DNA of 64,000 nucleotides, from contig JAKAHY010000002.1 in assembly GCA_021814695.1 (NCBI GenBank), forward strand, positions 8,920 to 72,919, written 5' to 3'. Source of the stretch: a bacterium (lineage in GTDB: Bacteria > Patescibacteriota > Minisyncoccia > UBA6257 > JAGOQP01). This document shows positions 1 through 64,000 of the stretch, piece by piece (position 1 is the stretch's first letter; every line of letters begins with the position of its first letter). The notes beneath the pieces are model-generated. The model did not search any database, had not been told where the DNA came from, and saw nothing but the letters and a program-made list of their open reading frames with translations. The translations under genes were made by a program, and so were the position numbers.

Positions 1-705
1 AAAATAATAACTATTGAAGATCCAATTGAATACCATCTGGAAGGGATAGAACAAACTCAAGTTGACGAAGAGGCGGGATATACGTTTGCCGGAGGTTTGC
101 GTTCGCTGATGAGACAGGACCCGGACGTAATACTCGTTGGTGAAATCAGAGACAGAGAAACTGCCGAGATATCTGTCCAAGCGGCTCTTACGGGACACTT
201 GGTCCTTTCAACTATTCACGCCAATGAAGCTTCCGGAGCCATTCCTCGGCTTTTGGATTTGGGAGTGAAAAATGTCAGTCTTGCTCCTGCGTTAAATCTT
301 TTGATTGCCCAACGTTTGGTGAGGCGTTTGTGCAAATATTGTAAAACGGAATCCGAAATATCCGATGAATTAAGAAAAAATATCGAAACTTTTGTAAATG
401 CAATGCCCGATAGAGTCGATAAAAAACATTATCTGGAGAACATGAAGACGTACAAAGTGGTCGGGTGTGAAAAATGCAACATGACCGGATATAAAGGCAG
501 GGTTGGAATTTATGAATTATTGGAGATAAGCAAAAAAATGCAGGACATGATAGTCCAAGGTTCGGGTCAGCTGGCGATAGAAGAGGAGATAAAAAATACC
601 GATTTTGTAAACGTGCAGCAGGATGGGGTATTGAAATTTATTTCGGGAATAACCACTCTTGAAGAAGTTGAAGGGGTGGCGGGTAAAATAAACTGGAAGG
701 CATAA
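1..705 (+). CDS. Type II/IV secretion-system ATPase (GspE/PilB family), C-terminal part; the 5' end lies outside the window
   Basis: Frame 1 is open from nt 1 (KIITIEDPIEYHLEG...) and runs into ORF 97..705. It has RQDPDVILVGEIRD and TGHLVLSTIHAN boxes and a C-terminal CxxC...CxxC (CKYCK, CEKCNMTGYKGR). It is paralogous to 59608..61344. Confidence 0.85.
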   Translation, partial: KIITIEDPIEYHLEGIEQTQVDEEAGYTFAGGLRSLMRQDPDVILVGEIRDRETAEISVQAALTGHLVLSTIHANEASGAIPRLLDLGVKNVSLAPALNLLIAQRLVRRLCKYCKTESEISDELRKNIETFVNAMPDRVDKKHYLENMKTYKVVGCEKCNMTGYKGRVGIYELLEISKKMQDMIVQGSGQLAIEEEIKNTDFVNVQQDGVLKFISGITTLEEVEGVAGKINWKA

Positions 706-735
706 AAAAATCCCGACTTTCGTCGGGATTTTTTA
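706..735. terminator. Bidirectional rho-independent terminator between the ATPase gene and rplT
   Basis: The stem is ATCCCGAC-tttc-GTCGGGAT, flanked by an A-run on one side and a T-run on the other. Confidence 0.8.
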
Positions 736-1077
736 TTTGACAGCCTTTACTATTTCGGAGAAAACTTTCGGATACTTATTGGCAATTTCGGCCAACACTT
801 TTCTGTCCAGAGCGATGTTGTTTTTCTTTAGGGCATCTATAAATTTACTGTAAGTTGTTCCTTCGGCTCTGACTGCGGCGTTAAGCTGGGTTTGCCATAA
901 TGCGCGGTAGTTCCTTTTGTTTTCTTTTCTTCCTTTGAACATCCGGCTTTGAGCGTGCAGCAAAGCCTCTTTTGCCGCGCGTTCTTTTGACTTGCGGCCC
1001 CATCGGTACCCCTTAACTTTTTTTAGCAGCTTCTCTCTCTTTTTATGGGCGAGAGCTCCTCTTTTGACTCTTGTCAT
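733..1077 (-). CDS. rplT: 50S ribosomal protein L20
   Basis: MTRVKRG..HKKREKLLK..KGYRG..S is a typical L20 N-terminus. The gene is last in the infC-rpmI-rplT order. Confidence 0.95.
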   Translation of the reverse strand: MTRVKRGALAHKKREKLLKKVKGYRWGRKSKERAAKEALLHAQSRMFKGRKENKRNYRALWQTQLNAAVRAEGTTYSKFIDALKKNNIALDRKVLAEIANKYPKVFSEIVKAVK

Positions 1078-1103
1078 AGCGTTTAGTAATTAGTAAATAA
1101 AAA

Positions 1104-1286
1104 TTATAAACTTCCGGGCTTTTTGAAAATTCTTTCCGAAATGGCGCGAGCTGCCGGATTCATTCCTTGCAATCTGTGAATCTGAGTTGAACTCTTTTTT
1201 GAGCGAAAATGGCACTGTGCCATAGTGCGTCTCATTACCTTTCCGTTTTTTGTTACCCTGAATCTGGTTGTAATTGATTTTTTCAT
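1104..1286 (-). CDS. rpmI: 50S ribosomal protein L35
   Basis: This is a 60-aa basic protein (MKKSITTRFRVTKNGKVMRR...) lying between infC and rplT. Confidence 0.9.
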   Translation of the reverse strand: MKKSITTRFRVTKNGKVMRRTMAQCHFRSKKSSTQIHRLQGMNPAARAISERIFKKPGSL

Positions 1287-1289
1287 ATT

Positions 1290-1796
1290 CTATTTTCCTT
1301 TCATTATTTGCATTATGAGGCCTCTTCCTCCCGGTCTTATTGTTGTTGTAACCTGATAATCTGCACTGATCATTTTTATAAAATCGTTGAATCTTTTTCT
1401 GGCCCAATCCTGATTGTATTTCTCCCTGCCCCTTAAGGCCATCATTATTTCAACTTTATTTCCTTTCTCAAGAAATTCTTCCGCCTGGAGTGCTCTGATT
1501 TTAAGATCGTTATCGGCAGCTCTTGGAGTTATTCTTACCTGTTTTAACTCTCCGGTTGGTTTGTGCGCACGCTTCTTCTCCTCTTTTCTTTGTTGATATC
1601 GGAATTTATCGTAGCTGATTATTTTTACTACCGGCGGTTTGATATTAGGTGCGATTTCAACCACATCCAGCCCTTTTTCTTCGGCTAGTGCAAGTGCCTC
1701 AGAGAGTTTCATAACGCCCAAATTAGCTCCTGCTTCGTCAACCACGCGCACTTCTGATGCCGTAATTCTTTGGTTGATTCTGACGTAGTTATCGAT
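1290..1796 (-). CDS. infC: Translation initiation factor IF-3, with an inferred non-canonical start codon
   Basis: The ORF track starts at GTG 1751 (MRVVDEAG...). The frame stays open upstream and encodes IDNYVRINQRITASEVRVVD, which is the conserved IF-3 N-terminal RIN..I....VR segment. There is no ATG, GTG or TTG in that stretch. ATC at 1794-1796 is my best guess for the start. Confidence 0.8.
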   Translation of the reverse strand: MDNYVRINQRITASEVRVVDEAGANLGVMKLSEALALAEEKGLDVVEIAPNIKPPVVKIISYDKFRYQQRKEEKKRAHKPTGELKQVRITPRAADNDLKIRALQAEEFLEKGNKVEIMMALRGREKYNQDWARKRFNDFIKMISADYQVTTTIRPGGRGLIMQIMKGK

Positions 1797-1873
1797 GGTG
1801 AGTGGCGTTACTGTTTTTAACGTCCATTAGATTAACACACAAATAAGCCGTTTGCAATACTTTTGCGGCTGAT

Positions 1874-1903
1874 AAAAAAAGCCCACCGGTGTTCTGGTGG
1901 GGC
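1874..1903 (-). terminator. Rho-independent terminator of the GC-rich minigene
   Basis: On the minus strand: GCCCACC-agaacacc-GGTGGGC followed by TTTTTTT. Confidence 0.75.
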
Positions 1904-1930
1904 GCCTCGTTGGAGGCGGTTGGGAAGCGC

Positions 1931-2152
1931 TTAGCCGCGCTTCGCTTTGGAGGATGCCGAGACCTTGTGAGTCCCGGCGACGGCCACGCCGCGGTTGGCG
2001 GTGGCCAGGTCGGCCTGAGTCCTCCGCTTGGCCGCCCGGTTCGCGTGCTTGACGCTGTGACGGTCCTTGGGCGCGGTCTTGCCGCAGCGCCCGTTGGGGT
2101 GGCGGTTGCCGCCACCCGAAACCCGACAGTGACACAGTTCGCACACGGCCAT
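1931..2152 (-). CDS. Small basic Cys-containing protein (73 aa) of unknown function; GC-rich and probably foreign
   Basis: GGGAGG lies 6 nt upstream of the ATG. By hand count, 63 of 73 codons end in G/C, in an AT-rich genome. It has 4 Cys (CxxCxC...C) and is K/R/A/G-rich. It has its own promoter and terminator. The N-terminus MAVCELC only faintly recalls the L28 family. Confidence 0.6.
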   Translation of the reverse strand: MAVCELCHCRVSGGGNRHPNGRCGKTAPKDRHSVKHANRAAKRRTQADLATANRGVAVAGTHKVSASSKAKRG

Positions 2153-2190
2153 ATTACACCTCCCTTGTCGTTTGATTTACCGCTTTTTAT

Positions 2191-2219
2191 AACATAGCAT
2201 AACTAACTACATTTGTCAA
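2191..2219 (-). promoter_or_regulatory. Sigma-70-type promoter of the GC-rich minigene
   Basis: On the minus strand: TTGACA (2214-2219), a 17-nt spacer, then TATGTT (2191-2196). Confidence 0.55.
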
Positions 2220-2229
2220 TATTTATGGG

Positions 2230-2256
2230 AAAACAAAATCACCCGCAAGGGGTGAT
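2230..2256 (-). terminator. Terminator downstream of the GIY-YIG unit
   Basis: On the minus strand: ATCACCCC-ttgc-GGGTGAT followed by TTTGTTTT. Confidence 0.7.
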
Positions 2257-2265
2257 CTTATTTTT

Positions 2266-2290
2266 GTGGAGATGGGAGAGTTGGCTCCGA
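2266..2290 (-). repeat. Duplicate of the tmRNA 3' end (T-loop end, T-stem 3' strand, acceptor 3' strand)
   Basis: The minus strand reads TCGGAGCCAACTCTCCCATCTCCAC. The genuine tmRNA end at 2672-2697 reads GAGTTCAACTCTCGCCATCTCCAC. About 19 nt are shared, with one 1-nt indel. Confidence 0.8.
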
Positions 2291-2530
2291 CTAAACTAAA
2301 TGCTTGTTTCTAAAAGCTATTCCCGAACCACTTTTCAGATATTTTTCAAAGTTGATCGCCTGTTCCTTGTTATGAAAAGTGCAGTGCCAAGCAATAATAA
2401 ATGGCGCTCTACTTGAGCTATATTTGGAACCATAACTATTATGTTCCAATAGTCTTTTCTTAATATCAATTGTGATGCCCGTATAGAAACTCCCATCTTT
2501 TAAACTGCGAAGAATATAGACAAAATACAT
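2291..2530 (-). CDS. GIY-YIG (URI-domain) nuclease family protein, minimal 79-aa form
   Basis: It has MYFVYILRS...GSFYTGITIDIKKRLLEHN (GIY..YIG..R..H-N) and a later E (NKEQA). A TATAAT box (2541-2546) lies 10 nt before the ATG, giving a very short leader. Confidence 0.85.
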   Translation of the reverse strand: MYFVYILRSLKDGSFYTGITIDIKKRLLEHNSYGSKYSSSRAPFIIAWHCTFHNKEQAINFEKYLKSGSGIAFRNKHLV

Positions 2531-2671
2531 ATTATCTATAATTATATGGCCCTCCTTCGCATAAAGCTACGGAGGACTCACTACTCGCACCATAAAACTC
2601 CCCAGATGGGGAGTTTTATTGCAATGCTTCTTGTGCAAGGAGTGCTTGCACTACGAAGCCTTGGCGAAGTA
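2531..2671 (-). other. Hairpin-rich leader ('type B' motif) between the tmRNA and the GIY-YIG ORF
   Basis: It contains CTTCGCCAAGGCTTCGTAGTGCAAGC, a terminator-like AAAACTCCCC-atct-GGGGAGTTTT, and CCTCCGTAGCTTTATGCGAAGGAGG. The first and last motifs recur after tRNA-Gly(UCC), at 47838-47943 and 48066-48174. Confidence 0.6.
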
Positions 2672-2988
2672 GTGGAGATGGCGAGAGTTGAACTCGCGTC
2701 CAGAAAGAGGGATTGAAAGCGTCTACGGGCGTATCTTCTTTTGGAAGCTGATTTGCTTTCTGATTGTCCCTACGGATACGAAAGCGCTTTCCGTGGGTAA
2801 GCCTCAAATATAACACCGGCGATTTCCCCATGAGACATCGGGAGCCGATGGCTTACGCACGAACTAAAAAGTTCTTAAGCGTATGCAAGTGCTACATTTC
2901 TGTTAGCAGATTTGTTTTGGCGGATTTACAAGTCGCCGCTTGACCCGCAACTTTCAAAGAACTCTATCTGTCAAAGCCCAGCATCCCC
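2672..2988 (-). ncRNA. ssrA: tmRNA (SsrA), about 317 nt
   Basis: The 5' GGGGATGCTGGGCTTTGAC pairs with the 3' ...CATCTCCAC, giving G3:U70. The T arm is GCGAG-TTCAACT-CTCGC. An internal tag frame GCT AAC AGA AAT GTA GCA CTT GCA TAC GCT TAA encodes ANRNVALAYA* (2875-2907), which resembles E. coli ANDENYALAA. It is adjacent to smpB. Confidence 0.88.
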
Positions 2989-3426
2989 TTAGGCAATATG
3001 TTTTCTTACTTGGCGCTCGGTTTCCCTTTTTTTAATCGTTTCTCTCTTATCCGTTTTCTTCTTGTGAACGCCCAGTCCTATTTCAAGCTTTATTTTACCG
3101 CGCTTGTTATACAGCTTAAGGGGCACCAGAGTCAAGTTTTTGGATGATGCTTGACCGACAAGAGCGATAATTTCCGACTTTTTTGCCAAAAGTCGGCGCG
3201 ATCGGCGAGGATCGAAATCTTTGGGTGTATTTTTCTCCTGGTAGGGGCCAATTGTTGCGCCAACCAGCCAAAGCTGTCCTCCATAAATTTTAACCAACGA
3301 CCCGACAACACTGGCTTTACCGGAGCGGATAGCTTTAGCCTCATGGCCCAAAAGTTCAATTCCGGCATTTAAAGTGTCGGAAATTTCGTAATCAAAATAG
3401 GCTTTTTTGTTTTGGATTGATTCCAT
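2989..3426 (-). CDS. smpB: SsrA-binding protein SmpB
   Basis: It has NKKAYFDYEI...GIEL.G.E.K and a basic C-terminal tail. Its stop codon directly abuts the tmRNA 5' G. Confidence 0.93.
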   Translation of the reverse strand: MESIQNKKAYFDYEISDTLNAGIELLGHEAKAIRSGKASVVGSLVKIYGGQLWLVGATIGPYQEKNTPKDFDPRRSRRLLAKKSEIIALVGQASSKNLTLVPLKLYNKRGKIKLEIGLGVHKKKTDKRETIKKRETERQVRKHIA

Positions 3427-3469
3427 CTGTTTATTTATGATAGTGCCTTGTGGGATTTTTTTGCAAGCG

Positions 3470-3480
3470 ATGTGATATAA
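3470..3480 (+). promoter_or_regulatory. Extended -10 promoter TGTGATATAAT (copy 1 of 4)
   Basis: TGTGATATAAT sits within a conserved GCAAGCGATGTGATATAATGAAACAAAT block, 18 nt before ATG 3499. No Shine-Dalgarno sequence is present. Confidence 0.65.
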
Positions 3481-3498
3481 TGAAACAAATAAAAAACT

Positions 3499-5643
3499 AT
3501 GAAAAAATCTTCATTAATCGTGGTCATTTTGCTTGTTGTGGCAAGCGTAGGAATGACCGTCATCTTTTCAAATCAAGTGTCGATAAAGGGATTTCTATCG
3601 AGCGTTTATTCTACTGCATCAGGCAGAAATCATATACAGCTGGCAAACGCTCAGTCCTTGGGACAGGGGGTTGTAGTTTTTAAAGCGCAATTTGGCCATT
3701 TGGAAGCAACCGGCCAAGTTGTCTCCGGTATTTCCGGACTAGCGGGGCTGCCGGTGACAAAATTTGTTCCCGACAGAGACCTTTCGGATTCTGAAAAAAA
3801 GCAGGTTGAAGTAAACATCACCGAAGAGAACACCGTTTTCGGATTTATTGTGGCAAAAAACGTTTCATTAGGGCAGGGAATCGGTTTTAACATTCCCCAA
3901 GGAGAAGTTTATAACTACGGTTTTTATGTGAATTCCGACATCCTTCCTCAAGGATGGACATATAACTCTTCTTGCGTAGAGACGGGAGGAAATATTAAAT
4001 TATCTGCCGGCCAACAAAGCGAATGCACGATAGGTTTTTATCTGAAACCAACGCCTGCGCCGGTTACTCCTCCCGCTTCGACGTCCACTCCCGTCTCACC
4101 TCAGGAAGGAGCGTCAGGTACCGTTATTAGTGAAGATTCCGGTTCTGGATCGCTGCAGTTTGTAAAAAATATTTTGGACTTAAGTACGGGGTGGAAAAAC
4201 CCCGGATCGGATAAAATATTGGACGCAAAAATCGTTGAATTATACGGAAAGAAATTTCTTATTGTTTCGACTCAAAACAAACATTTGCTTGTTTACGATG
4301 CTTCAAACCAGTTTTCGCCGGTTCTTTTGAAAGATAATGATTTATCAGGCAGTAACGTGTCGGCGTTTTATCTTGTGGTTTTAGATAATTTCAATTACGT
4401 ATTTGCCTGGGGAGGAAACTCTGCCAACTACGGATCTTTTAAGATTGAACAAGACGGATCTGCGTCTCTGGTAAAAAGTTACAAACCTGACCAATATAGC
4501 GTTACTCAACCGAATTTGGTTTTCGGGTTGTTTAGAGGGTTAGACGGTAAAGCGTATGGATTTGGAGGGAACGGGGGCGATGGATGGCTAACTATTTATG
4601 ACGTGTCCGATCCGGCAAACATCAGCGAAATTGGATCATATCAAGATGGCTTAGTCGGGAATCACTGCGGCAATTATGGTCTGATTGGATTGGACAGGCC
4701 GCTTCAATGGAATACTTCTCAACAAGGGAACAAGCTTTATCTGGTAACTCATGCGGACCAGTGCGTCCAGCGGCTGCATACTTCCGGAGACGCCAGAATT
4801 TATATTTTTGACGTTTCTGATCCAAAAAATCCGCAGCTTTCCCATCAATATGAGCTTTCCGGTTCTTTTAACCACATACCTTCGGACGCGACTAAGGCCG
4901 AACAGACATTTCTTTTTGGCGGGATCGCCGACATTGCCGTTGATTCAAATTCGGGTAAGGTTTTTGATTTTTACAGGACGGTTTTTGATTGGCAGGGGCC
5001 ATCCTGGTCTCAGATAGCAAACATAGTGCATGGTACTTTGTTTAGATACAGAACCGGACTGGTCACTCTTTCACTGCAATCGGACGGTTCTCTAAAAGAA
5101 TTGTCGCGGGCTTTATTGTGCGAACAAAAGGGCCCAATGTATGATGGTGGCGGTCCGCAATATTATCGATGCGGCGACGTGGATGGAAACGACAAAAATA
5201 CCCAAGGCGGATATGATTATTCGGCAAGAAATTCTCAACAAAATTACAACGGAGTTTTTCTCCTCAGTGGGCCGGGAAATAGCGGTCAGGTGGGCTTACT
5301 AAGGAGTGATAATAGTTTTGTTGTCATTCCCGATACCGCCGGAGAGATGACTAAATTTAAGACGGCTATTAAAGATTCATCTTATTATTCGAATATCTAT
5401 AATCCCGCTATCAATGGTGTTGTGACCCAGGTTGACAGTAAAACATTTGCCATCTATCAATTTGATAGTTATTCGTTAAGCGTCGTTAAGGTTTTGTTGT
5501 CGCAATCTCTTGTGGGGGGATCGAAAAATCCCTCTCCTCCAGTGACCGGAGTTGCGCCTTCGGCAAACGTACCACTAACATCACCCGCATTTTCATTTAA
5601 TGCGCTCCTGAACATCTTCAGAAGGATACTTAACAACTACTAA
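3499..5643 (+). CDS. Secreted/surface LVIVD-repeat (beta-propeller-type) protein, paralogue 1
   Basis: It has an N-terminal hydrophobic signal/anchor. LVIVD-like repeats include LTIYDVSDPANISEIG, IYIFDVSDPKNPQLS and LLVYDASNQFSPVL. An S/P/T linker is followed by the C-terminal tail PAFSFNALLNIFRRILNNY. Confidence 0.8.
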   Translation: MKKSSLIVVILLVVASVGMTVIFSNQVSIKGFLSSVYSTASGRNHIQLANAQSLGQGVVVFKAQFGHLEATGQVVSGISGLAGLPVTKFVPDRDLSDSEKKQVEVNITEENTVFGFIVAKNVSLGQGIGFNIPQGEVYNYGFYVNSDILPQGWTYNSSCVETGGNIKLSAGQQSECTIGFYLKPTPAPVTPPASTSTPVSPQEGASGTVISEDSGSGSLQFVKNILDLSTGWKNPGSDKILDAKIVELYGKKFLIVSTQNKHLLVYDASNQFSPVLLKDNDLSGSNVSAFYLVVLDNFNYVFAWGGNSANYGSFKIEQDGSASLVKSYKPDQYSVTQPNLVFGLFRGLDGKAYGFGGNGGDGWLTIYDVSDPANISEIGSYQDGLVGNHCGNYGLIGLDRPLQWNTSQQGNKLYLVTHADQCVQRLHTSGDARIYIFDVSDPKNPQLSHQYELSGSFNHIPSDATKAEQTFLFGGIADIAVDSNSGKVFDFYRTVFDWQGPSWSQIANIVHGTLFRYRTGLVTLSLQSDGSLKELSRALLCEQKGPMYDGGGPQYYRCGDVDGNDKNTQGGYDYSARNSQQNYNGVFLLSGPGNSGQVGLLRSDNSFVVIPDTAGEMTKFKTAIKDSSYYSNIYNPAINGVVTQVDSKTFAIYQFDSYSLSVVKVLLSQSLVGGSKNPSPPVTGVAPSANVPLTSPAFSFNALLNIFRRILNNY

Positions 5644-5657
5644 AAATTTAAAATAAA

Positions 5658-5685
5658 GCCCCCTGTAAATACAGGGGGCTTTTTG
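5658..5685 (+). terminator. Rho-independent terminator
   Basis: AGCCCCCTGT-aaat-ACAGGGGGCT followed by TTTT. Confidence 0.8.
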
Positions 5686-5687
5686 AA

Positions 5688-5698
5688 TGTGATATAAT
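5688..5698 (+). promoter_or_regulatory. Extended -10 promoter TGTGATATAAT (copy 2)
   Basis: This is the same 11-mer. The hexamer ends 7 nt before ATG 5706, which implies a leaderless or nearly leaderless mRNA. Confidence 0.6.
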
Positions 5699-5705
5699 GA
5701 AACAA

Positions 5706-8321
5706 ATGAAAAAAACATTACTCATCGGGTTTATTGTGGTCGGCATTGTAAGCTTTTCGGCATTTACCGCGCATGCTCAGTCGGTCAATTATCTTAGTAA
5801 ATTTTTTGCAGATGTCTACGGAGCGTTTTTTGGGAATTCCCAAACGCAAAAAGTTGACGCCCAAACAGTGGGTAATGGAACACTTACTATTCATGCTCAG
5901 ATATGTCAGACGCTCGGGAATTTCGAAAATCCAAGCAGTGCGACCTGTTCTGGTACTCCTCGCGACCCCAATTCTACGGAGTCTCCGTTATTTGTTTATG
6001 ATGTCCAGCGCATAGTTGGGAATGGAGCGAGCGCTCAAGTTACCACAGTTCTTTCAGGTATCGGTCCCGGACAAAGTTATTCGTTACCGGCGAATACTCC
6101 AAACGCTAGTAATAATAACAGAGATGAGTACGTGATTGTGTTTAAGGGGGCACCGACAAATTATTTGTACGTGAGACAAGGAGGAAATTTTGATTTGCCC
6201 TATAAATTTTCAATTTCTTCCGGACAAAATACTCAAGTAAATATTCCTTATGTTATTTATACGGCGATTGAATCAACGGGTCCTGTTGGCACTACTGTTA
6301 CCGCCGATATTGTTGATGGCAATGGAAATTTTGTCAGAGCGCTGACGGCTTCAGAAATTCAATCGGTATCCTTTGACATCCAGCATTCGGTTCCGGCCAC
6401 CGGAGGATATGTCGGATCGCATGCGAACAATTTTGATACTCAAGTTTCTTCGGGAAAATTAAATACTTCATATCAGCTTGCGACCTATGTCCATTCCGGT
6501 TCAATTTTGACAAATATTAAGCCACCATCCGGTTACGTAGTCAGATCAATTAAGCCGGGAACATATTTTGATCCTACTGATGACGTTACTATTCATTTTA
6601 CCAAGTCTCCTGTTTCGTCTCAGGTTCAAAAAGTTGATCAAATGCTCTATGTTCCTAATGGAATTAGCTATGTAAAAAAAATAGCTCAAACATATTCGGA
6701 CAATGAATACAAATATTCGAATCTTGACGTTGATTTATTTGCTTATTATGGAAACAATAATCGTCCTTTTCCCTTGAACTGGACAGTTGCCAAATATTCG
6801 GGAGTTCCTTATTTGTTTATGAATGGAGCAGGAAAGATAGTTATTTATAATATTTCCGATCCTAAAAATCCCAAACAAGTTAGTGAATATGTTCTTTCCG
6901 GTTTGGAAAAATTTAATCAATACAAAGATCGTCAGGGAAATACTTATGGACAGTGTTCTCCTAACCAAGAAGGTACTCATGATTTTATAACTGGAGCCGG
7001 TAAAGTTTTTGCTCTTGATGATTCCCCTTATCTTTTGATTGACATTCAGAGACCGGGTGGGCCAGGCCCTGGAGGGACGGCAGTTTTGTCCTTAGATCCT
7101 TCAACTATGGCCATAACCGCCTATCCTCAATGGACCGAGTGTAACAGTGGTCAAGATACTCCCGGAACCGCTTTCGGAATGTATAAAGGAAGTGACGGAA
7201 ATACTTATTTTATTTCCCAATTCCCGAATAATGCATATGATACGGGTGGAGTAGATACCGGGAATATTGGTATTTACACAATCAATTCTGCTGGTATTGC
7301 CAATAAAGTTGTCGTTCTCAGCGGAATGTCCGGGATTGCTCCGAGTTTGGATTATTCTAATGGAACAATCTCTGTTGTTTCCGTTGGAAGTAAAAAATAT
7401 CTTATTGGTAATGGAAAATCATCTATCGCAAACATAAATTCGACCAGTGCACCAATTTATATTTACGATATTTCCAATCCAAAAAATATAATCAAAATCA
7501 ATCAACAGATCACGGTGTCTACGTCTGGGTCCGGCAGATTAAAAATTGACGAACAAGCCAATCGTATGTATGTTCAGTCATCCATTCCAAATCCTGCCGC
7601 AACATCAACTTCGTACACCATCCCCAAAACATTACCTATTTGGCAGGTATATGACTTGAGTGTTTTGCCCAGTACTCCAAAATTAATTGCTACTTATAAC
7701 AAACCAACCGACCTACTTAATTCAAGTCAAGTGAATGCTGATTTTTCTCAAATTACCAAGAGATTAAATATTGCATCGTCAGGTAATCTTGTGGATATAA
7801 ATAATTCTTCTTTCACTTACGGCGCCTACGGATATTCTTCTTCACTCCAGTTGATAAATGTTTCAAATAATTTAGCTTATATATCACTGTATACAAACGG
7901 AAAAAACCCTTGGGATACGATTGCCAATCAAGCCGGAGTAACGGACGGAAGCGAATACGGGACCAATGCTATTCAATTTATAGTTGACGTGTCCAATGCG
8001 TCCAGTCCCAAAATACTTGGAATGATATTCGGGCATACGGAATATTCTGCTTACGGACTTTCCGCCGGCGGATGGTTTGATGTTCCTCTTTACGGAAGTA
8101 TCTATAACTATAACGGATATATTTACCGAGCCAATTTCCGCATCGCTGATGTATGGAAATTGGGGAATCCTCCGGCCCAAAGTACGGGAGGTGCTGGAAG
8201 TGGGGCTGGTGCGAGCGGCACTGGAACTACCGAAGGAGGATCTGCGCCATCATCAGTTCAATCTCCATTTTCTTTCAGTTCTCTTTTGAAGATATTCCAG
8301 AGAGTGTTTAATAATCAATAA
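5706..8321 (+). CDS. Secreted/surface LVIVD-repeat protein, paralogue 2
   Basis: I prefer the start at MKKTLLIG, by analogy with its paralogues and because ATG 5697 lies inside the -10 box. Repeats include IVIYNISDPKNPKQVS, IYIYDISNPKNIIKI and FIVDVSNASSPKIL. A G/S/A/T linker is followed by the tail SPFSFSSLLKIFQRVFNNQ. Confidence 0.8.
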   Translation: MKKTLLIGFIVVGIVSFSAFTAHAQSVNYLSKFFADVYGAFFGNSQTQKVDAQTVGNGTLTIHAQICQTLGNFENPSSATCSGTPRDPNSTESPLFVYDVQRIVGNGASAQVTTVLSGIGPGQSYSLPANTPNASNNNRDEYVIVFKGAPTNYLYVRQGGNFDLPYKFSISSGQNTQVNIPYVIYTAIESTGPVGTTVTADIVDGNGNFVRALTASEIQSVSFDIQHSVPATGGYVGSHANNFDTQVSSGKLNTSYQLATYVHSGSILTNIKPPSGYVVRSIKPGTYFDPTDDVTIHFTKSPVSSQVQKVDQMLYVPNGISYVKKIAQTYSDNEYKYSNLDVDLFAYYGNNNRPFPLNWTVAKYSGVPYLFMNGAGKIVIYNISDPKNPKQVSEYVLSGLEKFNQYKDRQGNTYGQCSPNQEGTHDFITGAGKVFALDDSPYLLIDIQRPGGPGPGGTAVLSLDPSTMAITAYPQWTECNSGQDTPGTAFGMYKGSDGNTYFISQFPNNAYDTGGVDTGNIGIYTINSAGIANKVVVLSGMSGIAPSLDYSNGTISVVSVGSKKYLIGNGKSSIANINSTSAPIYIYDISNPKNIIKINQQITVSTSGSGRLKIDEQANRMYVQSSIPNPAATSTSYTIPKTLPIWQVYDLSVLPSTPKLIATYNKPTDLLNSSQVNADFSQITKRLNIASSGNLVDINNSSFTYGAYGYSSSLQLINVSNNLAYISLYTNGKNPWDTIANQAGVTDGSEYGTNAIQFIVDVSNASSPKILGMIFGHTEYSAYGLSAGGWFDVPLYGSIYNYNGYIYRANFRIADVWKLGNPPAQSTGGAGSGAGASGTGTTEGGSAPSSVQSPFSFSSLLKIFQRVFNNQ

Positions 8322-8333
8322 TAATTTGAAACA

Positions 8334-8358
8334 ATCCCCCTAGCTGGGGGATTTTTTT
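8334..8358 (+). terminator. Rho-independent terminator
   Basis: ATCCCCC-tagct-GGGGGAT followed by TTTTTT. Confidence 0.8.
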
Positions 8359-8366
8359 GCAAGCAA

Positions 8367-8377
8367 TGTGATATAAT
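8367..8377 (+). promoter_or_regulatory. Extended -10 promoter TGTGATATAAT (copy 3)
   Basis: GCAAGCAATGTGATATAATAAAACAAAT lies 19 nt before ATG 8397. Confidence 0.65.
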
Positions 8378-8396
8378 AAAACAAATAAAAATAACC

Positions 8397-10580
8397 ATGA
8401 AAAAATATTCATTAATTGTGATTATCTTACTTGTTGTTGCAAGTATAGGGATTACCGCTATCTTTTCAAGTCAAGTGTCGATAACCGGATTTCTTTTGAG
8501 CGTTTACTCAACTGTTTCGGGGAGCAATCAAATACAGAGAGTAAATGCACAAACGACAGGCCAAGGAACCATATTATTCCAAGGCCAATTCGGTCATCTT
8601 GAATCGACCGGAAAGGTCACTACCGGAATTTCGGGCTTATCCGGACTTCCGGTGATGAAATTTGTTAAAGACCGTGACCTATCTAGCGATGAAAAAAATC
8701 AGATTAGAGTGGATGTTATTGAACATAACACTCCTTTTGAATTTGTAGTTGCAAAAAATATTTCGCTTGGAGAGGGTGTTAATTTTAATATTCCCGTAGG
8801 TTCGACATATAGATATAGTTTTTATGTTCACCCCGACTCGATTCCCTCCGGATGGGTTTATTATTCCGGTTGTTTAGAGACCGATGGGAATGTTTCGGTA
8901 CTGGCCGGTCAGCAAAGTACTTGCAGCATAGGATTTTATTTAAAGCCCGAAACAATCTCACCCCCTCCGGTCACATCAACATCTACGATCACGTCTACTC
9001 CTTCGGTAGGTGTTTCGGGAACTGTTGTCGGTGAAGATGCCAGCGCAGGATCGTTGCAGTTTGTAAAAAACGTTTTGGATTTAAGCTCACAAAGAAAGGG
9101 CATTATTTATGGAGTTTTGGACGCAAGAACCGTTAATTTGTATGGAAAAAATCTTCTGATAGTTGCTAGAGGTGGAGCTTACTCTGCTACCACTCCAACC
9201 TGGCATATGCTTGTTTATGATATAACCGATCCGCTTGCCCCGGTTCTTTTGAAGGATAATGATATGTCCGGAAGTGGCATAATCTATAGTTCTCCAATGA
9301 CCGGTTTGGCAGTGCTTGATGGCTTTAATTATGTATTTGTCCGTGGAAATGTCGGTTACGGTTCGTTTAAAATTAATCAGGACGGAACTGCGTCTCTTGT
9401 GAAAAGCTATAAATATTCTGAAGTTCAGCAGATACAGACAGATTTAATCAGGGGATTGTTCAACGGTCTGGATGGAAATATATACGGCTACGGAGGGTTT
9501 GTGCAGGATGGAGGACTCGTGCTTTATAACGTTTCCGATCCCGCTAATATTATTCAAGTTGGAACGTATACTAATGGTCTTGAACCAGCGATTGCCATCT
9601 ATGGACAAATTGGATTGAATCGCCAGAGCACTTGGGGCGTTGTTAAAGAAGGAGGCAAACTTTATCTTATTGCTCATGCGGACCAGTTGGTTCTGCGCCT
9701 TCATACGGATTATGATGGAATGATTTATGTTTTTGATGTGTCCAATCCGGCAAGTCCGCAGCTTTCACATATCTATAAAATGTCCAGCTCCTTTAATCAC
9801 CTTCCTTCCGATATGACTTCGTATGAGAAGATGTTTCTTTACGGAGGAGAAGCTAATATATCGGTTGATCCAATATCAAATAGAGTATTTGATTTTTACA
9901 GAACGGTTTTTGATTGGCAGGGACCCAATCAGCTTAAGATAAAAGACATTCCTAAAGGAGCCTTGTTTCGTTATAGAAATGGAATAGCCGTTCTTTCAAT
10001 AGGAATCGATGGTTCTTTGAAATCAAGTTCCAGTAACATATTATTGTGCGAAAGAATAGCCATTCAAGATAATGGGACGTCAGGCGAAGATAAATGTGAT
10101 ACAAAGAGTCCCGAAACGGTTGGGGGATATTATAGTTCCAGTCTTTATGGAAACAGGAATCCTCAAGAAAATTATAACGGAGTATTTCTTCTTGGCGACG
10201 TGAATAATGTCGGACATGTAGGGCTGTTAAAAAGCGATGGTAGTTTTGTTATCATACCCGATCCAACCGGAGAAATGCTTAAATTCAAATCTGTCTTGGC
10301 TGACCCGTCGTATTATTCCGATCCTGGTTTTCGTTCGTCTCCAATCAATGGCATTGTCACTCAAGTTGATAGCAAAACCTTTGCAATATTTCAGATTGAT
10401 AATTATTCCATAAGTGTTACAAAGCTAAATCTATCACAATCCATAACGAGCGTAACACAAAAATCTTCGCCACCTACCACAAATGCCCCTAGTTCATTAA
10501 ATACATCATCTCCTACTCAGACTCCATTTTCCTTCAGCTCGCTCCTGAGAATATTTCAGAGGGTGTTCAATAGTCAGTAA
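8397..10580 (+). CDS. Secreted/surface LVIVD-repeat protein, paralogue 3
   Basis: It is collinear with paralogue 1 along its whole length. Repeats include LVLYNVSDPANIIQVG and MIYVFDVSNPASPQLS. The tail is TPFSFSSLLRIFQRVFNSQ. Confidence 0.8.
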   Translation: MKKYSLIVIILLVVASIGITAIFSSQVSITGFLLSVYSTVSGSNQIQRVNAQTTGQGTILFQGQFGHLESTGKVTTGISGLSGLPVMKFVKDRDLSSDEKNQIRVDVIEHNTPFEFVVAKNISLGEGVNFNIPVGSTYRYSFYVHPDSIPSGWVYYSGCLETDGNVSVLAGQQSTCSIGFYLKPETISPPPVTSTSTITSTPSVGVSGTVVGEDASAGSLQFVKNVLDLSSQRKGIIYGVLDARTVNLYGKNLLIVARGGAYSATTPTWHMLVYDITDPLAPVLLKDNDMSGSGIIYSSPMTGLAVLDGFNYVFVRGNVGYGSFKINQDGTASLVKSYKYSEVQQIQTDLIRGLFNGLDGNIYGYGGFVQDGGLVLYNVSDPANIIQVGTYTNGLEPAIAIYGQIGLNRQSTWGVVKEGGKLYLIAHADQLVLRLHTDYDGMIYVFDVSNPASPQLSHIYKMSSSFNHLPSDMTSYEKMFLYGGEANISVDPISNRVFDFYRTVFDWQGPNQLKIKDIPKGALFRYRNGIAVLSIGIDGSLKSSSSNILLCERIAIQDNGTSGEDKCDTKSPETVGGYYSSSLYGNRNPQENYNGVFLLGDVNNVGHVGLLKSDGSFVIIPDPTGEMLKFKSVLADPSYYSDPGFRSSPINGIVTQVDSKTFAIFQIDNYSISVTKLNLSQSITSVTQKSSPPTTNAPSSLNTSSPTQTPFSFSSLLRIFQRVFNSQ

Positions 10581-10597
10581 AAATTAAAAATAAAATT

Positions 10598-10630
10598 GCT
10601 CCCATTTTAACGGATGGGGGCTGTTTTTTT
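10598..10630 (+). terminator. Rho-independent terminator
   Basis: GCTCCCAT-tttaacgg-ATGGGGGC followed by TGTTTTTTT. Confidence 0.75.
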
Positions 10631-10651
10631 ATCTTTAAATCTCAAAAAAAT

Positions 10652-10662
10652 TGTGATAAAGT
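10652..10662 (+). promoter_or_regulatory. Extended -10-like promoter TGTGATAAAGT directly upstream of ileS
   Basis: The TG-n-TAAAGT hexamer ends 6 nt before the A of ATG 10669. No Shine-Dalgarno sequence is present. Confidence 0.45.
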
Positions 10663-10668
10663 AACTTA

Positions 10669-13600
10669 ATGTTGAGAAATCTTAAACACTTTAATCCGCC
10701 GGAAATTGAGGAAAAAGTTTTACAGCTTTGGAAAGAAAAAGGGATATTTCAAAAAACACTCAAAGTTCCAAAAGGAAAAAAGGCCCTGCCTACCGGCAGG
10801 CAGGCAAAAATATTTCGGTTTTGGGAAGGTCCACCGACAGCCAATGGCCGTCCCGGAATTCATCATATTTTAGCCCGTTCTTTTAAGGACGTTGTTTTGC
10901 GTTTTAAAACGATGCAAGGGTATACGGTTCCCCGTAAGGGTGGTTGGGATACTCATGGATTGCCCGTTGAAATCCAGGTTGAAAAGCAGCTCGGATTTAA
11001 AACAAAAAAAGATATAGAAGATTACGGAATAGCCGCATTCAACCAAAAATGTAAAGAATCAGTCTGGCTTTATCAAAGCGAATGGGAAAAATTGACCGAA
11101 CGCATGGGTTTTTGGCTGGATTTGAAAAATCCTTATGTCACATACCACAAAGATTACATAGAGTCGCTTTGGTGGATCATCAAACAAGTTTGGGATAAAG
11201 GGTTGATGTATCAAGGGCATAAAGTGGTTCCTTGGTGTACTCGCTGCGGGACAGCTCTTTCTTCCCATGAATTGGCTCAAGGATACAAAGAGCTTACCGA
11301 TACTTCTGTTTACATAAAATTTAAACTTCTTCCAAAACAAAAAATCGGTTCTTTTATAACCGATGATAAAACATACATCTTATCCTGGACGACGACTCCT
11401 TGGACTTTGCCCGGAAACGTCGCTTTGGCAGTCGGAAATAAAATCAAATATATTGCGGCAAAAATCGGAGGAGAGACTTTTATTATTGCGGAAGATCTTG
11501 CCGGATCGGTTTTGGGATCGGAAAATCATAAAGTTATCAATGAATTTAAAGGCGAGTCGATTTCAGGGAAAGAATACGCCCCACTTTTTGAAATTGCGGC
11601 ATTAAAAAAACCGGAATCGTACAAGGTATATCCGGCTAAATTTGTGACAACCACCGATGGAACGGGGGTGGTGCACACGGCCGTAATGTACGGAGAGGAC
11701 GATTATAACCTGGGAAAAGAAGTCGGACTTCCTCAGCATCATACGGTTACCGAACAAGGAACTTTCACAAAAGACGTTAAAGGATTTGAAGGGATGTACG
11801 TCAAAGCCAAGGAGACCGAGGATAAGATACTAGATTATCTAAAGAAAAATAATTTCCTTTTGCAAACACAGGCTTATACCCATGAATATCCTCATTGCTG
11901 GAGATGTGGAACTCCGCTTTTGTATTACGCGCGCAGTTCATGGTTTGTAGCGATGTCGAAACTGAAAGATAATCTGATCGAAAGCAACCAGGGAACCAAC
12001 TGGGTTCCGGCACATATCAAAGAGGGCAGATATGGAGAATGGCTCTCCGAAATTAAAGATTGGAATTTTTCACGGGAAAGATATTGGGGCACCCCACTGC
12101 CGATCTGGACGTGCGAGAATTGTGGAAACCATAAAGCTGTTGGAAGTTATAAAGAGCTTTCGGAACATCTTCCTTCTAGTACCAACAGATATATTCTTGT
12201 CCGTCATGGAGAAGCGGGGCAAAATGTTTCCAATATAATCAACTGCGACCCCAAAGATAAGGATAAATACCCGTTAACAACCAATGGAATAATCCAGGCG
12301 AAGAGAACTTCCCTGAGCCTCAAGAAAAAAATAAAAAAAATAGACGCGATTATCTCGTCGGATTTTATTCGGACAAAGGAAACCGCAAAAATTATCGGCG
12401 ATGAATTTGGAATAAAGAAAATAATCACCGATCCGCTTTTGAGGGAAGTTAACATGGGAGATTTTAACGGGGACAATGTTTCTCGTTACCACGAGTACTT
12501 TTCTTCGCTTGAAGAAAAATTTATGAAACGGACCCCTAACGGAGAAAACCTCAGAGATCTGGCCGCAAGAAGCTACGATTTTATACAAAAATGTGAAAAA
12601 AAATACAGCGGGAAAACTATTGTTGTGGTAGGGCATGAATATCCGCTGTGGATGGCGGAGACCGTTCTTTCTGGATGGAGTCAGGAAGAATCGGTGTCGG
12701 AAAAAGAAAAAAGAGGTCCCGATTTTATAGAAGTCGGAGGATTTGATTCCGTTACTTTTGTTCCGGCATCAAGAGATGAACAGGGAATCTGTGATTATCA
12801 TAAGCCATATGTGGATTCAATCAGCATCCCTTGCGAAAAATGCGGAAAAAAGATGAATCGAGTTAAAGAAGTTGCCGACGTATGGTTTGATTCGGGGTCA
12901 ATGCCATTTGCCCAAGATCATTATCCTTTTGAGAAGGGTGATAAAGTCGGGAAAGCGCCCCAATCGTTTCCGGCCGATTATATCTGTGAGGCAGTCGATC
13001 AGACCCGCGGGTGGTTTTACACTCTTATGGCCGTCTCTACATTATTGGATTATGAAACGCCGTATAAAAACGTCGTTTGCCTAGGGCATATAAACGACAA
13101 GCATGGACAGAAAATGTCCAAATCAAAAGGGAACATTGTTGATCCATGGATGATAATAGATAAATATGGCATTGATGCCGTTAGGTGGTATTTTTACACC
13201 GTTAATGCTCCGGGGGAGCCGAAGAATTTTGACGAGAATGAGGTTGCTAAAGTACTGAGAAAATTCAGCATGACTCTTTATAATTCGTTCGCGTTTTTGG
13301 CGCTTTATGGAAAACAGAAGGTAAGTATCCAAAAGAAACCTTCATCGCCGAATATTTTGGACAGGTGGATTTTGGCAAGGCTAAATCAAACAACTGTCGG
13401 AGTTTCGGACAAAATGGACGCATATGATTTCTTGGCTACCGGACAAATAATAGAATCGTTTATTGACGATCTTTCCAGATGGTACATTCGCCGATCGAGA
13501 AAGAGATTCCAAAAAATTTCGGATAAATCGGATTGGGGTACGGCGACCGGTGTTTTGGCGTATGTTTTGGCCGAATTTTCAAAAGTGATCGCTCCCTTTA

Positions 13601-14223
13601 CTCCATTTTTCGCCGAAGCTCTTTACAGATCCATAGCCGAATTTTGTTCGTTTAGCGCAAAAGAATCCGTTCATCTCGAATCATGGCCGGAGGGCAGGGT
13701 TTTTAATGACGATGCGGTTATGTCGGAAGCCATGAAACAGATAAGAGACTACGCCAGTGCTGTTTTGGCAAAAAGAGCCGAAGTTGGAATCAAAGTGCGG
13801 CAGCCTTTGAGCTTGTTGAAAATAAGAAGCATTAAGTCTAAAGAAAAAGACTCTAAACAATTATTAGAAGTGTTAAGGGATGAAGTTAACGTCAAAGAAG
13901 TTGTGATTGATCCAAAAATAGAAAATGAATTTGAGTTGGATATCAACATCACTCCGGAACTTAAAGCCGAAGGAATTTTGAGGGAAATAGCCCGGACAAT
14001 TCAGGAATTGAGACAAAGTTCGGCATGTGTTCCCAAGGATAAAATAGAAGTTCGCATTTCCGGACCTGCCGACATTGAAGCGGTGGTCAAAAACGGACAA
14101 GCCACGCTTTGCCAATACGTTAACGCCAAAAATATTCTTTTCGGTAAGAGCGGTAAATTTGATTCCGAAATTGAAACCAAAATTGATTCGTCAAAAATTT
14201 GGATAGGTTTAAGAAAAATATAA
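10669..14223 (+). CDS. ileS: Isoleucine--tRNA ligase (type-2-like) with an inserted histidine-phosphatase-family domain
   Basis: It has EGPPTANGRPGIHH, KMSKSKGN, the editing-domain region, and WTCENCG ... CEKCGKKMNRV..DVWFDSGSMP. Between the two Cys pairs (about nt 12175-12790) lie RYILVRHGEAGQN, SSDFIRTKETA, REVNMGDFNG and VVGHEYPL, which is the RHG...H signature of histidine phosphatases. Confidence 0.93.
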   Translation: MLRNLKHFNPPEIEEKVLQLWKEKGIFQKTLKVPKGKKALPTGRQAKIFRFWEGPPTANGRPGIHHILARSFKDVVLRFKTMQGYTVPRKGGWDTHGLPVEIQVEKQLGFKTKKDIEDYGIAAFNQKCKESVWLYQSEWEKLTERMGFWLDLKNPYVTYHKDYIESLWWIIKQVWDKGLMYQGHKVVPWCTRCGTALSSHELAQGYKELTDTSVYIKFKLLPKQKIGSFITDDKTYILSWTTTPWTLPGNVALAVGNKIKYIAAKIGGETFIIAEDLAGSVLGSENHKVINEFKGESISGKEYAPLFEIAALKKPESYKVYPAKFVTTTDGTGVVHTAVMYGEDDYNLGKEVGLPQHHTVTEQGTFTKDVKGFEGMYVKAKETEDKILDYLKKNNFLLQTQAYTHEYPHCWRCGTPLLYYARSSWFVAMSKLKDNLIESNQGTNWVPAHIKEGRYGEWLSEIKDWNFSRERYWGTPLPIWTCENCGNHKAVGSYKELSEHLPSSTNRYILVRHGEAGQNVSNIINCDPKDKDKYPLTTNGIIQAKRTSLSLKKKIKKIDAIISSDFIRTKETAKIIGDEFGIKKIITDPLLREVNMGDFNGDNVSRYHEYFSSLEEKFMKRTPNGENLRDLAARSYDFIQKCEKKYSGKTIVVVGHEYPLWMAETVLSGWSQEESVSEKEKRGPDFIEVGGFDSVTFVPASRDEQGICDYHKPYVDSISIPCEKCGKKMNRVKEVADVWFDSGSMPFAQDHYPFEKGDKVGKAPQSFPADYICEAVDQTRGWFYTLMAVSTLLDYETPYKNVVCLGHINDKHGQKMSKSKGNIVDPWMIIDKYGIDAVRWYFYTVNAPGEPKNFDENEVAKVLRKFSMTLYNSFAFLALYGKQKVSIQKKPSSPNILDRWILARLNQTTVGVSDKMDAYDFLATGQIIESFIDDLSRWYIRRSRKRFQKISDKSDWGTATGVLAYVLAEFSKVIAPFTPFFAEALYRSIAEFCSFSAKESVHLESWPEGRVFNDDAVMSEAMKQIRDYASAVLAKRAEVGIKVRQPLSLLKIRSIKSKEKDSKQLLEVLRDEVNVKEVVIDPKIENEFELDINITPELKAEGILREIARTIQELRQSSACVPKDKIEVRISGPADIEAVVKNGQATLCQYVNAKNILFGKSGKFDSEIETKIDSSKIWIGLRKI

Positions 14224-14224
14224 A

Positions 14225-15139
14225 ATGACTCCATTTTTTATATCGGTTCCCGTATTCCTGGTGATAATAGCCGGGTGGTTGTTTAAGAAGTACAAAATAG
14301 TAGACGAAGTCTGGATTCATGTTTTAAACCGATTTGTCTATCACGTTTCTCTTCCGGCGCTTATCATTGCCAGTTTTTGGAGTATCAATTTTAGCGACAA
14401 AATTTCATTAATGACCGTTGTATGGAGCGCGTCCTTTATGATTGCTTTTATGATATTAGTCGCAATCGTTTTGTCTTTTTTAAGTCTTCCTCATAAAACA
14501 AAAGCGGCCGCATTTCTAATTATTTGCACAGGAAATACTATTTACATGGGCTTTCCGATAATATCGGATGCATTCGGTGGTGGAGCGATGCCGATGGGGT
14601 CGTTAATAGCCGTTCTATATCTCATTTTACCGATATTGGCGTCGATTTTCATGATCAGAATTTGGGCCAACAGCCATCTTTCGTTATCATCCCAATTTAT
14701 TGAATTTATAAAAAATCCACTTATGATTTCGGCTGTTGCCGGGGTGATGGCAAGTTTTATTCCAAGACAGGCAGTTGGCGTGGAGTTGCTTTATAAAGCA
14801 TTGATTTTGGTTGGAGCGACGGCCTCACCGGTGGCGCTTTTTGCACTGGGGAGCTTTTTGTATAAAAGATTTCTAAAAAGTAATTTTAAACTGGTTTTTT
14901 GGTCGTCTTTTTCAAAAGTTGCCGTATTTCCGGTTGCGGTATTTATTGCAGGAAAACTAATGGGAATTGCCAAGCCGGACTTTGGGCTGATGGTCTTGCT
15001 TGCGGTCATGCCCTCTGCAGTGACTACCTTTATTATCGCCGAGAAATTTTCATTAGATGAAATAGCCGTAGGGAACGCTATATTGCTTTCAACAATCCTT
15101 TCGTTTTTTGTGATTCCTCTGGCGGCTTTAATTATTTAA
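14225..15139 (+). CDS. AEC (auxin-efflux-carrier) family permease
   Basis: This 304-aa polytopic membrane protein has an N-terminus and two-lobed layout typical of AEC/YfdV-type transporters. Confidence 0.65.
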   Translation: MTPFFISVPVFLVIIAGWLFKKYKIVDEVWIHVLNRFVYHVSLPALIIASFWSINFSDKISLMTVVWSASFMIAFMILVAIVLSFLSLPHKTKAAAFLIICTGNTIYMGFPIISDAFGGGAMPMGSLIAVLYLILPILASIFMIRIWANSHLSLSSQFIEFIKNPLMISAVAGVMASFIPRQAVGVELLYKALILVGATASPVALFALGSFLYKRFLKSNFKLVFWSSFSKVAVFPVAVFIAGKLMGIAKPDFGLMVLLAVMPSAVTTFIIAEKFSLDEIAVGNAILLSTILSFFVIPLAALII

Positions 15140-15142
15140 CAG

Positions 15143-16384
15143 ATGTTTTTGAGATTTCCAAAAGATTTTTTTTGGGGAACAGCCACTTCCGCTCATCAGG
15201 TGGAGGGAAATAACCGCAACGACTGGACCGAATGGGAAAAAGATAATGCTTCTTGCCTTGCCGATGAGTCTCATAGAAAGTGGCAATCTTGGCAGCAAAA
15301 AAAATTTCCGGAAATGTTTAATCCGGACAATTATATTTCGGGAAAAGCCTGTGACCATTACAATCTTTTTGAGAAAGATTTCGATATTGCAAAAAAATTG
15401 GGCCATAATGCCCATAGATTTTCCATTGAGTGGTCTCGGATAGAGCCGGAAGAGGGGAGGTTTAACGAAAAAGAGATTGAGCATTACCGCAAGGTTATTA
15501 CTGCTCTAAAAAAAAGAGAAATGGAGCCGTTAGTAACTTTGTGGCAATTTACCCTGCCGATGTGGATCGCAAATAATGGCGGAGTCAGCCACAGAAAATT
15601 TACGTCGTATTTTGCTCGATATGCGTCAAAAATTGCCAGCGCCTTTCCGGAGGTTAAGTTATGGATTACTTTAAATGAACCAGACGTCTTTGCCGGCCGC
15701 GCCTATCTTAAAGGGTTTTGGCCGCCCGAAAAACATAACGCCTTCTCATATCTGAGGGCGCTTAACAATCTTGTACAAGCTCACAAAGCGGCGCATAAGG
15801 AAATAAAAAAGGTGAATTTGTCGGCGAGGGTTGGGATTGCTAAACACAACGTCTATTTCGAGATGGCAAAAGATACGGCACTGAACCGAATTTTAAAATT
15901 TGGGGCGGATTTATGGTGGAACCGGTACTTCCTGTGGCGGATAAAAAATTATCAGGATTTTATCGGGCTTAACTATTACAATCGTAACCTGATTAATAAC
16001 GGATATTACAAAAATAAAAATATAAAATTAACCGACTTCGGTTGGGAATATTGGCCCTCATCTTTGTACGGCGCTCTAATGGATTTAAAGATGTATAATC
16101 TTCCCGTGTATATAACCGAGAATGGAATTGCCGATTCCGACGACAACCAACGGTCCGAGTTTTTATCAATCACTCTTGAGTCAGCGGCAAAAGCCATTCG
16201 GGACGGAATTGACGTCCGCGGATATTTTTATTGGTCTTTATTGGATAATTTTGAATGGGACAAAGGTTTTTGGCCGAGGTTCGGGTTGGTTGAGGTTGAT
16301 TATAAAACTCAAAAGAGAACTATTCGCAAAAGCGCCGCGTACTATAGAGACATAATTTTAAAAAATGGAGTAGAATTGGGATAA
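15143..16384 (+). CDS. Glycoside hydrolase family 1 (beta-glucosidase-like)
   Basis: It has FPKDFFWGTATSAHQVEG, the TLNEP acid/base motif and the YITENG nucleophile motif. Confidence 0.88.
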   Translation: MFLRFPKDFFWGTATSAHQVEGNNRNDWTEWEKDNASCLADESHRKWQSWQQKKFPEMFNPDNYISGKACDHYNLFEKDFDIAKKLGHNAHRFSIEWSRIEPEEGRFNEKEIEHYRKVITALKKREMEPLVTLWQFTLPMWIANNGGVSHRKFTSYFARYASKIASAFPEVKLWITLNEPDVFAGRAYLKGFWPPEKHNAFSYLRALNNLVQAHKAAHKEIKKVNLSARVGIAKHNVYFEMAKDTALNRILKFGADLWWNRYFLWRIKNYQDFIGLNYYNRNLINNGYYKNKNIKLTDFGWEYWPSSLYGALMDLKMYNLPVYITENGIADSDDNQRSEFLSITLESAAKAIRDGIDVRGYFYWSLLDNFEWDKGFWPRFGLVEVDYKTQKRTIRKSAAYYRDIILKNGVELG

Positions 16385-16385
16385 T

Positions 16386-17696
16386 ATGATAATTCGTAAT
16401 TACAAATCTCTGGCAACAACGAAACTTCGCAGAGACGGGCTAAAAATTATCGAGAGCGCTTATGAGGCGATTGATATCGAAAAACTTATTAAAAGACGTT
16501 TTTTGCTCAATGGACGAACTCTCGAGGTAAGGGACTTGGCCCAAAAAAACAAAATATTATTGGATAAATATAAGCGGGTTTTTGTAATTGGTTTTGGAAA
16601 GGGGTCATACGCGGCGGTTTCCAAAATGTCGGATATTTTGGGAAAGAAACTTTACGGAGCGATATCGCTTGATATTAATTCTTCGTACAAACCAAAAAGA
16701 CCAAATAAAAAAGTTACAGCTTTTTGGGGGACTCATCCTACGCCATCTAAGGAAAATGTAGAGGCGACAACGACAATAACTTCAATTGCCAGAGATGCGA
16801 ATAAAGACGATTTGATAATTTATTTTATAGGAGGGGGAGGCTCATCTCTTTTGTGCGGTTCTTTGGGAGAGTTGGATTATTCAGGATGGCTTTTTAAAAA
16901 ACTAACCAAGAAGGGAGCGACGATAGAGGAAATCAATACGGTCAGAAAACACATCTCGGAGGTTAAGGGCGGTAATCTGGCCAAGCTTACATATCCGGCA
17001 GACTCCTTTTCACTCATAGTTTCCGATGTTTGCGGCAATTCTTTGGGAACGATCGCTTCGGGCCCCACAATCTATGATAAATCAAAAGTTGAAGATGCTC
17101 TGATGGTGTTGAAAAAATATAAAATACCTGTCGGAAATATCATTTTCACAAAAACTCCCAAAGAAAAGAAATATTTTTCTAAATGTAAGTATTTTCTTCT
17201 GGCTTGTAATCAAGACGCTGTTTTAGCGATGGTAAATACGGCGAGAAAAATCGGATACGATGCTTCCATAGGCTCTCTTCTTGTTAATGGTGAGGCAAGG
17301 AAAGCTATTTTCCCTTTCATTAAAAAAACTAAAGTTGGTCAGGCAACAATTCTTGCCGGTGAAACAACGGTAGTGATAAGAGGAAGGGGAAAGGGCGGCA
17401 GAAATCAGGAGTTGGTACTTTCGGTTATCGCGGCGGCAAGTGATAAAAAAATAGATATGACAGGAACGTTTCTGGCCAGCTTTAATTCGGATGGATTTGA
17501 TAATACTCCGGTTGCCGGAGCGATTGCCGACGATGTTTCGTTTAAAAATTGTAAAAAAAGGAAACTTAATCCTGCCAAATATTTGAATAATAACGACTCG
17601 TTTACTTTCTTCCAAAAAACCGGAGATTTCATCCGGACAGAGAGGAGAGCATTTAATGTTGCCGATTTGATGCTGATTTTGATATCAGATAAATAA
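16386..17696 (+). CDS. Glycerate 2-kinase / hydroxypyruvate-reductase-like protein (DUF4147 + MOFRL type)
   Basis: It has GFGKGSYAA, GGGGSSLL, VRKHISEVKGG and GETTV..RG.GKGGRNQE motifs. Confidence 0.7.
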   Translation: MIIRNYKSLATTKLRRDGLKIIESAYEAIDIEKLIKRRFLLNGRTLEVRDLAQKNKILLDKYKRVFVIGFGKGSYAAVSKMSDILGKKLYGAISLDINSSYKPKRPNKKVTAFWGTHPTPSKENVEATTTITSIARDANKDDLIIYFIGGGGSSLLCGSLGELDYSGWLFKKLTKKGATIEEINTVRKHISEVKGGNLAKLTYPADSFSLIVSDVCGNSLGTIASGPTIYDKSKVEDALMVLKKYKIPVGNIIFTKTPKEKKYFSKCKYFLLACNQDAVLAMVNTARKIGYDASIGSLLVNGEARKAIFPFIKKTKVGQATILAGETTVVIRGRGKGGRNQELVLSVIAAASDKKIDMTGTFLASFNSDGFDNTPVAGAIADDVSFKNCKKRKLNPAKYLNNNDSFTFFQKTGDFIRTERRAFNVADLMLILISDK

Positions 17697-17708
17697 AAAA
17701 ATCGCTTA

Positions 17709-17838
17709 GTTCCGTGGACAACTGTGTGGATGTGAGACCTTTGCCAACAGCAAAGGAGTTCAGAATCTTTCAGAGGTGCACCTCAGCCGGAACCGAGATA
17801 TCCTATGCGTAGAAAAATTCCAAGATTGTCCACGAAAC
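17709..17838. ncRNA. Candidate structured RNA in a 284-bp ORF-free spacer (family and strand unknown)
   Basis: GTTCCGTGGACAA (17709-17721) pairs with TTGTCCACGAAAC (17826-17838) at 12 of 13 positions. This stem encloses the hairpins CCTTTGC-caaca-GCAAAGG and GAGG-tgca-CCTC and a GGAT/ATCC helix. Confidence 0.3.
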
Positions 17839-17980
17839 CAAACGATCTTCTATAAGCTAAATATTATCATAAATAATGGAATTTGTCAAGCATGGGAACA
17901 TTCCATTATCTTTAAAATATTTACTTTTATAATGAGCTCTTTTTTGATACAGTTAGGAATAATAGTGGCATAAGTAAATC

Positions 17981-18979
17981 ATGTCAAGTGGAAAAACTGT
18001 GAACAATTCAACACTTCTGTCAAGAGATGAAACTGTAGATTCGGCATTGAGGCCGCTTAATTTTGGCGATTATATAGGACAGGATAGGGTGAAGGGAAAT
18101 CTTAGGATGATGATAGAAGCGGCCAAAAAAAGAACCGAGCCGATAGATCACCTGCTTTTTTACGGTCAGGCGGGGCTTGGCAAAACTACGCTGGCAATGA
18201 TTGTTGCCAAAGAAATGAATGCAAATATAAAAGTTACTTCTGGTCCCGTTCTGGAAAAAACCGGAGATTTGGCAGCGATTCTGTCGACTTTGGACGAAGG
18301 GGATATTCTTTTTATAGACGAAGCTCATAGAATAAACAGAACTATTGAAGAGATGCTTTATCCGGCGATGGAATCAAGAAAGCTTCACTTGGTTATTGGT
18401 AAGGGTCCGGCAGCTCGGATGATGACTCTGGATTTACCGCAATTTACTCTTATTGCGGCGACGACTCGGGTTAATCTTTTAACGTCTCCGCTTCGTTCCC
18501 GATTCGGGGGATTGTTTAAGCTTGATTACTATAATCCGGTAGATATCGAAAAAATTATCGAACGTTCGGCCAAGATATTGGGAGTTTCTATTAGCCCGGA
18601 GGCGATTACCATACTCGCGTCTGCGTCGCGATTTACGCCAAGAATAGCAAACCGTCTTTTAAAACGCGTTCGCGATCTGGTTGAGGTAAGCGATCGAAGA
18701 GTGGTCGACGAAAATGCGGCGCACAAAGTCCTTTCCATGTTTGAGATAGATGAGCTCGGACTCGAAGAGCATGACCGAAAGCTTCTTTACACTATTATAG
18801 AAAGATTTAATGGAGGCCCTGTCGGTCTGGGGTCAATCTCGGCGGCTTTAGGCGAAGACAGGGGGACTATAGAAGACGTCTACGAGCCCTATCTGCTTAA
18901 AATAGGACTTCTCTCCAGGACTTCTCAGGGAAGGATAGCTACAAAAGAGGCTTATAATCATTTAAAAAAAGACAGATAA
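17981..18979 (+). CDS. ruvB: Holliday junction branch-migration helicase RuvB
   Basis: It has LRP..F.DYIGQ, the Walker A motif GQAGLGKTTLA, DEAHR and RTPRIANRLLKRVRD. Confidence 0.95.
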   Translation: MSSGKTVNNSTLLSRDETVDSALRPLNFGDYIGQDRVKGNLRMMIEAAKKRTEPIDHLLFYGQAGLGKTTLAMIVAKEMNANIKVTSGPVLEKTGDLAAILSTLDEGDILFIDEAHRINRTIEEMLYPAMESRKLHLVIGKGPAARMMTLDLPQFTLIAATTRVNLLTSPLRSRFGGLFKLDYYNPVDIEKIIERSAKILGVSISPEAITILASASRFTPRIANRLLKRVRDLVEVSDRRVVDENAAHKVLSMFEIDELGLEEHDRKLLYTIIERFNGGPVGLGSISAALGEDRGTIEDVYEPYLLKIGLLSRTSQGRIATKEAYNHLKKDR

Positions 18980-19041
18980 TTCCCCGTTCGAGGCCTCTTG
19001 TGATACAATATAAGCGTTATTAATAACGTTTTTTATTTATT

Positions 19042-21477
19042 ATGGCAAAACCTTTTATTCGTGAGATGGCTTCATTAACAATTAAAGATGTTCCTGAAGC
19101 AGGAGGGAAAAATGCATCACTTGGAGAAATGCTTAAGGTCTTGAGGCCCAAAGGAGTTAACATTCCCGATGGCTTTGTGGTTACAGCCACGGCTTATAGG
19201 CATTTTATAAACGAAGGGATGGTTGTAACCAACGGAGAAAAAGTTAACTTAAAGAAATTTATCAAGGATACCCTTAAAGGACTGGACACTAAAAATGTCA
19301 GGGATTTGTATGCTCGTGGAAAATCAATCAGACAAGCAATTGTTTCGGCGGAACTACCTAAAGATCTACAGCGCCAGATTGTAAATTTTTACAGAAAAAT
19401 GGAAAAACAGTATTTTCCCAACGTCGACGTTGCTGTTCGTTCTTCGGCCACGGCCGAAGATCTTCCAGGGGCATCCTTTGCCGGACAGCAGGAAACTTAT
19501 TTGAACGTAGTCGGAGATGAGAAGTTGCTTGAGGCTGTTAAAAAATGCATCGCTTCTCTTTTTACCGACAGAGCCATATCTTACAGGCAGGATAAGGGAT
19601 TTGATCATCTTAAAATTGCGCTCTCGGTCGGGGTTCAAAAAATGGTTCGTTCGGACAAGGCGGCGTCGGGAGTTATGTTTACTGTCGACACCGAATCGGG
19701 GTTTAAAGACATAGTTATTGTCACGGCTACCTTTGGTTTGGGCGAGTTGATTGTTCAGGGAGAAATAGTCCCGGACGAATATCTGGTACACAAATCTTTT
19801 TTGGGCAAAAAAGACATCGTCCCGATAATCAGCAAAAAACACGGCTCAAAGGACAGAAAAATGATTTATTCGTTTGGCGGAAATAAATCCACAAAAATTA
19901 TCGATACGACTCCTAAAGAGAGAGACTCGTACGTCTTGACCGACGAAGAAATCCTAACTCTTTCAAAGTGGGCAACTCTTGTGGAAGAACATTACACGCG
20001 CGTCAGGAAAACGTGGACGCCCATGGACCTTGAGTGGGCCAAAGACGGCAAAAGCGGGAAACTTTATATAGTTCAGGCAAGGCCCGAGACGGTTCAGGCC
20101 GGGAGAGACTTTTCTAAAATTAAGGAATTTGAACTGTTGGGAAAAGGAAGTTTGCTTTGTAAGGGAACTTCCGTGGGAAGCCAAATTGCATCAGGCAAGG
20201 CCCAGATTATTCTTGATGTAAAACATATTGAATCGTTCAAAGCGGGGGAGGTATTGGTAACGGACATGACCGATCCGGACTGGGAGCCAATAATGAAGAT
20301 TGCGTCGGCAATAATTACGGATAAAGGCGGGCGTACTTCGCATGCGGCAATAGTTTCCCGGGAACTAGGAATTCCCTGTATTGTCGGGACGGAAAATGCC
20401 ACTAAAAAAATAAAAACTGGGCAAGCCGTAACGGTGGATACTACCGGAGGCGAGGGGTATGTGTATGATGGATTGATTAAATTTAAAGTTATCGAGCATG
20501 ACGTAAAACACATCCCTAAACTTAAAACGAAGATAATGATGAACATAGCTACTCCTGATACTGCTTTTGAAAAATCATTTTTACCCAATAGCGGGGTAGG
20601 ATTGGCTCGTGAAGAATTTATTATAGCTTCCGATATCGGAATTCATCCGATGGCCCTGCTCGAATTTCCGGAATTGGAAAAAAGAGCCAAGCGGGATCCA
20701 AAAATAAAGAAAATAGTGACGGAAATAGAAAAGCGGACTCGGGGATGGAAAGATAAAAAGAAATATTATGTTGAGAATTTGGCTTATGGGATTGCAAAAA
20801 TCGCCACAGCTTTTTACCCCAAGGATATTATTGTCAGATTCTCGGATTTTAAGACCAATGAGTATAGGCAACTTGTGGGCGGAGAATTATATGAACCACA
20901 CGAAGAAAATCCGATGATAGGATGGCGCGGAGCTTCCCGATATTATAATCCTTCGTTTGCCCCGGCATTTGCTCTTGAAGTAAAAGCCATAAATAAAGTC
21001 AGGGAGGAAATGGGACTCTCTAATGTCCAGGTGATGATTCCTGTATGCCGAACTGTGGATGAGGGTAAAAAAGTTGTTGCGTTGATGGCAAAATACGGCC
21101 TCAAAAAACACGATGGATTTAAAATCTACGTAATGTGTGAAATTCCATCAAATGTTATCTTGGCGGATGATTTTCTGGATATTTTTGATGGTATGAGCAT
21201 TGGCTCCAACGATCTCACCCAAATGACTTTGGGTCTGGACAGAGACGGAAATGAGCGCATCAGAGGTATTGGGAATGAAAAGAACGAAGCGGTAAAGACT
21301 CTGATTTCTCAGGTAATAAAGCGCTGCAATGCCAGAAAAAAATATATAGGCATCTGCGGACAAGCCCCCAGCGATTATCCTGATTTCGCCAAGTTCCTGG
21401 TGGATGAAGGAATTCAAAGCATGTCACTTAATCCCGACTCAATCGTAAAAACAATTTTGTATTTGGCCAAAAAATAA
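19042..21477 (+). CDS. ppsA: Phosphoenolpyruvate synthase (pyruvate, water dikinase)
   Basis: The protein is 811 aa. It has GGKNASLGEM, the phospho-His region GGRTSHAAIVSRELGIPCIVG, and a C-terminal PEP-utilising TIM domain (GSNDLTQ). The promoter TTGTGATACAAT is at 18999-19010. Confidence 0.92.
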   Translation: MAKPFIREMASLTIKDVPEAGGKNASLGEMLKVLRPKGVNIPDGFVVTATAYRHFINEGMVVTNGEKVNLKKFIKDTLKGLDTKNVRDLYARGKSIRQAIVSAELPKDLQRQIVNFYRKMEKQYFPNVDVAVRSSATAEDLPGASFAGQQETYLNVVGDEKLLEAVKKCIASLFTDRAISYRQDKGFDHLKIALSVGVQKMVRSDKAASGVMFTVDTESGFKDIVIVTATFGLGELIVQGEIVPDEYLVHKSFLGKKDIVPIISKKHGSKDRKMIYSFGGNKSTKIIDTTPKERDSYVLTDEEILTLSKWATLVEEHYTRVRKTWTPMDLEWAKDGKSGKLYIVQARPETVQAGRDFSKIKEFELLGKGSLLCKGTSVGSQIASGKAQIILDVKHIESFKAGEVLVTDMTDPDWEPIMKIASAIITDKGGRTSHAAIVSRELGIPCIVGTENATKKIKTGQAVTVDTTGGEGYVYDGLIKFKVIEHDVKHIPKLKTKIMMNIATPDTAFEKSFLPNSGVGLAREEFIIASDIGIHPMALLEFPELEKRAKRDPKIKKIVTEIEKRTRGWKDKKKYYVENLAYGIAKIATAFYPKDIIVRFSDFKTNEYRQLVGGELYEPHEENPMIGWRGASRYYNPSFAPAFALEVKAINKVREEMGLSNVQVMIPVCRTVDEGKKVVALMAKYGLKKHDGFKIYVMCEIPSNVILADDFLDIFDGMSIGSNDLTQMTLGLDRDGNERIRGIGNEKNEAVKTLISQVIKRCNARKKYIGICGQAPSDYPDFAKFLVDEGIQSMSLNPDSIVKTILYLAKK

Positions 21478-22746
21478 ATGATTCTTTCGGAAACAAAAAT
21501 CGTAGCCATTAAAGATTCAAGAGGCAGTCAAACGCTTGAAGCGCACATCACAGCCCATGAAGGCGATAGTAAGGAAATTTCCGTTGTGGCAAGCGTTCCT
21601 GCCGGGAAAAGTACCGGAATTCACGAAGTAAAGTCGTTGAGTCCGGCTCTTGCATTTGAACAGTTTGAAAAAATAAAACGCAATATCATCGGAGTTAACT
21701 TTCATGACCAGCAGGAATTTGATGCTTTGTTGATCGCATTAGACGGAAGTTTGGATAAGCATGTTTTGGGAGGTAATTTAATCCTTGTTTTGTCGGAAGG
21801 ATTTGCGCGGGCTTTTGCTGCAACCCGAGATCTAGGGCTTAACCAATACCTTCATCAGCTGCTTGGGTCAAAACATAAAATTCCGGACCGGTTTCCCAGA
21901 CCTTTATTTAATATAATAAACGGAGGGGCTCATGTGACGATTCCCTCGGACTGGGATAAAAAATTCGGAGTTTCAAAATCTCTGGATATCCAGGAATTTC
22001 AGGTGGTTCCAGCGACAGATGATTTTGCTTTAGGATTAAGTGTGGGAAAAGAATTTTATTCAAAACTTGGATATGAGCTTGGAAAAATATATGGAGCAGA
22101 AAATGTAATCTTAGGGGATGAGGCGGGATATGTCTGTCCGTTTAAAACAAATGAAGAAGCGCTCGAAATTATCCAAGAGCTGATTAATCGGTATTTATAT
22201 CCACTCAAAATAGGGCTGGATGCGGCAGCATCCCAATTTCATAATGATGCCGACGATTCTTATATGATAGAAGGAGCCGAAAGGACCCCAGAAGAGTTGA
22301 CGATGCTTTATTACGACCTTGCTCATGCTTACGAATTGATATCGCTTGAGGATCCTTTTAACGAAGAGGCATTTGATGATTTTGCCGGTCTTCAAGAAAA
22401 AATTCCCAAGACTATTCTTATTACCGACGATCTTACGACAACCAATCCCGAAAGATTATCCAAGGCGATTTCTAAAAAATCGGCCAATGCCATACTTATT
22501 AAACCCAATCAAATCGGAACAATAACAGAAACGATTGATGTTATTTCTATGGCTTATGAAAACGGATGGAAGACAATAGTCAGTCACCGGAGCGGTGAAA
22601 CCAAAGATGATTTTATCGCCGACTTAGCTGTTGGTGTCGGAGCTTGGGGATTAAAATCCGGAGCGCCGGCGACAGAATACAGAATGGCAAAATATTCCAG
22701 GGCTCTCGATCTATGGCAAAAAATTAACCCTTCCGGCCCCTTTTAA
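21478..22746 (+). CDS. eno: Enolase (divergent)
   Basis: It has I.AIKDSRGSQTLEA, SVPAGKSTGIHE, IKPNQIGTITET and SHRSGETKD. Its ATG follows the ppsA TAA directly. Confidence 0.85.
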   Translation: MILSETKIVAIKDSRGSQTLEAHITAHEGDSKEISVVASVPAGKSTGIHEVKSLSPALAFEQFEKIKRNIIGVNFHDQQEFDALLIALDGSLDKHVLGGNLILVLSEGFARAFAATRDLGLNQYLHQLLGSKHKIPDRFPRPLFNIINGGAHVTIPSDWDKKFGVSKSLDIQEFQVVPATDDFALGLSVGKEFYSKLGYELGKIYGAENVILGDEAGYVCPFKTNEEALEIIQELINRYLYPLKIGLDAAASQFHNDADDSYMIEGAERTPEELTMLYYDLAHAYELISLEDPFNEEAFDDFAGLQEKIPKTILITDDLTTTNPERLSKAISKKSANAILIKPNQIGTITETIDVISMAYENGWKTIVSHRSGETKDDFIADLAVGVGAWGLKSGAPATEYRMAKYSRALDLWQKINPSGPF

Positions 22747-22788
22747 ATATTTTCAGGTATGAGGCGACGGATTTCTGCCCTAGCTTTT

Positions 22789-24330
22789 TTATTGCAAAAG
22801 CTGTTTTATCAGGCTCTCTCCGGTCATGTCTTGAGGTTTAGGAAGTTCCATTAGTTCAAGAATTGTCGGTCCTATATCGGCCAACATTCCGGACATAAAA
22901 CGCTCCCTTTCTTTTACATCAAATGGATTTTGGGGTTTTTTGTATTTGCTTCCCACTAAGTAAATCGGCACCGGACTCGTGTCATGTTTAGTCTCCGGCT
23001 CTCCGGTAAGAGGATTAAAAAGCCGTTCTATGTTGCCATGGTCGGACGTTATAATAGCCGTTGAATTGTGCTGAAGTATCGTTTGGACGATTTTTCCTAT
23101 TTGCTCATCAATTACTTCGATAGCTTTCATAGAGGCGTCAAAATTTCCGGTATGTGCAACCATATCGGCATTGGCATAGTTAACCAATATAAAATCGAAA
23201 GTTTCTTCTTCAATTGCCTGTAGCAGGCGAGTTGTTATTTCGGGAGCCATCATTACCGGATCCTGGTCCTGCTGAGGGACGATTCTCGATGGAATCAAAA
23301 TTCTATATTCATTTTGAAACGCCTTATCGTTAAGACCATTGAAAAAGAAAGTAACATGAGCATATTTTTGAGTTTCGGCCATTCTGAGCTGGCTTTTCTG
23401 GTTGTCAGCGATAACTTTTCCTACGGGATTATTCACTCGTTGGGGTGGAAAAGCTACGGGGATGGTAAAATCTTCCCTGAGCTGAGTCATGGAAGCGACC
23501 AAAAGATTATCGAACTTTTTTATAGGAAATTGGGTAAATGACGGATTAATAAACCCTTCGGCCAGTTGTCTGGTTCGGTCTTCCCTAAAATTAAAAAAGA
23601 AAATCGAATCTCCGTCTTTGATGGCATTGTCGGCCGAACCAATAAGCGCCGGTAATATAAACTCATCATCCAATTTTTTATCGTAGGCTTGTTGAAGATG
23701 GTTTTTTATCTCCGTAATAGGCATTATTGTTCCGTTACCGACAAGCATTTCATAAGCCCGCTGGGTCAGGTCCCACCTGCTGTCTCTGTCCATTGCATAA
23801 AATCTTCCCGCAATACTTCCGATTTTATCTTGGGGAAGTTTTTCTATAAGTGAAAAGGCCGATTGGGGAGCGCTGTCACGACCGTCGGTTATGACATGAA
23901 TTCTGTAGTCAATTTTGCGCCTATTTGCCAGATCTATTAAAGCTTGGAGGTGTTCCATTGAAGAATGAACATTGGCTTCTCCAACGAGGCCTATTAAATT
24001 TATTTTGGAGTTGTTTTTTTGGGCATGGTCAAAAGCGCCGTTAATCGTCGGATTAGAAAAAAAAGAACCGTCCCGAATCGCCAAGCTTATGCGGGGATAG
24101 TGTTGGTAAATTATTTTCCCCGCCCCCATTGTCAAATGGCCCACTTCGCTGTTACCCTCCTCTCCCCAAGGGAGGCCTACGGCAATGCCGGATGCCTGCA
24201 AGGCTCCGGAAGGAAAGTTGTTTTTTACATATTCTATATTTTTAGGCTTGGCAACATGAATCGGGTTCGAGTCGCCCTCCACTCCAATTCCCCAGCCATC
24301 AAGAACTATAAGAACTACGGTATTTCGCAT
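22789..24330 (-). CDS. gpmI: 2,3-bisphosphoglycerate-independent phosphoglycerate mutase
   Basis: It has LIVLDGWG, SEVGHLTMGAG, DGRD and ITSDHGN motifs. The protein is 513 aa. Confidence 0.93.
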   Translation of the reverse strand: MRNTVVLIVLDGWGIGVEGDSNPIHVAKPKNIEYVKNNFPSGALQASGIAVGLPWGEEGNSEVGHLTMGAGKIIYQHYPRISLAIRDGSFFSNPTINGAFDHAQKNNSKINLIGLVGEANVHSSMEHLQALIDLANRRKIDYRIHVITDGRDSAPQSAFSLIEKLPQDKIGSIAGRFYAMDRDSRWDLTQRAYEMLVGNGTIMPITEIKNHLQQAYDKKLDDEFILPALIGSADNAIKDGDSIFFFNFREDRTRQLAEGFINPSFTQFPIKKFDNLLVASMTQLREDFTIPVAFPPQRVNNPVGKVIADNQKSQLRMAETQKYAHVTFFFNGLNDKAFQNEYRILIPSRIVPQQDQDPVMMAPEITTRLLQAIEEETFDFILVNYANADMVAHTGNFDASMKAIEVIDEQIGKIVQTILQHNSTAIITSDHGNIERLFNPLTGEPETKHDTSPVPIYLVGSKYKKPQNPFDVKERERFMSGMLADIGPTILELMELPKPQDMTGESLIKQLLQ

Positions 24331-24513
24331 TCATTAAGTATAACAAATAAAGACTATTTTTCATTATATTGACGTCGCTATTCCACAATAGTATTATAGA
24401 TTTGTGAAACTAAATTAACTTTTGACTTGAGATGAATTCTCGGATTTTATTTGGTCAGCCAATTTCAAAACTGAATAAAGCAGAAGGGAAGAGTCTGCAA
24501 GCCAGCAAAACGT

Positions 24514-26040
24514 ATGAACACGATAGATTTTATGTATCTTGGAATAGCCCTACTTGCGGGAGCGGTAGTCGGCTACATTGTTAGGCAAAACGTCGTTTCA
24601 AAACAAGCGGCGTCGGTCGAAGAAAAAATAAAGCATCAACTTGAGGAAAGTAGGGCCAAATCGAAAGAGGTCATCTTGGAGGCACAGCAAAAATCAGCTC
24701 AAATTCTTGAAGATATAAAACGCGACGAGCGTGACAGGAAGTTGCAGCTGGATAAAGTAGAAGAGAGACTTTTAAAAAAAGAAGAACTCTTGGAACGCGA
24801 AGGGCTTGAGTTGAAGGACAAGGAAAAATCCATACAGACGGATGTCCAAAAATTAATCGACGCCAAAGCTCATATTGAAGAGCTTAAGTCGAATGTTATC
24901 AAGGAGTTGGAAAAAGTATCCGGTCTCAGCGCTGAAGAGGCTAAAAAAATCATTTTAAAGGACGTTGAACAAAAATATCAGCAGGATTTGGCCGAATACG
25001 TCAAAAAAATGATGGGCGAAAGACGGGAAGAAATCGAAAAACAGGCAATCGGAATTTTATCCACGGCAATCCAGCGCTACAGCCGCTCATCGGCAGCTGA
25101 ATTGACAACTACCACCGTTCAGTTACCCGACGAAGAATTTAAGGGTAAAATTATCGGAAAAGAGGGCAGAAACATCCGGACGTTCGAAAAAGTTACGGGC
25201 GTTGAGCTCGTTATCGACGAAACTCCAGATAGTATAGTTATTTCTTCGTTTGATCCGGTCAGAAGAGAAGTGGCCAGGATGGCATTGGAGAAACTTATAA
25301 AAGACGGAAGAATCCAGCCGGCAAAAATCGAGGAAAAAGTGGAAGAGGCTACTCAGGAAATAAACAAAAAAATCGGAGAAGCCGGAGAAGCGGCAGCTTA
25401 TGAAGTCGGAGTTTATGACTTACCCAAAGAAATAATCCAACTTCTCGGTCGGCTTAATTTCAGAACCAGCTATGGTCAAAATGTTCTCAGGCATTCAACG
25501 GAAGTTGCTCATTTTGCCGGAATGATTGCCGAAGAGCTTGGTCTTAATGCCGATATCGCCAAAAAAGGAGCGCTTCTGCATGATATCGGAAAATCGATTG
25601 ACCACGAGGTTGCCGGAAGCCACGTAGACATAGGAAGAAAAATCTTAAAAAAATATGGAGTCAGTGATGTCGTTATCCAGTCAATGGAGGCTCATCATGA
25701 GGAATATCCTTTTGCAATACCCGAAGCGTATGTAGTAGCTGCAGCTGATGCATTATCTGCGGCCAGGCCGGGAGCCAGAAGGGATACTCTTGAAAACTAC
25801 ATCAAACGCCTGGGAGATTTGGAAAATATCGCTTCCGGATTTGAAGGAGTTAAGAATGCATATGCCATTTCTGCGGGAAGAGAGCTTAGGATATTCGTCA
25901 CTCCGGAAAAAATAGACGATTTCGGATCACTCCAATTGGCCCGTGAAATCGCAAAGAAAATAGAGTCGGAATTGAAATATCCCGGAGAAATCAAGGTTGT
26001 AGTTATGAGGGAGACCAGGGCGGTAGAATACGCCAAATAA
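24514..26040 (+). CDS. rny: Ribonuclease Y
   Basis: It has an N-terminal TM helix, a coiled coil, a KH domain (GKIIGKEGRNIR) and an HD domain (LLHDIGK). Confidence 0.93.
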   Translation: MNTIDFMYLGIALLAGAVVGYIVRQNVVSKQAASVEEKIKHQLEESRAKSKEVILEAQQKSAQILEDIKRDERDRKLQLDKVEERLLKKEELLEREGLELKDKEKSIQTDVQKLIDAKAHIEELKSNVIKELEKVSGLSAEEAKKIILKDVEQKYQQDLAEYVKKMMGERREEIEKQAIGILSTAIQRYSRSSAAELTTTTVQLPDEEFKGKIIGKEGRNIRTFEKVTGVELVIDETPDSIVISSFDPVRREVARMALEKLIKDGRIQPAKIEEKVEEATQEINKKIGEAGEAAAYEVGVYDLPKEIIQLLGRLNFRTSYGQNVLRHSTEVAHFAGMIAEELGLNADIAKKGALLHDIGKSIDHEVAGSHVDIGRKILKKYGVSDVVIQSMEAHHEEYPFAIPEAYVVAAADALSAARPGARRDTLENYIKRLGDLENIASGFEGVKNAYAISAGRELRIFVTPEKIDDFGSLQLAREIAKKIESELKYPGEIKVVVMRETRAVEYAK

Positions 26041-26077
26041 AATAATAAGAAAATAAGCCAATTTTGTGTGAATAACC

Positions 26078-26107
26078 AAAAAACCGGACATTAATTCCGG
26101 TTTTTTG
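26078..26107 (+). terminator. Rho-independent terminator after rny
   Basis: AACCGGA-cattaat-TCCGGTT followed by TTTTG. Confidence 0.75.
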
Positions 26108-26258
26108 TTATAAAAAAGTGAGTATTTAAGCGGTTTTTTGCTATTTCACAGGAAATGCACAAAACACCGCATATTTGCTTGTTTTTTTAAAACAGTATCT
26201 GCTACAATTATCTAAAGTAATAAAAGGTCGTTTATTTAGCGCGTAAAATGTGTTTAAT

Positions 26259-26534
26259 ATGAAAAAGCCAGAATTAGTAGAAGCAGTAATGAAAGCGGCT
26301 GGACTCGAAGTGAAAAAGCAAGCGACAGAAGCCGTTGAAGCTGTATTCGATACTATCTCAAAGGTTTTGAGCAAGGGAGAAGAGGTTGCTATTTCGGGAT
26401 TTGGAACTTTTAAAGTCGCCAAGAGAGCGGCTCGCGAAGGAATCAATCCTCGAACCGGAGAAAAAATCCAGATTGCAGCTTCAATCAAGCCCAAGTTCAG
26501 AGCAGCAAAAGCACTTAAGGAAGCTGTCAAATAA
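26259..26534 (+). CDS. HU/IHF-family DNA-binding protein
   Basis: It has MKKPELVEAV...ISGFGTFKV..RAAREGINPRTGEKI. I prefer the start at ATG 26259 to the GTG at 26250. Confidence 0.9.
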   Translation: MKKPELVEAVMKAAGLEVKKQATEAVEAVFDTISKVLSKGEEVAISGFGTFKVAKRAAREGINPRTGEKIQIAASIKPKFRAAKALKEAVK

Positions 26535-26643
26535 TCGTTTCTATAGAAATATAAAAATAACCCTAAGGTGAGGTCTTTGGGGTTATTTTTTATATACAAA
26601 GACAAACAAAAAACCGCTTTCAGCGGCTTTTTAGAAAAGATGT

Positions 26644-27585
26644 TTATTGAAGATATTTTTTAACGTTGACGCTCATATTGATGAATGTATCGTAAGCGTT
26701 CTTTATGTTGTTGTATGCTTCCGAAACGGTGTTTGCGATGTAAGAATCTATATCATCCTGGGTAACTCTAATGGTTGAGGTGTCCGTAAGGGGATACTGA
26801 GCTTCAATTGAGGATATTTTTTGGGAAAGTATTTTTTCCTTAAGTGTAGCCACAAATTCGTCAGTTGAGGTGGTGGTTGTGCTCGTATAAAGATTCAGTA
26901 TTGCCTGGCTTGAATCGTCGTTGAGTGCGTGGGCATTCTTTAGATTTTCGGCCGCTTGATTATAAAGGTTTCTGAGCGCCTGATTTTGGGTCAATTTATT
27001 CGAATAAATTCTATTAACGTCGATTCCTACCTTGGACAATCTGTCATCGGCCACCGAAAGGACGCTATTTATATTAACTGCCGCCAAGACATTGTTGGCT
27101 CTCGCTACGTCTTTGTCTATGTTGTTGGATTTCATCGCCTCAAGAGCTCTGGCAAAGCTTTTCAGATCCGCAGCCGTCATATCCTGATTATCTTGGAGTG
27201 AGGATTGGGTATTGTCGTAGTAGGATGAGTCTTGATTTAAAATGTTCAAAAGGTAATTACGAACGTTATTCCATTCGTCGTTTTTCGGAAGAGTGCTGCT
27301 GGAAAGTTGATTCTGGACATCTGAAAGTTGGGATTGAGCGACATCAATTACATTGGATATGATTTCGCGCCTGAGATCAATTTCCATCTTTTGTTTAGGT
27401 CCCGTGGGGATAGTCATGTCGTCCTGAATCTTGAGAAGCTTGGCTACATCATCTTTAGTCTGGGAAAGCTTTGCGTTTATTGAGTCGTCGGCAAACGCCG
27501 ATTTTGTACCGGCTAAGGTCGTTAAAATTAATACTGTCACGAACAATACGACCAGGACATGTTTTGTTTTATAAAAAATTTTCAT
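26644..27585 (-). CDS. Secreted alpha-helical protein of unknown function; last gene of the sigma-factor operon
   Basis: It has a signal peptide (...TKSAFADD) and long N/Q/S/D-rich helical segments. Its start is 2 nt after the stop of the upstream gene. Confidence 0.6.
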   Translation of the reverse strand: MKIFYKTKHVLVVLFVTVLILTTLAGTKSAFADDSINAKLSQTKDDVAKLLKIQDDMTIPTGPKQKMEIDLRREIISNVIDVAQSQLSDVQNQLSSSTLPKNDEWNNVRNYLLNILNQDSSYYDNTQSSLQDNQDMTAADLKSFARALEAMKSNNIDKDVARANNVLAAVNINSVLSVADDRLSKVGIDVNRIYSNKLTQNQALRNLYNQAAENLKNAHALNDDSSQAILNLYTSTTTTSTDEFVATLKEKILSQKISSIEAQYPLTDTSTIRVTQDDIDSYIANTVSEAYNNIKNAYDTFINMSVNVKKYLQ

Positions 27586-27587
27586 AT

Positions 27588-28133
27588 TTATTTAGTAATT
27601 GAATTTAAAATATCATTCACGTCGCTTGTAGTAGATGACGTCGAATCGGATGGATTTGCCGAATTTATCTTTGTTTGCTCCCCTTTAATCACGGACTCGC
27701 TTAAATGAGCGGGGGTGTTGGCAGCTACCTCTTTAAGGGCTGACGCGCTTTCGCTCGCGTCTTGTTCAAAGCGTTGTATATGTGAAAGTTGAACGTCTAT
27801 TGATGCGTTTATCATATCGGCCTCCGCTACAACTCCGCGCTGGTTTAATCCGGGCAAAAATAGGGGAGAAAGCTGGGAGGTGGCCAAATAAATTATTATA
27901 AATAAGCCGACGGTTGCAGTTGCAACGGCTAATCCGCGCCACACATTTTGGAACAAAGAAGTGAATGAAATCGTTCTCAAATCTGCGGTAGCAGCGGCAA
28001 ATGACGGGCTTTCCTGGATAGTGGGTGTAAATGGAGTAGCCAGAATTATATTTTTGGAACGCTCCGAATACGCCTTATCGGGCGTTATGGTTCTGAATTG
28101 TTCCAATATTTTTATAATTTGATTATGCTTCAT
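27588..28133 (-). CDS. Single-pass membrane protein, candidate anti-sigma factor
   Basis: It overlaps the sigma gene by 11 nt and has a central TM segment (GLAVATATVGLFIIIYLA). The anti-sigma role is inferred from position only. Confidence 0.45.
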   Translation of the reverse strand: MKHNQIIKILEQFRTITPDKAYSERSKNIILATPFTPTIQESPSFAAATADLRTISFTSLFQNVWRGLAVATATVGLFIIIYLATSQLSPLFLPGLNQRGVVAEADMINASIDVQLSHIQRFEQDASESASALKEVAANTPAHLSESVIKGEQTKINSANPSDSTSSTTSDVNDILNSITK

Positions 28134-28683
28134 ATTTTTCCAGTTCCTTTTTCAGTTGCCGGAGCGCCCTGAATTGCAGCACGCGTACGGCGCCATGGTT
28201 TTTTCCGGTGATTTTAGCTATTTCTTTGGGAGATAGTCCTTCTACGAACCTCATAAGTATAATTTCCTGATAATCCGATGGTAGTCGCTTGATTGTTTTG
28301 TAAACCGTTTCCACCTCTAATTTATTGGAGAGCATTTCCTCGCTGCTTTTTGTGGTCAGTGACAAAACTTCATCGGGGATATCATCAATGTTGGTTATTT
28401 GTTTTTTTGTCCTATAAAAATCAATGACCTTATTTCTGGCAATTTTATATAACCAACTTGCCATAGGAAGGCCCTGATCCTGAAACATCTCAATGTTCTG
28501 CCAAGCACTTAAAAATACCTGATGGGTGAGGTCCTCAGCTTCCTCACGCTGGCTTACTTTTAGGAATATAAACCGAAATAGTTTCGGTTGATATTTGTCG
28601 TAAAGCAAGCCAAAAGCCGAGGCCTCACCCCGGATAGCGCGCTCTAGTAAGTCTCTTTCGTTGTCTATGCGCTCATCTTTCAT
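28123..28683 (-). CDS. RNA polymerase sigma-70 family factor (ECF-like, regions 2 and 4)
   Basis: Region 2 is FGLLYDKYQPKLFRFI...EDLTHQVFLSAW. Region 4 is LPSDYQEIILMRFVEGLSPKEIAKITGKNHGAVRVLQFRAL. Confidence 0.88.
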   Translation of the reverse strand: MKDERIDNERDLLERAIRGEASAFGLLYDKYQPKLFRFIFLKVSQREEAEDLTHQVFLSAWQNIEMFQDQGLPMASWLYKIARNKVIDFYRTKKQITNIDDIPDEVLSLTTKSSEEMLSNKLEVETVYKTIKRLPSDYQEIILMRFVEGLSPKEIAKITGKNHGAVRVLQFRALRQLKKELEKYEA

Positions 28684-28846
28684 AATAAACGAATAAGAAT
28701 GCCTTGTGTTTCAGTTGTTTTAGCAGGCATTCTCGTAGTTTTAAGCCCCCTTTTCTGGGGGCATACCACATTATGGCATATATCCTTGAGAAAGGGAAGG
28801 AATATTCAAAGGATGGCTACTTTAGTAACCGAACGGAATAGTAGTA

Positions 28847-28875
28847 TTGACTAATATGTTATATTATGTTAATAT
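28847..28875 (+). promoter_or_regulatory. Sigma-70-type promoter of the second GC-rich minigene
   Basis: TTGACT (28847-28852), a 17-nt spacer, then TAATAT (28870-28875). Confidence 0.55.
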
Positions 28876-28897
28876 TATGGCAGAAAGGAGATTGCCC

Positions 28898-29116
28898 ATG
28901 AACAGCACGAATAAGCGGAGGGGTTGGATCGGCGTGATCGGGGCGGCGGGGTTGGCGGTTCTGTTATACGCCAACACTCTCAATGTTGTGGCTCATATGG
29001 CCAGCGGCCGCGGCTCGTTGGGTTTGGGCATCCCGCTCGCCCTCATATTCGGTGGCGGGACCTACTTCTTCGGGGACATCGCGCTCAAGAAGGCGAGGTA
29101 TCTCGCCAGCCACTAG
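28898..29116 (+). CDS. Small two-TM membrane protein (72 aa) of unknown function; GC-rich and probably foreign
   Basis: AAAGGAG lies 7 nt before ATG 28898. By hand count, 59 of 72 codons end in G/C. It has two hydrophobic segments (WIGVIGAAGLAVLLY, LGLGIPLALIFGGGTYFF). I prefer this ATG to the upstream TTG at 28847. Confidence 0.6.
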   Translation: MNSTNKRRGWIGVIGAAGLAVLLYANTLNVVAHMASGRGSLGLGIPLALIFGGGTYFFGDIALKKARYLASH

Positions 29117-29139
29117 CAGTTCTTTGTTTCGTTCGACGT

Positions 29140-29170
29140 GAACGGTTCTACGGAGCCGTTCCTTTTTTTA
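29140..29170 (+). terminator. Rho-independent terminator
   Basis: GAACGG-ttctacggag-CCGTTC followed by CTTTTTTT. Confidence 0.7.
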
Positions 29171-29233
29171 TCCCACACCTTTTATTTGCAAATAAAAGAT
29201 GCGGGATTTTATAAACCCTGGTAATATGAGGCA

Positions 29234-30157
29234 ATGCTTTTTTCGCGAATAACAAAAAAAGATATTTTGATATTTATCGTCGTTTTCCTGGTTTTGGGCG
29301 CTATTTTTGTTTTACATAAGCCCACATCGTTTATCGGAGATAATTATGCCGTTGTGGAAAATTCGAGCATCCCCAAACTTCAGGTGGCTACCTCATTTCC
29401 ATTGGCGGCTGATTGGATAAATTCCGTCGGCAAAGACCGGGTTCAGGTACAGGTTTTTGCATCACCCACGGATGATGGGCTGATTCAGTGGCTAAAAAAG
29501 CCCTCTTCGGATGCTCCACAGGAGACCAAAGTTTTTGTTTCTATGGGAAATAATTTTGACCAATGGGCCCAAGAACTGTCCGGGGGAGATCCCAAAATAA
29601 AAATTGATGTTATGATTTTGAGTAATTTTGCGTCTCCGGTTAAAACATATCCTACTTTATCGGGTTCTTCTAAGAACGCTGAAAATTCCTCACCTTACTA
29701 TTGGCTTTCACTTGAGAATGTCCGGGAGTCAGTTCAGGGCATTGCCCGGGAATTTGGAAAAGTTGATGCTGCCGATAGGGAATATTTTATAAACAATGCA
29801 TATGAATATTCTGTCAGACTCGATTCGCTGCTGCACGAAACTGTGGATGTTTTGGGAAGTATCAGAAATACCGCAGTGGCACTTGATGGCGCCAGATGGG
29901 CTCCTTTTGTAGACAGTTTGCAGTTGCGGGTTGTCGGGTTGTTTGATTCAAACTCCACAGAAGACATCAAGGCTATTCTTAAAAAAAATAAAATCACCAC
30001 AGTTGTGACCGATAGCGATTCGAACGGCCGATTTTTGGAACCGGCATTATCCGGGACGACCGTATCGGTTGCTGTCATAGATCCCTGGGGACTTAATAGC
30101 AATAACTACGTGGATTTTATGCGCTCTAATATTTCGGAACTGATGAAAGCGCTTTAG
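29234..30157 (+). CDS. ZnuA/TroA-like solute-binding-protein homologue lacking the metal-ligand histidines
   Basis: VATSFPLAADWINSVGKDRVQVQV aligns with IATTIFPVFDIARNIVGDKIQVIQV of the SBP at 43054. SPH and DPHYW of that protein are replaced here by SPTDDG and SPYYW. No ABC partner genes are adjacent. Confidence 0.5.
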   Translation: MLFSRITKKDILIFIVVFLVLGAIFVLHKPTSFIGDNYAVVENSSIPKLQVATSFPLAADWINSVGKDRVQVQVFASPTDDGLIQWLKKPSSDAPQETKVFVSMGNNFDQWAQELSGGDPKIKIDVMILSNFASPVKTYPTLSGSSKNAENSSPYYWLSLENVRESVQGIAREFGKVDAADREYFINNAYEYSVRLDSLLHETVDVLGSIRNTAVALDGARWAPFVDSLQLRVVGLFDSNSTEDIKAILKKNKITTVVTDSDSNGRFLEPALSGTTVSVAVIDPWGLNSNNYVDFMRSNISELMKAL

Positions 30158-30227
30158 TTTTTATAAAAAAGTTTATTAACATGATGGACTTTTTTTAAAA
30201 ATCACGATAACATAAACTCACAAATTT

Positions 30228-30299
30228 GCGGGTATCGTATAGCGGCTATTATACTTCCTTGCCAAGGAAGAGATACGGGTCCGACTCCCGTTACCCGCT
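30228..30299 (+). tRNA. tRNA-Gly (anticodon GCC)
   Basis: The acceptor stem is GCGGGTA/TACCCGC. The anticodon arm is CTTCC-TTGCCAA-GGAAG. The T arm is ACGGG-TCCGACT-CCCGT. CCA is not encoded. The T loop has C at position 55. Confidence 0.9.
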
Positions 30300-30337
30300 C
30301 AAAAACAAAAATTACCCAAACGGGTAATTTTTGTTTT

Positions 30338-30466
30338 GGGTGTTGACGGGGTAGGATGCGGGGTGGTCGAGGGGCTGCAAGCCCCTCGTGTTGGAAATTA
30401 TTCAAAACCGAGGGTTTTGAAGGAGCGAATATAATGAGCGACGTCCGATTTCCCGTTACCCGCTCA
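30338..30466 (+). repeat. tRNA-3'-end-capped structured repeat ('type A' unit), Gly(GCC) copy
   Basis: It reads GGGGTGGT, P1 CGAGGGGCT-gca-AGCCCCTCG, TGTTGGAAA, P3 TTCAAAACC-gag-GGTTTTGAA, then ...GAGCGACGTCCGATTTCCCGTTACCCGCTCA. The last ~20 nt repeat the tRNA-Gly 3' end. Confidence 0.8.
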
Positions 30467-30502
30467 AAAACAAAAAGCACCACAAGGGTGTTTTTTGTTT
30501 TC

Positions 30503-30653
30503 TGTCCGCCCGGAAGGGAGTCTCACGTCGCTCCGACATTGCGTCGGAGCTCCCAAGACACCCTCGGTTTCTTGACGCTCCTCCGGAGCTTTTTCCTACA
30601 CGGGAGATTAAGCATCTCCCGACCCCTCTCTATTCAATTCCTTGTTGACGAAC
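30503..30653 (-). repeat. Type A unit, Lys copy 2
   Basis: On the minus strand it reads GGAATTGAATAGAGAGGGGT, P1 CGGGAGAT-gctta-ATCTCCCG, TGTAGGAAAAAG, CTCC-gga-GGAG, CAAGAAACC-gag-GGTGTCTTG, GCTCCGAC-gcaat-GTCGGAGC, then GACGTGAGACTCCCTTCCGGGCGGACA. Confidence 0.8.
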
Positions 30654-30689
30654 AAAACAAAAAATATTCACAAAGGATATTTCTTATTT

Positions 30690-30827
30690 TGTCCGCCCGG
30701 AAGGGAATCTCACGTCGCTCCGACCTTGCGTCGGAGCTCCTTAAAACCATTCGGTTTTAATATTTCCTCCACGGAAAACCTTCGGTTTCCCGACCCCATC
30801 CGATTTGATTCCTTTACTGACGAATAT
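30690..30827 (-). repeat. Type A unit, Lys copy 1
   Basis: On the minus strand it reads GGAATCAAATCGGATGGGGT, P1 CGGGAAACC-gaa-GGTTTTCCG, TGGAGGAAA, AAAACC-gaat-GGTTTT, GCTCCGAC-gcaag-GTCGGAGC, then GACGTGAGATTCCCTTCCGGGCGGACA. Confidence 0.8.
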
Positions 30828-30865
30828 AAAACAAAAAGCACCACAAGGGTGTTTTTTGTTTTCTG

Positions 30866-30938
30866 TCCGCCCGGAAGGGATCGAACCTTCGACCGTCTCC
30901 TTAAGAGGGAGCTGCTCTACCAGCTGAGCTACGGGCGG
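30866..30938 (-). tRNA. tRNA-Lys (anticodon CTT)
   Basis: The acceptor stem is CCGCCCG/CGGGCGG (C1:G72). The D arm is GCTC-AGCTGGTA-GAGC. The anticodon loop is CTCTTAA. The T arm is GAAGG-TTCGATC-CCTTC. CCA is not encoded. Confidence 0.88.
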
Positions 30939-30978
30939 TACGAAACCATTCTGCCATCAAAAAAATAATTTTGCAATC

Positions 30979-31920
30979 TTATGGCTGAAAAATCGGTTGG
31001 GTTTGTCCATCAATTGAAAGCGTTATGGATTTTATTGTTGGAAATTGAAGGAGTGTTTGTTTTATTTGTGCCACACGCATTGCCATGGAACATGAACCGC
31101 CCCCAGATTCTGTTAGCGAATTAAAATCGGCATGCGCATTGTCGTTGCTGTCTATGGAAAGAGAATTTAAATCAGAACCTGGTGGCAAGGAGCTTGTATA
31201 TCCGGAATCACTTTCGTCTTGAGTTGGCCCGGCAAAAAGCAATTCCAGTGCTGCCGTCGCTATTTTGGGAGTGGTTATTATCTGTCTTTCTACGGGAACA
31301 ACTTCTTTGCAGGTTTTTTCCGGCTTTATTTTATTGTTGGCAAAATAAACCTTGATTGAAACGAATTCCGGCATGGACGATTTGGAAGAGCTTACTTGTA
31401 AAGATTGGATAATTTTTAATGATTCATCAACCGGTTTCTTCAGATGAGCAATGACAAAACCGGGTGTTTGGGCAAAAATTATCCATTCGTCGGTAATATT
31501 TGAATAAGTAGCAACATCATTCGTCTTATAAGAAAAATTATTTAAAGAAGGTAAACAATCCGGACATTGTGACTTATATTGATTTTCCCAAAAATCTTTT
31601 GCCGAAGGGAAACCGGCAGCACCGTTATAGAAAAAAGAAACCGTATTTATCTGATTATTTGAAAGATTTTCTATGGTAACAAGCGATGGCAATGTAACTT
31701 TTGACTTAAGAGAAAATTTATCTTTGGGGTATGAAAATTGGTAAGCGATATTTTGAAAATCGCCTTCATATCCGACAACGTAAGAGTTTGAGAAGGTTGC
31801 CAGTTCCGGAGAAGGAGATGGGGCATTAACGGTTGAAATGGGATTATTTTTTATGAATCCAAAATAAGCGGCTATTGTCGCCAATAAAAATAATAAAATA
31901 AAAATAATTGTTTTCTTCAT
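30979..31920 (-). CDS. Membrane-anchored protein with a C-terminal GerMN-like domain
   Basis: It has an N-terminal TM helix. The C-terminal region ...ALELLFAGPT..E...GYTSSLP.G..L.S..I....A..DF.. is GerMN (germane) domain-like. Confidence 0.6.
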   Translation of the reverse strand: MKKTIIFILLFLLATIAAYFGFIKNNPISTVNAPSPSPELATFSNSYVVGYEGDFQNIAYQFSYPKDKFSLKSKVTLPSLVTIENLSNNQINTVSFFYNGAAGFPSAKDFWENQYKSQCPDCLPSLNNFSYKTNDVATYSNITDEWIIFAQTPGFVIAHLKKPVDESLKIIQSLQVSSSKSSMPEFVSIKVYFANNKIKPEKTCKEVVPVERQIITTPKIATAALELLFAGPTQDESDSGYTSSLPPGSDLNSLSIDSNDNAHADFNSLTESGGGSCSMAMRVAQIKQTLLQFPTIKSITLSIDGQTQPIFQP

Positions 31921-31925
31921 TGTTG

Positions 31926-31997
31926 TGCCCCCGCCAGGATTTGAACCCGGAATTCATGGTTCGAAGCCATGCGTGATATCCATTTCACTACAGGGGC
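31926..31997 (-). tRNA. tRNA-Arg (anticodon TCG)
   Basis: The acceptor stem is GCCCCTG/CGGGGGC. The anticodon arm is CATGG-CTTCGAA-CCATG. The T arm is CCGGG-TTCAAAT-CCTGG. It lies 5 nt upstream of the start of CDS 30979..31920. Confidence 0.88.
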
Positions 31998-32149
31998 AAA
32001 TTTCGGCGGGCAGGGAAGCCAGATATTCTACCTGCCCCGTTAAAATTGCTATGCAATTTTTTCGGGGTCCGTTGAAATAAGGGGGCTTATTTTTTTCAGT
32101 AATTTTACTATGCCAGTATGGTATGATTTAATCAATACCTCTTATTAAT

Positions 32150-40254: not shown

Positions 40255-41457
40255 ATGAAAAAACCAACCCTATCGGAACTTTTTAAAACAGCTCTTTATA
40301 TAGGTGCTATCGGCTACGGCGGAGCAGCAAATTTGGCACTGATGAAAAAGACCTTTGTACATGAAAAGGAATGGATCTCAGAAAAGGATTTTATGGAAGC
40401 GCTTAGTTTATCGCAGATTATTCCAGGTTCTACGGGGGTTAGTTTGATGGGAAATATTGGATTTAGATTTCACCGCATATTGGGTGGCATTTTAATCCCA
40501 CTTGCATTTATGTTCCCGGCAACTATCGCGATTCTTATTCTTTCGTGGGCATATTTTTATTTTGGCAACACTTCATTTGTTCAGTCGTTATTTCTCGGTT
40601 TGGGCGCGCTGGTAGTAGCGCTTCTGGTTAATGCGACGTGGATGTTGGGTAAATCGGTTTTTAAAAAGGTATCTATTAATGATTGGAAAGGTTTCTTTAT
40701 TACTATAATTACCTTTGTTGGTGTTTTTTTTATTAAGGTTAATGTGATTTATCTTATTCTAACCGCTGGATTGTTGGGTTTTGTATTTTATTATTTTACT
40801 AAAGAATTTGAAGGTGAAAAGACAAAAGAGGGAAAATCAATTTTATCCGAACCGACGATATCGGCATGGAAATTAATGAGTGTTGAAGATTGGGGTGCGT
40901 TGTCCATATTACTCATTCTTGTTGTTATTGGATTTATCTTTCCATTAGTTAGTAAATTGTTTGCGACATTCGTTAAAATCGGGCTCTTTGCTTTTGGTGG
41001 AGGATTTGCGGTTATCCCTCTTATTCAGAATCAGGTTGTTGCCGTTCATGGCTGGATGACCACTAAAGAATTTATCGACGGAATCGCGCTGGGACAAGTA
41101 ACGCCGGGACCGGTATTGGTAACCGCAACGTTTGTGGGGTATCGCGTGGCCGGAATTTTGGGTGCGCTGTTTTCTACATTGGCTATATTTTTGATTCCGA
41201 TTCTTTCAGTGATCGCTCTCGCCGATATTCATGCAAAAGTCCGTAATTTAAAAGCGGTAAAAGTTGTCGTAAAGGGATTTTTGTCTGGTTTTATTGGATT
41301 ATTGATTGCCATAACTTTACAATTTGCCTCCAAATCTTTATTGGGTTGGCAAACGTGGCTAATTTTTATCGCGTCATTGGTGTGGATCATGTATTTAAAA
41401 AAAGATTCCATTTGGGCGATATTGGGAACGATCGCGCTATCGTTATTAATATTTTAA
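40255..41457 (+). CDS. chrA: Chromate-ion transporter (CHR family, two-domain form)
   Basis: It has IGAIGYGGAAN...SQIIPGSTG, and a second half with FAFGGGFAVIPL...ALGQVTPGPV. Confidence 0.85.
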   Translation: MKKPTLSELFKTALYIGAIGYGGAANLALMKKTFVHEKEWISEKDFMEALSLSQIIPGSTGVSLMGNIGFRFHRILGGILIPLAFMFPATIAILILSWAYFYFGNTSFVQSLFLGLGALVVALLVNATWMLGKSVFKKVSINDWKGFFITIITFVGVFFIKVNVIYLILTAGLLGFVFYYFTKEFEGEKTKEGKSILSEPTISAWKLMSVEDWGALSILLILVVIGFIFPLVSKLFATFVKIGLFAFGGGFAVIPLIQNQVVAVHGWMTTKEFIDGIALGQVTPGPVLVTATFVGYRVAGILGALFSTLAIFLIPILSVIALADIHAKVRNLKAVKVVVKGFLSGFIGLLIAITLQFASKSLLGWQTWLIFIASLVWIMYLKKDSIWAILGTIALSLLIF

Positions 41458-41467
41458 AAATAATTTT

Positions 41468-42436
41468 ATGGACATTTTTTATCCTTTACAGGCGCTTGCC
41501 GATTGGCTGACTTATTCGGTTTTCGGTATTATTCCCAAAACGCTTCTGGCCAGCGCGGTAAATTTTTTTATTTTTGACACGACAAAGATATTAGTTCTTT
41601 TGTCGGTGATTATATTTTTTGTTTCAATTATCCGCTCATATCTGCCACCGGAAAAAATCAGGGCTGTTTTGGCACACAAAAATGAATTTGTTGGGAATAT
41701 TTTAGCGTCTCTCTTGGGGATAATTACTCCGTTTTGTTCCTGCTCGGCCATCCCGCTTTTTTTGGGATTTGTTCAGGCTGGAGTTCCATTGGGGACAACT
41801 TTTTCTTTTTTGGTTTCTTCGCCTATGGTCAACGAGGTGGCCTTGGTAATGCTTCTTGGACTTTTTGGCTGGAAAATTGCCCTAATTTATATTATCAGCG
41901 GACTGATTATTGCCATTTTTTCCGGAATTGTTATTGGAAAAATGAAAATGGAAAATTTAGTTGAGCCATTTGTTTATCAGAACGCTCTTAGTGGTGACAG
42001 CATTGATTTTCCGAGAATGTCTTGTAAGGAAAGAATAATTTACGCCAAAGATTACACGTTGGATATTTTAAAAAAAGTTTGGTTGTATGTTTTAATCGGT
42101 ATTGGTATGGGAGCTTGGATACATGGTTATGTGCCAGCAGATTTTTTGGCACAATACGCCGGATCGGGAAAGTGGTATGCAGTTCCATTGGCGGTACTGA
42201 TTGGCATTCCGCTTTATTCCAATGCCGCCGGAGTAATTCCACTGGTTAGTGCTTTAACCGAAAAAGGAGTGGCAATGGGAACAACGTTGGCTTTCATGAT
42301 GTCGGTAACGGCACTTTCGTTGCCGGAGTTTATGATTTTAAAAAAAGTTATGAAAGTCAGGTTAATTTTGATTTTTGCTGGAATTGTTGGTATTGGAATT
42401 ATGCTCATCGGATTTTTGTTTAACTGGATTTTGTAA
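41468..42436 (+). CDS. COG0701-type permease (ArsP-like)
   Basis: It has ITPFCSCSAIPLFLGF..AGVPLG.TFSFL.SSPMVNE and is a polytopic membrane protein. Confidence 0.75.
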   Translation: MDIFYPLQALADWLTYSVFGIIPKTLLASAVNFFIFDTTKILVLLSVIIFFVSIIRSYLPPEKIRAVLAHKNEFVGNILASLLGIITPFCSCSAIPLFLGFVQAGVPLGTTFSFLVSSPMVNEVALVMLLGLFGWKIALIYIISGLIIAIFSGIVIGKMKMENLVEPFVYQNALSGDSIDFPRMSCKERIIYAKDYTLDILKKVWLYVLIGIGMGAWIHGYVPADFLAQYAGSGKWYAVPLAVLIGIPLYSNAAGVIPLVSALTEKGVAMGTTLAFMMSVTALSLPEFMILKKVMKVRLILIFAGIVGIGIMLIGFLFNWIL

Positions 42437-42519
42437 TTTAATTAAATTTTAAACCCTTGCCAGTCGTTCATTTTTGACGTATTGTTTGGTTAGTATTTTT
42501 CAAACGAAAGGAGACAATA

Positions 42520-43005
42520 ATGGACGCCGACGATGTTGTTATCAATGATAGTATGGAAGTCGTTTATGAAGATGATTATCACATCAAGAAATGCCCGACT
42601 GATGGATTTATCCAATTCAGCGAAGTGGTTGAATTAGAAGACCAGAAAATTTACAGATCGGTTCTTTTGGATGAATCTAAAAAAGAGATAGCGGTCGGAT
42701 TTTTCCACCGTTCGGAAATTAAACCATTTGATGCGGTTTATGTAAAAATCATGGACGAAAAAAAGGGTGGATATTTGGTTTATTACAATGCCACATCCCA
42801 AAGCTATGGGTTTATGCAGGGGGGCGCTGTCTGGATTCCCAAGGATTTGTTATCGGTAATGACAAATCGCACAATCAGAGGTATTGTCGATGGCAGAATG
42901 GTAACTCTCAAGTGCAAATGCGGGGAAGAACTGGTGATGGCTGCTGGCCTGCCGAGAACTTTGGCCGCGTGTCCCAAGTGCAAACGTGCTGATCATGTTG
43001 TTTAA
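42520..43005 (+). CDS. Hypothetical protein with a C-terminal CxC...CxxC zinc-ribbon-like motif
   Basis: AAAGGAG is the ribosome-binding site. The C-terminal motif is LKCKCGEE...ACPKCKRADHVV. I do not recognise the family. Confidence 0.55.
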   Translation: MDADDVVINDSMEVVYEDDYHIKKCPTDGFIQFSEVVELEDQKIYRSVLLDESKKEIAVGFFHRSEIKPFDAVYVKIMDEKKGGYLVYYNATSQSYGFMQGGAVWIPKDLLSVMTNRTIRGIVDGRMVTLKCKCGEELVMAAGLPRTLAACPKCKRADHVV

Positions 43006-43053
43006 TTAATATATTTTTGGGCGCGAAGCGCCCTTTTTTGTTACAATAAAATA

Positions 43054-43938
43054 ATGAGAAAAACATTTTATATTATCTTAATCATACTGCCGGTTGTATT
43101 CGCAGTAGCCATTTATTTATTTTCAAGAAGTTCCACTTCAAAAGAAAGCGGATTAAAAATAGCGACGACTATTTTCCCTGTTTTTGACATCGCAAGAAAT
43201 ATTGTTGGCGATAAAATTCAGGTTATTCAGGTAGTTCCTCCGGGAGCCAGTCCGCATACTTTTGAGGTAACTCCCCAAACGGCATTGGAACTGCAAGGCG
43301 TCAAGGCGATATTTAAAATAGGAAATGGGCTTGATGACTGGATTGACGGCGTTGCCCAAAGCGGCGCCCCAAACGCTCGGATTTTTACGCTCTCGCAAGG
43401 AATAGATTTGAGGAAATTTTCAGACGGCAGTGTTGATCCTCACTACTGGCTGGCGTTAAATAATGCGCAAATAATCGCTCAAAATATTTTTCAGGATGTT
43501 TTGGAAATTGATCCTGCCAATAAAGATTATTATCAATCTAATCTGGATGCTTACTTGAAAAAACTTGATACTGCCGACAAAAAGATATCGGCAACTTTGG
43601 CCGACGTTTCTCAAAAAAACATCGCCACTTTCCATGATGCTTGGTATTATTTTGCCCAAAGATATGGACTTAACGTTATCACCGCTTTTGAGCCGTTTCC
43701 CGGAAAAGAACCCACCCCCCAATATCTTTCGCAATTTATAAACGATATAAAAAAATATAATTTGAAAGTTGTTTTTATAGAACCTCAATTTTCGTCTCAA
43801 AGTTTGGAACAAATCGCTAAAGACCAGGGAGTTAATTTGGTCTTAATCAATCCGGCTGATGGCGGAGCTTCGGGAAATGACGATTTGATAACGCTGCTTG
43901 AAAATGATGCTCAAATAATGGCTTCCGTGCTAAAATAG
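43054..43938 (+). CDS. Zn/Mn-type ABC transporter substrate-binding protein (ZnuA/TroA family)
   Basis: It has a signal anchor and the motifs TTIFPVFDIARNI.GDK, GASPHTFE, DPHYWL and FHDAW.YFA. Confidence 0.88.
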   Translation: MRKTFYIILIILPVVFAVAIYLFSRSSTSKESGLKIATTIFPVFDIARNIVGDKIQVIQVVPPGASPHTFEVTPQTALELQGVKAIFKIGNGLDDWIDGVAQSGAPNARIFTLSQGIDLRKFSDGSVDPHYWLALNNAQIIAQNIFQDVLEIDPANKDYYQSNLDAYLKKLDTADKKISATLADVSQKNIATFHDAWYYFAQRYGLNVITAFEPFPGKEPTPQYLSQFINDIKKYNLKVVFIEPQFSSQSLEQIAKDQGVNLVLINPADGGASGNDDLITLLENDAQIMASVLK

Positions 43939-43942
43939 AAAA

Positions 43943-44653
43943 ATGGATCCGCTACTGGATGTTAAAAATTTATCGGTAAAATTTGGTGATGTTTCCGTCT
44001 TGGAAAACGTCAATTTTTCTTTGAACAAGGGAGATATCTTGACGATTATCGGTCCTAACGGAGCCGGCAAAACGGTATTGGTAAAATCCATACTCGGATT
44101 AATTAGTCACGAGGGAATAGTTGAATTTAACGGCCGACCGGTTTTGTCCCAACTTTCAAAAATAGGTTATGTTCCTCAGCGGCTTGATTTTGACCGGACA
44201 TTTCCGATTACCGCCAAAGAATTACTGGATTTGGTTTCAAAAAAAACAACTTCCGAAGAAACAAAAACCGTTTGTCAGCATCTTGAAATAGAAAATATTC
44301 TTTCAAAAAAGATTGGAACGCTTTCAGGTGGTCAAATGCAAAGAGTTTTAATCGCTCGGGCGGTTATGGGTGGTCCCGAACTTTTGATTATGGATGAGCC
44401 GACGGCGGGAGTGGATATCGGCGGCGTTAAAAATTTTTACGACATAGTCGGTCATTTAAACAAAGAACACGGGATGACGATTATATTAATATCCCATGAA
44501 ATAAATATGGTCTATTCGCTGGCAAGCAAGGTTTTGTGTTTGAATAAACAAATGCTTTGCGTTGGAACTCCCAAGCAGGCGATTACCAGAAAAATTTTGG
44601 ATAAGCTTTATGGAGGAAGTGTCGGCCCCAGGGAACATAATCACTTAAATTAG
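43943..44653 (+). CDS. Zn/Mn-type ABC transporter ATP-binding protein
   Basis: It has the Walker A motif GPNGAGKT, the signature LSGGQMQR and the Walker B motif LLIMDEPT. Confidence 0.92.
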   Translation: MDPLLDVKNLSVKFGDVSVLENVNFSLNKGDILTIIGPNGAGKTVLVKSILGLISHEGIVEFNGRPVLSQLSKIGYVPQRLDFDRTFPITAKELLDLVSKKTTSEETKTVCQHLEIENILSKKIGTLSGGQMQRVLIARAVMGGPELLIMDEPTAGVDIGGVKNFYDIVGHLNKEHGMTIILISHEINMVYSLASKVLCLNKQMLCVGTPKQAITRKILDKLYGGSVGPREHNHLN

Positions 44654-44677
44654 CAAGCAATAATCGATATTCGATAA

Positions 44678-45487
44678 ATGGAAAACATAATCAATCTAAT
44701 TTCATATCCGTTTGTTTTGAGGGCAATATTTGCCGGAATTGTTACTGCGGCACTGCTGGCTTTCTTAGGGGTTTTTGTGGTGTTAAGAAAAATGTCTTTT
44801 TACAGCGACGGTATCGCGCATGCGTCTTTGGCCGGAGTGGCGGCGGGAATTTTGCTTTCCAGCCAGCCGCTTTTGTGGGCAATGATTGTTGGAATTATTT
44901 TTGCGATTTTGGTTTTTTGGCTGGAAAAAAGAACTTCGGTTTCGGTTGATGCGATTATCGGAGTTTTGTTTACCGCTAGTTTGGCCTTGGGTGTGGTTTT
45001 GATGAATTTCAAATCGGGATATCAGCCAGATTTAATCAGTTTTCTTTTTGGAAATATTCTGACGATTCAATATTCGGATATCTGGCTTATTTTAATTATC
45101 GCTTTAATTACCGGAATTTTTATGACAATTAATTACAAAAAATATTTGCTTTTATCGTTAAATAAGGACTTGGCTTATCTTTCGGGAATAAATCTTTCTT
45201 TATATCAATTGTTGTTTTATATCGCCTTATCGGTTTCGGTTATTTTGGGAATAAAAATTGTAGGAGTGGTTTTGGTTAGTGCTTTAGTGATTATTCCCGT
45301 TTCTATCGCGAAACTTTTTTCGGTCTCAGCAAAGTCCTTGGTAGTTTGGAGCATTGTCTTATCGGAAATAATTATGCTTTTAGGCGTAATGCTGTCTTTA
45401 ATATTTAATTTGCCTACCGGAGCGACAATCGTTCTTGTTGGAGCAGTTATATTTTTTGGAGGAGTTTTAATTTTAAAAAAATTATAA
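44678..45487 (+). CDS. Zn/Mn-type ABC transporter permease
   Basis: This 269-aa polytopic protein has the ZnuB/TroC-like layout and is third in the SBP-ATPase-permease order. Confidence 0.88.
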   Translation: MENIINLISYPFVLRAIFAGIVTAALLAFLGVFVVLRKMSFYSDGIAHASLAGVAAGILLSSQPLLWAMIVGIIFAILVFWLEKRTSVSVDAIIGVLFTASLALGVVLMNFKSGYQPDLISFLFGNILTIQYSDIWLILIIALITGIFMTINYKKYLLLSLNKDLAYLSGINLSLYQLLFYIALSVSVILGIKIVGVVLVSALVIIPVSIAKLFSVSAKSLVVWSIVLSEIIMLLGVMLSLIFNLPTGATIVLVGAVIFFGGVLILKKL

Positions 45488-45539
45488 TTTTAACCGGCTG
45501 GAAATGCCGGAGCACAAGTGTATAATCAAGTTAATTTTT

Positions 45540-46055
45540 ATGAATAAGAAAAAATTTTTACCGGCAGCTATAGTGGCTTTTTTTGTGGGAATTTTCTGGG
45601 CATTTCCCGCTCAAGCCGTATGTCCCGTTTGCACCGTTGCCGTTGGGGCGGGCGTGGGATTGGCGAGGTATCTTGGAGTTGACGATACAATTACCGGAAC
45701 TTGGATAGGAGGATTAATGATTTCGTTAATATTTTGGACTCTCAGTTGGTTTGATAAAAAAAAGATATTCTTTAAAGGCAAAGTCGCACTAACGGTAGTC
45801 TTGTATTACGGATTGGTTGTCGTTCCTCTCGTCTGGATAGATGTCATTGGCCACCCTCTCAATAAATTATGGGGTTTTGACAAATTATTGCTTGGGATAA
45901 CATTCGGCAGCGCGGTATTTCTCGCGGCGAATTATTTGTACGAAATATTAAAAAGAAAAAACGGAGGGAGGGCTTGGTTTCCATTCCAAAAAATAATTAT
46001 GCCTGTTTTAGCTCTTATAATAACAAGCGGAATATTTTATTTTATAACCAAATAA
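45540..46055 (+). CDS. Membrane protein with an N-terminal CPVC motif, unknown function
   Basis: I prefer the start at MNKKKF, because ATG 45504 would place a TGTATAAT -10 box inside the ORF. It has four hydrophobic segments. Confidence 0.5.
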   Translation: MNKKKFLPAAIVAFFVGIFWAFPAQAVCPVCTVAVGAGVGLARYLGVDDTITGTWIGGLMISLIFWTLSWFDKKKIFFKGKVALTVVLYYGLVVVPLVWIDVIGHPLNKLWGFDKLLLGITFGSAVFLAANYLYEILKRKNGGRAWFPFQKIIMPVLALIITSGIFYFITK

Positions 46056-46059
46056 ATCT

Positions 46060-46590
46060 ATGAATAATCCGATAAAAAACGTTGACGAGTTCATAAAAAA
46101 AGTCGGTGAAATGAAAAAACAAGACAAGTTCGATTTGTCTTCGGACGAAGACCTGTCTATTGCGGTCATGAATCTGGTTAGTATAGAGGAGCATTTTTTC
46201 TTTACGGCCGAGAAAACCGGCAGGAGTGAATATTTTGACCTGCTCAAGGAGGTGAGAGAAATGCGCAAAGAACTCCTTAAGAAATTAATAAAAGAATATG
46301 AAGGCGAAGTCTGGTGTATTTCAAAACATTTATTGGCTGCTTCTATGCGATTAATGGAGGTTGGCACAAAACAGCTTGGGGCCGGAAATAAAAAGGAGGC
46401 AAGAGAACTTTTTGAAAAGGCCTACAATCTTTATTCGTTGTTCTGGGGAGTAAATATGAAATTAATCGGTTCCAAGGATTTGAAAAAAATAGACGATAAC
46501 GCCTTAAATCGTCATGATTCCAAAAAAAGCGGATTCATGGGCAAACTAGGAGAATTGGTCAAAAAAGCGATTGATTGTTGCATTGAATAA
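46060..46590 (+). CDS. Hypothetical soluble helical protein
   Basis: This is a 176-aa ORF that ends ...AIDCCIE. I do not recognise the family. Confidence 0.5.
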   Translation: MNNPIKNVDEFIKKVGEMKKQDKFDLSSDEDLSIAVMNLVSIEEHFFFTAEKTGRSEYFDLLKEVREMRKELLKKLIKEYEGEVWCISKHLLAASMRLMEVGTKQLGAGNKKEARELFEKAYNLYSLFWGVNMKLIGSKDLKKIDDNALNRHDSKKSGFMGKLGELVKKAIDCCIE

Positions 46591-46672
46591 AACCTCCAGT
46601 GAGTAGCCACAGATAAATACGGATTAAACAGATTTATGCGGATAATAAAAAAGAGTCGCTAACAGCGATTCT

Positions 46673-46993
46673 TTATTTTTTGGATTTATTTGCGGCTCGG
46701 CGCAGCTGCCAATTGATGTGACGGTAAAAACGGGGAAGGTGCTTACGATCAGTTGCGCGAAGCAAGGATTCCAACCCCCGTTTATCAAGAGACAATCCCA
46801 AGCATCTGAATTTATTCAGCAAAGCGGCATCTTCCTTATAGCCGCACGGATAAAAATTTAATACGCGCTTGAATTGTTTAAATGTTTCAACAAGTTCAAT
46901 GAGCCGTATGATTCTTGGGTCGTTTTTGTCCAATAACGGGATTTGGCTTGTGTGGATATTGCGCAGTTGTTTTCCGAAGGCAGTAGGAACCAC
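46673..46993 (-). CDS. Hypothetical basic protein
   Basis: This 106-aa ORF is followed by a terminator hairpin (AAGAGTCGCT-aaca-GCGATTCTT in plus-strand reading). Confidence 0.4.
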   Translation of the reverse strand: MVPTAFGKQLRNIHTSQIPLLDKNDPRIIRLIELVETFKQFKRVLNFYPCGYKEDAALLNKFRCLGLSLDKRGLESLLRATDRKHLPRFYRHINWQLRRAANKSKK

Positions 46994-47164
46994 AAGACCT
47001 CCTTGTGATAAGTTCTAACGGGTAGTATCTGATATTTTTGGATATGAATCAAGTATTTGGTCCAATTGTTTATCGGGATAATTATTGACATTATTCTTTT
47101 ATAGTGGTATAAAATAATCAGCAGCTTGATTCAAATACGGCTGCGGAAAAGGACGGACATACAC

Positions 47165-47791
47165 ATGTCCGAAGAAGCTATCCGCATCAGCAACACCGCA
47201 GGGATTTTTCTGGTTATTCTTCCATCTTCAGGCGAGACGGAAGTGAAGACGGTATTGGTATTGGGAAAGTCTGAATTGGTAGAGCAGAGCAACGGCACTG
47301 TTTTTTCCAAGCCGCGCATGTGGGGATTGCCCAAGGGAAGGATGAAGTCCGATACGGATGAAGACGTTGTCACAACCGCCCTCCGAGAGTTTCAGGAGGA
47401 AACCGGAATCACCGAGATTTCCAAGGGTATGATCAATTGGGAGTTGTCCGTAACGGAGAAGGAATGTTCACTCCGTCCGGGCTCAGACGAACATCACAAG
47501 ACGTTTTTCCTGGTGGTTATGAAGAAAACGCCCAAGATCGGAATTCCTGTCGATCCCAAGATTGAGAAAGCCCAGATTTTTTCCATCAGCGAACTTCCCA
47601 TCACGGGCGGAACAAAGTTGGCCAAAAGTCATGCTCGGGCCATGAGCGCACTTCTGGAAAAGTGCCGGCCACAGCTTTTGGCAGAAGGCGTCCATCCCAT
47701 GGTTTTGGCTATGTGCGAGGTAGGCCTGTCCCACAAGCCGGGAGAAAATAAACCCGATGACGAAAAGAACAATTTCCGCAATCAGCGGTAA
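47165..47791 (+). CDS. NUDIX hydrolase
   Basis: The Nudix box is GLPKGRMKSDTDEDVVTTALREFQEETGI. I prefer ATG 47165 to TTG 47126 as the start. Confidence 0.85.
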   Translation: MSEEAIRISNTAGIFLVILPSSGETEVKTVLVLGKSELVEQSNGTVFSKPRMWGLPKGRMKSDTDEDVVTTALREFQEETGITEISKGMINWELSVTEKECSLRPGSDEHHKTFFLVVMKKTPKIGIPVDPKIEKAQIFSISELPITGGTKLAKSHARAMSALLEKCRPQLLAEGVHPMVLAMCEVGLSHKPGENKPDDEKNNFRNQR

Positions 47792-47818
47792 CTCCGAGCA
47801 TGTCTCGGAGATTTTTTT
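47792..47818 (+). terminator. Rho-independent terminator
   Basis: CTCCGAG-catgt-CTCGGAG followed by ATTTTTTT. Confidence 0.8.
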
Positions 47819-47837
47819 AATCAAAAAATAATATTTG

Positions 47838-47960
47838 AAAATATCCCGACAAGTGAGGGGATTTTGTATAGTCCTTCTTCGCATAAAGCTTCGAAGGACA
47901 CTTTTCGTCTGGCTTGCACTTCGTAGCTCGCCAGGGCGAAGAAGTGAGCGGGTAAGGGGA
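47838..47960 (-). repeat. 123-nt direct repeat, copy 1 (tRNA-Gly 3' end + type B motif)
   Basis: By eye it is identical to 48066-48188, at an offset of 228 nt. On the minus strand it reads CCCCTTACCCGCTCA, then CTTCTTCGCCCTGGCGAGCTACGAAGTGCAAGC...GTCCTTCGAAGCTTTATGCGAAGAAGGAC...ATCCCCTCACTTGTCGGGAT. Confidence 0.85.
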
Positions 47961-48062
47961 AGTCTTACGCTCACCCCCGACCCCCGCTTAAGAAACCTTC
48001 GGGTTTCTTACGTCCCTATTTTCCAACACGGGGGTTCGCATTCGACTCCCAAACTCACCCAC
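47945..48062 (-). repeat. Type A unit, Gly(UCC) copy (variant arrangement)
   Basis: On the minus strand it reads GGGAGTCG-aatg-CGAACCCCCG, TGTTGGAAAATA, TAAGAAACC-cgaa-GGTTTCTTA, then GGGGGTCGGGGGTGAGCGTAAGACTTCCCCTTACCCGCTCA. Confidence 0.7.
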
Positions 48063-48065
48063 AAA

Positions 48066-48188
48066 AAAATATCCCGACAAGTGAGGGGATTTTGTATAGT
48101 CCTTCTTCGCATAAAGCTTCGAAGGACACTTTTCGTCTGGCTTGCACTTCGTAGCTCGCCAGGGCGAAGAAGTGAGCGGGTAAGGGGA
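48066..48188 (-). repeat. 123-nt direct repeat, copy 2 (overlaps the genuine tRNA-Gly(UCC) 3' end)
   Basis: See copy 1. Its upstream end is the real T-stem and acceptor 3' strand of the tRNA at 48175-48245. Confidence 0.85.
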
Positions 48189-48245
48189 GTCGGACCCCTC
48201 TCATCAGCTTGGAAAGCTGAGGTAATACCGATATACGATACCCGC
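48175..48245 (-). tRNA. tRNA-Gly (anticodon TCC)
   Basis: The acceptor stem is GCGGGTA/TACCCGC. The anticodon arm is TCAGC-TTTCCAA-GCTGA. The T arm is AGGGG-TCCGACT-CCCCT, again with C at position 55. CCA is not encoded. Confidence 0.85.
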
Positions 48246-48307
48246 TTAATGTGAATAAAGGTAACAAATTTTCTTGATTTTTTCAATAACTCAGGTAATC
48301 TGAGCGT

Positions 48308-48922
48308 ATGTTTTTGGACAGGTTCGATAGATTGCCTAAAAAAATTAGAAGGACCGCATGGGTTGTTATCGGATTGGTGGTTTTGATGTTGATTGCATAT
48401 TTGGCGTGGAGTTACTTCGGTTCCCATGTGCCGGGAGATTTCAACGAGGCCAGGATAGCGGCGTCCGTGGAAGCTAAAACGATTGCCGATACCCTGAAAG
48501 ATTCTCCTGAGAATCTTCAAAAAATACAACAACTTCAGGAAAAGTGGAAAGACGATCAGGCGCTGACACTTTTGGTTGCGGAGTTCCAAAAAAACCAGGC
48601 AGCCAGAGATGCATCGGTTAAACTTGCGGGAGAACTGGAAAGAATGGCTCAGGCCATTCCCGACATTCGTCCCAAAAAATCCGCCGAAAATGCTTTAGTT
48701 GCAATAACTACCGAAACTCAGTTGATTTATAAACTGGTCTCGTTTAATGATGATATGAGTCAGTTGCTTAAGTTGATGCAGGATAAAATTACGAATAAAA
48801 TCTACGGGGTGGATAAAGTAAATCAATTAGTGGATGCCATTAATTCCGAAGTCGATTCGATAAATCAGCTCAATAATCAGTTTGAAGATTATCTGAAAAC
48901 GTTTGACGGGTCGTTTAATTAA
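48308..48922 (+). CDS. Membrane-anchored coiled-coil protein, unknown function
   Basis: It has an N-terminal TM segment (WVVIGLVVLMLIAYLAW), and the remainder is helical. Confidence 0.55.
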   Translation: MFLDRFDRLPKKIRRTAWVVIGLVVLMLIAYLAWSYFGSHVPGDFNEARIAASVEAKTIADTLKDSPENLQKIQQLQEKWKDDQALTLLVAEFQKNQAARDASVKLAGELERMAQAIPDIRPKKSAENALVAITTETQLIYKLVSFNDDMSQLLKLMQDKITNKIYGVDKVNQLVDAINSEVDSINQLNNQFEDYLKTFDGSFN

Positions 48923-48941
48923 TTTAGGTTTTTATAAAATT

Positions 48942-49014
48942 GGGCCGTTAGCTTAGTTGGTAGAGCGCCTCGTTTGCAACGAGGAGGTCACCGGTTCGAA
49001 TCCGGTACGGTCCA
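48942..49014 (+). tRNA. tRNA-Ala (anticodon TGC)
   Basis: The acceptor stem is GGGCCGT/ACGGTCC with G3:U70. The anticodon arm is CCTCG-TTTGCAA-CGAGG. The T arm is ACCGG-TTCGAAT-CCGGT. Confidence 0.92.
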
Positions 49015-49052
49015 CATAACAAAAAAATTGCCTAGCGCAATTTTTTTGTTAT

Positions 49053-49184
49053 GATGAATCAGGGTCGGTTTGAATATTTAGGGGTCGGGGTATTTGTAAA
49101 TACCCCGAGTAAGAAAATTTGAGAAACCGTGGGTTTCTCACGAACGAATGAAATGAGTGAGGTGAGATTCCGGTACGGTCCACA
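49053..49184 (+). repeat. Type A unit, Ala(UGC) copy
   Basis: It reads GGTTTGAATATTTAGGGGT, P1 CGGGGTATTT-gta-AAATACCCCG, AGTAAGAAA, TGAGAAACC-gtg-GGTTTCTCA, then ...GAGGTGAGATTCCGGTACGGTCCACA. The last 19 nt repeat the tRNA-Ala 3' end. It ends 4 nt before ATG 49189. Confidence 0.8.
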
Positions 49185-49188
49185 AAAT

Positions 49189-49500
49189 ATGAAAAAATCA
49201 GAATATCTTTTGAGAAGTTTTATAAATGCGGCTGGAGTATTTGTTTATGTAGCATTGATTGCCTGGCTGGGTTTTAACAGCAAAACAATTTTTGGAGAAG
49301 CTCCAAGTTTTATTGCGCCATTGTTTATGCTTCTTTTGTTTGTCGTGTCGGCTTGTATAACGGGCCTATTGGTCTTGGGTAAGCCAATTCTTATGTATTT
49401 GAACAATCAGAGAAGAGAGGCCATTGTTTTATTTTCGGTTACTCTTAGCTGGCTCGTATTGTTTTTGGCGATTATCGCGACTGCTCTTGCCTTAAGATAA
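49189..49500 (+). CDS. Small membrane protein (3 TM), unknown function
   Basis: I prefer the start at MKKSEYLL. The upstream 20 codons of ORF 49129 are a translation of the type A repeat. Confidence 0.6.
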   Translation: MKKSEYLLRSFINAAGVFVYVALIAWLGFNSKTIFGEAPSFIAPLFMLLLFVVSACITGLLVLGKPILMYLNNQRREAIVLFSVTLSWLVLFLAIIATALALR

Positions 49501-49569
49501 ATTAATATAGAAGGCGGTTAATTTGCATTTGGAAAAAAGTGCGCTATTTTATAACCAGAACGCAAAGAG

Positions 49570-50097
49570 GTGAGCGTGCGCGCTCTTTCCCATCCGATAT
49601 CCGTTTTTGTTTGCGGTTTTGAGGAACTGGACGAACAGGAGCAGGCGTTACTGCTTGTAGCGGCGGATGCTATGACTAAGGCTCAAGCGCCGTATTCGCA
49701 TTATCTGGTTGGTGCTGCCGTGTTGGATGGTGACGGCCACATAACTGCCGGATGTAACGTTGAGCGGTGTACGTATACGCAGACGACGCATGCGGAACAG
49801 GCGGCCGTGGATGCGATGGTTGTTCATGGCAAATCCAGAAAAATTCAAGCGGTTGCGGTTGTCGGGGGACCGGATGGCACGATCAATGGACCCATTGAGA
49901 GATTTCCCAAAGGAGAAGTTGTTGCTTCTTTTGATGAAATTCCGGCGCCATCTTGCGGGCATTGCCTTCAGATTATCTGGGAGAATTGCCGGGGCGATAA
50001 CAAGGTTAAGTTGTATTCCTGGGCCGATGGCTGGGTTTACATCACGACCATTGGTGATGCGCTTCCGATGAAGTTCGGGCCCAATGATTTGTTGTAA
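49570..50097 (+). CDS. cdd: Cytidine/deoxycytidine deaminase-family protein
   Basis: The zinc motifs are THAEQAAV and PSCGHCLQ. The start may instead be GTG 49576, which has better spacing from GAGG. Confidence 0.75.
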   Translation: MSVRALSHPISVFVCGFEELDEQEQALLLVAADAMTKAQAPYSHYLVGAAVLDGDGHITAGCNVERCTYTQTTHAEQAAVDAMVVHGKSRKIQAVAVVGGPDGTINGPIERFPKGEVVASFDEIPAPSCGHCLQIIWENCRGDNKVKLYSWADGWVYITTIGDALPMKFGPNDLL

Positions 50098-50171
50098 TTT
50101 GCGAGTGCTCTTGTTTGGAGCACTTTTTCTTTGACTGAATTTCGGGTATCGTGTATAAAAGTAACATTACT

Positions 50172-50258
50172 GGAGGGGTGTGTGAGTGGTTGAAACAAAC
50201 GGTCTTGAAAACCGTTATGCCCGCAAGGGCATCGCGAGTTCGAATCTCGCCCCCTCCG
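50172..50258 (+). tRNA. tRNA-Ser (anticodon TGA)
   Basis: The acceptor stem is GGAGGGG/CCCCTCC. The anticodon arm is ACGGT-CTTGAAA-ACCGT. It has a long variable arm (TATGCCCGCAAGGGCATC). The T arm is GCGAG-TTCGAAT-CTCGC. Confidence 0.92.
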
Positions 50259-50342
50259 CTTTGTGCGGAAAATAAAATATCACCATTTTTTTGACAGTTG
50301 TATTTTATATGATATCTTTTTGTCAGTACTAAAAAACATGGA

Positions 50343-50960
50343 GTGACCGTGCCTGACAACTGCGTGTTTTGCGATCGGGTGAAGGTTGAAGAAAGAATCG
50401 TCGGAGAGACTGCCGATTTCTTTATTGTTGCAACTATTGGCCAGATCAGTGACGGGGGATATCTTCTTTTGATCCCCAAGCGTCATGTGGCATGCATTGC
50501 CGCAATGAGTGAACCGGAAATTCGTCTTGCTTATTACGCGATTCAAGAAGTGCGCACGGCAGTTTCATGGGAATATTCATTCGCGCCAGTGACGATTTTT
50601 GAACATGGGATTGTCGGACAAACGGTAGAGCATGCGCACATTCATTTTGTTCCTGCTGCGTGCGACATTACCGCCAGAGTTAGAAAGGATTTTCCGGATT
50701 GCAGAATCATCTCTCCGATAACGCTGGAGGAAATCCGACATTCTTATTTGATTGATCCTCGTCCGTATTTGATGTGGCGGGACCAGAATTTTAACATCAG
50801 TGTTTGCTGGAATCCTCCTGCTCCGCCAATGTACTTTAGGATTGTTGTCGCCGAAGCGCTTGGGCGTCCCGAAAGAGCCAACTGGCGCACGATGGACAGG
50901 GAAGTCGATAATCGTCTGGTCTCTGAAACTATTGCCCATTTGAAGCCGTATTTTTCATAA
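50343..50960 (+). CDS. HIT-family nucleotide hydrolase/transferase with a C-terminal extension
   Basis: It has an N-terminal CVFC and the histidine triad EHAHIHFVP. The start may instead be GTG 50349. Confidence 0.75.
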   Translation: MTVPDNCVFCDRVKVEERIVGETADFFIVATIGQISDGGYLLLIPKRHVACIAAMSEPEIRLAYYAIQEVRTAVSWEYSFAPVTIFEHGIVGQTVEHAHIHFVPAACDITARVRKDFPDCRIISPITLEEIRHSYLIDPRPYLMWRDQNFNISVCWNPPAPPMYFRIVVAEALGRPERANWRTMDREVDNRLVSETIAHLKPYFS

Positions 50961-51099
50961 GCCCGCATATTTGGGGCTTTTATTTTAGAGCCATAATATT
51001 TGACAAAAATATAAATATGTATTATCTTATAAATATCTTTAGTGAGAATCCTGCACATAGTAGCAATAAAAGGTTCTTACCCGAGGATTTTTTATTTCT

Positions 51100-52479
51100 A
51101 TGAACAACAGATTCGGCAACAAAAGGCCCGTTCACGGGCACAGTAATCACGCAGGCTCGTCTCATTCTTCCAGCTCATATCCGCAGCATAATGCCGGCGG
51201 CAGTTCGAGGCGGAGAAATTTCGGTCGTGGCCGCGGCGCATCGTCAAAAAGCCAAAGGATCAATGAAACGCGATTTATAAACAAATCAAGCGTTGTAAAC
51301 TCGACTCTTGCTTATGAACCCAAAAATTCTTTTGCCGATTTTGAAATCGACGGCCGCTTAAAAGAAAATATTGCCAAAAAAGGATTTACAAAACCGACTT
51401 CAATCCAGGACAAAACCATCCCGGAGATTTTATCCGGCAAGGATGTTGCGGGACTGGCAGATACCGGCACCGGAAAAACCGCAGCTTTTCTTATTCCATT
51501 AATAAATAAAATACTTAAAGATAAAAACCAGAGAATATTGATTTTGGCTCCGACAAGAGAGTTGGCGTTACAGATAAATGCCGAGTCAATGGATTTTTGC
51601 AGAGGGTTGGGAATTTATTCAGTTGAGGCTGTGGGAGGCGAAAGCATCCGCGAACAAATATACCAGATAAGGAGGGGATTCAACCTGCTTATAGGCACTC
51701 CCGGAAGACTTCGGGATTTGGCCGACCGCAAAGCGGTGAACTTGGGAATTTTTCAAAACGTTGTATTGGATGAAGCCGATAGAATGTTGGATATGGGATT
51801 TTTGCCGGATGTTAAATTTTTACTCGGCTTATTGAGAAAGGAGCGGCAAACCGTATTTTTCTCGGCGACATTTTCTCAGGAGATTAGCGACCTGACCAAA
51901 CAATTTTCTCAAAATCCGATAAAGATAGAAACCAAGATCAGAGATACCTCATCCGATGTTGACCAGGATATAGTACGTGTCGGGCTTTCTGATAATAAAA
52001 TAGAGATATTGGAAGAATTATTGAACAAGAAAGAATTTCAAAAAGTTCTGATCTTCGGAAAAACAAAAGTCGGCGTTCAGCACGTGGCCGATGAATTGAA
52101 AAAACATGGATTTGCTGCAGAGGCTATTCATGGAGATAAGTATCAGGCCAGTAGAGAAAAAACCCTCCGCGCCTTCAAGCAGGGGAGATTTAACATTCTT
52201 GTAGCAACCGATGTGGCCGCCAGAGGACTGGATATTCCCGATGTCACTCATGTAATAAACTATGACATTCCATCGACATATGAAGATTATATTCATCGTA
52301 TCGGTAGAACTGGGCGTGCGGGTAAGAAAGGAATGGCGCTCACTTTTATCGGCGGGAAAGAGCATCGTCACGATCTAAGGGCTCAAGGGGGAAATAAAAA
52401 GTTTTTCGGATCAAGTCACGGGCATCCGGGAAGGCGGCCGTTTTCCAAAAGAGGCCGCAGAGATAGAAGGGGAAGATAG
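51100..52479 (+). CDS. DEAD-box RNA helicase with R/G/S-rich termini
   Basis: It has the Q motif (F.K.TSIQ), ADTGTGKTAAF, DEAD, SAT and HRIGRTGRAG. Confidence 0.93.
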   Translation: MNNRFGNKRPVHGHSNHAGSSHSSSSYPQHNAGGSSRRRNFGRGRGASSKSQRINETRFINKSSVVNSTLAYEPKNSFADFEIDGRLKENIAKKGFTKPTSIQDKTIPEILSGKDVAGLADTGTGKTAAFLIPLINKILKDKNQRILILAPTRELALQINAESMDFCRGLGIYSVEAVGGESIREQIYQIRRGFNLLIGTPGRLRDLADRKAVNLGIFQNVVLDEADRMLDMGFLPDVKFLLGLLRKERQTVFFSATFSQEISDLTKQFSQNPIKIETKIRDTSSDVDQDIVRVGLSDNKIEILEELLNKKEFQKVLIFGKTKVGVQHVADELKKHGFAAEAIHGDKYQASREKTLRAFKQGRFNILVATDVAARGLDIPDVTHVINYDIPSTYEDYIHRIGRTGRAGKKGMALTFIGGKEHRHDLRAQGGNKKFFGSSHGHPGRRPFSKRGRRDRRGR

Positions 52480-52582
52480 GCGCAAAGCCTTGCTGCGGGA
52501 GTCAGTATACCAAGGGTGGCGGGAATTTTTCCGCCACTTGTTTTTATCGGATGAATTTTGACCTAAGCTATTAAGGCAATAA

Positions 52583-52593
52583 TGTGATATAAT
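52583..52593 (+). promoter_or_regulatory. Extended -10 promoter TGTGATATAAT (copy 4)
   Basis: This is the same 11-mer (with a preceding A) as upstream of the three LVIVD genes. Confidence 0.6.
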
Positions 52594-52625
52594 AATAACT
52601 TAGGATAATAATTAAAAAAACAAAC

Positions 52626-53384
52626 ATGAGAAACAAATTATTTGTATTATTCGTAGCAGTGGCTCTTGTTTTCGGTGGAATATACTATGCTTTCGCTCAA
52701 GAAAGCGGAGGAGCAAAAGTCCAACTACAAGGACAAGTCGAGACCCAAAACAGTGGGGGAGAAGTCCAGGTTCAGGTCCAATCCCGGAACGAGGTACAAA
52801 GTGGGAATGACAGCGAAAAGAATTCTACCGGCACCGAGTCCGAGATGAACCAGAAAAACGAAATTCAAGGCCAGAATGAGATTAAGGGAGAAAATGAAAT
52901 TGAAGCAACGAGCTCACAGGAAGGAACGAGCAGCGATCAGGAAGTCGAAAAAACCGAGCCGGTAAAAATGGCCGAGCAAACCAGAAGCGAAGTCGCTAAC
53001 GCAGTTCAGGAAATGCTTAGCGTTGCCGACAGAGCCGGAGGAATCGGAAGCGAAATCAAAGTTATTGCACAAGCCCAAAATGAAAATCAGCTGAAAATAG
53101 AAAACAGCATAAAAAATATTGAAGGGCGAAACGGCTTCGTTAAATTTTTGATAGGTCCGGACTACAATGAAGTTGATAATGCCCAAAAGGCCTTGAGCCA
53201 AAACAAGGAACAAATTACCCAACTCAACCAAATTAAGGCTAAAATTACCAATCAGGCCGATCAGCAGGTGTTGGCTAACCAAATCTCCATTCTTGAAAAA
53301 GCCAACGTGAATATTGAAACGTCTCTGAATCAATCGCAAGGAGGTTTTAGTCTTTTTGGCTGGCTGTTTAGGATAGTTAAATAA
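52626..53384 (+). CDS. Secreted Q/N/E-rich repeat protein, unknown function
   Basis: It has a signal peptide (...YYAFAQE) and short repeats (EVQVQVQS, NEIQGQNEIKGENEIEA). The C-terminal tail is GGFSLFGWLFRIVK. Confidence 0.65.
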   Translation: MRNKLFVLFVAVALVFGGIYYAFAQESGGAKVQLQGQVETQNSGGEVQVQVQSRNEVQSGNDSEKNSTGTESEMNQKNEIQGQNEIKGENEIEATSSQEGTSSDQEVEKTEPVKMAEQTRSEVANAVQEMLSVADRAGGIGSEIKVIAQAQNENQLKIENSIKNIEGRNGFVKFLIGPDYNEVDNAQKALSQNKEQITQLNQIKAKITNQADQQVLANQISILEKANVNIETSLNQSQGGFSLFGWLFRIVK

Positions 53385-53765
53385 TAGCGAACAAAAAAGC
53401 CGCGAAAGATAAATGTCCGAGCGGCTTTTTGTTTTATCGGCGGGTATTGTAATGAATATATGAAAAATATAATTATAAGCGTTGTTATAACGCCGTTGGT
53501 TGTGGCAGCGGGTTTTTCGCTTGGCAGTATTTTACAAATAAAAACCAAGCGCCGTTTATGATATAAACTCAAAAACTTATCAGACGCCAGAAACGTCATT
53601 TCCGATGGAACTTAAGACGGGGGCAATATCGGATGTGGTACTTTGTCCCAGCAGGTGGGAGTATATGAATACAAATTATATCTGGACAATATTCTCGTGG
53701 AGATTATTCCGTTTCGGGTTAAATAGATTATAATAAGCAAAAGGTCATAAAATTAGAAAAATAAT

Positions 53766-54158
53766 ATGAGTATTACAGATGCGATTTTTCTTATCGGCCG
53801 GATAATTTACGGCGGGTATCTTATAAAAAGTTCCTGGAACCATTTTGCCCATCATAAAGATTTGGTCGGATACGCTTCGTCAAAAAATGTCCCGATGCCA
53901 AATATTTCTGTCTTGTTAGCGGGGATATTTTTACTACTTGGTGGATTGGGAATAGTATTTGGGGTTTATGTGCAATGGGCGGTTATCTCTATCGCATTAT
54001 TCTTTATTCCGGTGACATTTATGATGCACCAATATTGGAAAGAGCAGGATGGCCAAAGAATGTCGGATAATGTCAATTTTTACAAAAACTTGGCATTGCT
54101 TGGAGCAGCGCTGATATTTTTGGCGATTCCGCTCCCTTGGCCGTTGGCGTTATTTTAA
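53766..54158 (+). CDS. DoxX-family membrane protein
   Basis: It is 130 aa with 4 TM segments, and the LIGRIIYGGYLI..S..HF N-terminus is typical of DoxX. Confidence 0.7.
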   Translation: MSITDAIFLIGRIIYGGYLIKSSWNHFAHHKDLVGYASSKNVPMPNISVLLAGIFLLLGGLGIVFGVYVQWAVISIALFFIPVTFMMHQYWKEQDGQRMSDNVNFYKNLALLGAALIFLAIPLPWPLALF

Positions 54159-54261
54159 AGCTGTCAGTTATCAGGATATTATGCGGATAAAAACACCCCA
54201 AATAATTTGGGGTGTTTTCCACTTTTTATTTTGTATAAAAAGGTACAATTAAAGGAAAACT

Positions 54262-54495
54262 ATGTCTACTAAAAAAACAACAATTGTGATTATTCTCCTG
54301 GTTATACTGGTGGCAGCAGCCATTCTTGCATATTCCTGGTATACAAAGAAAGCTTCGGTTTCTACTACAGAAACATCTACCGCGCCCACATCCGGATTGG
54401 GTAGTCAATTATATCAGCAGACAGGAGCTCCGGCAGCCAGCCCGCTTCAAAATACCAACCCCTTCGACAAGGTAAAAACTAATCCTTTTGAGTAA
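54262..54495 (+). CDS. Small membrane-anchored protein, unknown function
   Basis: It has an N-terminal TM segment (TTIVIILLVILVAAAILAY) and an S/T/P-rich tail. Confidence 0.5.
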   Translation: MSTKKTTIVIILLVILVAAAILAYSWYTKKASVSTTETSTAPTSGLGSQLYQQTGAPAASPLQNTNPFDKVKTNPFE

Positions 54496-54496
54496 T

Positions 54497-56239
54497 ATGA
54501 AAAAAAATATCTTACGGCACCTTCCTCATTTGATTATTTTTTCCGCAATCATTATTTCGGGGATAATTATCGGAGGGGCTGCTTATGCTCAACAAGTAAG
54601 TTCGACATCGACATCAAATATAACTTTTCCGATAGCGGAATTGGGAAATTGTACTGATCAGGTAGCTTGTAAGGCGTATTGTGATATTGATGCCAATAAG
54701 ATTGCCTGCGTCAATTACGCTCAATCTCATGGACTAATGTCTTCTGATGATACCAATCGTGCCAAAAAATTTCTGCAGGCCGGTCCGGGACCGGGAGGCT
54801 GTACCGATGCCCAAACTTGTCGTTCGTATTGTTCCGATATTAATCATATCGATGAATGTTTAGCTTATGCCAAGAAAACGGGAATCCTTTCGAGTAGTGA
54901 ATTGGACGAAGCCCAAAAAATCGCCAGCGCACTTTCTCAAGGCGCACAACTTCCGGGCGGGTGCACCACTAAGGATCAATGCGAGGCTTATTGTAAAGAC
55001 TCGTCTCATTTAACCGAATGCGTTGCCTTTGCCGAAAAGGCGGGAATGATTTCCCAGCAAGAGGCCGACATAGTCCGTAAAACCGGAGGCAAGGGTCCCG
55101 GCGGATGTGATTCACAACAATCGTGTGATGCCTATTGTAACAATAAAGATAATGCCAATACGTGTTTCGCATTTGCCCAGGAACACGGATTGATATCACA
55201 AGATCAGATTGACCAAATGAAAGAAGGAATGACTCGTCTACGAGCGGGATTAACTCAGGCTCCTGAGGAAGTTGTCCAGTGTCTAAAAGATGCTTTGGGC
55301 TCGGATATTATAGGGAAAATAGAGTCGGGAAATTTTACTCCGACACAATCGGACGGACAGACAATCCAAAATTGCTTCAATCAGTTTAAGAGTCAATCAA
55401 CACAAAAAATGTTGGAAGGATTTAATCAGGTTCCTGGCGCTGAGGCGTGTATTCAAAATAAATTAGGCACCAGCACTCTTGACCAAATAAAACAGGGGAA
55501 TATGCCAAATGACCCCAATATTGGAGATCAAATCCGATCCTGTTTTGAAGAAAATGCAAAAGAGGCCCAACAAAAAGGATTGGAGCAGATAAAAAATGCC
55601 CTTGAAAACGCTCCCGAATCGGTCAAGGCGTGTCTTCAAGATGCGATAGGAGCTGACGGTCTTGCCAAAATTCAACAGGGAGATTCATCGGTTTTAACTC
55701 AAGATTCGGAAAATAAAATCAAACTGTGTTTTTCCCAGATGCAGCAACAGGGAGTTAACCAACTACAAAGCGCCCCCGCCGAGATTCAAAGTTGCCTCAA
55801 AGAACAAATGGGTAGTGAGAGATACGGCAGAATTATAAGCGGCCAGGGAACAGCCGAAGACCAAAAAGAAATGCCTCAGGCAATCCAGGAATGCACAAAA
55901 AAATATCAGGAACAAATGCAGAATCAGATTCAGGAAAGAATGCAGCAAATCCCCGGATCCGGAGAGGGATTGCCGGGAATGCCGATTAACGGACTTAATG
56001 TTATTCAGAATCAGGGAGGGTCCGGCACTCAGGGAATGATGCCTCCGCAAGGACAGCAAGGAATAACCGGCCAGCAAGTTCCTTCGTTTCCCAGTGGTGT
56101 AAAAGATTGTTTGGAACAAGTATATGGAAGCGATATAGTGGATAAAATTCAAAGCGGACAGTCTCAACTTCCGGCTGATTATATGCAAAAGATAGGCTCT
56201 TGCATGGCTCAAAAAATGGGAGCTCCGAGCGGTAATTAG
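54497..56239 (+). CDS. Secreted protein built from two families of Cys-containing repeats, unknown function
   Basis: It has an N-terminal anchor. There are four repeats of C-x5-C-x3-C-x8/9-C...(Y/F)A...G(L/I/M)(M/L/I)S (about nt 54644-55184). These are followed by five repeats of about 45 aa of the form (V/I)xxCLK(D/E)xxG...I..G.......I..C(F/T/M). A Q/G/M/P-rich linker lies before the last repeat. Confidence 0.7.
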   Translation: MKKNILRHLPHLIIFSAIIISGIIIGGAAYAQQVSSTSTSNITFPIAELGNCTDQVACKAYCDIDANKIACVNYAQSHGLMSSDDTNRAKKFLQAGPGPGGCTDAQTCRSYCSDINHIDECLAYAKKTGILSSSELDEAQKIASALSQGAQLPGGCTTKDQCEAYCKDSSHLTECVAFAEKAGMISQQEADIVRKTGGKGPGGCDSQQSCDAYCNNKDNANTCFAFAQEHGLISQDQIDQMKEGMTRLRAGLTQAPEEVVQCLKDALGSDIIGKIESGNFTPTQSDGQTIQNCFNQFKSQSTQKMLEGFNQVPGAEACIQNKLGTSTLDQIKQGNMPNDPNIGDQIRSCFEENAKEAQQKGLEQIKNALENAPESVKACLQDAIGADGLAKIQQGDSSVLTQDSENKIKLCFSQMQQQGVNQLQSAPAEIQSCLKEQMGSERYGRIISGQGTAEDQKEMPQAIQECTKKYQEQMQNQIQERMQQIPGSGEGLPGMPINGLNVIQNQGGSGTQGMMPPQGQQGITGQQVPSFPSGVKDCLEQVYGSDIVDKIQSGQSQLPADYMQKIGSCMAQKMGAPSGN

Positions 56240-56279
56240 TGATGAGTAAAAAATATCCCGAATCGATTCGGGATATTTT

Positions 56280-56978
56280 TTATGCCTTTGCCACCACTAA
56301 GCCGATTATTTTTTGGGCGCCATATTTTTTAAGAAGAAGAGAAATTTCGTTAAGCGTTGCCCCTGATGTTGAAACGTCATCTATCAGGATAATGTTTTTG
56401 CCCGAAACCGACTCCGGGCCGGTAATTTGAAAACATTCGGAAATATTTTTTATTCTTTCGGAAAAATCTTTGGTTTTGGCCTGGGGTGGATTATTTTTTA
56501 CTCTTTTCAGGACATCAAGACAGGGGAGAGAAAAATAATCCGAAACAACAGAGGCAATAATTTGCGCCTGATTGAATCCTCGGGCGCGAAATTTGGATTT
56601 ATGAAGGGGAACGAATGTTATAACATATCGGCTCAAATCGATTCCGGTTTCTTTAAGATATGAAATTAACATGGCACATAATATTGTTCCTATGCCCTCT
56701 ATTTTTTTATATTTAAATGTATGGATCAGGGACGGTATGGGTGCTTCAAATCTGCTTGCGGGCGCCAAGACATAGCTTGTGTCGTGGCATTTATCTGTCC
56801 CCGGCAGGCGGGACATACACTTCGGGCAATAAAGAGCCGAGTTGAGACGTATTTCATCAAAGCATGATTGGCAAAGAAATTGTTTCTGATCGGGAATGGA
56901 GGATTTGCAGTTTACGCATACAGGAGGAAAAACGGTGTCCGAGGCTAATTTATTCAATTGAGCGATGATTTTTATCAT
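56280..56978 (-). CDS. comFC: ComF-family protein (ComFC-type phosphoribosyltransferase-fold competence protein)
   Basis: It has N-terminal CxxC pairs (CVNC...CQSC...CPKC), RGFNQA, and the PRT motif IILIDDVSTSGATL. Confidence 0.85.
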   Translation of the reverse strand: MIKIIAQLNKLASDTVFPPVCVNCKSSIPDQKQFLCQSCFDEIRLNSALYCPKCMSRLPGTDKCHDTSYVLAPASRFEAPIPSLIHTFKYKKIEGIGTILCAMLISYLKETGIDLSRYVITFVPLHKSKFRARGFNQAQIIASVVSDYFSLPCLDVLKRVKNNPPQAKTKDFSERIKNISECFQITGPESVSGKNIILIDDVSTSGATLNEISLLLKKYGAQKIIGLVVAKA

Positions 56979-57047
56979 AAATTCGGATATAATAATTATA
57001 AAAGATAGAGGTTACCGGTTTCCAGATCTTCGTGATCGGCAATCTTT

Positions 57048-58142
57048 TTGTCTTATACGACCATGTTTGATCTCTTAAAAAAAATTATTCCCGGACGATC
57101 TTCTTATCTTGGCGTTGATATCGGGACTACCTCAATTAAAGCTGTCGAACTTACCAAAGGAGCGCAAAATCCGACTCTGACGAATTACGGACTTTTGGAA
57201 AGTTATGGCCACTTTGAGCGTGCTAATAATGTCATACAGGCCAACGCCCTTAAGCTTTCAGAAAAAGAGACAACGTTTATGCTTAAGACTCTTGTAAAAC
57301 AATCGGGATTTAAAACCAGCGCGGCGATTGCATCCATTCCTTCGTTTGCTTCTTTCATAACAATGATTGAAATGCCCTCCATGTCAGAAGAAGAGACTAA
57401 TAAAGCTATGGGATTTCAGATAAGACAGAGCGTTCCTCTGCCCCTATCGGAAATTGCCGTAGATTGGATTAGGGTCGGCGAACGCAATGATGAAAACGGG
57501 TTTGCTAAACAGCAGATGGTTCTCATCGCAATTCCAAACGAAACGGTTTCCAGATATAAATCTATTTTCAAGGGAGCGGGACTTTCTTTAAAAGCGCTCG
57601 AAGTGGAAAGCCTGTCCTATATACGATCGGTTATTGGAGGAGATAAAACTCCTTCGATGATTATTGATATCGGTGCGCGCTCCACAAACATCACTGTCGT
57701 TGACCAGGGATTTTTGAAACATAATTCTCAGATAGATTATGCCGGAGATTCTTTAACGCAAGCGATTACCAAGGGACTGGGTATAAGCTACAAGAGAGCC
57801 GAGGAGCTCAAGAAACAACGGGGCATAAGCGGAGGGTCCGGAGAATATGAGTTATCCACATTGGAACTACCTTTCATAGATGTTATAATTAGTGAGGTAA
57901 ATAAGGTTAAGGACAATTTTGAGTCCAATTTTGGCTTAAAAATTCAGCGGGCCATACTCATAGGGGGAGGCTCAAGCTTGATAGGAATAGATAAATATTT
58001 TGAAAGCCAAATGCAAATAACCTCAGTGTTGGGCAATGGATTACTTTTTGTGAATACTCCAAGTCAGTTGAACGTTGTTGAAAAAGAGTTGCAGGTAAGA
58101 TTTGCGACAGCGATAGGGCTTGCGATAAAGAATTTCGTTTAG
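57048..58142 (+). CDS. pilM: Type IV pilus assembly protein PilM (actin-like ATPase fold)
   Basis: It has LGVDIGTTSIKAVEL, IDIGARSTNI and LIGGGS. The true start is probably ATG 57063 rather than TTG 57048. Confidence 0.85.
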   Translation: MSYTTMFDLLKKIIPGRSSYLGVDIGTTSIKAVELTKGAQNPTLTNYGLLESYGHFERANNVIQANALKLSEKETTFMLKTLVKQSGFKTSAAIASIPSFASFITMIEMPSMSEEETNKAMGFQIRQSVPLPLSEIAVDWIRVGERNDENGFAKQQMVLIAIPNETVSRYKSIFKGAGLSLKALEVESLSYIRSVIGGDKTPSMIIDIGARSTNITVVDQGFLKHNSQIDYAGDSLTQAITKGLGISYKRAEELKKQRGISGGSGEYELSTLELPFIDVIISEVNKVKDNFESNFGLKIQRAILIGGGSSLIGIDKYFESQMQITSVLGNGLLFVNTPSQLNVVEKELQVRFATAIGLAIKNFV

Positions 58143-58155
58143 TTTTAAATTTTTC

Positions 58156-58719
58156 ATGGCAGATTTAAATACAACAGTAAATCGAGCGCGAGCGGCAGGA
58201 GCGGCATCCGCCGGTTTTCCTTGGCGGCTTTTAATTATATCTTTCGTTGTGTTCGGGCTGACGATTCTTGTCTGGGCCGGAATTCAATTTGGATACATTC
58301 CGTTTTTGAATTCCCAGTTATCGAACGCTATGGCTAATTTTAATTCCCTTTCCGGAAAAATCAGCGAGCAACAGCAGAAAGACCTGACCGGTTTTTATTC
58401 TCAGCTCTATAATATTCAGTCTTTGCAAGCGTCACATATTTATTCCGCGAAACTGTTTGATTTTTTGGAGAAAAATATTTATCCCAACGTTGTTTTAACC
58501 AGTTTTCAGGCGAGCCTTACCGGAGGAAGTATCCGTTTTGATGGAATTGCTTCCGACTACTCTACCCTAACTAACGAGCTGGCAATACTTAAATCCGATC
58601 CGAACGTAACTTTGGTAACGCTGGATTCGTCGCGCCAAAAAGATGTTAAAGAAGGAGGGGGAGTGGCATTTACAATAAGCGTATCCATTTCGCCAAAATT
58701 ATTTGATTCCGCCCAATAA
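58156..58719 (+). CDS. pilN: PilN-like pilus assembly protein
   Basis: It is a single-TM protein of PilN size and position, between pilM and pilO. The call rests on context and topology only. Confidence 0.6.
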   Translation: MADLNTTVNRARAAGAASAGFPWRLLIISFVVFGLTILVWAGIQFGYIPFLNSQLSNAMANFNSLSGKISEQQQKDLTGFYSQLYNIQSLQASHIYSAKLFDFLEKNIYPNVVLTSFQASLTGGSIRFDGIASDYSTLTNELAILKSDPNVTLVTLDSSRQKDVKEGGGVAFTISVSISPKLFDSAQ

Positions 58720-58720
58720 T

Positions 58721-59305
58721 ATGAAAACAAGCTCCAGAAGAATTCTATTTGTCATATTATCTCTAACCTTGGTTATTGCGGCTGCTTTTGTATATTCCTC
58801 TTTTATTTCTCCGGCCTATGACAATGTCATGACTTTAAGAAGCCAAATTGCGTCCCAGAACTCCGTTATTCAGAGATTCCAGATTACATTCGGAAAGGTG
58901 CAAAAACTTTTATCGGATCTTCAGACCGCTCCGGATGTCCAAAAACAGGTATCTCTGATTCTCCCGACGTCCCGTGACGTGAGTTATTTGGTCGGCCAGA
59001 TTTCAGGACTTGCCGAAGCAAACGGAATGACGCTTTCGCTTCTTTCAACAAATGTTCTTCCGGTTCAGCCGGCACAATCCAAAGTTATTCAGTCTGTGGG
59101 AAAATTGCGAGCGGATATCAAGTTGAACGGAAGTTATGCCGGATTCAAATCTTTTCTGAGGCAATTGCAATCAAATATTCTTCTGCTTGATGTGACGGAT
59201 ATTAAAATAGACAGCAGCGTGGTCAGTGGCACTACCGGTAGGGCCGGCTCAACATCTTTATCGTATTCCATATCTGTAAATAGTTATTATCAAACGAGTC
59301 AATAA
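58721..59305 (+). CDS. pilO: PilO-like pilus assembly protein
   Basis: It has an N-terminal TM segment, a coiled coil and a C-terminal alpha/beta domain. I prefer the start at ATG 58721, just after the pilN stop. Confidence 0.6.
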   Translation: MKTSSRRILFVILSLTLVIAAAFVYSSFISPAYDNVMTLRSQIASQNSVIQRFQITFGKVQKLLSDLQTAPDVQKQVSLILPTSRDVSYLVGQISGLAEANGMTLSLLSTNVLPVQPAQSKVIQSVGKLRADIKLNGSYAGFKSFLRQLQSNILLLDVTDIKIDSSVVSGTTGRAGSTSLSYSISVNSYYQTSQ

Positions 59306-59308
59306 TTT

Positions 59309-59605
59309 ATGGCAATTTTTATTGAAGAAGAAAAAAAGGGAGGTGGCAGGTGGTTTGGTTTCGGGATAATATTTATTTCCCTCATAATTGTTGGGGCAGC
59401 GGTTTATTATCTGTTTTTTGTACAGACTCAATTATTCAACGTAGTCCTTCCGATAAAACTTCAATCCATTGACGAACTGACAAAGATCGCGAATTTTGAC
59501 CCTCAGACGGTTATCAACAGCGATTTTTATAAAAGTCTAAGACAGGTGATTCCGCCGCCGAGTCCTCCTCCGGCCGGCAACGCATCCCCATTTAATGTTT
59601 TTTAG
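59309..59605 (+). CDS. Small single-TM protein in the pilus operon, unknown function
   Basis: It has a TM segment (FGFGIIFISLIIVGAAVYYLFF) and a proline-rich C-terminus PPPSPPPAGNASPFNVF. Confidence 0.55.
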   Translation: MAIFIEEEKKGGGRWFGFGIIFISLIIVGAAVYYLFFVQTQLFNVVLPIKLQSIDELTKIANFDPQTVINSDFYKSLRQVIPPPSPPPAGNASPFNVF

Positions 59606-59607
59606 AT

Positions 59608-61344
59608 ATGGAGAACAAAGTTCTCATTGACAAGTTAATTGCATCGGGCGCACTGAGTCAGGATAACGGGCAGAAGCTTCTTCAAGAAGCTTCTTTTGCC
59701 AAACGACCAGTGGAAGAACTCATGTACGAAAGGAGAATTATTCCCGAACAAGCGCTGATGGATGCAAAGAGCCAGCTTCTTAAAGCGCCGTATAAAAAAA
59801 TTGACCCGCAGTCTATTACCGACCAAGTTTTGAAAACAATTCCGGAAACTACCGTAAGAAATTTTAAAGTTGTTCCGATTGAGTTAAAAGAAGATCTGTT
59901 AGTTGTCGGTATGGTTAATCCCGACGATGAGAAGGCCCAGGATGCGCTAAAATTCATAGCCAGGCAACTGAGGGTGAATCTTGGAATATATCTTATTCCC
60001 ATGTCTTTGTGGGACACGATCCTGAGAAGATATTCTCCATACCGGAGTGAAGTTGAAGCGGCAGTGAAATCTATTTCGGCTTTTGGTAAAAAAATGACGC
60101 CGGCATCCCAGATTGTTCAATTGGAAGCTGGCCAGACCGGAGCGGAAGATGCTCCAATCATCCGCATAGTGGCATCAACTTTAAAAGAAGCGGTTTTTGA
60201 GCAGGCGTCAGATATACATATAGAGCCTCAGCGTAATCGACTGCGTATTCGTTTCAGGCTTGATGGGGAATTGAGGGAAGTGGCCTCAATGCCTCTTGAG
60301 CTTTATCAGCCAATCGTTTCGCGCATAAAAGTCCTTTCGGATTTGAAAATAGACGAGACTCGTGTTCCTCAAGATGGGCGCTTTAGGACAATGTTAATGG
60401 GAAGGGATATAGACTTTCGTGTTGCGACATTTCCGACTCCGGTAGGGGAAAAAGTAGCAATACGTGTTTTGGACCCGACTGTCGGGCTGAAGGGGCTTAA
60501 GGAGCTGGGGCTTATGGGAAGAAATTTGGATATTATTCAGCAGGGAATAGAAAAGCCTTACGGCATGGTACTTATCACCGGACCAACCGGTTCGGGTAAA
60601 ACAACGACGCTGTATGCTTTGATGCAGGGACTTAACAACGATTCGGTTAATATCGTCAGCTTGGAAGATCCTGTGGAATATTATATGGACGGATTAAACC
60701 AGTCCCAAGTACACCCCGAAATAGGATACGACTTTGCTTCCGGACTCAGACAGATTCTAAGACAAGATCCCGATATTATTATGGTCGGTGAAATTCGCGA
60801 TAATGAAACTGCGGCACTGGCCGTTCATGCGGCTCTGACCGGACACATTGTTCTATCGACGCTGCACACCAATAACGCAGTCGGAGTTATTCCTCGTCTT
60901 TTGGATATGAAAGTCGATTCATTCCTTATCCCGGCATCGCTAAACTTGATGGTTGGCCAGCGCCTGATTCCAAAACTTTGCCAGCAATGCAAAGAAGAGA
61001 AGCAACTCACTCCGGATTTAACCAGAGAAATGGAAGCTACTCTTAAGGAAATATCCGAAGAGGACAAAAAATCTTTTGGTATAGAAGCTCCTTATAAAGT
61101 TTACGAATCCAAGGGTTGCTCCGCGTGTAAGGGCAAAGGAATTTCCGGACGTATAGCAATGTTTGAAATATTAAGAATGACTCGGGAATTGGCGGAAGTC
61201 ATCAGTCGTAAGGGAACCGAGGGCGATATTGTTAAGGAGGCGGAGCGACAACATATGATTACTTTGCGCCAGGATGGGGTGATGAAGGCGGTTAAAGGTT
61301 TGGTATCTTTGGAAACCGTTCTTCGTGAAACGGAATTGATGTAA
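59608..61344 (+). CDS. pilB: Type IV pilus assembly ATPase PilB (GspE family)
   Basis: It has a T2SSE N-terminal domain, the Walker A motif GPTGSGKTTT, RQDPDIIMVGEIRD, TGHIVLSTLHTN and CxxC...CxxC. Confidence 0.92.
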   Translation: MENKVLIDKLIASGALSQDNGQKLLQEASFAKRPVEELMYERRIIPEQALMDAKSQLLKAPYKKIDPQSITDQVLKTIPETTVRNFKVVPIELKEDLLVVGMVNPDDEKAQDALKFIARQLRVNLGIYLIPMSLWDTILRRYSPYRSEVEAAVKSISAFGKKMTPASQIVQLEAGQTGAEDAPIIRIVASTLKEAVFEQASDIHIEPQRNRLRIRFRLDGELREVASMPLELYQPIVSRIKVLSDLKIDETRVPQDGRFRTMLMGRDIDFRVATFPTPVGEKVAIRVLDPTVGLKGLKELGLMGRNLDIIQQGIEKPYGMVLITGPTGSGKTTTLYALMQGLNNDSVNIVSLEDPVEYYMDGLNQSQVHPEIGYDFASGLRQILRQDPDIIMVGEIRDNETAALAVHAALTGHIVLSTLHTNNAVGVIPRLLDMKVDSFLIPASLNLMVGQRLIPKLCQQCKEEKQLTPDLTREMEATLKEISEEDKKSFGIEAPYKVYESKGCSACKGKGISGRIAMFEILRMTRELAEVISRKGTEGDIVKEAERQHMITLRQDGVMKAVKGLVSLETVLRETELM

Positions 61345-61382
61345 ATTAGCCAATAAATATTCGATAAGTTATACTTAAATAT

Positions 61383-62453
61383 ATGACTGACTACAAACAG
61401 AAACTGAACGATCTTTTGTTGATGTGCGCCAAACAAGATGCTTCCGACCTGCATATTGCCGTTGGGCGCCACCCGACTTTGCGTATAGACGGAGCATTGG
61501 TTCCGCTGACAAAAGAATTAATATTGACACCCCAGGATGCCGAAGGCCTTGTTTTGGCTTTATTGACCGAATCTCAGAAGGGCGAACTTGCCTTGAAAAA
61601 ACAAGTCGACTTTTCTTATTCCTATGAAGACAAAGCGCGGTTCAGGGTAAATACTTATTATCAGCGCGGATATATGGCTGCGGCTTTGCGTTTAATTCCG
61701 GCCCAAATCAGAACAATTGAGGAACTTAAATTACCTCCGATACTGCATGATTTTGCCAATCTGTCACAGGGATTCGTGCTTGTTGTGGGTCCGGCGGGAC
61801 ACGGCAAGTCAACGACGCTGGCCGCCGTTTTGGATGAGGTAAACCATAATCGCACGGAACACATTGTCACCATTGAAGATCCGATAGAATATATTTTCGT
61901 TCAGGATAAAAGTATCGTTTCCCAAAGAGAGGTGCGGACCGATGCTATGGATTTTTCGCAGGCATTGAGATCGCTTCTCAGACAGGACCCGGACGTAGTT
62001 ATGATAGGAGAAATGCGCGATACGGAATCTATTGCAACTGCCTTAACCGCAGCCGAAACCGGACACTTGGTTCTTTCAACTCTTCACACCAACTCCGCTT
62101 CTCAAACAATCGACAGAATCATAGACAGCTTTCCGGCCGAACAGCAAAGTCAGATAGCTTCTCAACTTGCGGCAACGCTTGTGGGAATCGTTTCCGAGCG
62201 TCTTATTCCACGAATCGAAGGAGGCCGTGTTCCGACTTGTGAAATTATGATAGCCAATCCGGCCATAAGAAATTTAATTCGGGAAAGAAAAACCTATCAG
62301 ATAGATTTGGTTATAGAAACTAATGCTCAAGAAGGAATGATCACGCTCAATCGTTCGTTGGCGGATTTGGTGCGCCGCAGGGAAATAAGCTTGGAAAATG
62401 CCGAGTTGTACTCTCTCAATCCTTCCGAGTTAAGAATCCTTTTGGAAAAATAA
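61383..62453 (+). CDS. pilT: Twitching-motility (retraction) ATPase PilT
   Basis: It has ASDLHI, GPAGHGKSTT, RQDPDVVMIGEMRD, TGHLVLSTLHT and AIRNLIRE. Confidence 0.92.
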   Translation: MTDYKQKLNDLLLMCAKQDASDLHIAVGRHPTLRIDGALVPLTKELILTPQDAEGLVLALLTESQKGELALKKQVDFSYSYEDKARFRVNTYYQRGYMAAALRLIPAQIRTIEELKLPPILHDFANLSQGFVLVVGPAGHGKSTTLAAVLDEVNHNRTEHIVTIEDPIEYIFVQDKSIVSQREVRTDAMDFSQALRSLLRQDPDVVMIGEMRDTESIATALTAAETGHLVLSTLHTNSASQTIDRIIDSFPAEQQSQIASQLAATLVGIVSERLIPRIEGGRVPTCEIMIANPAIRNLIRERKTYQIDLVIETNAQEGMITLNRSLADLVRRREISLENAELYSLNPSELRILLEK

Positions 62454-62459
62454 ATAGAA

Positions 62460-63674
62460 ATGAAGTTCAAATATCAAGCCAGAAATAAAACAGGGGAATT
62501 ACAGGTGGGATTTGTTGAGGCTACCACGAGAGATGCGGCTTCCAACACCCTTACTTCCCATGACCTCTACGTTCTTAGCATTGAATCGGCGGAGAAAAAG
62601 AGCGTCTTTGACGCACTAACCAAAGTTTTCAAGAGAGTAAAAACAAAAGACCTGATGATATTTACCAGACAGCTGGCGACTCTTTTGGAATCCCAAATGC
62701 CTCTTAATAATGCACTGCAATCTTTGTATCAGCAGACTAATAACGAAACACTCAAAGAGTCGGTTTTTTTGATACTTCAGGACGTAGAAGCGGGACTTTC
62801 TTTGTCACAAGCTCTTGAGAGGCAGCGGCCGATATTTTCCGAATTTTATGTGAGCATGGTACGTTCGGCCGAAGTCACCGGACGTCTTGAGGAGGCGATG
62901 ACTTTTTTGGCTTATTACATAGAACGCGAAGCTAAATGGAAAGGAAAAATCGGCAATGCTCTTATTTATCCGGCAGTTCTTTTGGGTATGTTTGTCATAG
63001 TTGCCGGAATTATGGTTGCGGTGGTATTTCCTAAAATTCAGCCTGTTTTTACCGAAAGCAATGTCCAGCTTCCGTTTGTCACCCAGGCTTTAATGTCCGG
63101 GGGACAGTTAATTAGCAATTGGTGGTGGTTGGTGATTTTGGTTATGGCGGGCATAGTTTTTATTATCGTCGACTATCTTAGGAGCAATGAAGGAAAGGCG
63201 GTGGGCAACCAGCTGATATTGGTCATCCCCGTATTTGGAGAGCTTTTTAAAAAAATATATATCGCCCGTTTTTGCCAATCCCTTAGCGTTTTAATCAAAG
63301 GAGGCATTCCCATAACTCAGGCAATCGAAATAGCATCTTCTACTATTAACAACGTTATATACGAAGAAGTATTAAAACAAATAGCCGAAGGCGTCAGAGG
63401 TGGCGCGCTGTTTTCCCAGCTTCTGGGGGACAACATTAAATATTTTCCGATAATGGTCAGTCAAATGGCGGCAGTAGGAGAAACTACCGGCAGAGTGGAC
63501 GAAATGATGAATAAAATCGCGGATTTTTATGACAGCGAAGTAAACGATATGATGGCCAATCTTTCGGAATTAATTCAACCTATTTTAATTCTTATTATCG
63601 GCGTATTAATTGCCCTGCTATTTGCCGCCATTCTTCTTCCTATTTACAATATGGCCCAAACATTTAAAATATAA
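62460..63674 (+). CDS. pilC: Type IV pilus platform protein PilC (GspF family)
   Basis: The protein is 404 aa with two GspF repeats (FTRQLATLLESQMPL, FCQSLSVLIKGGIPI) and 3 TM segments. Confidence 0.92.
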   Translation: MKFKYQARNKTGELQVGFVEATTRDAASNTLTSHDLYVLSIESAEKKSVFDALTKVFKRVKTKDLMIFTRQLATLLESQMPLNNALQSLYQQTNNETLKESVFLILQDVEAGLSLSQALERQRPIFSEFYVSMVRSAEVTGRLEEAMTFLAYYIEREAKWKGKIGNALIYPAVLLGMFVIVAGIMVAVVFPKIQPVFTESNVQLPFVTQALMSGGQLISNWWWLVILVMAGIVFIIVDYLRSNEGKAVGNQLILVIPVFGELFKKIYIARFCQSLSVLIKGGIPITQAIEIASSTINNVIYEEVLKQIAEGVRGGALFSQLLGDNIKYFPIMVSQMAAVGETTGRVDEMMNKIADFYDSEVNDMMANLSELIQPILILIIGVLIALLFAAILLPIYNMAQTFKI

Positions 63675-63699
63675 TTATAAATTTATAAATAAAATAAGT

Positions 63700-64000
63700 A
63701 TGAAAAAAATATTTTTATCGGCATCGGGATTCACTTTGATCGAAATGATGGTCGTTATCGCAATTATCGCAATTTTGGCGTCCATCTTCCTGGTGGGACT
63801 GGGAGGATTTAGAAGCAGCGCTTACGACACCAGAAGGATTTCCGACTTACAACACGTCCAAAGCTATCTTGAGCTTTATTATAATAGCGCTCATCATTAT
63901 CCGTCATCTGTGGACTATACGGCTCTTGGCACGGATTTGATTGGGGCCGGAATTGGAGTTACGGCATTGCCTCAAGATCCTCAATACAGTAATGGAACCG
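63700..64000 (+). CDS. Type IV pilin (prepilin); the 3' end lies outside the window
   Basis: MKKIFLSASG/FTLIEMMVVIAIIAILASI is a class III signal with G-1 and E+5. Confidence 0.9.
   Translation, partial: MKKIFLSASGFTLIEMMVVIAIIAILASIFLVGLGGFRSSAYDTRRISDLQHVQSYLELYYNSAHHYPSSVDYTALGTDLIGAGIGVTALPQDPQYSNGT

Follow-up and report, generated by a model that had tools for sequence, protein, structure and literature searches.

What is a short tract of strongly GC-rich DNA doing between infC and the tmRNA locus of an otherwise AT-rich bacterial sequence, and where could it have come from? By the window we mean the whole 64,000-nucleotide stretch of DNA that was analysed. GC content across this 64-kb window is 0.41, and it rises to 0.70-0.72 (100-nt windows) over 1901-2150, so that the patch at about 1880-2152 forms a high-GC stretch inside an AT-rich window. 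A 150-nt GC scan of the full length picks out only this patch (maximum 0.75) and 28873-29163 (maximum 0.64), in agreement with the first-pass annotation, which had described a GC-rich island in AT-rich surroundings and counted two such islands in the window. The second, at 28898..29116, is a small, unrelated membrane peptide gene with the same GC pattern.

The patch contains a 73-aa ORF on the minus strand (Table 1), the translation of which is exactly the peptide reported earlier. GC content at codon positions 1, 2 and 3 is 0.64, 0.60 and 0.85, respectively. The earlier hand count of 63 G/C-ending codons among the 73 sense codons is correct and corresponds to a GC3 of 0.86, or 0.85 with the stop codon counted. 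For reference, 215 chunks of 74 codons each were taken from long ORFs of the window; their mean GC3 is 0.41 (0.406, sd 0.069, maximum 0.61), which places the minigene at z = 6.4, far beyond the range of size-matched chunks of host-window genes. The GC-rich tract comprises the ORF and a 49-nt 3′UTR (0.71 GC), and the promoter and leader have a GC content of 0.33. The start codon is the exact onset of the GC-rich tract, both here and in the unrelated second island.

The expression signals proposed in the first-pass annotation were all recovered: the AT-rich promoter, which additionally carries an upstream TG, the GGGAGG ahead of the ATG, and the GC-clamp terminator, which is followed by a T-run. 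The TTGACA box and -10 region are kept in four relatives (L001, L002, L003 and L017), and a G-rich Shine-Dalgarno sequence is found at the same place in all five members of the lineage to which the window belongs. At the position of the small 3′UTR hairpin, L003 has a different one (GCCC-TTTT-GGGC). The setting is also as described before, with genes for IF3, L35 and L20 downstream and a GIY-YIG ORF, tmRNA and SmpB upstream. A terminator follows the minigene, and infC is preceded by a separate, conserved promoter-like box. There is a small insertion in the tmRNA 3′ end, and the minigene sits just outside it. No repeats or integrase bracketing the minigene itself were found at the locus, and in L001 an IS481-type transposase lies upstream of the gene. 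The patch is a real small protein gene, and these predicted signals would have it transcribed and translated independently.

Table 1. Features of the minigene, in coordinates of the window
Feature	Coordinates	Strand	Remarks
CDS, 73-aa basic protein, stop TAA 1933..1931	1931..2152	-	GC 0.69, GC3 0.85
Putative CCHC zinc knuckle, codons 4-23 (C4-x2-C7 ... GGGNRH18 ... C23)	2084..2143	-	from family alignment
C-terminal motif RGVAVAGTHKVSASSK, codons 54-69	1946..1993	-	R, G and V nearly invariant in family
Sigma-70-type promoter TTGACA, 17-nt spacer, TG-n-TATGTT	2191..2219	-	10/12 consensus positions
Shine-Dalgarno GGGAGG, 6 nt ahead of ATG 2152..2150	2159..2164	-	read from sequence
Small 3′UTR GC hairpin GCCTC-CAAC-GAGGC	1904..1917	-	read from sequence, folded
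Intrinsic terminator, stem-loop 1901..1882 then T-run	1874..1901	-	only helix with compensatory changes (5 lineage members)

Related genomes carry the gene at the same locus. Four close homologues, with 64-82% protein identity, join the window in a lineage in which the gene always lies directly upstream of the conserved promoter-like box and the infC start (5/5). The window, L002 and L003 also share smpB and tmRNA upstream, where L001 and L017 differ. The five copies of the minigene have a GC content of about 0.68-0.69 and a GC3 of 0.77-0.87, on contigs of 0.40-0.46 GC, and the flanking genes differ between lineage members by a dS of 0.8-2.7. An assembly chimera of high-GC and low-GC reads, a possibility raised at the outset by the abrupt composition change at both ends, is refuted and has virtually no chance of being right, since three independent assemblies (L005 from ENA, and L006 and L007 from Logan, two sequencing runs) span both GC/AT junctions at 100% identity, the identical protein occurs on 13 contigs, and the four diverged relatives show the same junctions.

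GC-rich patches in GC-poor genomes are often RNA genes, and in some bacteria an L20 leader is located upstream of infC. On these grounds the region could be a non-coding RNA with a defined structure, or a leader that regulates the infC operon in cis, the ORF being incidental, and the transcript does fold more stably than dinucleotide shuffles (z = -3.4). However, a search of 1874-2219 against Rfam at the gathering score gave no match, and relaxing the threshold to E up to 10 gave chance-level matches only (best 24.9 bits, compared with a gathering score of 50), the L20 leader being absent even from this permissive set. RNAalifold, applied to five lineage transcripts, returned a covariation term of +6.16, which is a penalty, with compensatory pairs essentially only in the terminator, and distant family members do not lie beside infC. 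The coding signal, by comparison, is strong. Pairwise dN/dS between lineage members is 0.26-0.61, and the indels among them are whole codons. Conservation is concentrated in the motifs at the two ends, and the linker between them changes fast. The lowest dN (0.12-0.29) falls in the C-terminal motif region in three of four pairwise comparisons, and in the fourth (window versus L003) the N-terminal region is lower. On the strength of Cys/His motifs conserved in about 40 relatives, whole-codon indels, dN/dS below 1, and a Shine-Dalgarno sequence and ATG conserved among lineage members, the minigene is protein-coding and not a known or covarying RNA, as the first-pass annotation had argued. The RNA reading is largely refuted, and we regard it as very improbable.

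Two profile searches, one of 1.84 billion representative proteins and the other of 5.8 billion, identified homologues that make up a family of about 40 small basic proteins of 57-98 aa. Its members share an N-terminal motif, C-x2-C-G-x-P-V-x-GGG(N/D)RH-A-x3-(C/H), and a second motif, RG(V/A)xVAG(T/V)(G/H), often followed by K.SASSK, with a basic segment between the two that is predicted to be helical. Across 39 sequences there is no variation at the first Cys or at the His, and the second Cys is kept in at least 90%. At the fourth ligand position 32 of the 39 have Cys and the other 7 have His, an interchange typical of a metal site. The four Cys counted earlier in the window protein are indeed present (positions 4, 7, 9 and 23), but only C4, C7 and C23, together with H18, are conserved in relatives. 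The putative knuckle would thus bind zinc through a CCHC site and, so far as the sequence is a guide, nucleic-acid binding by this knuckle and the basic helix, whether to DNA, RNA or the ribosome, is the most likely role of the protein. AlphaFold2 models built with 4 and with 39 sequences reached pLDDT values of 57 and 64. The latter consists of the knuckle, its best-predicted part (pLDDT about 77), and one helix; at a pLDDT of 64 it supports no fold conclusion, and Foldseek found no match to it in the PDB.

The family is undescribed and is absent from Pfam, NCBIfam and PHROGs. For the query and 16 family members there was no Pfam family match, the sole match being DUF1178, to the odd fusion sequence P0007. 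The 39 members produced only two weak NCBIfam matches to NF041909 (best 2e-4) and two to PRK14890 (2e-3), and in PHROGs nothing better than E = 0.02 for any of them. The PADLOC anti-phage defence profiles gave no match, and we found no description in the literature of the family or of GC-rich minigenes in CPR. Much like the minigene family, the haloarchaeal HVO_2753 family (NF041909) and the PRK14890 putative Zn-ribbon RNA-binding proteins are basic proteins of about 60-90 aa with a CxxCG-type knuckle and C/H ligands, encoded by stand-alone genes of unknown or regulatory function. Proteins of the HVO_2753 type have two CPxCG pairs, whereas the minigene family has one CCHC knuckle along with its GGG(N/D)RH and RGVAVAG motifs.

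Source labels are available for three MAGs, one assigned to Parcubacteria and two to Saccharibacteria. Among the loci with readable DNA context, the low-GC contigs resemble those of CPR/Patescibacteria, where 'CPR-like' is taken solely from the labels of relatives. GTDB genomes contained no match to the close-lineage pattern; a broader pattern found two Saccharibacteria-labelled MAGs and one spurious Acidobacteriota match, and a scan of JGI metagenomes found three loci. IMG/VR scans with a peptide pattern and with a degenerate RGVAVAG DNA pattern gave 120 matches, 0 of which pass the HMM screen, and tblastn of 72,556 plasmids and 50,697 phage records found no relatives. Outside the window's lineage the gene is found in unrelated genomic contexts. 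For example, in L018, L021 and L023 it is a stand-alone gene with a strong Shine-Dalgarno sequence and a terminator, and with a near-consensus promoter in L018 and L021.

The product might instead be a zinc-binding paralogue of L28 or L31 type that has diverged or been truncated, or some other factor associated with the ribosome, with its gene placed beside infC-rpmI-rplT for co-expression. Much like bL28 and zinc-form bL31, the protein is short and very basic with an N-terminal Cys motif, and in the window's lineage its gene is always directly upstream of these translation genes. The first-pass annotation had noted that the first residues recall L28, and the N-terminus is superficially like both the L28 start, MxxxC..(T/C)G..P..G.N..H, and the CxxCHP motif of L31. 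The likeness does not hold at the level of profiles. Pfam L28 (PF00830) and L31 were without a match at E up to 10 for the query and 16 family members, and PDB-wide sequence profile searches gave no relevant match and no ribosomal protein. Homology to L28 and to L31 was rejected by hhalign at probabilities of 1.3% and 0.4%, in comparisons against B. subtilis L28 and E. coli L31 sequences. The TKR...PNL motif is absent from the family alignment; bL28 has a conserved SHxxxxTKRxxxPNL motif and a C-terminal beta domain, and the minigene product has neither. Additionally, unlike a co-expressed ribosomal gene, the minigene is a separate transcription unit, set off from infC by the terminator and promoter-like box described above, and its contexts in other lineages are unrelated. 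A ribosomal identity of this kind thus has only a slim chance.

DNA was read for 13 distinct family genes, those outside the window's lineage lying at unrelated loci, and in 12 of the 13 GC3 is above that of the flanking genes. The margin is clear (z of 3.5 or more) for the window's lineage, L010 (GC3 0.82, flanking 0.54), L011 (0.61, flanking 0.35) and L018 (0.58, flanking 0.34), and weak (z of 2 or less) for L013 (0.57, flanking 0.43), L015 (0.65, flanking 0.57), L019 (0.55, flanking 0.42) and L021 (0.70, flanking 0.45). The gene of L025 has a GC3 of 0.93 with neighbouring genes at 0.41-0.69 (locus GC 0.50), and that of L023 has 0.53 with flanking genes also at 0.53. The excess over the flanks is therefore general but very uneven, ranging from about 0 to +0.45 between lineages. 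L025 and L013 both lie near obg, and their Obg proteins are 63% identical.

A high-GC context is found for one of the 13 genes. This gene, encoding P0023 on L024, has a GC3 of 1.0 among neighbours of 0.82-0.97 on a contig of 71.6% GC, and its composition is native to its setting. P0023 forms a cluster with three near-identical mates, P0046-48, which is nested in the family tree and not basal. The gene lies among tightly overlapping small ORFs, between Cro/CI-type HTH and excisionase-like HTH genes, an arrangement shared with early-region proteins of temperate phages, and nearby is a gene for a 336-aa phage-family protein with its best match in Myxococcus phage Mx4 (42% identity, 6e-43). Unlike phage early proteins, the family has no PHROG match and no relative in the phage and viral-contig collections searched, and each low-GC (CPR-type) copy examined stands alone on the chromosome under a strong promoter of its own. 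No neighbours are shared between L024 and the low-GC (CPR-type) loci.

Silent sites in the window's lineage carry a record of how this composition changes. Polarised by parsimony over the five taxa (S, G/C; W, A/T), changes at position 3 are 21 S>W and 2 W>S, those at position 1 are 18 and 5, and those at position 2 are 8 and 9; positions 1 and 3 together give 39 AT-ward and 7 GC-ward changes, counts in which parsimony over-counts changes away from the common state. In a two-state model, non-stationary evolution is preferred over stationary (p = 0.023), with a root GC3 of 0.93-0.97, and the host value of 0.42 is not rejected as the equilibrium (p = 0.12). Polarity and likelihood tests alike draw on 73 codons and five taxa. 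From the AT-ward flux and the non-stationarity it follows that the sequence is out of compositional equilibrium and moving towards the AT-richness of the host, as expected for an imported gene.

Silent sites also change more slowly than those of the neighbours, and too slowly for neutral decay. Third-position S/W differences between lineage members are 0.22-0.26, compared with 0.28-0.39 for the flanking genes and with at least 0.37-0.43 expected if an all-GC ancestor had decayed neutrally at the pace of the flanking genes. By the Nei-Gojobori method dS is 0.55-0.80, versus 0.8-2.7 in the flanks, a rough ratio given that the latter are near saturation. In 11 of 11 family genes the native mRNA folds more stably than synonymous-codon shuffles, with a mean folding z of -1.77 over six independent lineages compared with -0.34 ± 1.22 for 32 control chunks, and the folding excess of the family over control chunks of ordinary window genes has a Mann-Whitney p of 0.0004. 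Taken together, slow third-position change and excess mRNA folding indicate that silent sites are plausibly under some constraint besides drift, in the form of mRNA structure. As for an overlapping or antisense gene as the cause of the slow silent change, 13 of 14 genes do have an open in-register antisense frame, a consequence of the rarity of TTA, CTA and TCA codons. General translational selection for GC3 was considered separately and rejected, with rplT, rpmI, infC and smpB at a GC3 of 0.38-0.48.

The best reading of the locus, and one to which we give about an even chance, is that of an old import from a high-GC source that is still equilibrating. The CDS and 3′UTR would have come from such a source, for which a phage or other mobile element carried by a high-GC bacterium is the most plausible candidate, and the imported tract would have been placed under a resident-type AT-rich promoter. 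The gene would have been inherited upstream of infC since before the split of the five sampled relatives and would have drifted slowly towards the AT-rich composition of its host, a drift that may have been braked by a further constraint on codon choice, with mRNA structure as the likely cause. The direction and the vehicle of transfer, as well as the level of expression, are what we infer. Besides the AT-ward flux, the import is favored by the P0023 relative in its native, high-GC, phage-like context, and by the other family members, which in their gene and flank GC3 resemble different stages of equilibration. The first-pass annotation had proposed either a recent acquisition from a high-GC donor or a remnant of one. 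A high-GC origin finds backing in the 72%-GC phage-like relative and the AT-ward drift, but 'recent' has to be given up, as the gene was upstream of infC already in the ancestor of five lineages whose flanking dS is about 1 to above 2. 'Remnant' does not apply either, as all five have an intact ORF with conserved motifs. The actinobacterial host suggested there as donor would be speculative, and the one lead to a donor, the Mx4 match beside P0023, points to a myxophage-like element.

Several observations sit less comfortably with an import. One member in 13 has a high-GC context, and it is nested in the tree. The phage, plasmid and IMG/VR searches found no relatives and therefore demonstrate no high-GC reservoir, and many independent imports would be needed. 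L025 (GC3 0.93) and L013 (0.57) both lie near obg, although their Obg proteins share only 63% identity, and the non-stationarity test reaches p = 0.023 only, on 73 sites. That the tract begins exactly with the start codon would be expected from transcript-level selection just as well. Third-position turnover below neutral and the unusually structured mRNAs (11/11) count against it as well.

These same observations give weight to a serious rival, even if we judge it rather unlikely, in which CPR bacteria are the native home of the family and selection on the transcript maintains its GC-rich coding sequence. Such selection might act on an mRNA that is strongly structured, persists for long or resists nucleases, or on an RNA with two functions. 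In that case the high-GC copy in the phage-like region would have been exported from CPR, and the AT-ward drift would reflect mutation pressure through weak selection. A native family explains better than an import why GC3 lies above the flanks in 12 of 13 genes at protein identities of 30-45% and at unrelated loci, why silent sites turn over more slowly than in neighbouring genes, and why the GC-rich tract starts sharply and matches the transcribed ORF and 3′UTR downstream of an AT-rich promoter. Likewise it accounts better for the scarcity of high-GC-context relatives and for the nested position of P0023. The greater stability of the mRNAs over their synonymous shuffles also speaks for it, as does the like pattern of the second, unrelated small gene of the window. 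It explains worse the unbalanced AT-ward flux, 39 changes against 7 where equal numbers are expected at equilibrium, the poorer fit of the stationary model, and the unevenness of the GC3 excess. Furthermore, no helix within the ORF is supported by covariation (RNAalifold +6.2), there is no known mechanism requiring G/C at nearly every third position, and the GC3 of the window's ribosomal protein genes is unremarkable (0.39-0.48), which points to weak general translational selection in this genome.

Selection on the transcript can be extended to a broader and, to us, fairly improbable proposal, that AT-rich reduced genomes contain a set of tiny, strongly promoted genes which keep a GC-rich, structured mRNA as a selected trait. 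The minigene family and the 28898..29116 membrane peptide would both belong to this set, with the phage copy again a CPR export, and what is selected might be mRNA stability, protection from nucleases or a further function exerted by the RNA. A mixed history is also plausible, in which the gene was imported once or a few times and then spread within the phylum, because gene exchange into and among Patescibacteria is documented and that into them comes mostly from other Patescibacteria (PMC12455944).

Returning to the old import, the closest known process is that by which atypical acquired genes, in the concept of Lawrence and Ochman, slowly 'ameliorate' to the base composition of the host. Like such genes, the minigene has an atypical GC3 and an AT-ward drift at positions 3 and 1, its family is patchy and occupies different loci in each lineage, and a relative exists in a matching mobile-element-like context. 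Unlike them, its foreign tract is restricted to the ORF and 3′UTR under a host-type promoter, it is older than a radiation across which the silent sites of the flanking genes are close to saturated while its GC3 is still 0.77-0.87, and it decays more slowly than a neutral sequence would.

What the evidence amounts to so far is a foreign-looking gene that is well documented. It would introduce a new, putatively zinc-knuckle family of about 40 members, mostly on CPR/Patescibacteria-like contigs. The strong expression signals seen in each lineage examined make this family a cheap target for biochemistry. If the high-GC origin is true, foreign minigenes would be traces of DNA passing into episymbiotic bacteria from a high-GC partner or from the phages of that partner. 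To our knowledge, the hosts of most Parcubacteria are unknown, and the donor pool of such genes could in that case point to them. Slow decay and excess mRNA structure would suggest selection on silent sites in organisms where such selection is expected to be weak.

Beyond the 3′ end of the tmRNA gene (ssrA), the minus strand holds a degenerate second version of two tmRNA elements, the T-arm and the 3′ strand of the acceptor, accompanied by a terminator hairpin. This copy lies about 400 bp past the real end, and over 46 nt it shares 93% identity with the genuine tmRNA end and its terminator in L003, the locus of a close relative that also carries the GC-rich minigene just upstream of infC. The sole content between the tmRNA end and the copy is an ORF of 79 aa encoding a GIY-YIG nuclease (Pfam, 5e-14). 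The stretch 2230-2669 has the look of a very small insert in the 3′ end of ssrA that brought along a replacement end of its own. Spacers in L003 and in a second such relative, L002, are shorter, and each has a second tmRNA-end copy. In one close relative, L001, the tmRNA-side context is replaced by an IS481-type transposase with an rve domain, directly upstream of the minigene promoter.

Coordinates of the features discussed (window positions unless a locus is named)
Feature	Position	Strand	Remark
tmRNA (ssrA)	2670..2988	minus	true 3′ end at 2670
Degenerate tmRNA-end copy	2230-2290	minus	
GIY-YIG nuclease ORF	2291..2530		
IS481-type transposase	L001 4280-5161		
Conserved promoter-like box	about 1829-1857	minus	TTGCAA...TAATCT
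ECF sigma factor gene	28123..28683		
Second GC3-rich minigene	28898-29116	plus	GC3 0.82; 72-aa predicted membrane peptide
tRNA genes	30228-30299 and 30866-30938		amid repeated peptide blocks
Second GC-rich ORF of L018	1804-2007	plus	67 aa, very basic; ATGA overlap with family gene

Downstream of the minigene, the frame encoding IF3 continues 5′ of position 1751, where a GTG start is listed, and is still conserved among relatives there (about 1752-1805, minus strand); infC therefore probably begins near 1800, at a non-canonical start codon (AUC or AUU). Such starts are usual for infC. A conserved promoter-like box is also present (see table). On the other side of the tmRNA region, the 714-aa protein adjoining smpB gives faint matches to LVIVD repeats and has a paralogue a few kb off; the two (3499-5643 and 8345-10022) share about 65% DNA identity.

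There are variants within the minigene family. At L018, the locus of a more distant member, a second ORF is translationally coupled to the family gene, before a terminator common to both; it is missing at the syntenic locus L021, and a Pfam search with it gave no match. In P0007 (77 aa), residues 1-41 form a good family N-terminus and the C-terminus matches DUF1178 (5.9e-14), a combination that would reflect either fusion in nature or a chimera made during assembly.

At about 30200-30970, peptide blocks such as VFFVFCPPGRESHVAPTLRRSS and FVFERVTG recur in ORF translations of both strands around both tRNA genes, which suggests that repeated DNA flanks the tRNAs.

The second minigene rich in third-position G+C (GC3) has its own AT-rich promoter and SD, with the GC tract beginning at the ATG, and an ECF sigma factor gene is transcribed divergently from it. 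Its peptide has a single homologue, at L008 (76% identity, GC3 0.73), in the same context. Compared with the minigene at 1931..2152 it is unrelated in sequence, yet alike in compositional pattern.

Follow-up and report, generated by a model that had tools for sequence, protein, structure and literature searches.

The locus behind the tmRNA gene

The window considered here, the whole stretch of 64,000 nt that was analysed, carries a compact locus in which smpB is followed by the tmRNA gene, a 140-nt hairpin leader, an open reading frame (ORF) for a GIY-YIG nuclease, a copy of the tmRNA end and a terminator. All these features lie on the minus strand. The layout had been proposed by an earlier, sequence-only reading, and every feature that it named was found at its coordinates. 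The smpB gene (2989–3426; PF01668, E 1.6e-44) is a host gene directly upstream of the tmRNA gene and encodes a protein of 145 aa; the same protein occurs at locus L081, from the same genome. The tmRNA gene (2670–2988, or 2672–2988 by the ARAGORN bounds) is intact and matches Rfam RF00023 over its full length with 114.6 bits. Its 3' end reads ...GAGTTCAACTCTCGCCATCTCCAC, and the cassette formed by the leader and the ORF adjoins it.

The hairpin-rich leader (2531–2671) fills the space between the tmRNA and the GIY-YIG ORF. It opens with a hairpin motif, Form A, together with CAAGCAC (2641–2674). Form A reads CAC TAC TTCGC CAAG GCTTCG TAG TG, with its core at 2654–2668 in the motif scan, and its stem takes in the final 3 nt of the tmRNA. 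A perfect 13-bp inverted repeat, recovered by an inverted-repeat search, forms a terminator-like hairpin at 2592–2619, and the same repeat is found in the leader at locus L090. Next comes GCGAGTAGTGAG (2577–2588), which repeats in inverted orientation the tmRNA end and the beginning of Form A (CTCCACTACTTCGC, with two 1-nt gaps); the equivalent block at related loci, CGAAG-x', covaries with the tRNA end (alignment A6). The second hairpin motif, Form B (2550–2576; TCCTCC GTAGC TTTAT GCGAA GGAGGG, core 2556–2571), is the reverse complement of Form A. A TATAAT box (2541–2546) stands 10 nt ahead of the ATG, and similar boxes are found at the equivalent position in L001, L003, L004 and L090; a two-hexamer consensus scan called no full -35/-10 promoter at this box.

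The ORF itself (2291–2530; PF01541) is intact and encodes a nuclease of 79 aa of the Slx1/UPF0213 type. Behind it, positions 2266–2290 hold a seven-nucleotide remnant, TCGGAGC, and 18 nt that duplicate the tmRNA 3' end (2266–2283). The locus is closed by a bidirectional terminator-like hairpin (2231–2265), in which a stem-loop at 2238–2256 is followed by a T-run.

The GIY-YIG protein and its family

Few small proteins without a known function are as common as the stand-alone minimal GIY-YIG proteins of the UPF0213/YhbQ-like kind. The window protein matches PF01541 over residues 1–67 with 52.7 bits (cut-off 22.6), and its 79 aa are almost entirely GIY-YIG domain plus a conserved tail of 12 aa, with no DNA-binding domain. 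Residues Y5, Y16, G18, R26, H30 and E62 are invariant across 29 relatives and present in the window protein, so that the catalytic-type residues (the Tyr of GIY, the Tyr of YIG, Arg, His and Glu) are intact. The nearest solved structures are 1ZG2 (E 6.2e-14), 1YWL (2.7e-8) and SLX1 chains (about 5e-6 to 5e-4). Judged by its sequence, the protein is a member of the Slx1/UPF0213 (YhbQ-like) cluster of minimal GIY-YIG domains and stands alone, free of auxiliary domains. The NCBIfam model for group I intron endonucleases matches it weakly (20 bits, cut-off 56).

The search for homologues of the window protein returned 1219; an exact look-up gave no record of an identical protein, and tblastn found no second GIY-YIG copy in the 64-kb window. 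Its own subfamily is distinguished by the C-terminal motif FEKYLKSGSGxAF. The protein tree mostly tracks taxonomy and, inside taxa, the tRNA partner described below; therefore, much of the inheritance has been vertical. Switches of tRNA or tmRNA partner also occur inside protein clades. Phages, plasmids and viral contigs hold almost no copies of the family, and for this reason no transfer vehicle is seen. The phage and plasmid collections contain only relatives of about 40% identity, carried by Rhizobium phages and by a Sinorhizobium replicon, that do not adjoin tRNA genes, and among 2.9 million viral contigs two code for relatives, neither of them near a tRNA gene. A phage vehicle for the cassette was rejected for now, the viral and plasmid relatives being few, distant and lacking a neighbouring tRNA.

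Position behind tRNA and tmRNA genes

The sequence-only reading had predicted a bias of such genes toward tRNA and tmRNA 3' ends, and the prediction is strongly supported for GIY-YIG genes matched in size and family. A tRNA or tmRNA gene ends within 700 nt upstream, always on the same strand, in 54 of 69 homologous loci (78%; median distance 140 nt), against a chance rate of 1.1% (P about 3e-92). Across the 54 loci, the distance from the end of the RNA gene to the nuclease gene is 40–300 nt. The partners comprise 18 tmRNA genes and tRNAs of 14 amino-acid specificities, and they are spread over Patescibacteria, Bacteroidota, Planctomycetia, Alphaproteobacteria, Acidobacteria and others. Among the carriers is a bacteroidotan isolate, Flagellimonas beolgyonensis KCTC 23501, with one copy (L040). 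The cassette sits exactly at the 3' end of the tRNA or tmRNA gene, which stays intact. The hairpin motif keeps a fixed offset from that end at 40 of 55 loci, starting 0–6 or 9–10 nt after it, and the Form A block begins 0–6 nt past it in 26 of the 55.

The conserved hairpin motif

The motif is an imperfect palindrome, x-TTCGC-loop-GCTWCG-x', present in at least one copy per cassette and found in both orientations, with an identical consensus in either. Its hits cluster within 300 nt ahead of GIY-YIG ORFs, where 30 and 45 were counted against a background of about 1. The outer stem is paired in Watson–Crick fashion in 83–89% of cases at positions 2–5 and in 74% at position 6. It also covaries, with three to five standard pair types per position, and at all five positions the covariation exceeds that in all of 500 shuffles. 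G-T pairs are few in the stem. Because the motif works in both orientations and has few G-T pairs, DNA fits it better than RNA.

In the window and at most patescibacterial loci both copies lie upstream of the ORF. Elsewhere they flank it, as the terminal inverted repeats of a DNA transposon would, in the order B–ORF–A in Bacteroidota and A–ORF–B at L038 (Patescibacteria) and L046 (Planctomycetia). The motif occurs at only two loci in the 64 kb, both of them ends of RNA genes. The window and L090 share 93% identity in the leader, compared with 76% in smpB and 74% in the ORF. Neither the leader, nor the hairpin motif, nor the gene-less elements discussed below have a match in Rfam at gathering or permissive thresholds; the SpF41 and Phe_leader hits were weak, fell below the thresholds and were taken as chance.

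Signs of movement among relatives

A survey for flanking duplications, as the sequence-only reading had proposed, gave a divided result: copies of the tRNA 3' part are present at a subset of loci, and most patescibacterial loci have none. Downstream of the ORF, perfect or near-perfect copies of 14–25 nt from the tRNA 3' end are found at L022, L023, L028, L031, L037–L039, L046, L056 and L057, and the repeat at L031 is 51 nt long. The lengths seen overall (14, 16, 17, 18–19, 20, 25 and 51 nt) are unlike the footprint of a transposase, in which the target duplication has a fixed length. Tandem copies of the cassette occur at L010, L015 and L020.

Single sites can be compared among relatives. Behind tRNA-Ser(tga) the cassette is present at L031, L173 and L174; L172 has a solo hairpin at this site, and L175 is naive, with a plain terminator. 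The tmRNA site is occupied in the window and at L090 and empty at L087, and at L085 and L086 it holds another insert. The search for empty tmRNA loci thus succeeded, and empty tRNA sites were found as well (L172 and L175). The cassette gene is present or absent at one fixed site among relatives. Taken together, the positional bias, the flanking duplications and the empty sites therefore make a mobile, homing-like cassette the best reading.

Origin of the tmRNA-end duplicate

The duplicate in the window needs separate treatment. TCGGAGCCAACTCTCCCATCTCCAC starts directly after the ORF stop codon (2290–2266), and its final 18 nt correspond, with one deletion, to the 19-nt terminus of the tmRNA, which runs from the T-loop onward (18/19 matching). 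When the 1500 nt downstream were shuffled 200 times, the best local score was 11.5, against 15.5 for the real sequence. The duplication of the tmRNA end with one indel is thus real.

Its maker is another matter. On the sequence-only reading, the GIY-YIG cassette itself made the duplicate on insertion, so that 2266–2697 would be one element with its target duplication. Precedents are found at L022, L023, L031, L039, L056 and L057 (Bacteroidota) and likewise at L038 (Patescibacteria) and L028 (an unclassified ‘bacterium’ MAG), where a copy of the tRNA end follows the ORF with only the hairpin motif between them, and the window duplicate begins in the T-loop as it does there. However, the window has no hairpin motif between ORF and duplicate, because both copies are upstream of the ORF. 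Loci L085 and L086, whose SmpB is 87% identical, share the duplicate of the window and its right junction (TTTAGTCAGAGC joined to CAACTCC...), yet they lack the GIY-YIG gene and have a gene-less structured insert ahead of the duplicate. The duplicate and the 12 nt preceding it are homologous to the end of that insert; the homology to L086 ahead of the duplicate spans these 12 nt only. At L090, a more distant relative, a window-type cassette is followed by a separate gene-less element that bears the duplicate in decayed form, and at L006 and L042 the order is tRNA, gene-less insert, duplicate, cassette. That the cassette made its own duplicate in the window is, on this evidence, rather unlikely.

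The earlier view of the nuclease as maker of 2266–2290 is accordingly not supported, the same duplicate and junction being present at L085 and L086 without the gene. The junction at these two loci and the orders at L090, L006 and L042 indicate, therefore, that the bracketing repeat is probably composite. Positions 2266–2290 probably represent what is left of an older gene-less element, its 3' arm, and the tmRNA-end duplicate was probably left by this second element. Flanking repeats alone are no proof of their maker, because in the window the same few nucleotides are contested by two small, unrelated elements.

A possible host function for the nuclease

The vertical signal in the protein tree raises a different question, whether the small nuclease is a selfish element at all. 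It could be a domesticated host factor tied to tRNA and tmRNA, with a part in RNA processing or in the upkeep of heavily transcribed RNA genes. Its location would then serve co-expression, the hairpins would be regulatory or terminator signals and the duplications would stem from other elements. Clades that track taxonomy and tRNA partner, the near-absence from phages and plasmids, and the stronger constraint on the leader than on the ORF are all consistent with this, as are prokaryotic Slx1-like domains fused to the tRNA methyltransferase TrmH (PMC1564403). A host role sits poorly with partners that include tmRNA and tRNAs of 14 specificities and that switch within clades, with tandem copies, with perfect direct repeats around the gene and with the patchy presence in close relatives (L085–L087 against the window; L172 against L031). 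Nor does it readily explain a motif that works both ways round, has few G-T pairs and fits DNA better. We regard a host factor as unlikely and retain the mobile cassette as the preferred reading.

Gene-less elements at tRNA genes

The window also has elements without a gene. Five of its eight tRNA genes (Gly-gcc, Lys-ctt, Pro-cgg, Gly-tcc and Ala-tgc) have a downstream copy of their 3' end, comprising the last 16–23 nt and lying 142–228 nt away, with scores unmatched in 200 shuffles. The earlier count of six duplicated tRNAs was right about the duplicated segment and has to be corrected in number: there are six element copies at five tRNAs, because Lys-ctt has two in tandem. The Lys-ctt elements contain a 53-nt perfect repeat. 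A covariance model (R1) built from the gene-less elements of the window has strong matches only in L089/L090; this subfamily is lineage-restricted. The gene-less inserts of L086, L096, L099, L108, L123, L006 and L042 are too divergent for a joint model. Candidate ribozymes for these elements (hammerhead, HDV-like, twister, pistol and hatchet) were discarded for want of an Rfam match and of fitting core sequences. Guide-RNA scaffolds of the TnpB or IS110 type were also rejected: no such domain is recorded for the called genes looked up, and the 123-nt repeat described below is much longer than a guide.

The gene-less tRNA units have no cassette hairpin motif and no end sequences in common with the cassette, and the suggestion that they are its non-autonomous relatives is not supported; by model R1 they form a separate family. 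The true gene-less derivative of the cassette is the hairpin pair beside tRNA-Gly(tcc), which has the motif without the ORF. This Form A/Form B pair (48066–48173, minus strand; cores 48150–48168 and 48106–48121, respectively) lies directly after the tRNA gene. It recurs at 47838–47945, within a perfect 123-nt direct repeat (47838–47960 and 48066–48188, 100% identity).

A role of the nuclease in trans is conceivable: it would create the duplications of the gene-less tRNA elements, which would be its passengers despite the lack of common end sequences. In both kinds of element the duplicated segment runs from the T-loop to the 3' end and in some cases continues through the terminator, and both can show long repeats (123 nt at Gly-tcc and 53 nt at Lys-ctt, compared with 51 nt for the L031 cassette). 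They share genomes and loci (the window, L089/L090, L006 and L042), and no integrase or transposase domain is recorded among the called genes of the window parts that were checked. Set against these parallels are the absence of any motif or terminal sequence in common and the occurrence of gene-less elements at tmRNA genes in L085/86, L096, L099, L108 and L123, on contigs that lack a GIY-YIG gene but are short. A host recombinase encoded elsewhere in the genome is an equally possible agent, and we give mobilization in trans only a small chance.

A proposed selfish cassette next to an older element

The explanation that we favour, to which we would give an even chance of being right as a whole, combines a family of selfish cassettes, an inferred mechanism for their spread and a composite repeat in the window. 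The leader and ORF (2291–2674) would belong to a widespread family of very small selfish cassettes, in which every member has a minimal Slx1/UPF0213-type GIY-YIG gene, its own -10 box and copies of the conserved palindrome. The nuclease may nick or cut unoccupied sites where the T-arm, the 3' end and the neighbouring hairpin form DNA structures, whereupon the cassette would be copied in through recombinational repair. A new insertion would duplicate the stretch that begins in the T-loop and ends where the cassette entered, and later recombination between the repeats could delete the cassette and leave a solo hairpin. In the window the cassette would have the tmRNA on one side and, on the other, the final 25 nt of an older structured element without a gene. 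That element would have brought the tmRNA-end duplicate, and it is of the kind still present at this tmRNA in close relatives. The apparent single unit with repeats on both sides would then be a composite of two different elements in one niche.

A bolder version, which we offer tentatively and consider doubtful as it stands, is that the cassettes are a new class of minimal mobile element in prokaryotes. Their only protein, an Slx1-like, structure-specific nuclease of 79 aa, would recognize DNA hairpins, both the imperfect palindromes of the cassette and the T-arm of tRNA and tmRNA genes when extruded. It would insert at the 3' ends of these genes, a sequence that no cell can afford to lose, and duplicate the segment between two structure-directed nicks, and it might also drive the gene-less structured elements at such ends. 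Our search of the literature, which covered few subscription journals, found no description of tRNA-linked minimal GIY-YIG cassettes, and an earlier one is possible.

That the unit is instead the stump of an integrase island in the tmRNA gene (attL ... attR), mostly deleted and with the nuclease as leftover cargo, is very improbable: the T-loop-to-3'-end duplicate is the classical signature of an island, but 54 loci share the 40–300-nt spacing and a fixed-offset hairpin, a pattern that random deletion remnants would not give, and no integrase gene or fragment lies in the unit or is recorded among the called genes of the window parts that were checked.

The 78% rule and the hairpin at a fixed offset give an orphan GIY-YIG family a testable role. 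If it is mobile, the cassette would be among the smallest protein-coding mobile elements known and would target tRNA genes without a recombinase. It would also account for some of the tRNA 3'-end fragments that clutter the genomes of Patescibacteria and Bacteroidota and lead island-finding software astray. For biochemistry, the protein and the hairpin motif make a simple pair, and perhaps a tool for structure-directed nicking.

Comparison with known systems

The free-standing GIY-YIG homing endonucleases of phages, such as SegB, resemble the cassette in that the nuclease gene lies among or next to tRNA genes, and presence or absence at fixed sites and co-conversion are expected of both. SegB and its kin are phage genes whose products are well over 150 aa longer than the window protein and have DNA-binding domains. 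The window protein, in contrast, is a 79-aa member of the Slx1/UPF0213 cluster that is encoded on chromosomes in many phyla, is accompanied by a conserved hairpin motif and has almost no phage copies; unlike known homing endonucleases, it lacks a region that reads a long DNA target. SegB of T4 and T6 cuts DNA that contains tRNA genes, and short-homology recombination then duplicates the tRNA-segB segment (PMC13096335).

UPF0213/YhbQ-like proteins and SLX1 were placed in one cluster by Dunin-Horkawicz et al. in 2006 (PMC1564403). They share the minimal domain of the window protein, which is without the C-terminal Asn, but no mobility, tRNA linkage or hairpin motif has been described for them.

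Integrase islands leave the RNA gene intact and place a direct repeat of the T-loop-to-3'-end segment beyond the insert, as is seen in the window. Such a duplicate of a tRNA or tmRNA gene is said, in work by Williams from 2002 and 2003, to be the classical signature of an island. Unlike islands, the insert measures 0.3–0.4 kb and encodes no tyrosine or serine recombinase, the repeat varies in length and may run through the terminator (51–123 nt), and many copies are free of repeats.

REP/REPIN–RAYT systems likewise tie inverted pairs of short imperfect palindromes to a single small nuclease gene, are inherited mostly vertically and include gene-less pairs, here represented by the pair at Gly-tcc. 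Forms A and B in the leader are an inverted pair of imperfect palindromes with a compensating stem, as in a REPIN. The literature search found no paper linking GIY-YIG proteins with REPs. RAYTs are HUH/Y1 (IS200-like) enzymes, whereas the sole protein of the cassette is a GIY-YIG nuclease, and REPINs are scattered over the genome, whereas the cassette motif occupies two loci in 64 kb.

The cassette at the tmRNA gene

On the minus strand of the window, smpB (2989-3426; PF01668) is followed by a full-length tmRNA gene (2670-2988; Rfam, 114.6 bits; ARAGORN), a non-coding stretch of 140 nt and a 79-codon GIY-YIG ORF (2291-2530; 52.7 bits against a cut-off of 22.6). The hairpin-rich leader and the ORF (2291-2674) are termed the cassette. 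A TATAAT box lies 10 nt ahead of the ATG, where a two-hexamer scan called no full promoter. Directly past the stop codon comes TCGGAGCCAACTCTCCCATCTCCAC (2290-2266), and a terminator-like hairpin (2238-2256) closes the order. The last 19 nt of the tmRNA equal the final 18 nt of TCGGAGCCAACTCTCCCATCTCCAC, one deletion apart; the match scores 15.5 against a maximum of 11.5 in 200 shuffles (downstream 1500 nt). The sequence-only reading had described this layout, and all its features are present. It had also reported duplicated 3' ends at six tRNAs in the window; the duplications are real, and the number of tRNAs is five. Copies of the last 16-23 nt lie 142-228 nt downstream of five of the eight tRNAs, each beyond all shuffles, and there are six element copies because tRNA-Lys carries two in tandem.

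Several other features were seen nearby. A GC-rich island (1875-2174; 66-73% GC against ~40% around it) contains a Cys/Arg/Lys-rich ORF of 73 aa (1931-2152, minus strand), which is among the called genes of the same genome (L081), has no family match and has a promoter-like site, TTGACA-17-TATGTT (2219-2191), just beyond the terminator of the cassette unit; in a relative, L086, no counterpart was seen over the ~130 nt that separate the second terminator from IF3. The tmRNA gene and seven of the eight tRNA genes of the window encode no CCA, ending in the discriminator base and then C, and a gene for a CCA-adding enzyme (PolyA_pol, tRNA_NucTran2_2; 32150-33643) lies among the tRNA genes. Contigs from three independent short-read assemblies with identical SmpB (L082, L083 and L084) all end inside the tmRNA gene, ~230-245 nt before its 3' end and at points equivalent to window 2902-2915; these breaks could reflect population variation or coverage.

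Position behind tRNA and tmRNA genes

A scan of one genome per species gave 80 loci encoding relatives of the nuclease, and for 69 of them the sequence reaches 700 nt or more upstream of the gene. A tRNA or tmRNA gene ends on the same strand within 700 nt upstream of the nuclease gene in 54 of these 69 (median gap 140 nt, interquartile range 111-229 nt), against an expected rate of 1.1% from tRNA density elsewhere in the same loci (binomial p ~3e-92), and no opposite-strand tRNA was found within 1 kb. The suspected bias of small GIY-YIG genes towards tRNA and tmRNA 3' ends is thereby borne out. The partner is tmRNA at 18 loci and otherwise a tRNA of one of 14 amino-acid specificities (Ser 10, Ala 9, Lys 3 and others). 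Host genomes come from Patescibacteria, Bacteroidota, Omnitrophota, Planctomycetia, Elusimicrobia, Fibrobacteres, Verrucomicrobia, Alphaproteobacteria and Acidobacteria. Among 35 loci of Patescibacteria selected by SmpB, each with at least 400 nt past the tmRNA, five have the nuclease gene directly behind the tmRNA, six have a structured insert without an ORF (a gene-less insert) plus a duplicate, and the rest have neither; duplicate contigs account for two pairs in each class. The main value of the locus reaches past the window: this genomic rule is strong, simple and open to testing, and it applies to an abundant group of tiny nucleases.

The nuclease

For the protein 1219 homologues were found; the majority are exactly 79 aa long, and the majority come from Patescibacteria. 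It belongs to the GIY-YIG superfamily, with Y5, Y16, G18, R26, H30, N31 and E62 invariant, and within it to the Slx1/UPF0213 cluster; a C-terminal FEKYLKSGSGxAF motif is distinctive. The nearest solved structures are the UPF0213 proteins BH0048 (1ZG2) and EF2693 (1YWL), with SLX1 structure-specific endonucleases next. This is the group of minimal stand-alone domains termed the ‘Slx1 cluster’ (Dunin-Horkawicz et al. 2006, PMC1564403). The ORF in the window is intact, and 79 aa leave no space for a separate DNA-binding domain. Three loci have a further GIY-YIG ORF of greater divergence (E about 1e-17) in the interval from smpB to tmRNA, upstream of the tmRNA and not behind an RNA gene; it is 231 nt long and ends 451 nt before the tmRNA 3' end in L089 and L090, and is 234 nt long and ends 417 nt before it in L131.

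The hairpin motif and the leader

The stretch from RNA gene to ORF holds an imperfect palindrome with the pattern x-TTCGC-loop-GCTWCG-x' (Form A), which also occurs as its reverse complement (Form B). Matches number 30 and 45 in the 300-nt bin before the ORF, against ~1 per bin elsewhere, and the consensus is identical in both orientations. The outer stem is Watson-Crick in 83-89% of cases over positions 2-5, falling to 74% at position 6, with three to five standard pair types per position and all five positions beyond all 500 shuffles; G-T makes up 0-6% of the pairs, and two mismatches are conserved in the core. The orientation symmetry and the scarcity of G-T pairs would speak more for a DNA-level site than for an RNA structure. 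The offset of the motif is fixed: in 26 loci the core of Form A begins 0-6 nt (mode 3) past the annotated end of the RNA gene, its stem taking in the last 3-6 nt of the tRNA, and in 14 loci the core of Form B begins at +9 or +10.

The leader in Patescibacteria is built of fixed blocks. The tRNA end, Form A and GCAAGCAC come first; 50 variable nt separate them from an inverted, perfect copy of ‘tRNA end plus start of Form A’, after which Form B, a TATAAT-like box and the ATG follow. The variable arms of the leader covary with the tRNA end. The window leader has all the blocks (Form A 2641-2674; inverted copy 2577-2588; Form B 2550-2576). The leaders of the window (2531-2671) and L090 (5126-5280) share 93% identity over 130 aligned nt, against DNA identities of 76% for smpB and 74% for the nuclease ORF (SmpB protein 64%), which makes the non-coding part more constrained than the coding part, and the most constrained in the cassette. 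A pair of Form A and Form B without an ORF directly follows tRNA-Gly(tcc) in the window; it is the pair that truly derives from the cassette and has lost the gene. In L131 a solo Form A hairpin directly follows the tmRNA, and no ORF lies behind it.

Probable origin of the duplicate

In the closest relatives found, L085 and L086 (SmpB 87% identical), the tmRNA is followed by a terminator, a 130-nt insert, 19 nt that repeat the tmRNA end perfectly, and then a second terminator; neither relative has a nuclease gene. The insert folds strongly (z = -7.6, computed on L086), and its 5' arm is the complement of the copy; its last 12 nt and the copy align with the window from the ORF stop codon on (TTTAGTCRGAGC / CAACTC..CCATCTCCAC). 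Empty tmRNA loci also exist among relatives, as L087 shows (SmpB 86%). In L090 (SmpB 64%) the window's cassette is followed by a gene-less element with a decayed duplicate, of the type found at the window tRNAs (61 bits with R1, a covariance model of the window's set). The order in L006 and L042 is tRNA, gene-less insert, duplicate and cassette, Form A starting right past the duplicate. We lean, at somewhat better than even confidence, to two element families sharing one niche, the cassette in the window having replaced most of an older L086-type element of which the last 25 nt remain. The cassette would land immediately 3' of any tRNA-like 3' end, real or duplicated, and the bracketing repeat is probably a by-product of the second element.

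The layout given in the sequence-only reading and the positional bias that it implied stand, and its interpretation is supported in part; its attribution of the 2266-2290 copy to the nuclease is not supported: the same copy and junction occur in L085 and L086 without a nuclease gene, and it is rather unlikely that the cassette itself made the duplicate. L085 differs from L086 by ~600 nt of extra sequence (2623-3210) inserted exactly past the tmRNA-end duplicate, and thus the pseudo 3' end acts again as an insertion point; this sequence includes an ORF of 106 aa (2727-3047) with no Pfam match.

Gene-less elements

The gene-less elements at the window tRNAs lie on the plus strand at 30338-30465, 35540-35680 and 49056-49184 and on the minus strand at 30504-30651, 30691-30823 and 47946-48082; the same family is found behind the tmRNA-GIY cassette in L089 (2795-2953) and L090 (5560-5718). 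The family is about 110-140 nt long and has no Rfam match. The six window elements have common blocks (GGGGTCGGGG-hairpin-CCCCGTGTAGGAAA ... AAACCGAGGGTTT ... GAGCGACGTGAGATT) and nine predicted pairs with compensatory changes; they start with a degenerate inverted copy and end with a copy of the last 16-23 nt of the tRNA. None of the six contains the cassette hairpin motif, and the proposal that they are relatives of the cassette is not upheld. No recombinase domain is recorded in the called genes of window ~1-12 kb and 24-64 kb, so the nuclease could act on these elements in trans, but their sequences carry nothing tying them to it, and such action is improbable.

A perfect 123-nt direct repeat (47838-47960 and 48066-48188) flanks one element and takes in the final 15 nt of tRNA-Gly(tcc), both cassette-type hairpins and a terminator; its 100% identity makes the event recent. 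A perfect 53-nt repeat (30467-30519 and 30828-30880), comprising a bidirectional terminator and the tRNA-Lys 3' end, encloses two tandem elements, which lie where tRNA-Gly(gcc) and tRNA-Lys(ctt) converge. A different terminator goes with the middle copy, and no simple order of events fits. These long repeats span T-loop through terminator, the same logic as in the repeat of the L031 cassette.

Gene-less inserts behind tmRNA occur in L085 (2434-2622), L086 (918-1106), L096 (1032-1220), L099 (1116-1321), L108 (1511-1660) and L123 (1287-1439). In these Patescibacteria a terminator comes first, then a 5' arm complementary to the tmRNA acceptor 3' strand, and hairpins; after them come 14-20 nt that copy the tmRNA 3' end perfectly, and the second terminator. 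Several sequence types have this one plan.

Signs of movement and a proposed mechanism

Loci of Bacteroidota (L022, L023 and L039) run from the tRNA (...T / TCGAATCC...CCGC) through Form B, ORF and Form A to CAAG, 20 nt that copy the tRNA 3' end perfectly, and native flank. The mirror order (Form A, ORF, Form B, copy) occurs in L038 (Patescibacteria), L028 (an unclassified ‘bacterium’ MAG) and L046 (Planctomycetia), and cassettes are tandem in L010, L015 and L020. The flanking repeat runs through the hairpin in L031 and L057 and reaches 51 nt in L031. A single site, the tRNA-Ser(tga)/LacI locus of L031, was compared directly. L173 and L174 (LacI 99% identical) are occupied like L031; in L172 (LacI 86%) the tRNA 3' end leads, via TTTA, the hairpin and 30 nt, to the LacI stop codon, without nuclease gene or repeat; and in L175 (LacI 73%) a plain terminator without the motif follows the same tRNA 3' end. 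L172 is either the product of recombination between the 51-nt repeats or a pre-insertion state. A rough protein tree groups mainly by taxon and, inside taxa, by tRNA partner, with L006 (Leu), L005 (Ile) and L016 (Arg) nested in other clades; this grouping and the few switches indicate that cassettes are inherited vertically over long periods and change site only occasionally.

Sites are observed as occupied, solo-hairpin and naive, with tandem copies and precise placement at RNA-gene 3' ends, and the repeats at cassettes begin in the T-arm and finish at the RNA gene end or past the next hairpin. The T-arm is a 5-bp palindrome around a 7-nt loop. The Slx1-like nuclease may recognise DNA structures, namely its own palindromes and perhaps an extruded T-arm, and would nick or cut unoccupied sites. 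Recombinational repair from an occupied copy would then install the cassette, the segment between two structure-directed breaks becoming duplicated, and repeat-mediated deletion could later remove it. Repeat length varies from 14 to 51 nt, which argues for such a recombination-based route rather than a classical transposase.

Comparison with known systems

A full-text literature search, of incomplete coverage, found no description of tRNA or tmRNA linkage of minimal GIY-YIG genes. The cassette behaves like free-standing homing endonuclease genes, but known homing endonucleases are defined by a DNA-binding domain, which its nuclease lacks. It has the same footprint as integrase-type tRNA islands but no integrase, and is similar to RAYT and REPINs but with another nuclease fold and a single kind of site. 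The closest worked example for the proposed mechanism is phage SegB, a GIY-YIG endonuclease that cuts tRNA-gene DNA, the tRNA-segB segment being duplicated via homologous recombination at short homologies (PMC13096335).

Follow-up and report, generated by a model that had tools for sequence, protein, structure and literature searches.

A conserved C-terminal tail on tandem LVIVD-like beta-propeller proteins from uncultured small-genome bacteria is a candidate in-plane surface tether

Three tandem, same-strand paralogous genes in the window (the whole 64-kb stretch of DNA analyzed here) each encode a predicted surface propeller protein that ends in a short, conserved tail. Sequence comparisons support the tail as a genuine peptide module that is under selection and extends beyond these three paralogues, and database searches indicate that it is specific to one propeller superfamily in a narrow lineage. 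The initial annotation proposed a sorting, anchoring, or secretion signal. Anchoring, as a probable role, is the part of that proposal favored here, but a general sorting or secretion role is not, as the tail was found in 12 protein clusters of a single superfamily, can occur as an internal copy, and has no processing enzyme nearby. Tentatively, though quite plausibly, the tail may be read as an in-plane membrane or surface tether like that of PBP5, ending a wall-spanning stalk, and not as a general sorting signal. Little is known of surface construction and anchoring in uncultured small-genome bacteria, in which contact with hosts, partners, or phages would most obviously fall to surface proteins.

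The three open reading frames were confirmed as annotated (Table 1). The start of gene 2 at position 5706 (MKK...) agrees with all orthologues, and an alternative ATG at 5697, which falls inside the −10 hexamer, was rejected. The genes occupy a conserved but variable slot between smpB and ileS, which in relatives whose IleRS sequences are 70 to 88% identical holds one, two, or three propeller genes of different subfamilies. This variable content between close relatives suggests that the propeller heads are under diversifying pressure. A possible second slot for propeller genes lies between RNase H and IMPDH. An LCP (LytR_cpsA_psr) gene was present in related loci, which suggests that the host has a Gram-positive-like, monoderm envelope. 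Neither a sorting enzyme nor a conserved partner gene was identified nearby among the annotated open reading frames of the window or in the related loci.

Table 1. Coordinates of the genes and features of the propeller locus in the window
Feature	Position	Strand	Size or sequence	Description
smpB	2989..3426	-		Bounds the conserved variable slot on the left
Promoter block, gene 1	3471..3490	+		Extended −10 TGATATAAT at 3473-3481; 17 nt before ATG
Gene 1	3499..5643	+	714 aa, type A	Signal/anchor, beta-sandwich, LVIVD-like propeller, stalk, tail
Pfam LVIVD match, gene 1	4579..4644	+	aa 361-382	27.1 bits
Stalk, gene 1	5494..5589	+	32 aa	Low-complexity S/P/T/G
Tail, gene 1	5590..5640	+	FSFNALLNIFRRILNNY	
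Terminator, gene 1	5655..5687	+		G+C-rich hairpin 5655-5682, then T run
Promoter block, gene 2	5688..5707	+		Extended −10 at 5690-5698; 7 nt before ATG
Gene 2	5706..8321	+	871 aa, type B	N-domains unlike genes 1 and 3; propeller, stalk, tail
Predicted beta-propeller, gene 2	6780..8033	+	aa 359-776	From the AlphaFold model
Stalk, gene 2	8163..8267	+	35 aa	G/S/A/T/P-rich
Tail, gene 2	8268..8318	+	FSFSSLLKIFQRVFNNQ	Model helix aa 857-870
Terminator, gene 2	8333..8360	+		G+C-rich hairpin 8333-8353, then T run
Promoter block, gene 3	8367..8386	+		Extended −10 at 8369-8377; 19 nt before ATG
Gene 3	8397..10580	+	727 aa, type A	54% identity to gene 1
Predicted beta-propeller, gene 3	9027..10427	+	aa 211-679	From the AlphaFold model; holds LVIVD match aa 440-460 (9714-9776), 21.3 bits
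Stalk, gene 3	10428..10526	+	33 aa	S/T/P/N/Q-rich
Tail, gene 3	10527..10577	+	FSFSSLLRIFQRVFNSQ	Model helix aa 713-726
Terminator, gene 3	10598..10631	+		G+C-rich hairpin 10598-10621, then T run
ileS	10669..14223	+		Bounds the conserved variable slot on the right

The common upstream block, short or absent leader, and individual terminator that had been described for each gene were all recovered. The shared 20-nt block, TGTGATATAAT[G/A]AAACAAAT, matches the extended −10 element (TGnTATAAT) perfectly and has exactly three copies in the window, all at genes 1 to 3, against a chance expectation of ∼0.01 matches. A general promoter of the genome was considered and rejected, as the 64-kb window contains just a handful of TGnTA[TA]AAT sites and the 20-nt block occurs at no other gene in it. 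The distance from the −10 element to the ATG is 17, 7, and 19 nt, and no GGAGG-type Shine-Dalgarno sequence was identified between the block and the ATG of any of the three. The spacing in gene 2 indicates that its mRNA is effectively leaderless. A G+C-rich hairpin followed by a T run was found after each of the three stop codons.

Each protein follows a five-part plan in which a signal peptide or signal anchor precedes a beta-sandwich domain and an LVIVD-like beta-propeller, and a low-complexity stalk then leads to the C-terminal tail. All members begin with MKK and a Sec-type hydrophobic segment, and nearly all carry a [VA]-x-A↓[QS] site ahead of the first domain; these proteins are probably exported, and their signal peptides may be cleaved. 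In two relatives, L001a and P0008, the signal peptide is short and canonical, ending in IKA↓Q and VEA↓Q, respectively. The hydrophobic segment of genes 1 and 3 is long (20 residues) with no nearby cleavage site, and the [VA]-x-A↓[QS] site lies ∼28 residues beyond it. Type I secretion signals are uncleaved and C-terminal, on proteins without an N-terminal signal peptide; given the Sec-type N terminus of all members, such a signal was rejected. The juxtamembrane segment of the relative P0018 (IKNLTNFIQSIQSIFSG) resembles the tail. The tail HMM did not match this N-terminal amphipathic segment, and the idea that the tail must always be paired with such a juxtamembrane segment was rejected, as the segment is absent in tail-bearing L001a, P0007 to P0009, and P0016.

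Paralogues 1 and 3 are collinear, as originally noted, and paralogue 2 differs, aligning with paralogue 3 in patches only (∼25% identity), with the tail as the top-scoring aligned segment (E value, 8e−8). The LVIVD-type region assigned to all three was upheld in part. Blade motifs of the xIYDVSDPxNP type are present in genes 1 to 3, and genes 1 and 3 satisfy the gathering score of Pfam LVIVD (PF08309; 20.2 bits), but a single stretch is recognized in each and no Pfam LVIVD match was detected in gene 2. The relatives P0013 and P0018 were borderline, at 22.1 and 19.7 bits. AlphaFold models of genes 2 and 3, of low-to-medium confidence (mean pLDDT 51 and 57), contain repeated four-stranded units, and Foldseek searches of the PDB with these low-to-medium-confidence models returned beta-propellers only. 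The family is strongly diverged, with only three to seven sequence relatives per query among 5.8 billion proteins searched.

The S/P/T/G linker ahead of the tail is present in all three proteins as a low-complexity stalk, and stalk length across the family is 29 to 43 residues. The tail itself is 17 to 25 residues across the family (for example, PFSFSSLLKIFQRVFNNQ) and carries the 17-residue motif [FY]S[FI]xx[LI][LI]x[I]Fx[R][IVL][LF]N; one Ser is invariant, and the [FY]S[FI] motif is conserved. The 18-residue C terminus had been called nearly invariant; this suits genes 2 and 3, which share 16 of the 18 residues, but gene 1 departs from them at 8 or 9. The tail has no transmembrane segment, with no hydrophobic run long enough to span a membrane, and Pfam and NCBIfam sorting-signal models gave no match to genes 1 to 3 at an E value of ≤0.1, in keeping with the lack of a known signature reported at the outset.

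In both AlphaFold models the tail forms an isolated helix after ∼30 disordered residues, at a tail pLDDT of ∼30. A proline directly precedes the motif in genes 1 to 3, so the helix spans at most 17 residues in the window's proteins. It is scarcely credible that the tail is a structural part of the propeller, namely the "velcro" strand that closes the last blade; a beta-strand reading of the F-S-F alternation is possible in principle, but a compositionally biased linker of 29 to 43 residues separates the last confident strand from the tail, the helix is detached from the propeller in both models, and the tail can be duplicated or swapped along with its linker. The helical hydrophobic moment of the tails is 0.39 to 0.74 and their mean hydrophobicity around 0.1 to 0.3, and the same computation gave 0.50 and 0.37 for the PBP5 anchor. 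Between 3 and 6% of shuffled tails matched the real moment; amphipathicity is only moderately unusual. With homologous tails counted as independent, acidic residues made up 1 of 223 tail positions versus 8.1% of the bodies, basic residues 15% versus 6.6%, and aromatic residues 18% versus 11%. Alignments together with helical-wheel angles placed all variable positions on the polar face, which consists of Q/N/S/K/R almost without acidic residues. The tail is thus predicted to be helical, isolated, cationic, and amphipathic.

A tail-only profile was searched against 1.84 billion representative proteins and matched 12 clusters, in every case at the extreme C terminus. All 12 are propeller proteins of one superfamily, from at least four subfamilies and from related metagenome-assembled genomes. 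Propeller proteins that end in the tail are encoded in at least nine further contigs or metagenome-assembled genomes and include relatives just 26% identical. According to the initial annotation, its idea would fail if the tail were confined to the three recent paralogues or were an integral strand of the last blade; the tail instead occurs in distant relatives and is modeled, at low confidence, as a helix off the propeller. A six-frame search of the window with the tail pattern gave the three expected matches and none elsewhere, and no other open reading frame in ∼210 kb (the window plus about 150 kb of related loci) carried the tail. One relative has two tail copies, one of them internal, with a second linker between them. 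Against PDB sequences, the tail profile gave only two insignificant matches (E value, ≥0.085). A word-indexed protein search with a 44-residue stalk-and-tail alignment was uninformative, as none of 111 word-sharing candidates reached an E value of ≤10. A degenerate DNA pattern for the tail, run against genome contigs, gave T-rich chance matches only among the matches listed (≥120), which has no bearing on absence, and a stricter pattern run against metagenome contigs gave chance matches only among the matches listed. A tail alignment run against the metagenome contigs gave 600 pattern matches, none of which passed a tblastn filter.

This distribution bears on whether the tail could be a cleaved C-terminal sorting signal, one that a dedicated sortase-, exosortase-, or rhombosortase-like enzyme would recognize in order to link the protein covalently to the envelope. 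The extreme C-terminal place after a linker, the conserved motif, and the presence on several diverged paralogues per genome would all suit such a signal, but we consider it highly improbable, given the restriction to one protein superfamily (12 clusters in 1.84 billion proteins), the internal second copy, and the lack of a candidate processing enzyme in the window or related loci. Tripartite C-terminal signals comprise a motif, a transmembrane helix, and a basic cluster (LPXTG/sortase, PEP-CTERM/exosortase, GlyGly-CTERM/rhombosortase, and PGF-CTERM/archaeosortase) and occur on many unrelated protein families of a genome, and the T9SS domain is ∼80 aa. The tail has neither the transmembrane helix nor the tripartite architecture, and no NCBIfam or Pfam sorting domain matched it, so both a tripartite signal and a T9SS C-terminal domain were rejected.

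Conservation of the tail far exceeds that of the proteins that carry it. For pairs whose bodies are <35% identical (mean, 21%), the tails are 57% identical, and within one genome tails reach 93 to 100% identity versus 21 to 24% for the bodies. Tails from one genome also resemble each other more closely than tails of orthologues do. Two processes could account for this. In the window, the tails are ∼70% identical as DNA, and 9 synonymous versus 2 nonsynonymous differences were counted across the 18 tail codons of genes 2 and 3, indicating that selection acts on the tail peptide and that the similarity here reflects purifying selection. In two related loci, L253 and L122, the last 100 to 130 nt are 97 to 100% identical between paralogues that are otherwise unalignable, and a short stretch past the stop codon is also alike (73 to 97% over the 30 nt around the stop, dropping beyond). 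Within-genome tail identity in L253 and L122 is, on this sequence evidence, explained by gene conversion of the 3′ end. Additionally, P0017 is a chimera of one paralogue's body with the linker and tail of its neighbor.

These cases raise the possibility that the conserved ends have no peptide function, the 5′ (promoter and signal) and 3′ (stalk, tail, and terminator) regions serving as homology arms that are maintained by conversion and shuffle the variable heads. The near-identical 3′ ends in L253 and L122, the P0017 chimera, and the smpB-ileS slot with one, two, or three genes of differing subfamilies are as expected from such arms. However, the modest DNA identity and predominantly synonymous differences of the window tails, together with retention of the motif in the 26%-identical relatives without DNA similarity, make this explanation distinctly improbable; recombination is real and explains the spread of the tail, not its retention.

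Conservation also exceeds what amphipathicity would require. The Ser, the [FY]S[FI] motif, and the within-genome likeness are such that a specific protein partner fits at least as well as lipid. Accordingly, the tail could be a protein-protein docking or oligomerization helix, binding a shared partner (S-layer, pilus, or receptor) or bundling the tails of paralogues into a multiheaded complex. This is possible but doubtful. Sequence-specific conservation, with the invariant Ser and FSF motif, argues for it, and the high within-genome identity of tails on dissimilar bodies would fit coevolution with a genome-specific partner, but in L253 and L122 that identity is accounted for by gene conversion at the DNA level. 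Extended tail forms (LQNLQQSLFSFQNLLNIFKxI) have a hydrophobic residue at every a/d heptad position, but the helix of at most 17 residues in the window's proteins is short for an autonomous coiled coil, and a polar face with scarcely any acidic residues offers no e/g salt bridges. The tail-bearing genes come in tandem sets of two or three, which counts for this reading, but the smpB-ileS slot of some genomes holds just one such gene, and no conserved neighbor gene could encode the partner. A broader scheme, in which the smpB-ileS and RNase H-IMPDH slots form a lineage-specific modular surface-display system, with heads swapped between constant 5′ and 3′ cassettes and the tail as an undescribed docking peptide for a specific receptor or sorting component, is rather unlikely.

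Under the preferred reading as an in-plane tether, the extended −10 promoter, a strong one followed by little or no leader, would drive production of an exported, cell-surface-displayed propeller protein. Export would proceed by the Sec signal peptide or signal anchor, followed in the protein by the beta-sandwich and the variable LVIVD-like propeller "head." The stalk would span the wall and hold the propeller outside, and the tail helix would act as a noncovalent retention module in the plane of its target, which we infer to be the outer leaflet of the cytoplasmic membrane or another anionic surface layer. The constant extreme C-terminal position after a stalk of 29 to 43 aa counts for such a tether. 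In members with a canonically cleavable signal peptide, the tail would be the sole tether; the signal peptides of L001a and P0008 and the widespread [VA]-x-A↓[QS] site suggest that this may be so. The second tail copy in one relative would raise avidity. The proteins of genes 1 and 3, given their hydrophobic N termini without a nearby cleavage site, may already be membrane anchored, which would make a second anchor redundant. In some genomes, recombination would homogenize the tail or swap it between tandem paralogues. As a short peptide, the tail can be synthesized or fused to a reporter to probe binding to membranes or partners. If it is only an amphipathic tether, it would carry the PBP5 principle a modest step further, into a new protein family, whereas docking to a specific receptor would make it a new anchoring system in uncultured small-genome bacteria.

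Several known systems share features with these proteins. Wall-anchored proteins of Gram-positive bacteria consist of a signal peptide, a functional domain, a P/T/S-rich wall-spanning region, and a C-terminal LPXTG sorting signal. The proteins described here resemble them in that an export signal is followed by a variable head, then by a low-complexity stalk, and last by a conserved C-terminal module for retention, and in that they occur as tandem paralogues with conserved ends. They differ in having no LPXTG motif, hydrophobic transmembrane segment, or basic stop-transfer tail, no sortase in the window or related loci, and no Gram_pos_anchor or NCBIfam match, and their retention would be noncovalent.

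LVIVD (PF08309) proteins of archaea and bacteria contain several tandem repeats of ∼42 aa that together build a beta-propeller. The description of the repeat drew on predicted surface proteins (PMC2447325). Genes 1 and 3 exceed the PF08309 cutoff, the blade motifs occur in genes 1 to 3, and the models match only propellers in the PDB; however, one repeat is recognized per protein and none in gene 2, and the stalk-and-tail module is absent from the family description.

A close parallel for the tail lies in the low-molecular-weight PBPs with a C-terminal amphipathic-helix membrane anchor, such as PBP5/DacA of E. coli, along with PBP6 and PBP4. In PBP5, an amphipathic helix made of the final 18 residues holds the exported enzyme at the outer face of the inner membrane (PMC2909392). 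PBP5 and the proteins described here, which are probably exported as well, both end in 17 to 18 residues that form an amphipathic, aromatic-rich helix (here predicted) with no transmembrane segment or cleavage motif, and the hydrophobic moments are similar. A C-terminal amphipathic helix lacking a transmembrane segment, which characterizes PBP5-type anchors, was thus found here in terms of both the computed moment and the two models. There is no homology, however; the bodies here are propellers, and PBP5 is a DD-carboxypeptidase. A stalk of 29 to 43 residues precedes the helix, and the motif is conserved far more than amphipathicity alone requires.

The three tandem propeller genes of the window lie between smpB and ileS, in a wider housekeeping neighborhood (L20, IF3, tmRNA, glycolysis genes, RuvB, and RNase Y). 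A 20-nt block, TGTGATATAAT[G/A]AAACAAAT, is found upstream of all three (3 matches versus 0.01 expected in 64 kb), and a pattern scan identified no further copy elsewhere in the window. Within the block is a perfect extended −10 element (TGATATAAT), 17, 7, and 19 nt from the start codons of genes 1, 2, and 3, respectively, with no Shine-Dalgarno sequence in between. The gene 2 mRNA is predicted to be effectively leaderless; an alternative ATG at 5697 falls within the −10 hexamer, and all orthologs have an MKK start. A G+C-rich hairpin with a T run comes after every one of the genes, and the initial annotation of three separately transcribed genes with a common promoter block, no Shine-Dalgarno sequence, and their own terminators was thus upheld. 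Related loci share this layout, with TGnTATAAT 9 nt upstream of the ATG. At one of them, L253 (GCA_021780155.1), the deposited starts of both genes (1437-3692 and 3664-6267) are too early, one overlapping the preceding gene; the real starts are the MKK codons 9 nt past the extended −10 element TGCTATAAT, as at other loci.

Coordinates of the propeller genes and other features of the window
Feature	Position	Strand	Details
T2SSE ATPase C terminus	97-705		additional copy, at window start
G+C-rich island	1890-2150		∼250 bp; 71% G+C (window, about 42%)
ORF within island	1931-2152	minus	73 aa, very basic
tmRNA gene	2670-2988	minus	adjoins smpB
smpB	2989-3426		
Gene 1 (type A)	3499-5643	same as genes 2 and 3	714 aa
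N-terminal segment, gene 1	3568-3651		juxtamembrane type
Gene 2 (type B)	5706-8321	same as genes 1 and 3	871 aa
N-terminal segment, gene 2	5778-5870		juxtamembrane type
Gene 3 (type A)	8397-10580	same as genes 1 and 2	727 aa
N-terminal segment, gene 3	8466-8549		juxtamembrane type
Isoleucyl-tRNA synthetase	10669-14223		inserted histidine-phosphatase (His_Phos_1) domain
Second ZnuA	29234-30157		
Metal/oxyanion transport cluster	38091-45487		cation-efflux protein, chromate transporter, ArsP-type permease, ZnuA/ABC/ABC-3
Type IV pilus cluster	57048-63674		PilM, PilN, PilB-type ATPase, PilT-type ATPase, PilC

The smpB-ileS slot holds one propeller gene at L250 to L252, two at L253 and L256, and three in the window, drawn from differing subfamilies, and the genomes sharing it have 70 to 88% IleRS identity. 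A second conserved slot, between RNase H and IMPDH (L123, L124, L254, and L255), carries one tail-bearing propeller gene (P0007 or P0009); the large unannotated ORFs downstream of it (about 500 and >800 aa) lack the tail. In a genome of more distant relationship, a tandem pair of family genes is found in another location. No neighboring gene was conserved with the family in the window and related loci. Close to the window's slot, the ORF within the G+C-rich island has a strong Shine-Dalgarno sequence (GGGAGGTG) and its own hairpin terminator; neither ORF nor island matched Pfam or Rfam, a GIY-YIG gene occupies this position in related genomes, and the island may be a recent foreign insertion. 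The predicted tmRNA tag peptide, EAYPRKALSYP, differs at its end from the usual hydrophobic Ala-Ala-type terminus. The His_Phos_1 insertion in isoleucyl-tRNA synthetase is kept in all related genomes examined.

The products of genes 1 and 3 are collinear (54% identity), and those of genes 2 and 3 share ∼25% identity in patches only, in agreement with the initial annotation, which had set paralog 2 apart. The top local match between the latter pair (E value, 8e-8) was the tail, a 17-residue C-terminal motif, [FY]S[FI]xx[LI][LI]x[I]Fx[R][IVL][LF]N. Genes 1 and 3 exceeded the Pfam LVIVD threshold, and the profile was not detected in gene 2; no NCBIfam model matched any of the three proteins. AlphaFold models of genes 2 and 3 (mean pLDDT, 51 and 57) gave a like order of parts, namely, a hydrophobic helix with a juxtamembrane helix, a beta-sandwich, four-stranded blades (pLDDT up to 80 to 93), a disordered segment, and an isolated C-terminal helix (aa 857 to 870 and 713 to 726; pLDDT, about 30). 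Foldseek against PDB returned only beta-propellers for both. That the tail is a structural strand of the propeller, named at the outset as counting against a separate role, is extremely improbable, since the tail is an isolated helix after a disordered segment in these two low-confidence models and follows a low-complexity stalk of 29 to 43 residues throughout the family.

Full-length searches of 5.8 billion proteins with gene 3 recovered itself, gene 1, and P0003 (26% identity), and with gene 2, six orthologs (61 to 67% identity); every relative ended in the tail. An exhaustive search of 1.84 billion cluster representatives with a tail-only profile gave 12 proteins at an E value of ≤1e-3, all propeller-type, all matched at the extreme C terminus, and belonging to at least four subfamilies with bodies about 20 to 30% identical. 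No other ORF in the window or in ∼150 kb of related loci carried the tail. The tail thus extends beyond the three paralogs, restriction to which would have spoken against the initial annotation, yet occurs only within a single protein superfamily of a narrow lineage. No curated Pfam or NCBIfam model describes the tail, its profile found no solved structure with similar sequence in PDB, and the tail is not part of the description in the paper on the LVIVD repeat itself (PMC2447325).

Across 127 pairs with body identity of <35% (mean, 21%), the 15-residue tail core was 57% identical. "Nearly invariant," as the tail was initially described, suits genes 2 and 3 (tail, 93%; body, 24%) and not gene 1, which differs from them at 8 to 9 of 18 positions. 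Tails within a genome were more similar than those of orthologs across genomes: P0015 and P0016, from one genome, are 21% identical in the body and 100% identical in the tail, compared with 70% and 67% for gene 2 and its ortholog P0005. Two processes, gene conversion and purifying selection, contribute. At L253 and L122, the last 100 to 130 nt are 97 to 100% identical between tandem genes that are unalignable elsewhere, and this identity crosses the stop codon and fades within a few tens of nucleotides, the mark of gene conversion. Such ends could be pure recombination arms encoding a functionless peptide, which we consider improbable: the window tails are only about 70% identical in DNA, and those of genes 2 and 3 differ by nine synonymous and two nonsynonymous changes over 18 codons, which reflects purifying selection on the peptide. 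P0017 is a natural chimera, its body 96% identical to L001a (L001:7644-9893, the upstream paralog) and its linker and tail 100% identical to P0003, the downstream paralog at L001; the stalk-tail module is thus exchangeable. It can also be duplicated, as the type B first gene of the L122 contig (L122:1-1146; JGI Ga0453685_015647), one of three tandem tail-bearing genes there, has one tail copy internally (QFNQILLSFQSLLNIFKKISDES) and another at its end, with a second low-complexity linker between them. The conserved slot of variable content and the cassette-like gene ends are of more interest than the tether proposed below.

The helical hydrophobic moment of the tails was 0.39 to 0.74, versus 0.1 to 0.3 for strand periodicity; the identical calculation gave 0.50 for the Escherichia coli PBP5 anchor. 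Acidic residues numbered 1 of 223 in distinct tails versus 8.1% in bodies, with basic residues at 15% versus 6.6% and aromatic residues at 18% versus 11%, although the tails are homologous rather than independent and p-values for composition therefore overstate significance. Variable positions fall on the polar face; conservation covers the hydrophobic face, together with an invariant Ser and the initial [FY]S[FI]. A proline directly before the motif limits the helix to at most 17 residues in the window's proteins, too short for a membrane span and on the short side for an autonomous coiled coil.

On function, of the tail and the proteins alike, we can only infer. The proteins resemble molecules that are exported and displayed at the surface, with a [VA]-x-A|[QS] site conserved ahead of the first domain. 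In L001a and P0008 a short canonical signal peptide precedes this site, and the tail would be their sole means of retention. In many members, a conserved segment of 25 to 35 residues (for example, SIxGFLxSVYST or VNYLSKFFADVYGAFFG) lies between the hydrophobic signal segment and this site; predicted to be helical and partly amphipathic, it loosely resembles the tail and is absent from several tail-bearing members. Related loci include an LCP gene, a hint that the wall may be Gram-positive-like. A cleaved sorting signal is very doubtful, and no sortase-like gene was seen in the window and related loci. A specific protein-docking or bundling helix, the main alternative, would account better for the sequence-specific conservation and within-genome similarity of the tails but is without a candidate partner, and we regard it as rather unlikely. 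Our tentative preference, held at slightly under an even chance, is that the tail acts as a noncovalent, in-plane tether to the membrane or an anionic surface, terminating a stalk that would span the wall. This reading is favored by the likeness of the architecture to two known systems: Gram-positive wall proteins, in the export signal, head, low-complexity stalk, and C-terminal retention element, and E. coli PBP5, whose anchor is a precedent for a terminal amphipathic helix (PMC2909392), in the cationic amphipathic helix that ends the family's proteins. The proteins would be best filed as LVIVD-type surface propellers with a PBP5-like terminal amphipathic tether.

Follow-up and report, generated by a model that had tools for sequence, protein, structure and literature searches.

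Aminoacyl-tRNA synthetases are among the best-studied enzymes, and the catalytic domains found inserted in them have so far meant proofreading; the textbook reaction of isoleucyl-tRNA synthetase (IleRS) has no step in which a phosphate is removed. In IleRS the connective peptide CP3 joins the WGTPLP strand to the second Rossmann half. CP3 of the Thermus thermophilus enzyme carries a zinc motif, which is present only in that enzyme among the solved structures compared (PMC7191050). The IleRS described here is encoded by a tiny-genome Patescibacteria bacterium in a window of 64,000 nucleotides (the whole stretch of DNA that was analysed). It resembles T. thermophilus IleRS (1ILE/1JZQ) in its architecture and its motifs outside the insert, and its two Cys pairs are the counterpart of that CP3 zinc motif. 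However, where the T. thermophilus enzyme has about 10 residues, the window IleRS holds an entire enzyme domain of about 210 residues, a histidine phosphatase (Table 1).

Table 1. Position of ileS, its motifs and insert, and other genes of the window referred to in the text (aa, residues of the IleRS protein).
Feature	Position	Strand	Basis or remark
Terminator-like hairpin and T-run, end of upstream gene	10598..10630	+	Consensus match only
ileS	10669..14223	+	1184-aa type-2 (eukaryote-like) isoleucyl-tRNA synthetase with insert
HIGH-type signature PGIHH, aa 62-66	10852..10866	+	Sequence reading
CP1 editing motif TTTPWT, aa 241-246	11389..11406	+	
CP1 editing motif GTGVVH, aa 331-336	11659-11676	+	
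CP3 zinc knuckle, first Cys pair C482-E-N-C485	12112..12123	+	
Insert, aa 500-708: whole branch-1 histidine phosphatase domain and short conserved junctions	12166..12792	+	Alignment to 1ILE and insert-less IleRS
Pfam His_Phos_1 (PF00300) match, aa 509-673	12193..12687	+	E=4.3e-28, 98.7 bits (cut-off 21.7)
RHG motif: R512, nucleophile H513, G514	12202..12210	+	
R568, second phosphate-binding Arg, in SSDFIRTKETA	12370..12372	+	119/119 homologues
E593, general acid/base, in LREVNMGDFNG	12445..12447	+	119/119 homologues
H656, second catalytic His, in VVVGHEYPL	12634..12636	+	119/119 homologues
DYHKPYVD (aa 709-716) and second Cys pair C722-E-K-C725; CP3 resumes	12793..12843	+	
Second Rossmann half: WFDSG (739-743), DQTRGWF (777-783), KMSKS (815-819)	12883..13125	+	Sequence reading
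Anticodon-binding domain, aa 898-1049	13360..13815	+	Pfam Anticodon_1, E=5.9e-28
Enolase	21478-22746		Adjoins iPGM
iPGM, canonical cofactor-independent phosphoglycerate mutase	22789..24330	-	Pfam Metalloenzyme 2e-67, iPGM_N 3e-60
CCA-adding enzyme with HD phosphohydrolase domain	32150..33643	+	Pfam PolyA_pol, PolyA_pol_RNAbd, tRNA_NucTran2_2, HD

The protein scores 859.4 bits against the NCBIfam ileS model TIGR00392 (cut-off 621.4), in two stretches that are split by the insert, and its Pfam domains are tRNA-synt_1, Anticodon_1 and DUF5915, the C-terminal domain of type-2 enzymes. The closest solved structure is 1ILE (E=4.5e-242), and the AF2 model of the full-length protein has a pLDDT of 89.3 and a pTM of 0.82. 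A new unit begins with ileS, 39 nt past a terminator-like element made of a 10-pair stem (10598-10621) followed by TGTTTTTTTA. The synthetase motifs PGIHH and KMSKS, described as intact in an earlier sequence-only reading of this DNA, are indeed so: P62 and H66 are invariant across 64 homologues, and K815, M816, S817, K818 and S819 are invariant in the homologues. The same holds for the editing motifs, whose residues T241, T242, T243, W245, T246, G331, T332, G333, V335 and H336 are invariant; the presence of both motifs argues that editing is retained. The zinc knuckle is conserved as well, with C482 in 119/119 and C485 in 117/119 homologues, D709 in 118/119, and H711, P713, D716, C722 and C725 invariant or nearly so. 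Because the motifs are intact and the synteny of the fused gene is conserved, we infer that this protein is the cell's working IleRS and predict that it aminoacylates tRNAIle.

The alignment to 1ILE is collinear on either side of the insert (query residues 6-499 with 6-478 and 709-1038 with 489-818, the second block starting at DYHKPYVD), thus the phosphatase domain replaces the short segment of 1ILE at the CP3 zinc knuckle. In the insert-less relatives L089, L093 and L001 a short linker alone occupies this position. The earlier claim of about 200 extra residues between the two zinc Cys pairs is therefore supported by both comparisons, and its coordinates (12175-12790, residues 503-707 of the ORF 10669-14223), motif positions and residue numbering are exact. 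The distance from C485 to D709 is 213-226 aa in the 119 homologues, the junction residues N506, Y508, R702 and G706 are conserved in at least 95% of them, and the junctions have a pLDDT of at least 91 in the full-length model; as modelled, the domain is spliced rigidly into the tip of the CP3 zinc knuckle. An intein was considered and rejected: there is no Hint/intein Pfam match, the junctions read ELSE/HLPSS and EQGIC/DYHKPY, and the phosphatase fold covers the entire insert.

The presence of a histidine phosphatase in this IleRS is far beyond chance. The His_Phos_1 match spans profile positions 2-164 of 194, which confirms the family identity proposed from the motifs, and the AF2 model of the insert alone reaches a pLDDT of 96.2 and a pTM of 0.92. 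A Foldseek search of the PDB with this model recovered the branch-1 histidine phosphatase fold with TM up to about 0.75; among 299 hits at E<=0.001, the 50 listed are all family members. No NCBIfam equivalog cut-off was reached by the insert. The SixA model (TIGR00249) gave 34.5 bits (cut-off 74.5) with only the N-terminal ~75 residues matching, and the alpha-ribazole phosphatase CobC model (TIGR03162) gave 63.9 (cut-off 162.9). The model for IleRS with GNAT (NF040702) gave 302.6 (cut-off 1999), and the window protein has no acetyltransferase Pfam match. Also none of the PADLOC-DB defence models was matched at E<=0.01 by the insert, by the stand-alone gene described below or by two multi-domain IleRS.

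That the catalytic Arg/His set looked intact had been noted before, and the full set (R512, H513, R568, E593 and H656) is invariant in 119/119 full-length homologues. At the same time the inserts of these homologues are only 32-68% identical, with a median of 44% (IleRS body, 59%), and such constancy of the catalytic set speaks for retained activity. The Arg and His of RHG are 100% conserved across all five architecture classes, and the equivalent of E593 in other clades is E or, conservatively, D. The pentad (RHREH) is intact in 209/213 copies at insertion site A, 9/10 at site B, 14/18 at site C (plus 3 with E-to-D) and 69/69 at site D, and in proteins with two to four phosphatase copies nearly all copies are catalytically intact. 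N519, E626 and R634 are also invariant or nearly so across the copy classes. The residues common to all clades are family-core positions only, and no substrate-cap residues are shared. The domain is thus predicted to be a catalytically competent phosphomonoesterase that works via a phospho-His513 intermediate.

At least 207 species-representative Patescibacteria genomes in GTDB carry the insert in CP3, as counted by matches to a single peptide pattern, and in nearly all of the 80 loci that were kept the match lies within an ORF of 1130-1275 aa. The domain profile is matched at E<=1e-30 by 577 clusters (50% identity), and on the sequences compared the phosphatase subfamily is Patescibacteria-specific. 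IleRS has four distinct insertion sites, A to D, of which other Patescibacteria lineages use B, C and D: there the same subfamily sits in loops between WFDSG, DQTRGWF and KMSKS and about 70 aa past KMSKS, and some IleRS carry two to four copies. A rough NJ tree separates the domains of sites B, C and D into one clade per site and places those of site A with the stand-alone genes. The pI of site-A copies is about 8.8, like that of their own IleRS body, and about 6 at sites B to D. One IleRS (P0368) has at site C, in place of His_Phos, two tandem HAD phosphatase domains with DxDGV motifs, and two others (P0369 and P0385) combine His_Phos with an AAA_33 / Zeta-like (PNK-type) P-loop kinase. Other inserts in patescibacterial IleRS are GNAT, DUF559 endonuclease, P-loop kinase, alpha/beta hydrolase and transposase-like domains, and IleRS with both GNAT and His_Phos occur in Gracilibacteria- and Peregrinibacteria-named genomes. 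In the hits examined IleRS is the only host of the domain; argS was not seen as a host, though it is equally adjacent. Nor was a simple end-to-end fusion with argS or ileS found among them, all insertions being internal to the catalytic half, and hits of ~650-700 aa with an N-terminal domain have the size expected from 5'-truncated fused genes.

In insert-less sister lineages a stand-alone phosphatase of ~190 aa is encoded between argS and ileS (argS-hp-ileS-recO). It lies directly upstream of the insert-less ileS in L089-L092, L093-L096 and L101-L102, with a 10-nt overlap between the two genes in L093-L096, and one gene away from ileS in L001 and L002. Since the start of ileS overlaps or directly follows the stand-alone gene, the two are probably co-translated. 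Around the fused genes the argS...ileS...recO synteny is kept (argS in 43/80 loci, recO in 26/80), and in the present lineage the stand-alone gene has moved inside ileS. As relatives keep the phosphatase either at other IleRS sites or next door, the two enzymes probably cooperate.

We consider it very probable that the phosphatase works as a dedicated IleRS partner on the phosphate of a molecule that IleRS holds, because its only host is IleRS, its insertions are always internal and no cap residues are common to the clades. A point against this is that gene adjacency could account for the origin of the insertion and not for its retention. As substrate we would favour A76 of tRNAIle with a phosphate or pyrophosphate at its 3'(2') terminus, or some other phosphomonoester borne by tRNAIle, and this assignment in itself is doubtful. 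Such a phosphate would otherwise block charging, and the enzyme would unblock tRNAIle and then aminoacylate it. We give the complete explanation, an embedded phosphatase partner that unblocks tRNAIle, a probability of roughly 35%. In its favour, some arrays add a PNK-type kinase (AAA_33), which by analogy recalls RNA end-healing enzymes. Against it, the domain is not markedly basic, as the pI values above indicate, and two to four intact copies at separate sites poorly fit a precisely positioned activity in cis. Additionally, the CCA-adding enzyme of this genome already has an HD phosphohydrolase domain, so that healing of tRNA 3' ends may already be on offer. We know of no enzyme with the histidine phosphatase fold that acts on RNA ends, and to our knowledge 3'-end blockage is not specific to tRNAIle, thus such blockage alone does not explain why the host is only IleRS. 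We raise, tentatively, a wider possibility: Patescibacteria may have an unrecognised phosphorylation-based block or control of tRNAIle charging, for which IleRS has repeatedly recruited an eraser phosphatase. The phosphate would sit at the 3' end or elsewhere on tRNAIle, or else on the catalytic loop of IleRS, and the recruitment would be seen in the four insertion sites, the operon partner and the one HAD substitute, with kinase and acetyltransferase modules added in some lineages. The substrates suggested in the sequence-only reading are guesses, and among them Ap4A-type by-products would not be normal substrates of a phosphomonoesterase.

A phosphatase coupled to aminoacylation could also act on small molecules, clearing PPi (its terminal phosphate), AMP or another nucleotide monophosphate, and such removal of a product or by-product would drive or adjust the reaction, or supply nucleoside salvage. 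The nearest structures belong to broad-specificity phosphatases (PhoE, GpgP, PspA, CobC and the riboflavin-pathway HFP), and for a substrate that diffuses, several intact copies per protein could act by dosage. The stretch that runs up to the ribose-binding DQTRGWF motif holds sites A to C, and site D lies past KMSKS, the PPi-handling loop; moreover, the substitute in P0368 is of the HAD_2 type, a family that includes pyrophosphatases and nucleotidases. However, all twenty synthetases make PPi and AMP, yet only IleRS is a host. We know of no branch-1 member that is a pyrophosphatase, hydrolysis of AMP or PPi would be wasteful where a PpsA/PPDK-type enzyme is encoded nearby, and a defined small substrate usually requires conserved cap residues, which the clades do not share. 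This makes small molecules unlikely targets in our view. The missing cap residues would suit a protein phosphatase, one that would act on IleRS itself or on a bound partner, e.g. by erasing phospho-Ser/Thr/His at or near the KMSKS loop. This inhibitory mark would come from a HipA-like toxin kinase or, in those lineages whose IleRS has an inserted kinase domain, from that domain. SixA, PGAM5 and Sts-1 are protein phosphatases of this fold, and the KMSKS-type loop is where HipA/HipT kinases inactivate class I synthetases. The exclusive host and the internal insertions, which flank the KMSKS loop in sequence, would agree with this, and arrays with a P-loop kinase and GNAT hold possible writers of modifications. 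Nevertheless, the insert falls short of the SixA model, no PADLOC defence-system model is matched, no such kinase gene lies near ileS within the window, and no phosphorylation of a bacterial IleRS is known to us, which leaves a protein substrate quite improbable.

It could also be that the partnership is only apparent, and that an unrelated housekeeping phosphatase gene, by chance a neighbour of ileS in the ancestor, was captured into insertion-tolerant IleRS loops during genome streamlining, keeping its own job while IleRS served as a mere carrier that guarantees expression. Patescibacterial IleRS tolerates many other inserts, the physical closeness of the source gene makes local capture more likely, the exact geometry may not matter since several sites and copy numbers work, and the insert has diverged faster than the IleRS body. 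But adjacency alone predicts that end-to-end fusions should be far commoner than internal in-frame insertions, and none was seen; argS, equally adjacent, is not a host in the hits examined. The finding of a non-homologous HAD phosphatase in the same enzyme, the implied co-translation of the stand-alone gene and the rigid, conserved junction are further difficulties, and we find simple capture hard to favour. A catalytically dead relic, kept as a scaffold, tRNA-binding module or dimerisation device, is far less plausible still. Histidine phosphatases are often dimers, and paired copies could form intramolecular pseudo-dimers; however, hundreds of sequences with 30-45% identity keep the five catalytic residues and N519, E626 and R634 invariant or nearly so, whatever the copy class, and scaffolds lose such residues. 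Finally, the domain might be a cofactor-dependent phosphoglycerate mutase (dPGM), and its top NCBIfam phosphatase-family match is the archaeal-type dPGM NF038349 (E=2e-26). Yet this match reaches 93 bits against a cut-off of 225, pgm_1 (TIGR01258) only 23.4 against 81.7, and past the catalytic Glu the motif LREVNMGDFNG is of the type found in PhoE/CobC phosphatases, where dPGM (E. coli GpmA) has ERHYG. Just downstream of ileS lie genes for glycerate kinase, a PpsA-like (PpsA/PPDK-type) enzyme and enolase, which would suit a mutase, and the order ileS-glycerate kinase recurs in 7 related loci (8 tblastn hits, one of them the window itself). Such an enzyme would fill a gap, as PGM was undetected in several shallow Parcubacteria clades (Jaffe et al. 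2020, PMC7304191). The window nevertheless encodes a canonical iPGM beside enolase, thus the cell does not depend on the embedded domain for PGM activity. Gracilibacteria-named lineages, in which a curated genome lacks glycolysis (PMC7304191), also keep all of their 69 site-D copies intact. The mutase reading is already largely refuted here and almost certainly wrong.

Our full-text literature search found no paper, and we found no curated family, that describes a phosphatase-bearing IleRS, in agreement with the earlier remark that such a protein is not known to be described. The earlier claim had been made on the proviso that the insertion is not already common and annotated: it is common, as the counts above indicate, and a curated family was not found. 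Automated pipelines do tag the domain, by precomputed Pfam tags on IleRS entries and in one JGI auto-name ('isoleucyl-tRNA synthetase/phosphohistidine phosphatase SixA/...GNAT'), therefore the insert is unstudied rather than unseen. By sequence comparison it is a genuine variant of domain accretion in aminoacyl-tRNA synthetases, ancient and under selection but as yet undescribed. One phosphatase subfamily is linked to one synthetase by a coupled neighbour gene, four insertion sites, multiple copies and one non-homologous replacement, and intact catalytic residues across hundreds of species are a comparative-genomics signature of functional partnership. The identity of the substrate could reveal a new layer of control or repair of tRNA or synthetase; alternatively, it would make clear how episymbionts with minimal genomes fit housekeeping enzymes into their essential proteins. 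If charging is indeed under such a phosphorylation-based block or control, the insert would make IleRS the first synthetase to carry, besides proofreading, an unblocking activity of its own. The inserts are also of practical weight when CPR bacteria are aligned by marker genes, and they explain why 'class I tRNA ligase family protein' is often the only name that the NCBI pipeline gives such genes. The system is amenable to a direct test with recombinant protein.

In fold and size the insert is like the small branch-1 phosphatases PhoE (1H2E, B. stearothermophilus), GpgP (Rv2419c, 4PZ9, M. tuberculosis), PspA (4IJ5, Hydrogenobacter), CobC (6E4B) and TIGAR (3DCY), with TM of 0.69-0.75. It has in common with these enzymes the RHG...R...E...H set and the motifs 'LRE..G..G' and 'GE....R', but the identity is only 20-26%, the second His is followed by E (GHEYP) where they usually have G, and the domain is embedded in a larger protein, unlike these free-standing enzymes. 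A histidine phosphatase is joined to a nucleic-acid enzyme also in the bifunctional RNase H/CobC-type acid phosphatase proteins (PRK07238; M. tuberculosis Rv2228c type), and PRK07238 is a consistent mid-rank match for the insert and the stand-alone gene (60-80 bits, cut-off 326). The function of that fusion is unsettled too, and it is end-to-end, unlike the internal insertion in IleRS. PFK-2/FBPase-2, which pairs a P-loop kinase with His_Phos, resembles the P0369 and P0385 IleRS at the superfamily level. T4 polynucleotide kinase-phosphatase, an RNA end-healing enzyme built from a P-loop kinase and a HAD domain, is echoed by the kinase-bearing IleRS and by the HAD-bearing P0368; contrastingly, the window IleRS has the phosphatase only. 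NF040702 ('ileS_w_GNAT') is a curated precedent for an extra enzyme domain in IleRS, though it does not cover phosphatase-bearing proteins such as P0308 (283 bits, cut-off 1999). The CP1 editing domain of IleRS, ValRS and LeuRS and the INS domain of bacterial ProRS are likewise hydrolases that sit as connective peptides in the Rossmann fold of a synthetase, with aminoacylation left intact. However, these near-universal domains cleave aminoacyl esters for proofreading, whereas the insert described here is predicted to perform phosphomonoesterase chemistry, sits in CP3 or in other loops, and is restricted to Patescibacteria.

Our sequence data assign the reading frame that carries the insert to isoleucyl-tRNA synthetase (IleRS). 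Its product of 1184 aa matches the NCBIfam model TIGR00392 with 859 bits (cut-off 621), has the Pfam domains tRNA-synt_1, Anticodon_1 and the type-2 C-terminal DUF5915, and finds its nearest solved relative in the T. thermophilus IleRS (1ILE, E=4.5e-242). Every IleRS model aligns to this protein in two pieces, and the search with His_Phos_1 (PF00300) that the sequence-only reading had proposed places a histidine phosphatase domain between them (aa 509-673, E=4.3e-28). Residues 6-499 of the query correspond to residues 6-478 of 1ILE and residues 709-1038 to 489-818, thus about 210 residues replace about 10 of the Thermus enzyme. Alignment to the patescibacterial IleRS that lack the insert (loci L089, L093 and L001) delimits it likewise, as these have a short linker only, from '...GSxxEL...' to 'DLHRPYID'. 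The phosphatase insert had been predicted at 12175-12790, that is aa 503-707, and is confirmed both by Pfam and by the 1ILE alignment; the residue numbers of all motifs quoted with that prediction are exact when read from the sequence. The insert is preceded by C482-x-x-C485 and followed by D709-Y-H-K-P-Y-V-D...C722-x-x-C725. CP3 denotes the subdomain between CP2 and the Rossmann fold's second half; of the solved IleRS structures set side by side in the same paper, it contains a zinc motif in the Thermus enzyme alone (PMC7191050). Therefore, the Cys-pair flanks and this definition of CP3 assign the insert to the tip of the zinc knuckle in CP3.

The AlphaFold2 model of the insert alone (pLDDT 96.2, pTM 0.92) has as its Foldseek neighbours the small branch-1 histidine phosphatases GpgP, PspA, TIGAR, PhoE and CobC (TM 0.69-0.75, 20-26% identity). 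In the model of the full-length protein (pLDDT 89.3, pTM 0.82) both linkers reach a pLDDT of at least 91, and the phosphatase domain appears to be rigidly mounted on the synthetase. When the query was aligned with 118 full-length homologues, 52-83% identical to it overall, the catalytic pentad R512, H513, R568, E593 and H656 was invariant, and so were L536, G540, S564, E626 and R634. At the junctions, conservation is 95% or more for N506, Y508, R702 and G706, and the length of the insert varies from 213 to 226 aa; the median identity of the insert to the query is 44%, versus 59% outside it. The HIGH/KMSKS-type signatures, the editing motifs and the zinc cysteines of the synthetase are invariant too.

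The architecture is widespread in Patescibacteria. PF00300 was found in all of the best 120 database homologues, whose named sources are without exception Patescibacteria (Paceibacterota, Parcubacteria, Wolfe-, Jorgensen- and Liptonbacteria; taxon names throughout are those of the depositors) and which usually go by the name 'class I tRNA ligase family protein' alone. With each GTDB species represented by one genome, a single peptide pattern matched 207 loci; 80 of these were kept, and nearly all of them have the match within an ORF of 1130-1275 aa. Among 1.84 billion cluster representatives, 577 matched the profile at E<=1e-30. An assembly chimera or a frameshift artefact is ruled out by the occurrence of the same architecture in more than 200 species-level genomes and four data sources, and an intein was rejected on the basis of the Pfam search, the AlphaFold2 model of the insert and the junction sequence.

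The same phosphatase also exists as a gene of its own. The insert alone as a query finds stand-alone proteins of about 190 aa, the best from Candidatus Moranbacteria (36% identity), and the profile search revealed a large stand-alone family of the form 'MKLNNKYYILRHG...GELRKLN', although some of its short matches may be gene fragments. The loci L089-L092 and L093-L096 share the order argS, phosphatase, insert-less ileS (984 or 938 aa), small ORF and recO, with the phosphatase stop abutting or overlapping the ileS start; the phosphatase gene is immediately upstream of ileS in L101 and L102, one gene apart from it in L001 and L002, and adjoins recO in L098. Adjacency of phosphatase and ileS was observed in five independent contig families. 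Around the fused ileS, argS lies upstream in 43 of the 80 loci, often adjacent, and recO downstream in 26. This shared synteny implies that one and the same phosphatase gene stands between argS and ileS in some lineages and inside ileS in others, and by gene order the stand-alone and fused forms qualify as a Rosetta-stone pair with conserved context. The more distant stand-alone homologues P0127, P0128 and P0133 have neighbourhoods unrelated to ileS, hence the link with ileS is confined to the close subfamily; the contigs of the P0254 loci were too short to inform on context. At a distance of 2-5 kb from P0133 (L007, 8100-12289) there are argS, a PF01171 gene resembling TilS and a gene resembling RNase R. 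TilS-like PF01171 proteins form the tRNAIle lysidine synthase family, and this nearness, though tRNAIle-related, is probably a coincidence.

Further architectures were exposed in genomes named Gracilibacteria, Peregrinibacteria and Peribacteria by using the double-domain IleRS P0164 as a query. Four positions in IleRS host the phosphatase (sites A-D in the table, A being that of the window protein); the combinations observed include A+A, A+D, C+D and B+C+D, and one truncated protein carries four copies. With sites mapped by regular expressions on sequence landmarks, which left 54 domains unclassified, the pentad is intact in 209 of 213 domains at A, 9 of 10 at B, 14 of 18 at C (three more have E changed to D) and 69 of 69 at D, as it is in nearly all copies of multi-copy proteins. 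In a rough, distance-based neighbour-joining tree of the domains, which is indicative only, B, C and D each form a clade of their own and the A domains are intermixed with the stand-alone genes. Such a pattern agrees with several ancient insertions that took place separately, the one at site A stemming from the adjacent gene. Additional domains are present in some arrays, namely a GNAT acetyltransferase, a PNK/Zeta-type P-loop kinase or a DUF559 endonuclease. The IleRS P0368 (JGI, 1504 aa) has no histidine phosphatase, and at its site C (aa 566-990) two tandem HAD phosphatase domains with the DxDGV motifs FFDFDGV and FFDNDGV stand between WFESG and DQTRGWF. Finding a non-homologous phosphatase in this host hints further that it is phosphatase chemistry as such that IleRS needs.

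The IleRS of the genomes bearing these three names is a hot spot for enzyme inserts in general, with proteins of up to 1859 aa (multi-domain examples are P0308, P0309, P0319-P0321, P0348, P0369, P0385, P0389 and P0391). Besides His_Phos, the inserts comprise GNAT, an AAA_33/Zeta-toxin-like P-loop kinase, a DUF559/REase-like endonuclease, an alpha/beta hydrolase and an IS200-like Y1 transposase domain; in one case (P0385, aa 294-399) the endonuclease lies within the editing-domain region. The neighbours of P0164 in its locus L097 include adenylosuccinate synthase, DAHP synthase, a pyruvate:ferredoxin oxidoreductase subunit and an SLH-domain protein. Since such biosynthetic genes go beyond the norm within the Candidate Phyla Radiation (CPR), the C+D-site lineage may sit in a less reduced group.

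Features of the window and sites of IleRS that host the phosphatase (site counts refer to the sample)
Feature	Position	Strand	Remarks
tmRNA and adjoining smpB-like gene	2670-3414	-	tmRNA: Rfam 114.6 bits; ARAGORN tag peptide EAYPRKALSYP
Three consecutive ORFs (714, 874, 727 aa)	3499-10580		upstream of ileS
IleRS ORF	10669-14223	+
Palindrome, first copy	10785-10804		in-frame in ileS, about codons 39-46; lineage-variable stretch, pLDDT 61-67
Mem_trans permease, GH1 beta-glucosidase, glycerate kinase (DUF4147+MOFRL), RuvB, PpsA/PPDK-type enzyme, enolase	14225-22746	same as ileS	directly after ileS
iPGM	22789-24330	convergent	beyond enolase
Palindrome, second copy	36984-37003		between ORF 35773-36822 and tRNA-Ala
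Type IV pilus / T2SS-like cluster	57048-63674 and 97-705		PilM, PilN, two T2SSE ATPases, T2SSF; further partial T2SSE at window start
Site A	CP3, first Cys pair to HxPYxD		single A insert in 172 proteins
Site B	HxPYxD to WFDSG		B alone in 4 proteins; 10 domains in total
Site C	WFDSG to DQTRGWF		C alone in 6 proteins; 18 domains in total
Site D	about 70 aa past KMSKS, ahead of anticodon-binding domain		single D insert in 47 proteins

The lineage of the window has replaced the ancestral argS-ileS-recO context. Ahead of ileS, Rfam at gathering thresholds detected neither a T-box nor another leader RNA. The first three genes downstream of ileS follow with gaps of 1-3 nt, and a glycerate kinase comes after ileS in 7 related loci as well (8 matches including the window; those listed are L009, L010, L012-L014 and L044). 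The three large ORFs upstream have almost no Pfam signal, save one weak LVIVD repeat. The 727-aa ORF, the only one of the three whose sequence was read, has a hydrophobic N-terminal segment, and relatives of the 874-aa ORF (28-32% identical) occur near ileS in L010, L012 and L014; all three may be cell-surface proteins typical of episymbionts. Immediately beside the tmRNA lies an smpB-like gene, 51% identical to the SmpB of L093, and of the 80 related loci, 39 have SmpB close to ileS. The 20-bp GC-rich palindrome CCTGCCTRCCGGCAGGCAGG occurs twice in the window (0 expected by chance), the copies sharing the palindrome core only, and could be a small REP-like element tolerated in a coding region. 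Over the whole 64 kb the cumulative GC skew climbs monotonically and the great majority of ORFs of at least 150 aa are on the + strand, which suggests a single replichore with strong gene-strand bias. Type IV pilus/T2SS-like clusters are common in Patescibacteria, and the one in the window may bear on attachment to a host or the uptake of DNA.

As for the substrate, the closest PDB structures found by Foldseek were generic family members only (20-26% identity), the insert reached no cut-off of the NCBIfam phosphatase equivalogs, and PADLOC returned no defence-system match. The domains carry no excess of positive charge over the IleRS body that would indicate RNA binding, and the positions conserved across all five architecture classes are just the catalytic and structural motifs of the whole family, with no shared specificity residues. 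IleRS is the sole host ever seen, despite argS being equally adjacent, and the phosphatase is always internal to the catalytic half, never a plain end fusion, which would be the easier event. Taken together, the single host, the internal insertion and the lack of shared cap residues point to a substrate that IleRS itself would present, either tRNAIle or its own catalytic loop.

We weakly favour, with a probability of about one in four, that the insert acts on tRNAIle and takes off a terminal phosphate or pyrophosphate that blocks it, or else some other phosphomonoester. Two analogies speak for this: where synthetases carry catalytic inserts, the acceptor end of the tRNA is their normal target, and the kinase-plus-phosphatase IleRS arrays recall RNA end-healing enzymes. 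One would argue against it that, to our knowledge, no histidine phosphatase acts on RNA and that terminal tRNA blocks are not known to be Ile-specific; additionally, the CCA-adding enzyme of the same genome already has an HD domain, and multiple copies at scattered sites suit a precise cis mechanism poorly. It is rather unlikely that the domain is a product or nucleotide phosphatase, equally so that it is a housekeeping phosphatase hitch-hiking in ileS, and somewhat less likely still that it is a protein phosphatase acting on IleRS. Since the phosphatase core, the synthetase signatures, the editing motifs and the zinc cysteines are all invariant, both activities look kept by selection; we consider a structural relic very improbable. 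That the insert is a phosphoglycerate mutase is hardly tenable: an archaeal dPGM is its top phosphatase-family match in NCBIfam, glycerate kinase, a PpsA-like enzyme and enolase are closely downstream of ileS, and the mutase was undetected in some Parcubacteria clades (Jaffe et al., PMC7304191), however, a canonical iPGM stands beside enolase within the window, which rules out a missing mutase for this genome.

Full-text searches of the literature, including that on phosphoglycerate mutase in the CPR, turned up no paper describing a synthetase, IleRS or other, with a histidine phosphatase, so the sequence-only reading, which knew of no such description, stands as far as papers are concerned; it does not extend to databases, as the domain is common (more than 200 species-level genomes) and automated pipelines tag it in IleRS. 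As far as we can tell, phosphatase-bearing IleRS are thus visible in databases yet unstudied. NCBIfam has a curated model 'ileS_w_GNAT' but none for the phosphatase-bearing enzyme, and neither the window protein nor its GNAT-bearing relative P0308 matches that model. The phosphatase insert is a case of the domain accretion already known in synthetases, and its interest lies in the fact that one phosphatase subfamily, catalytically conserved, has been recruited repeatedly and by IleRS alone.
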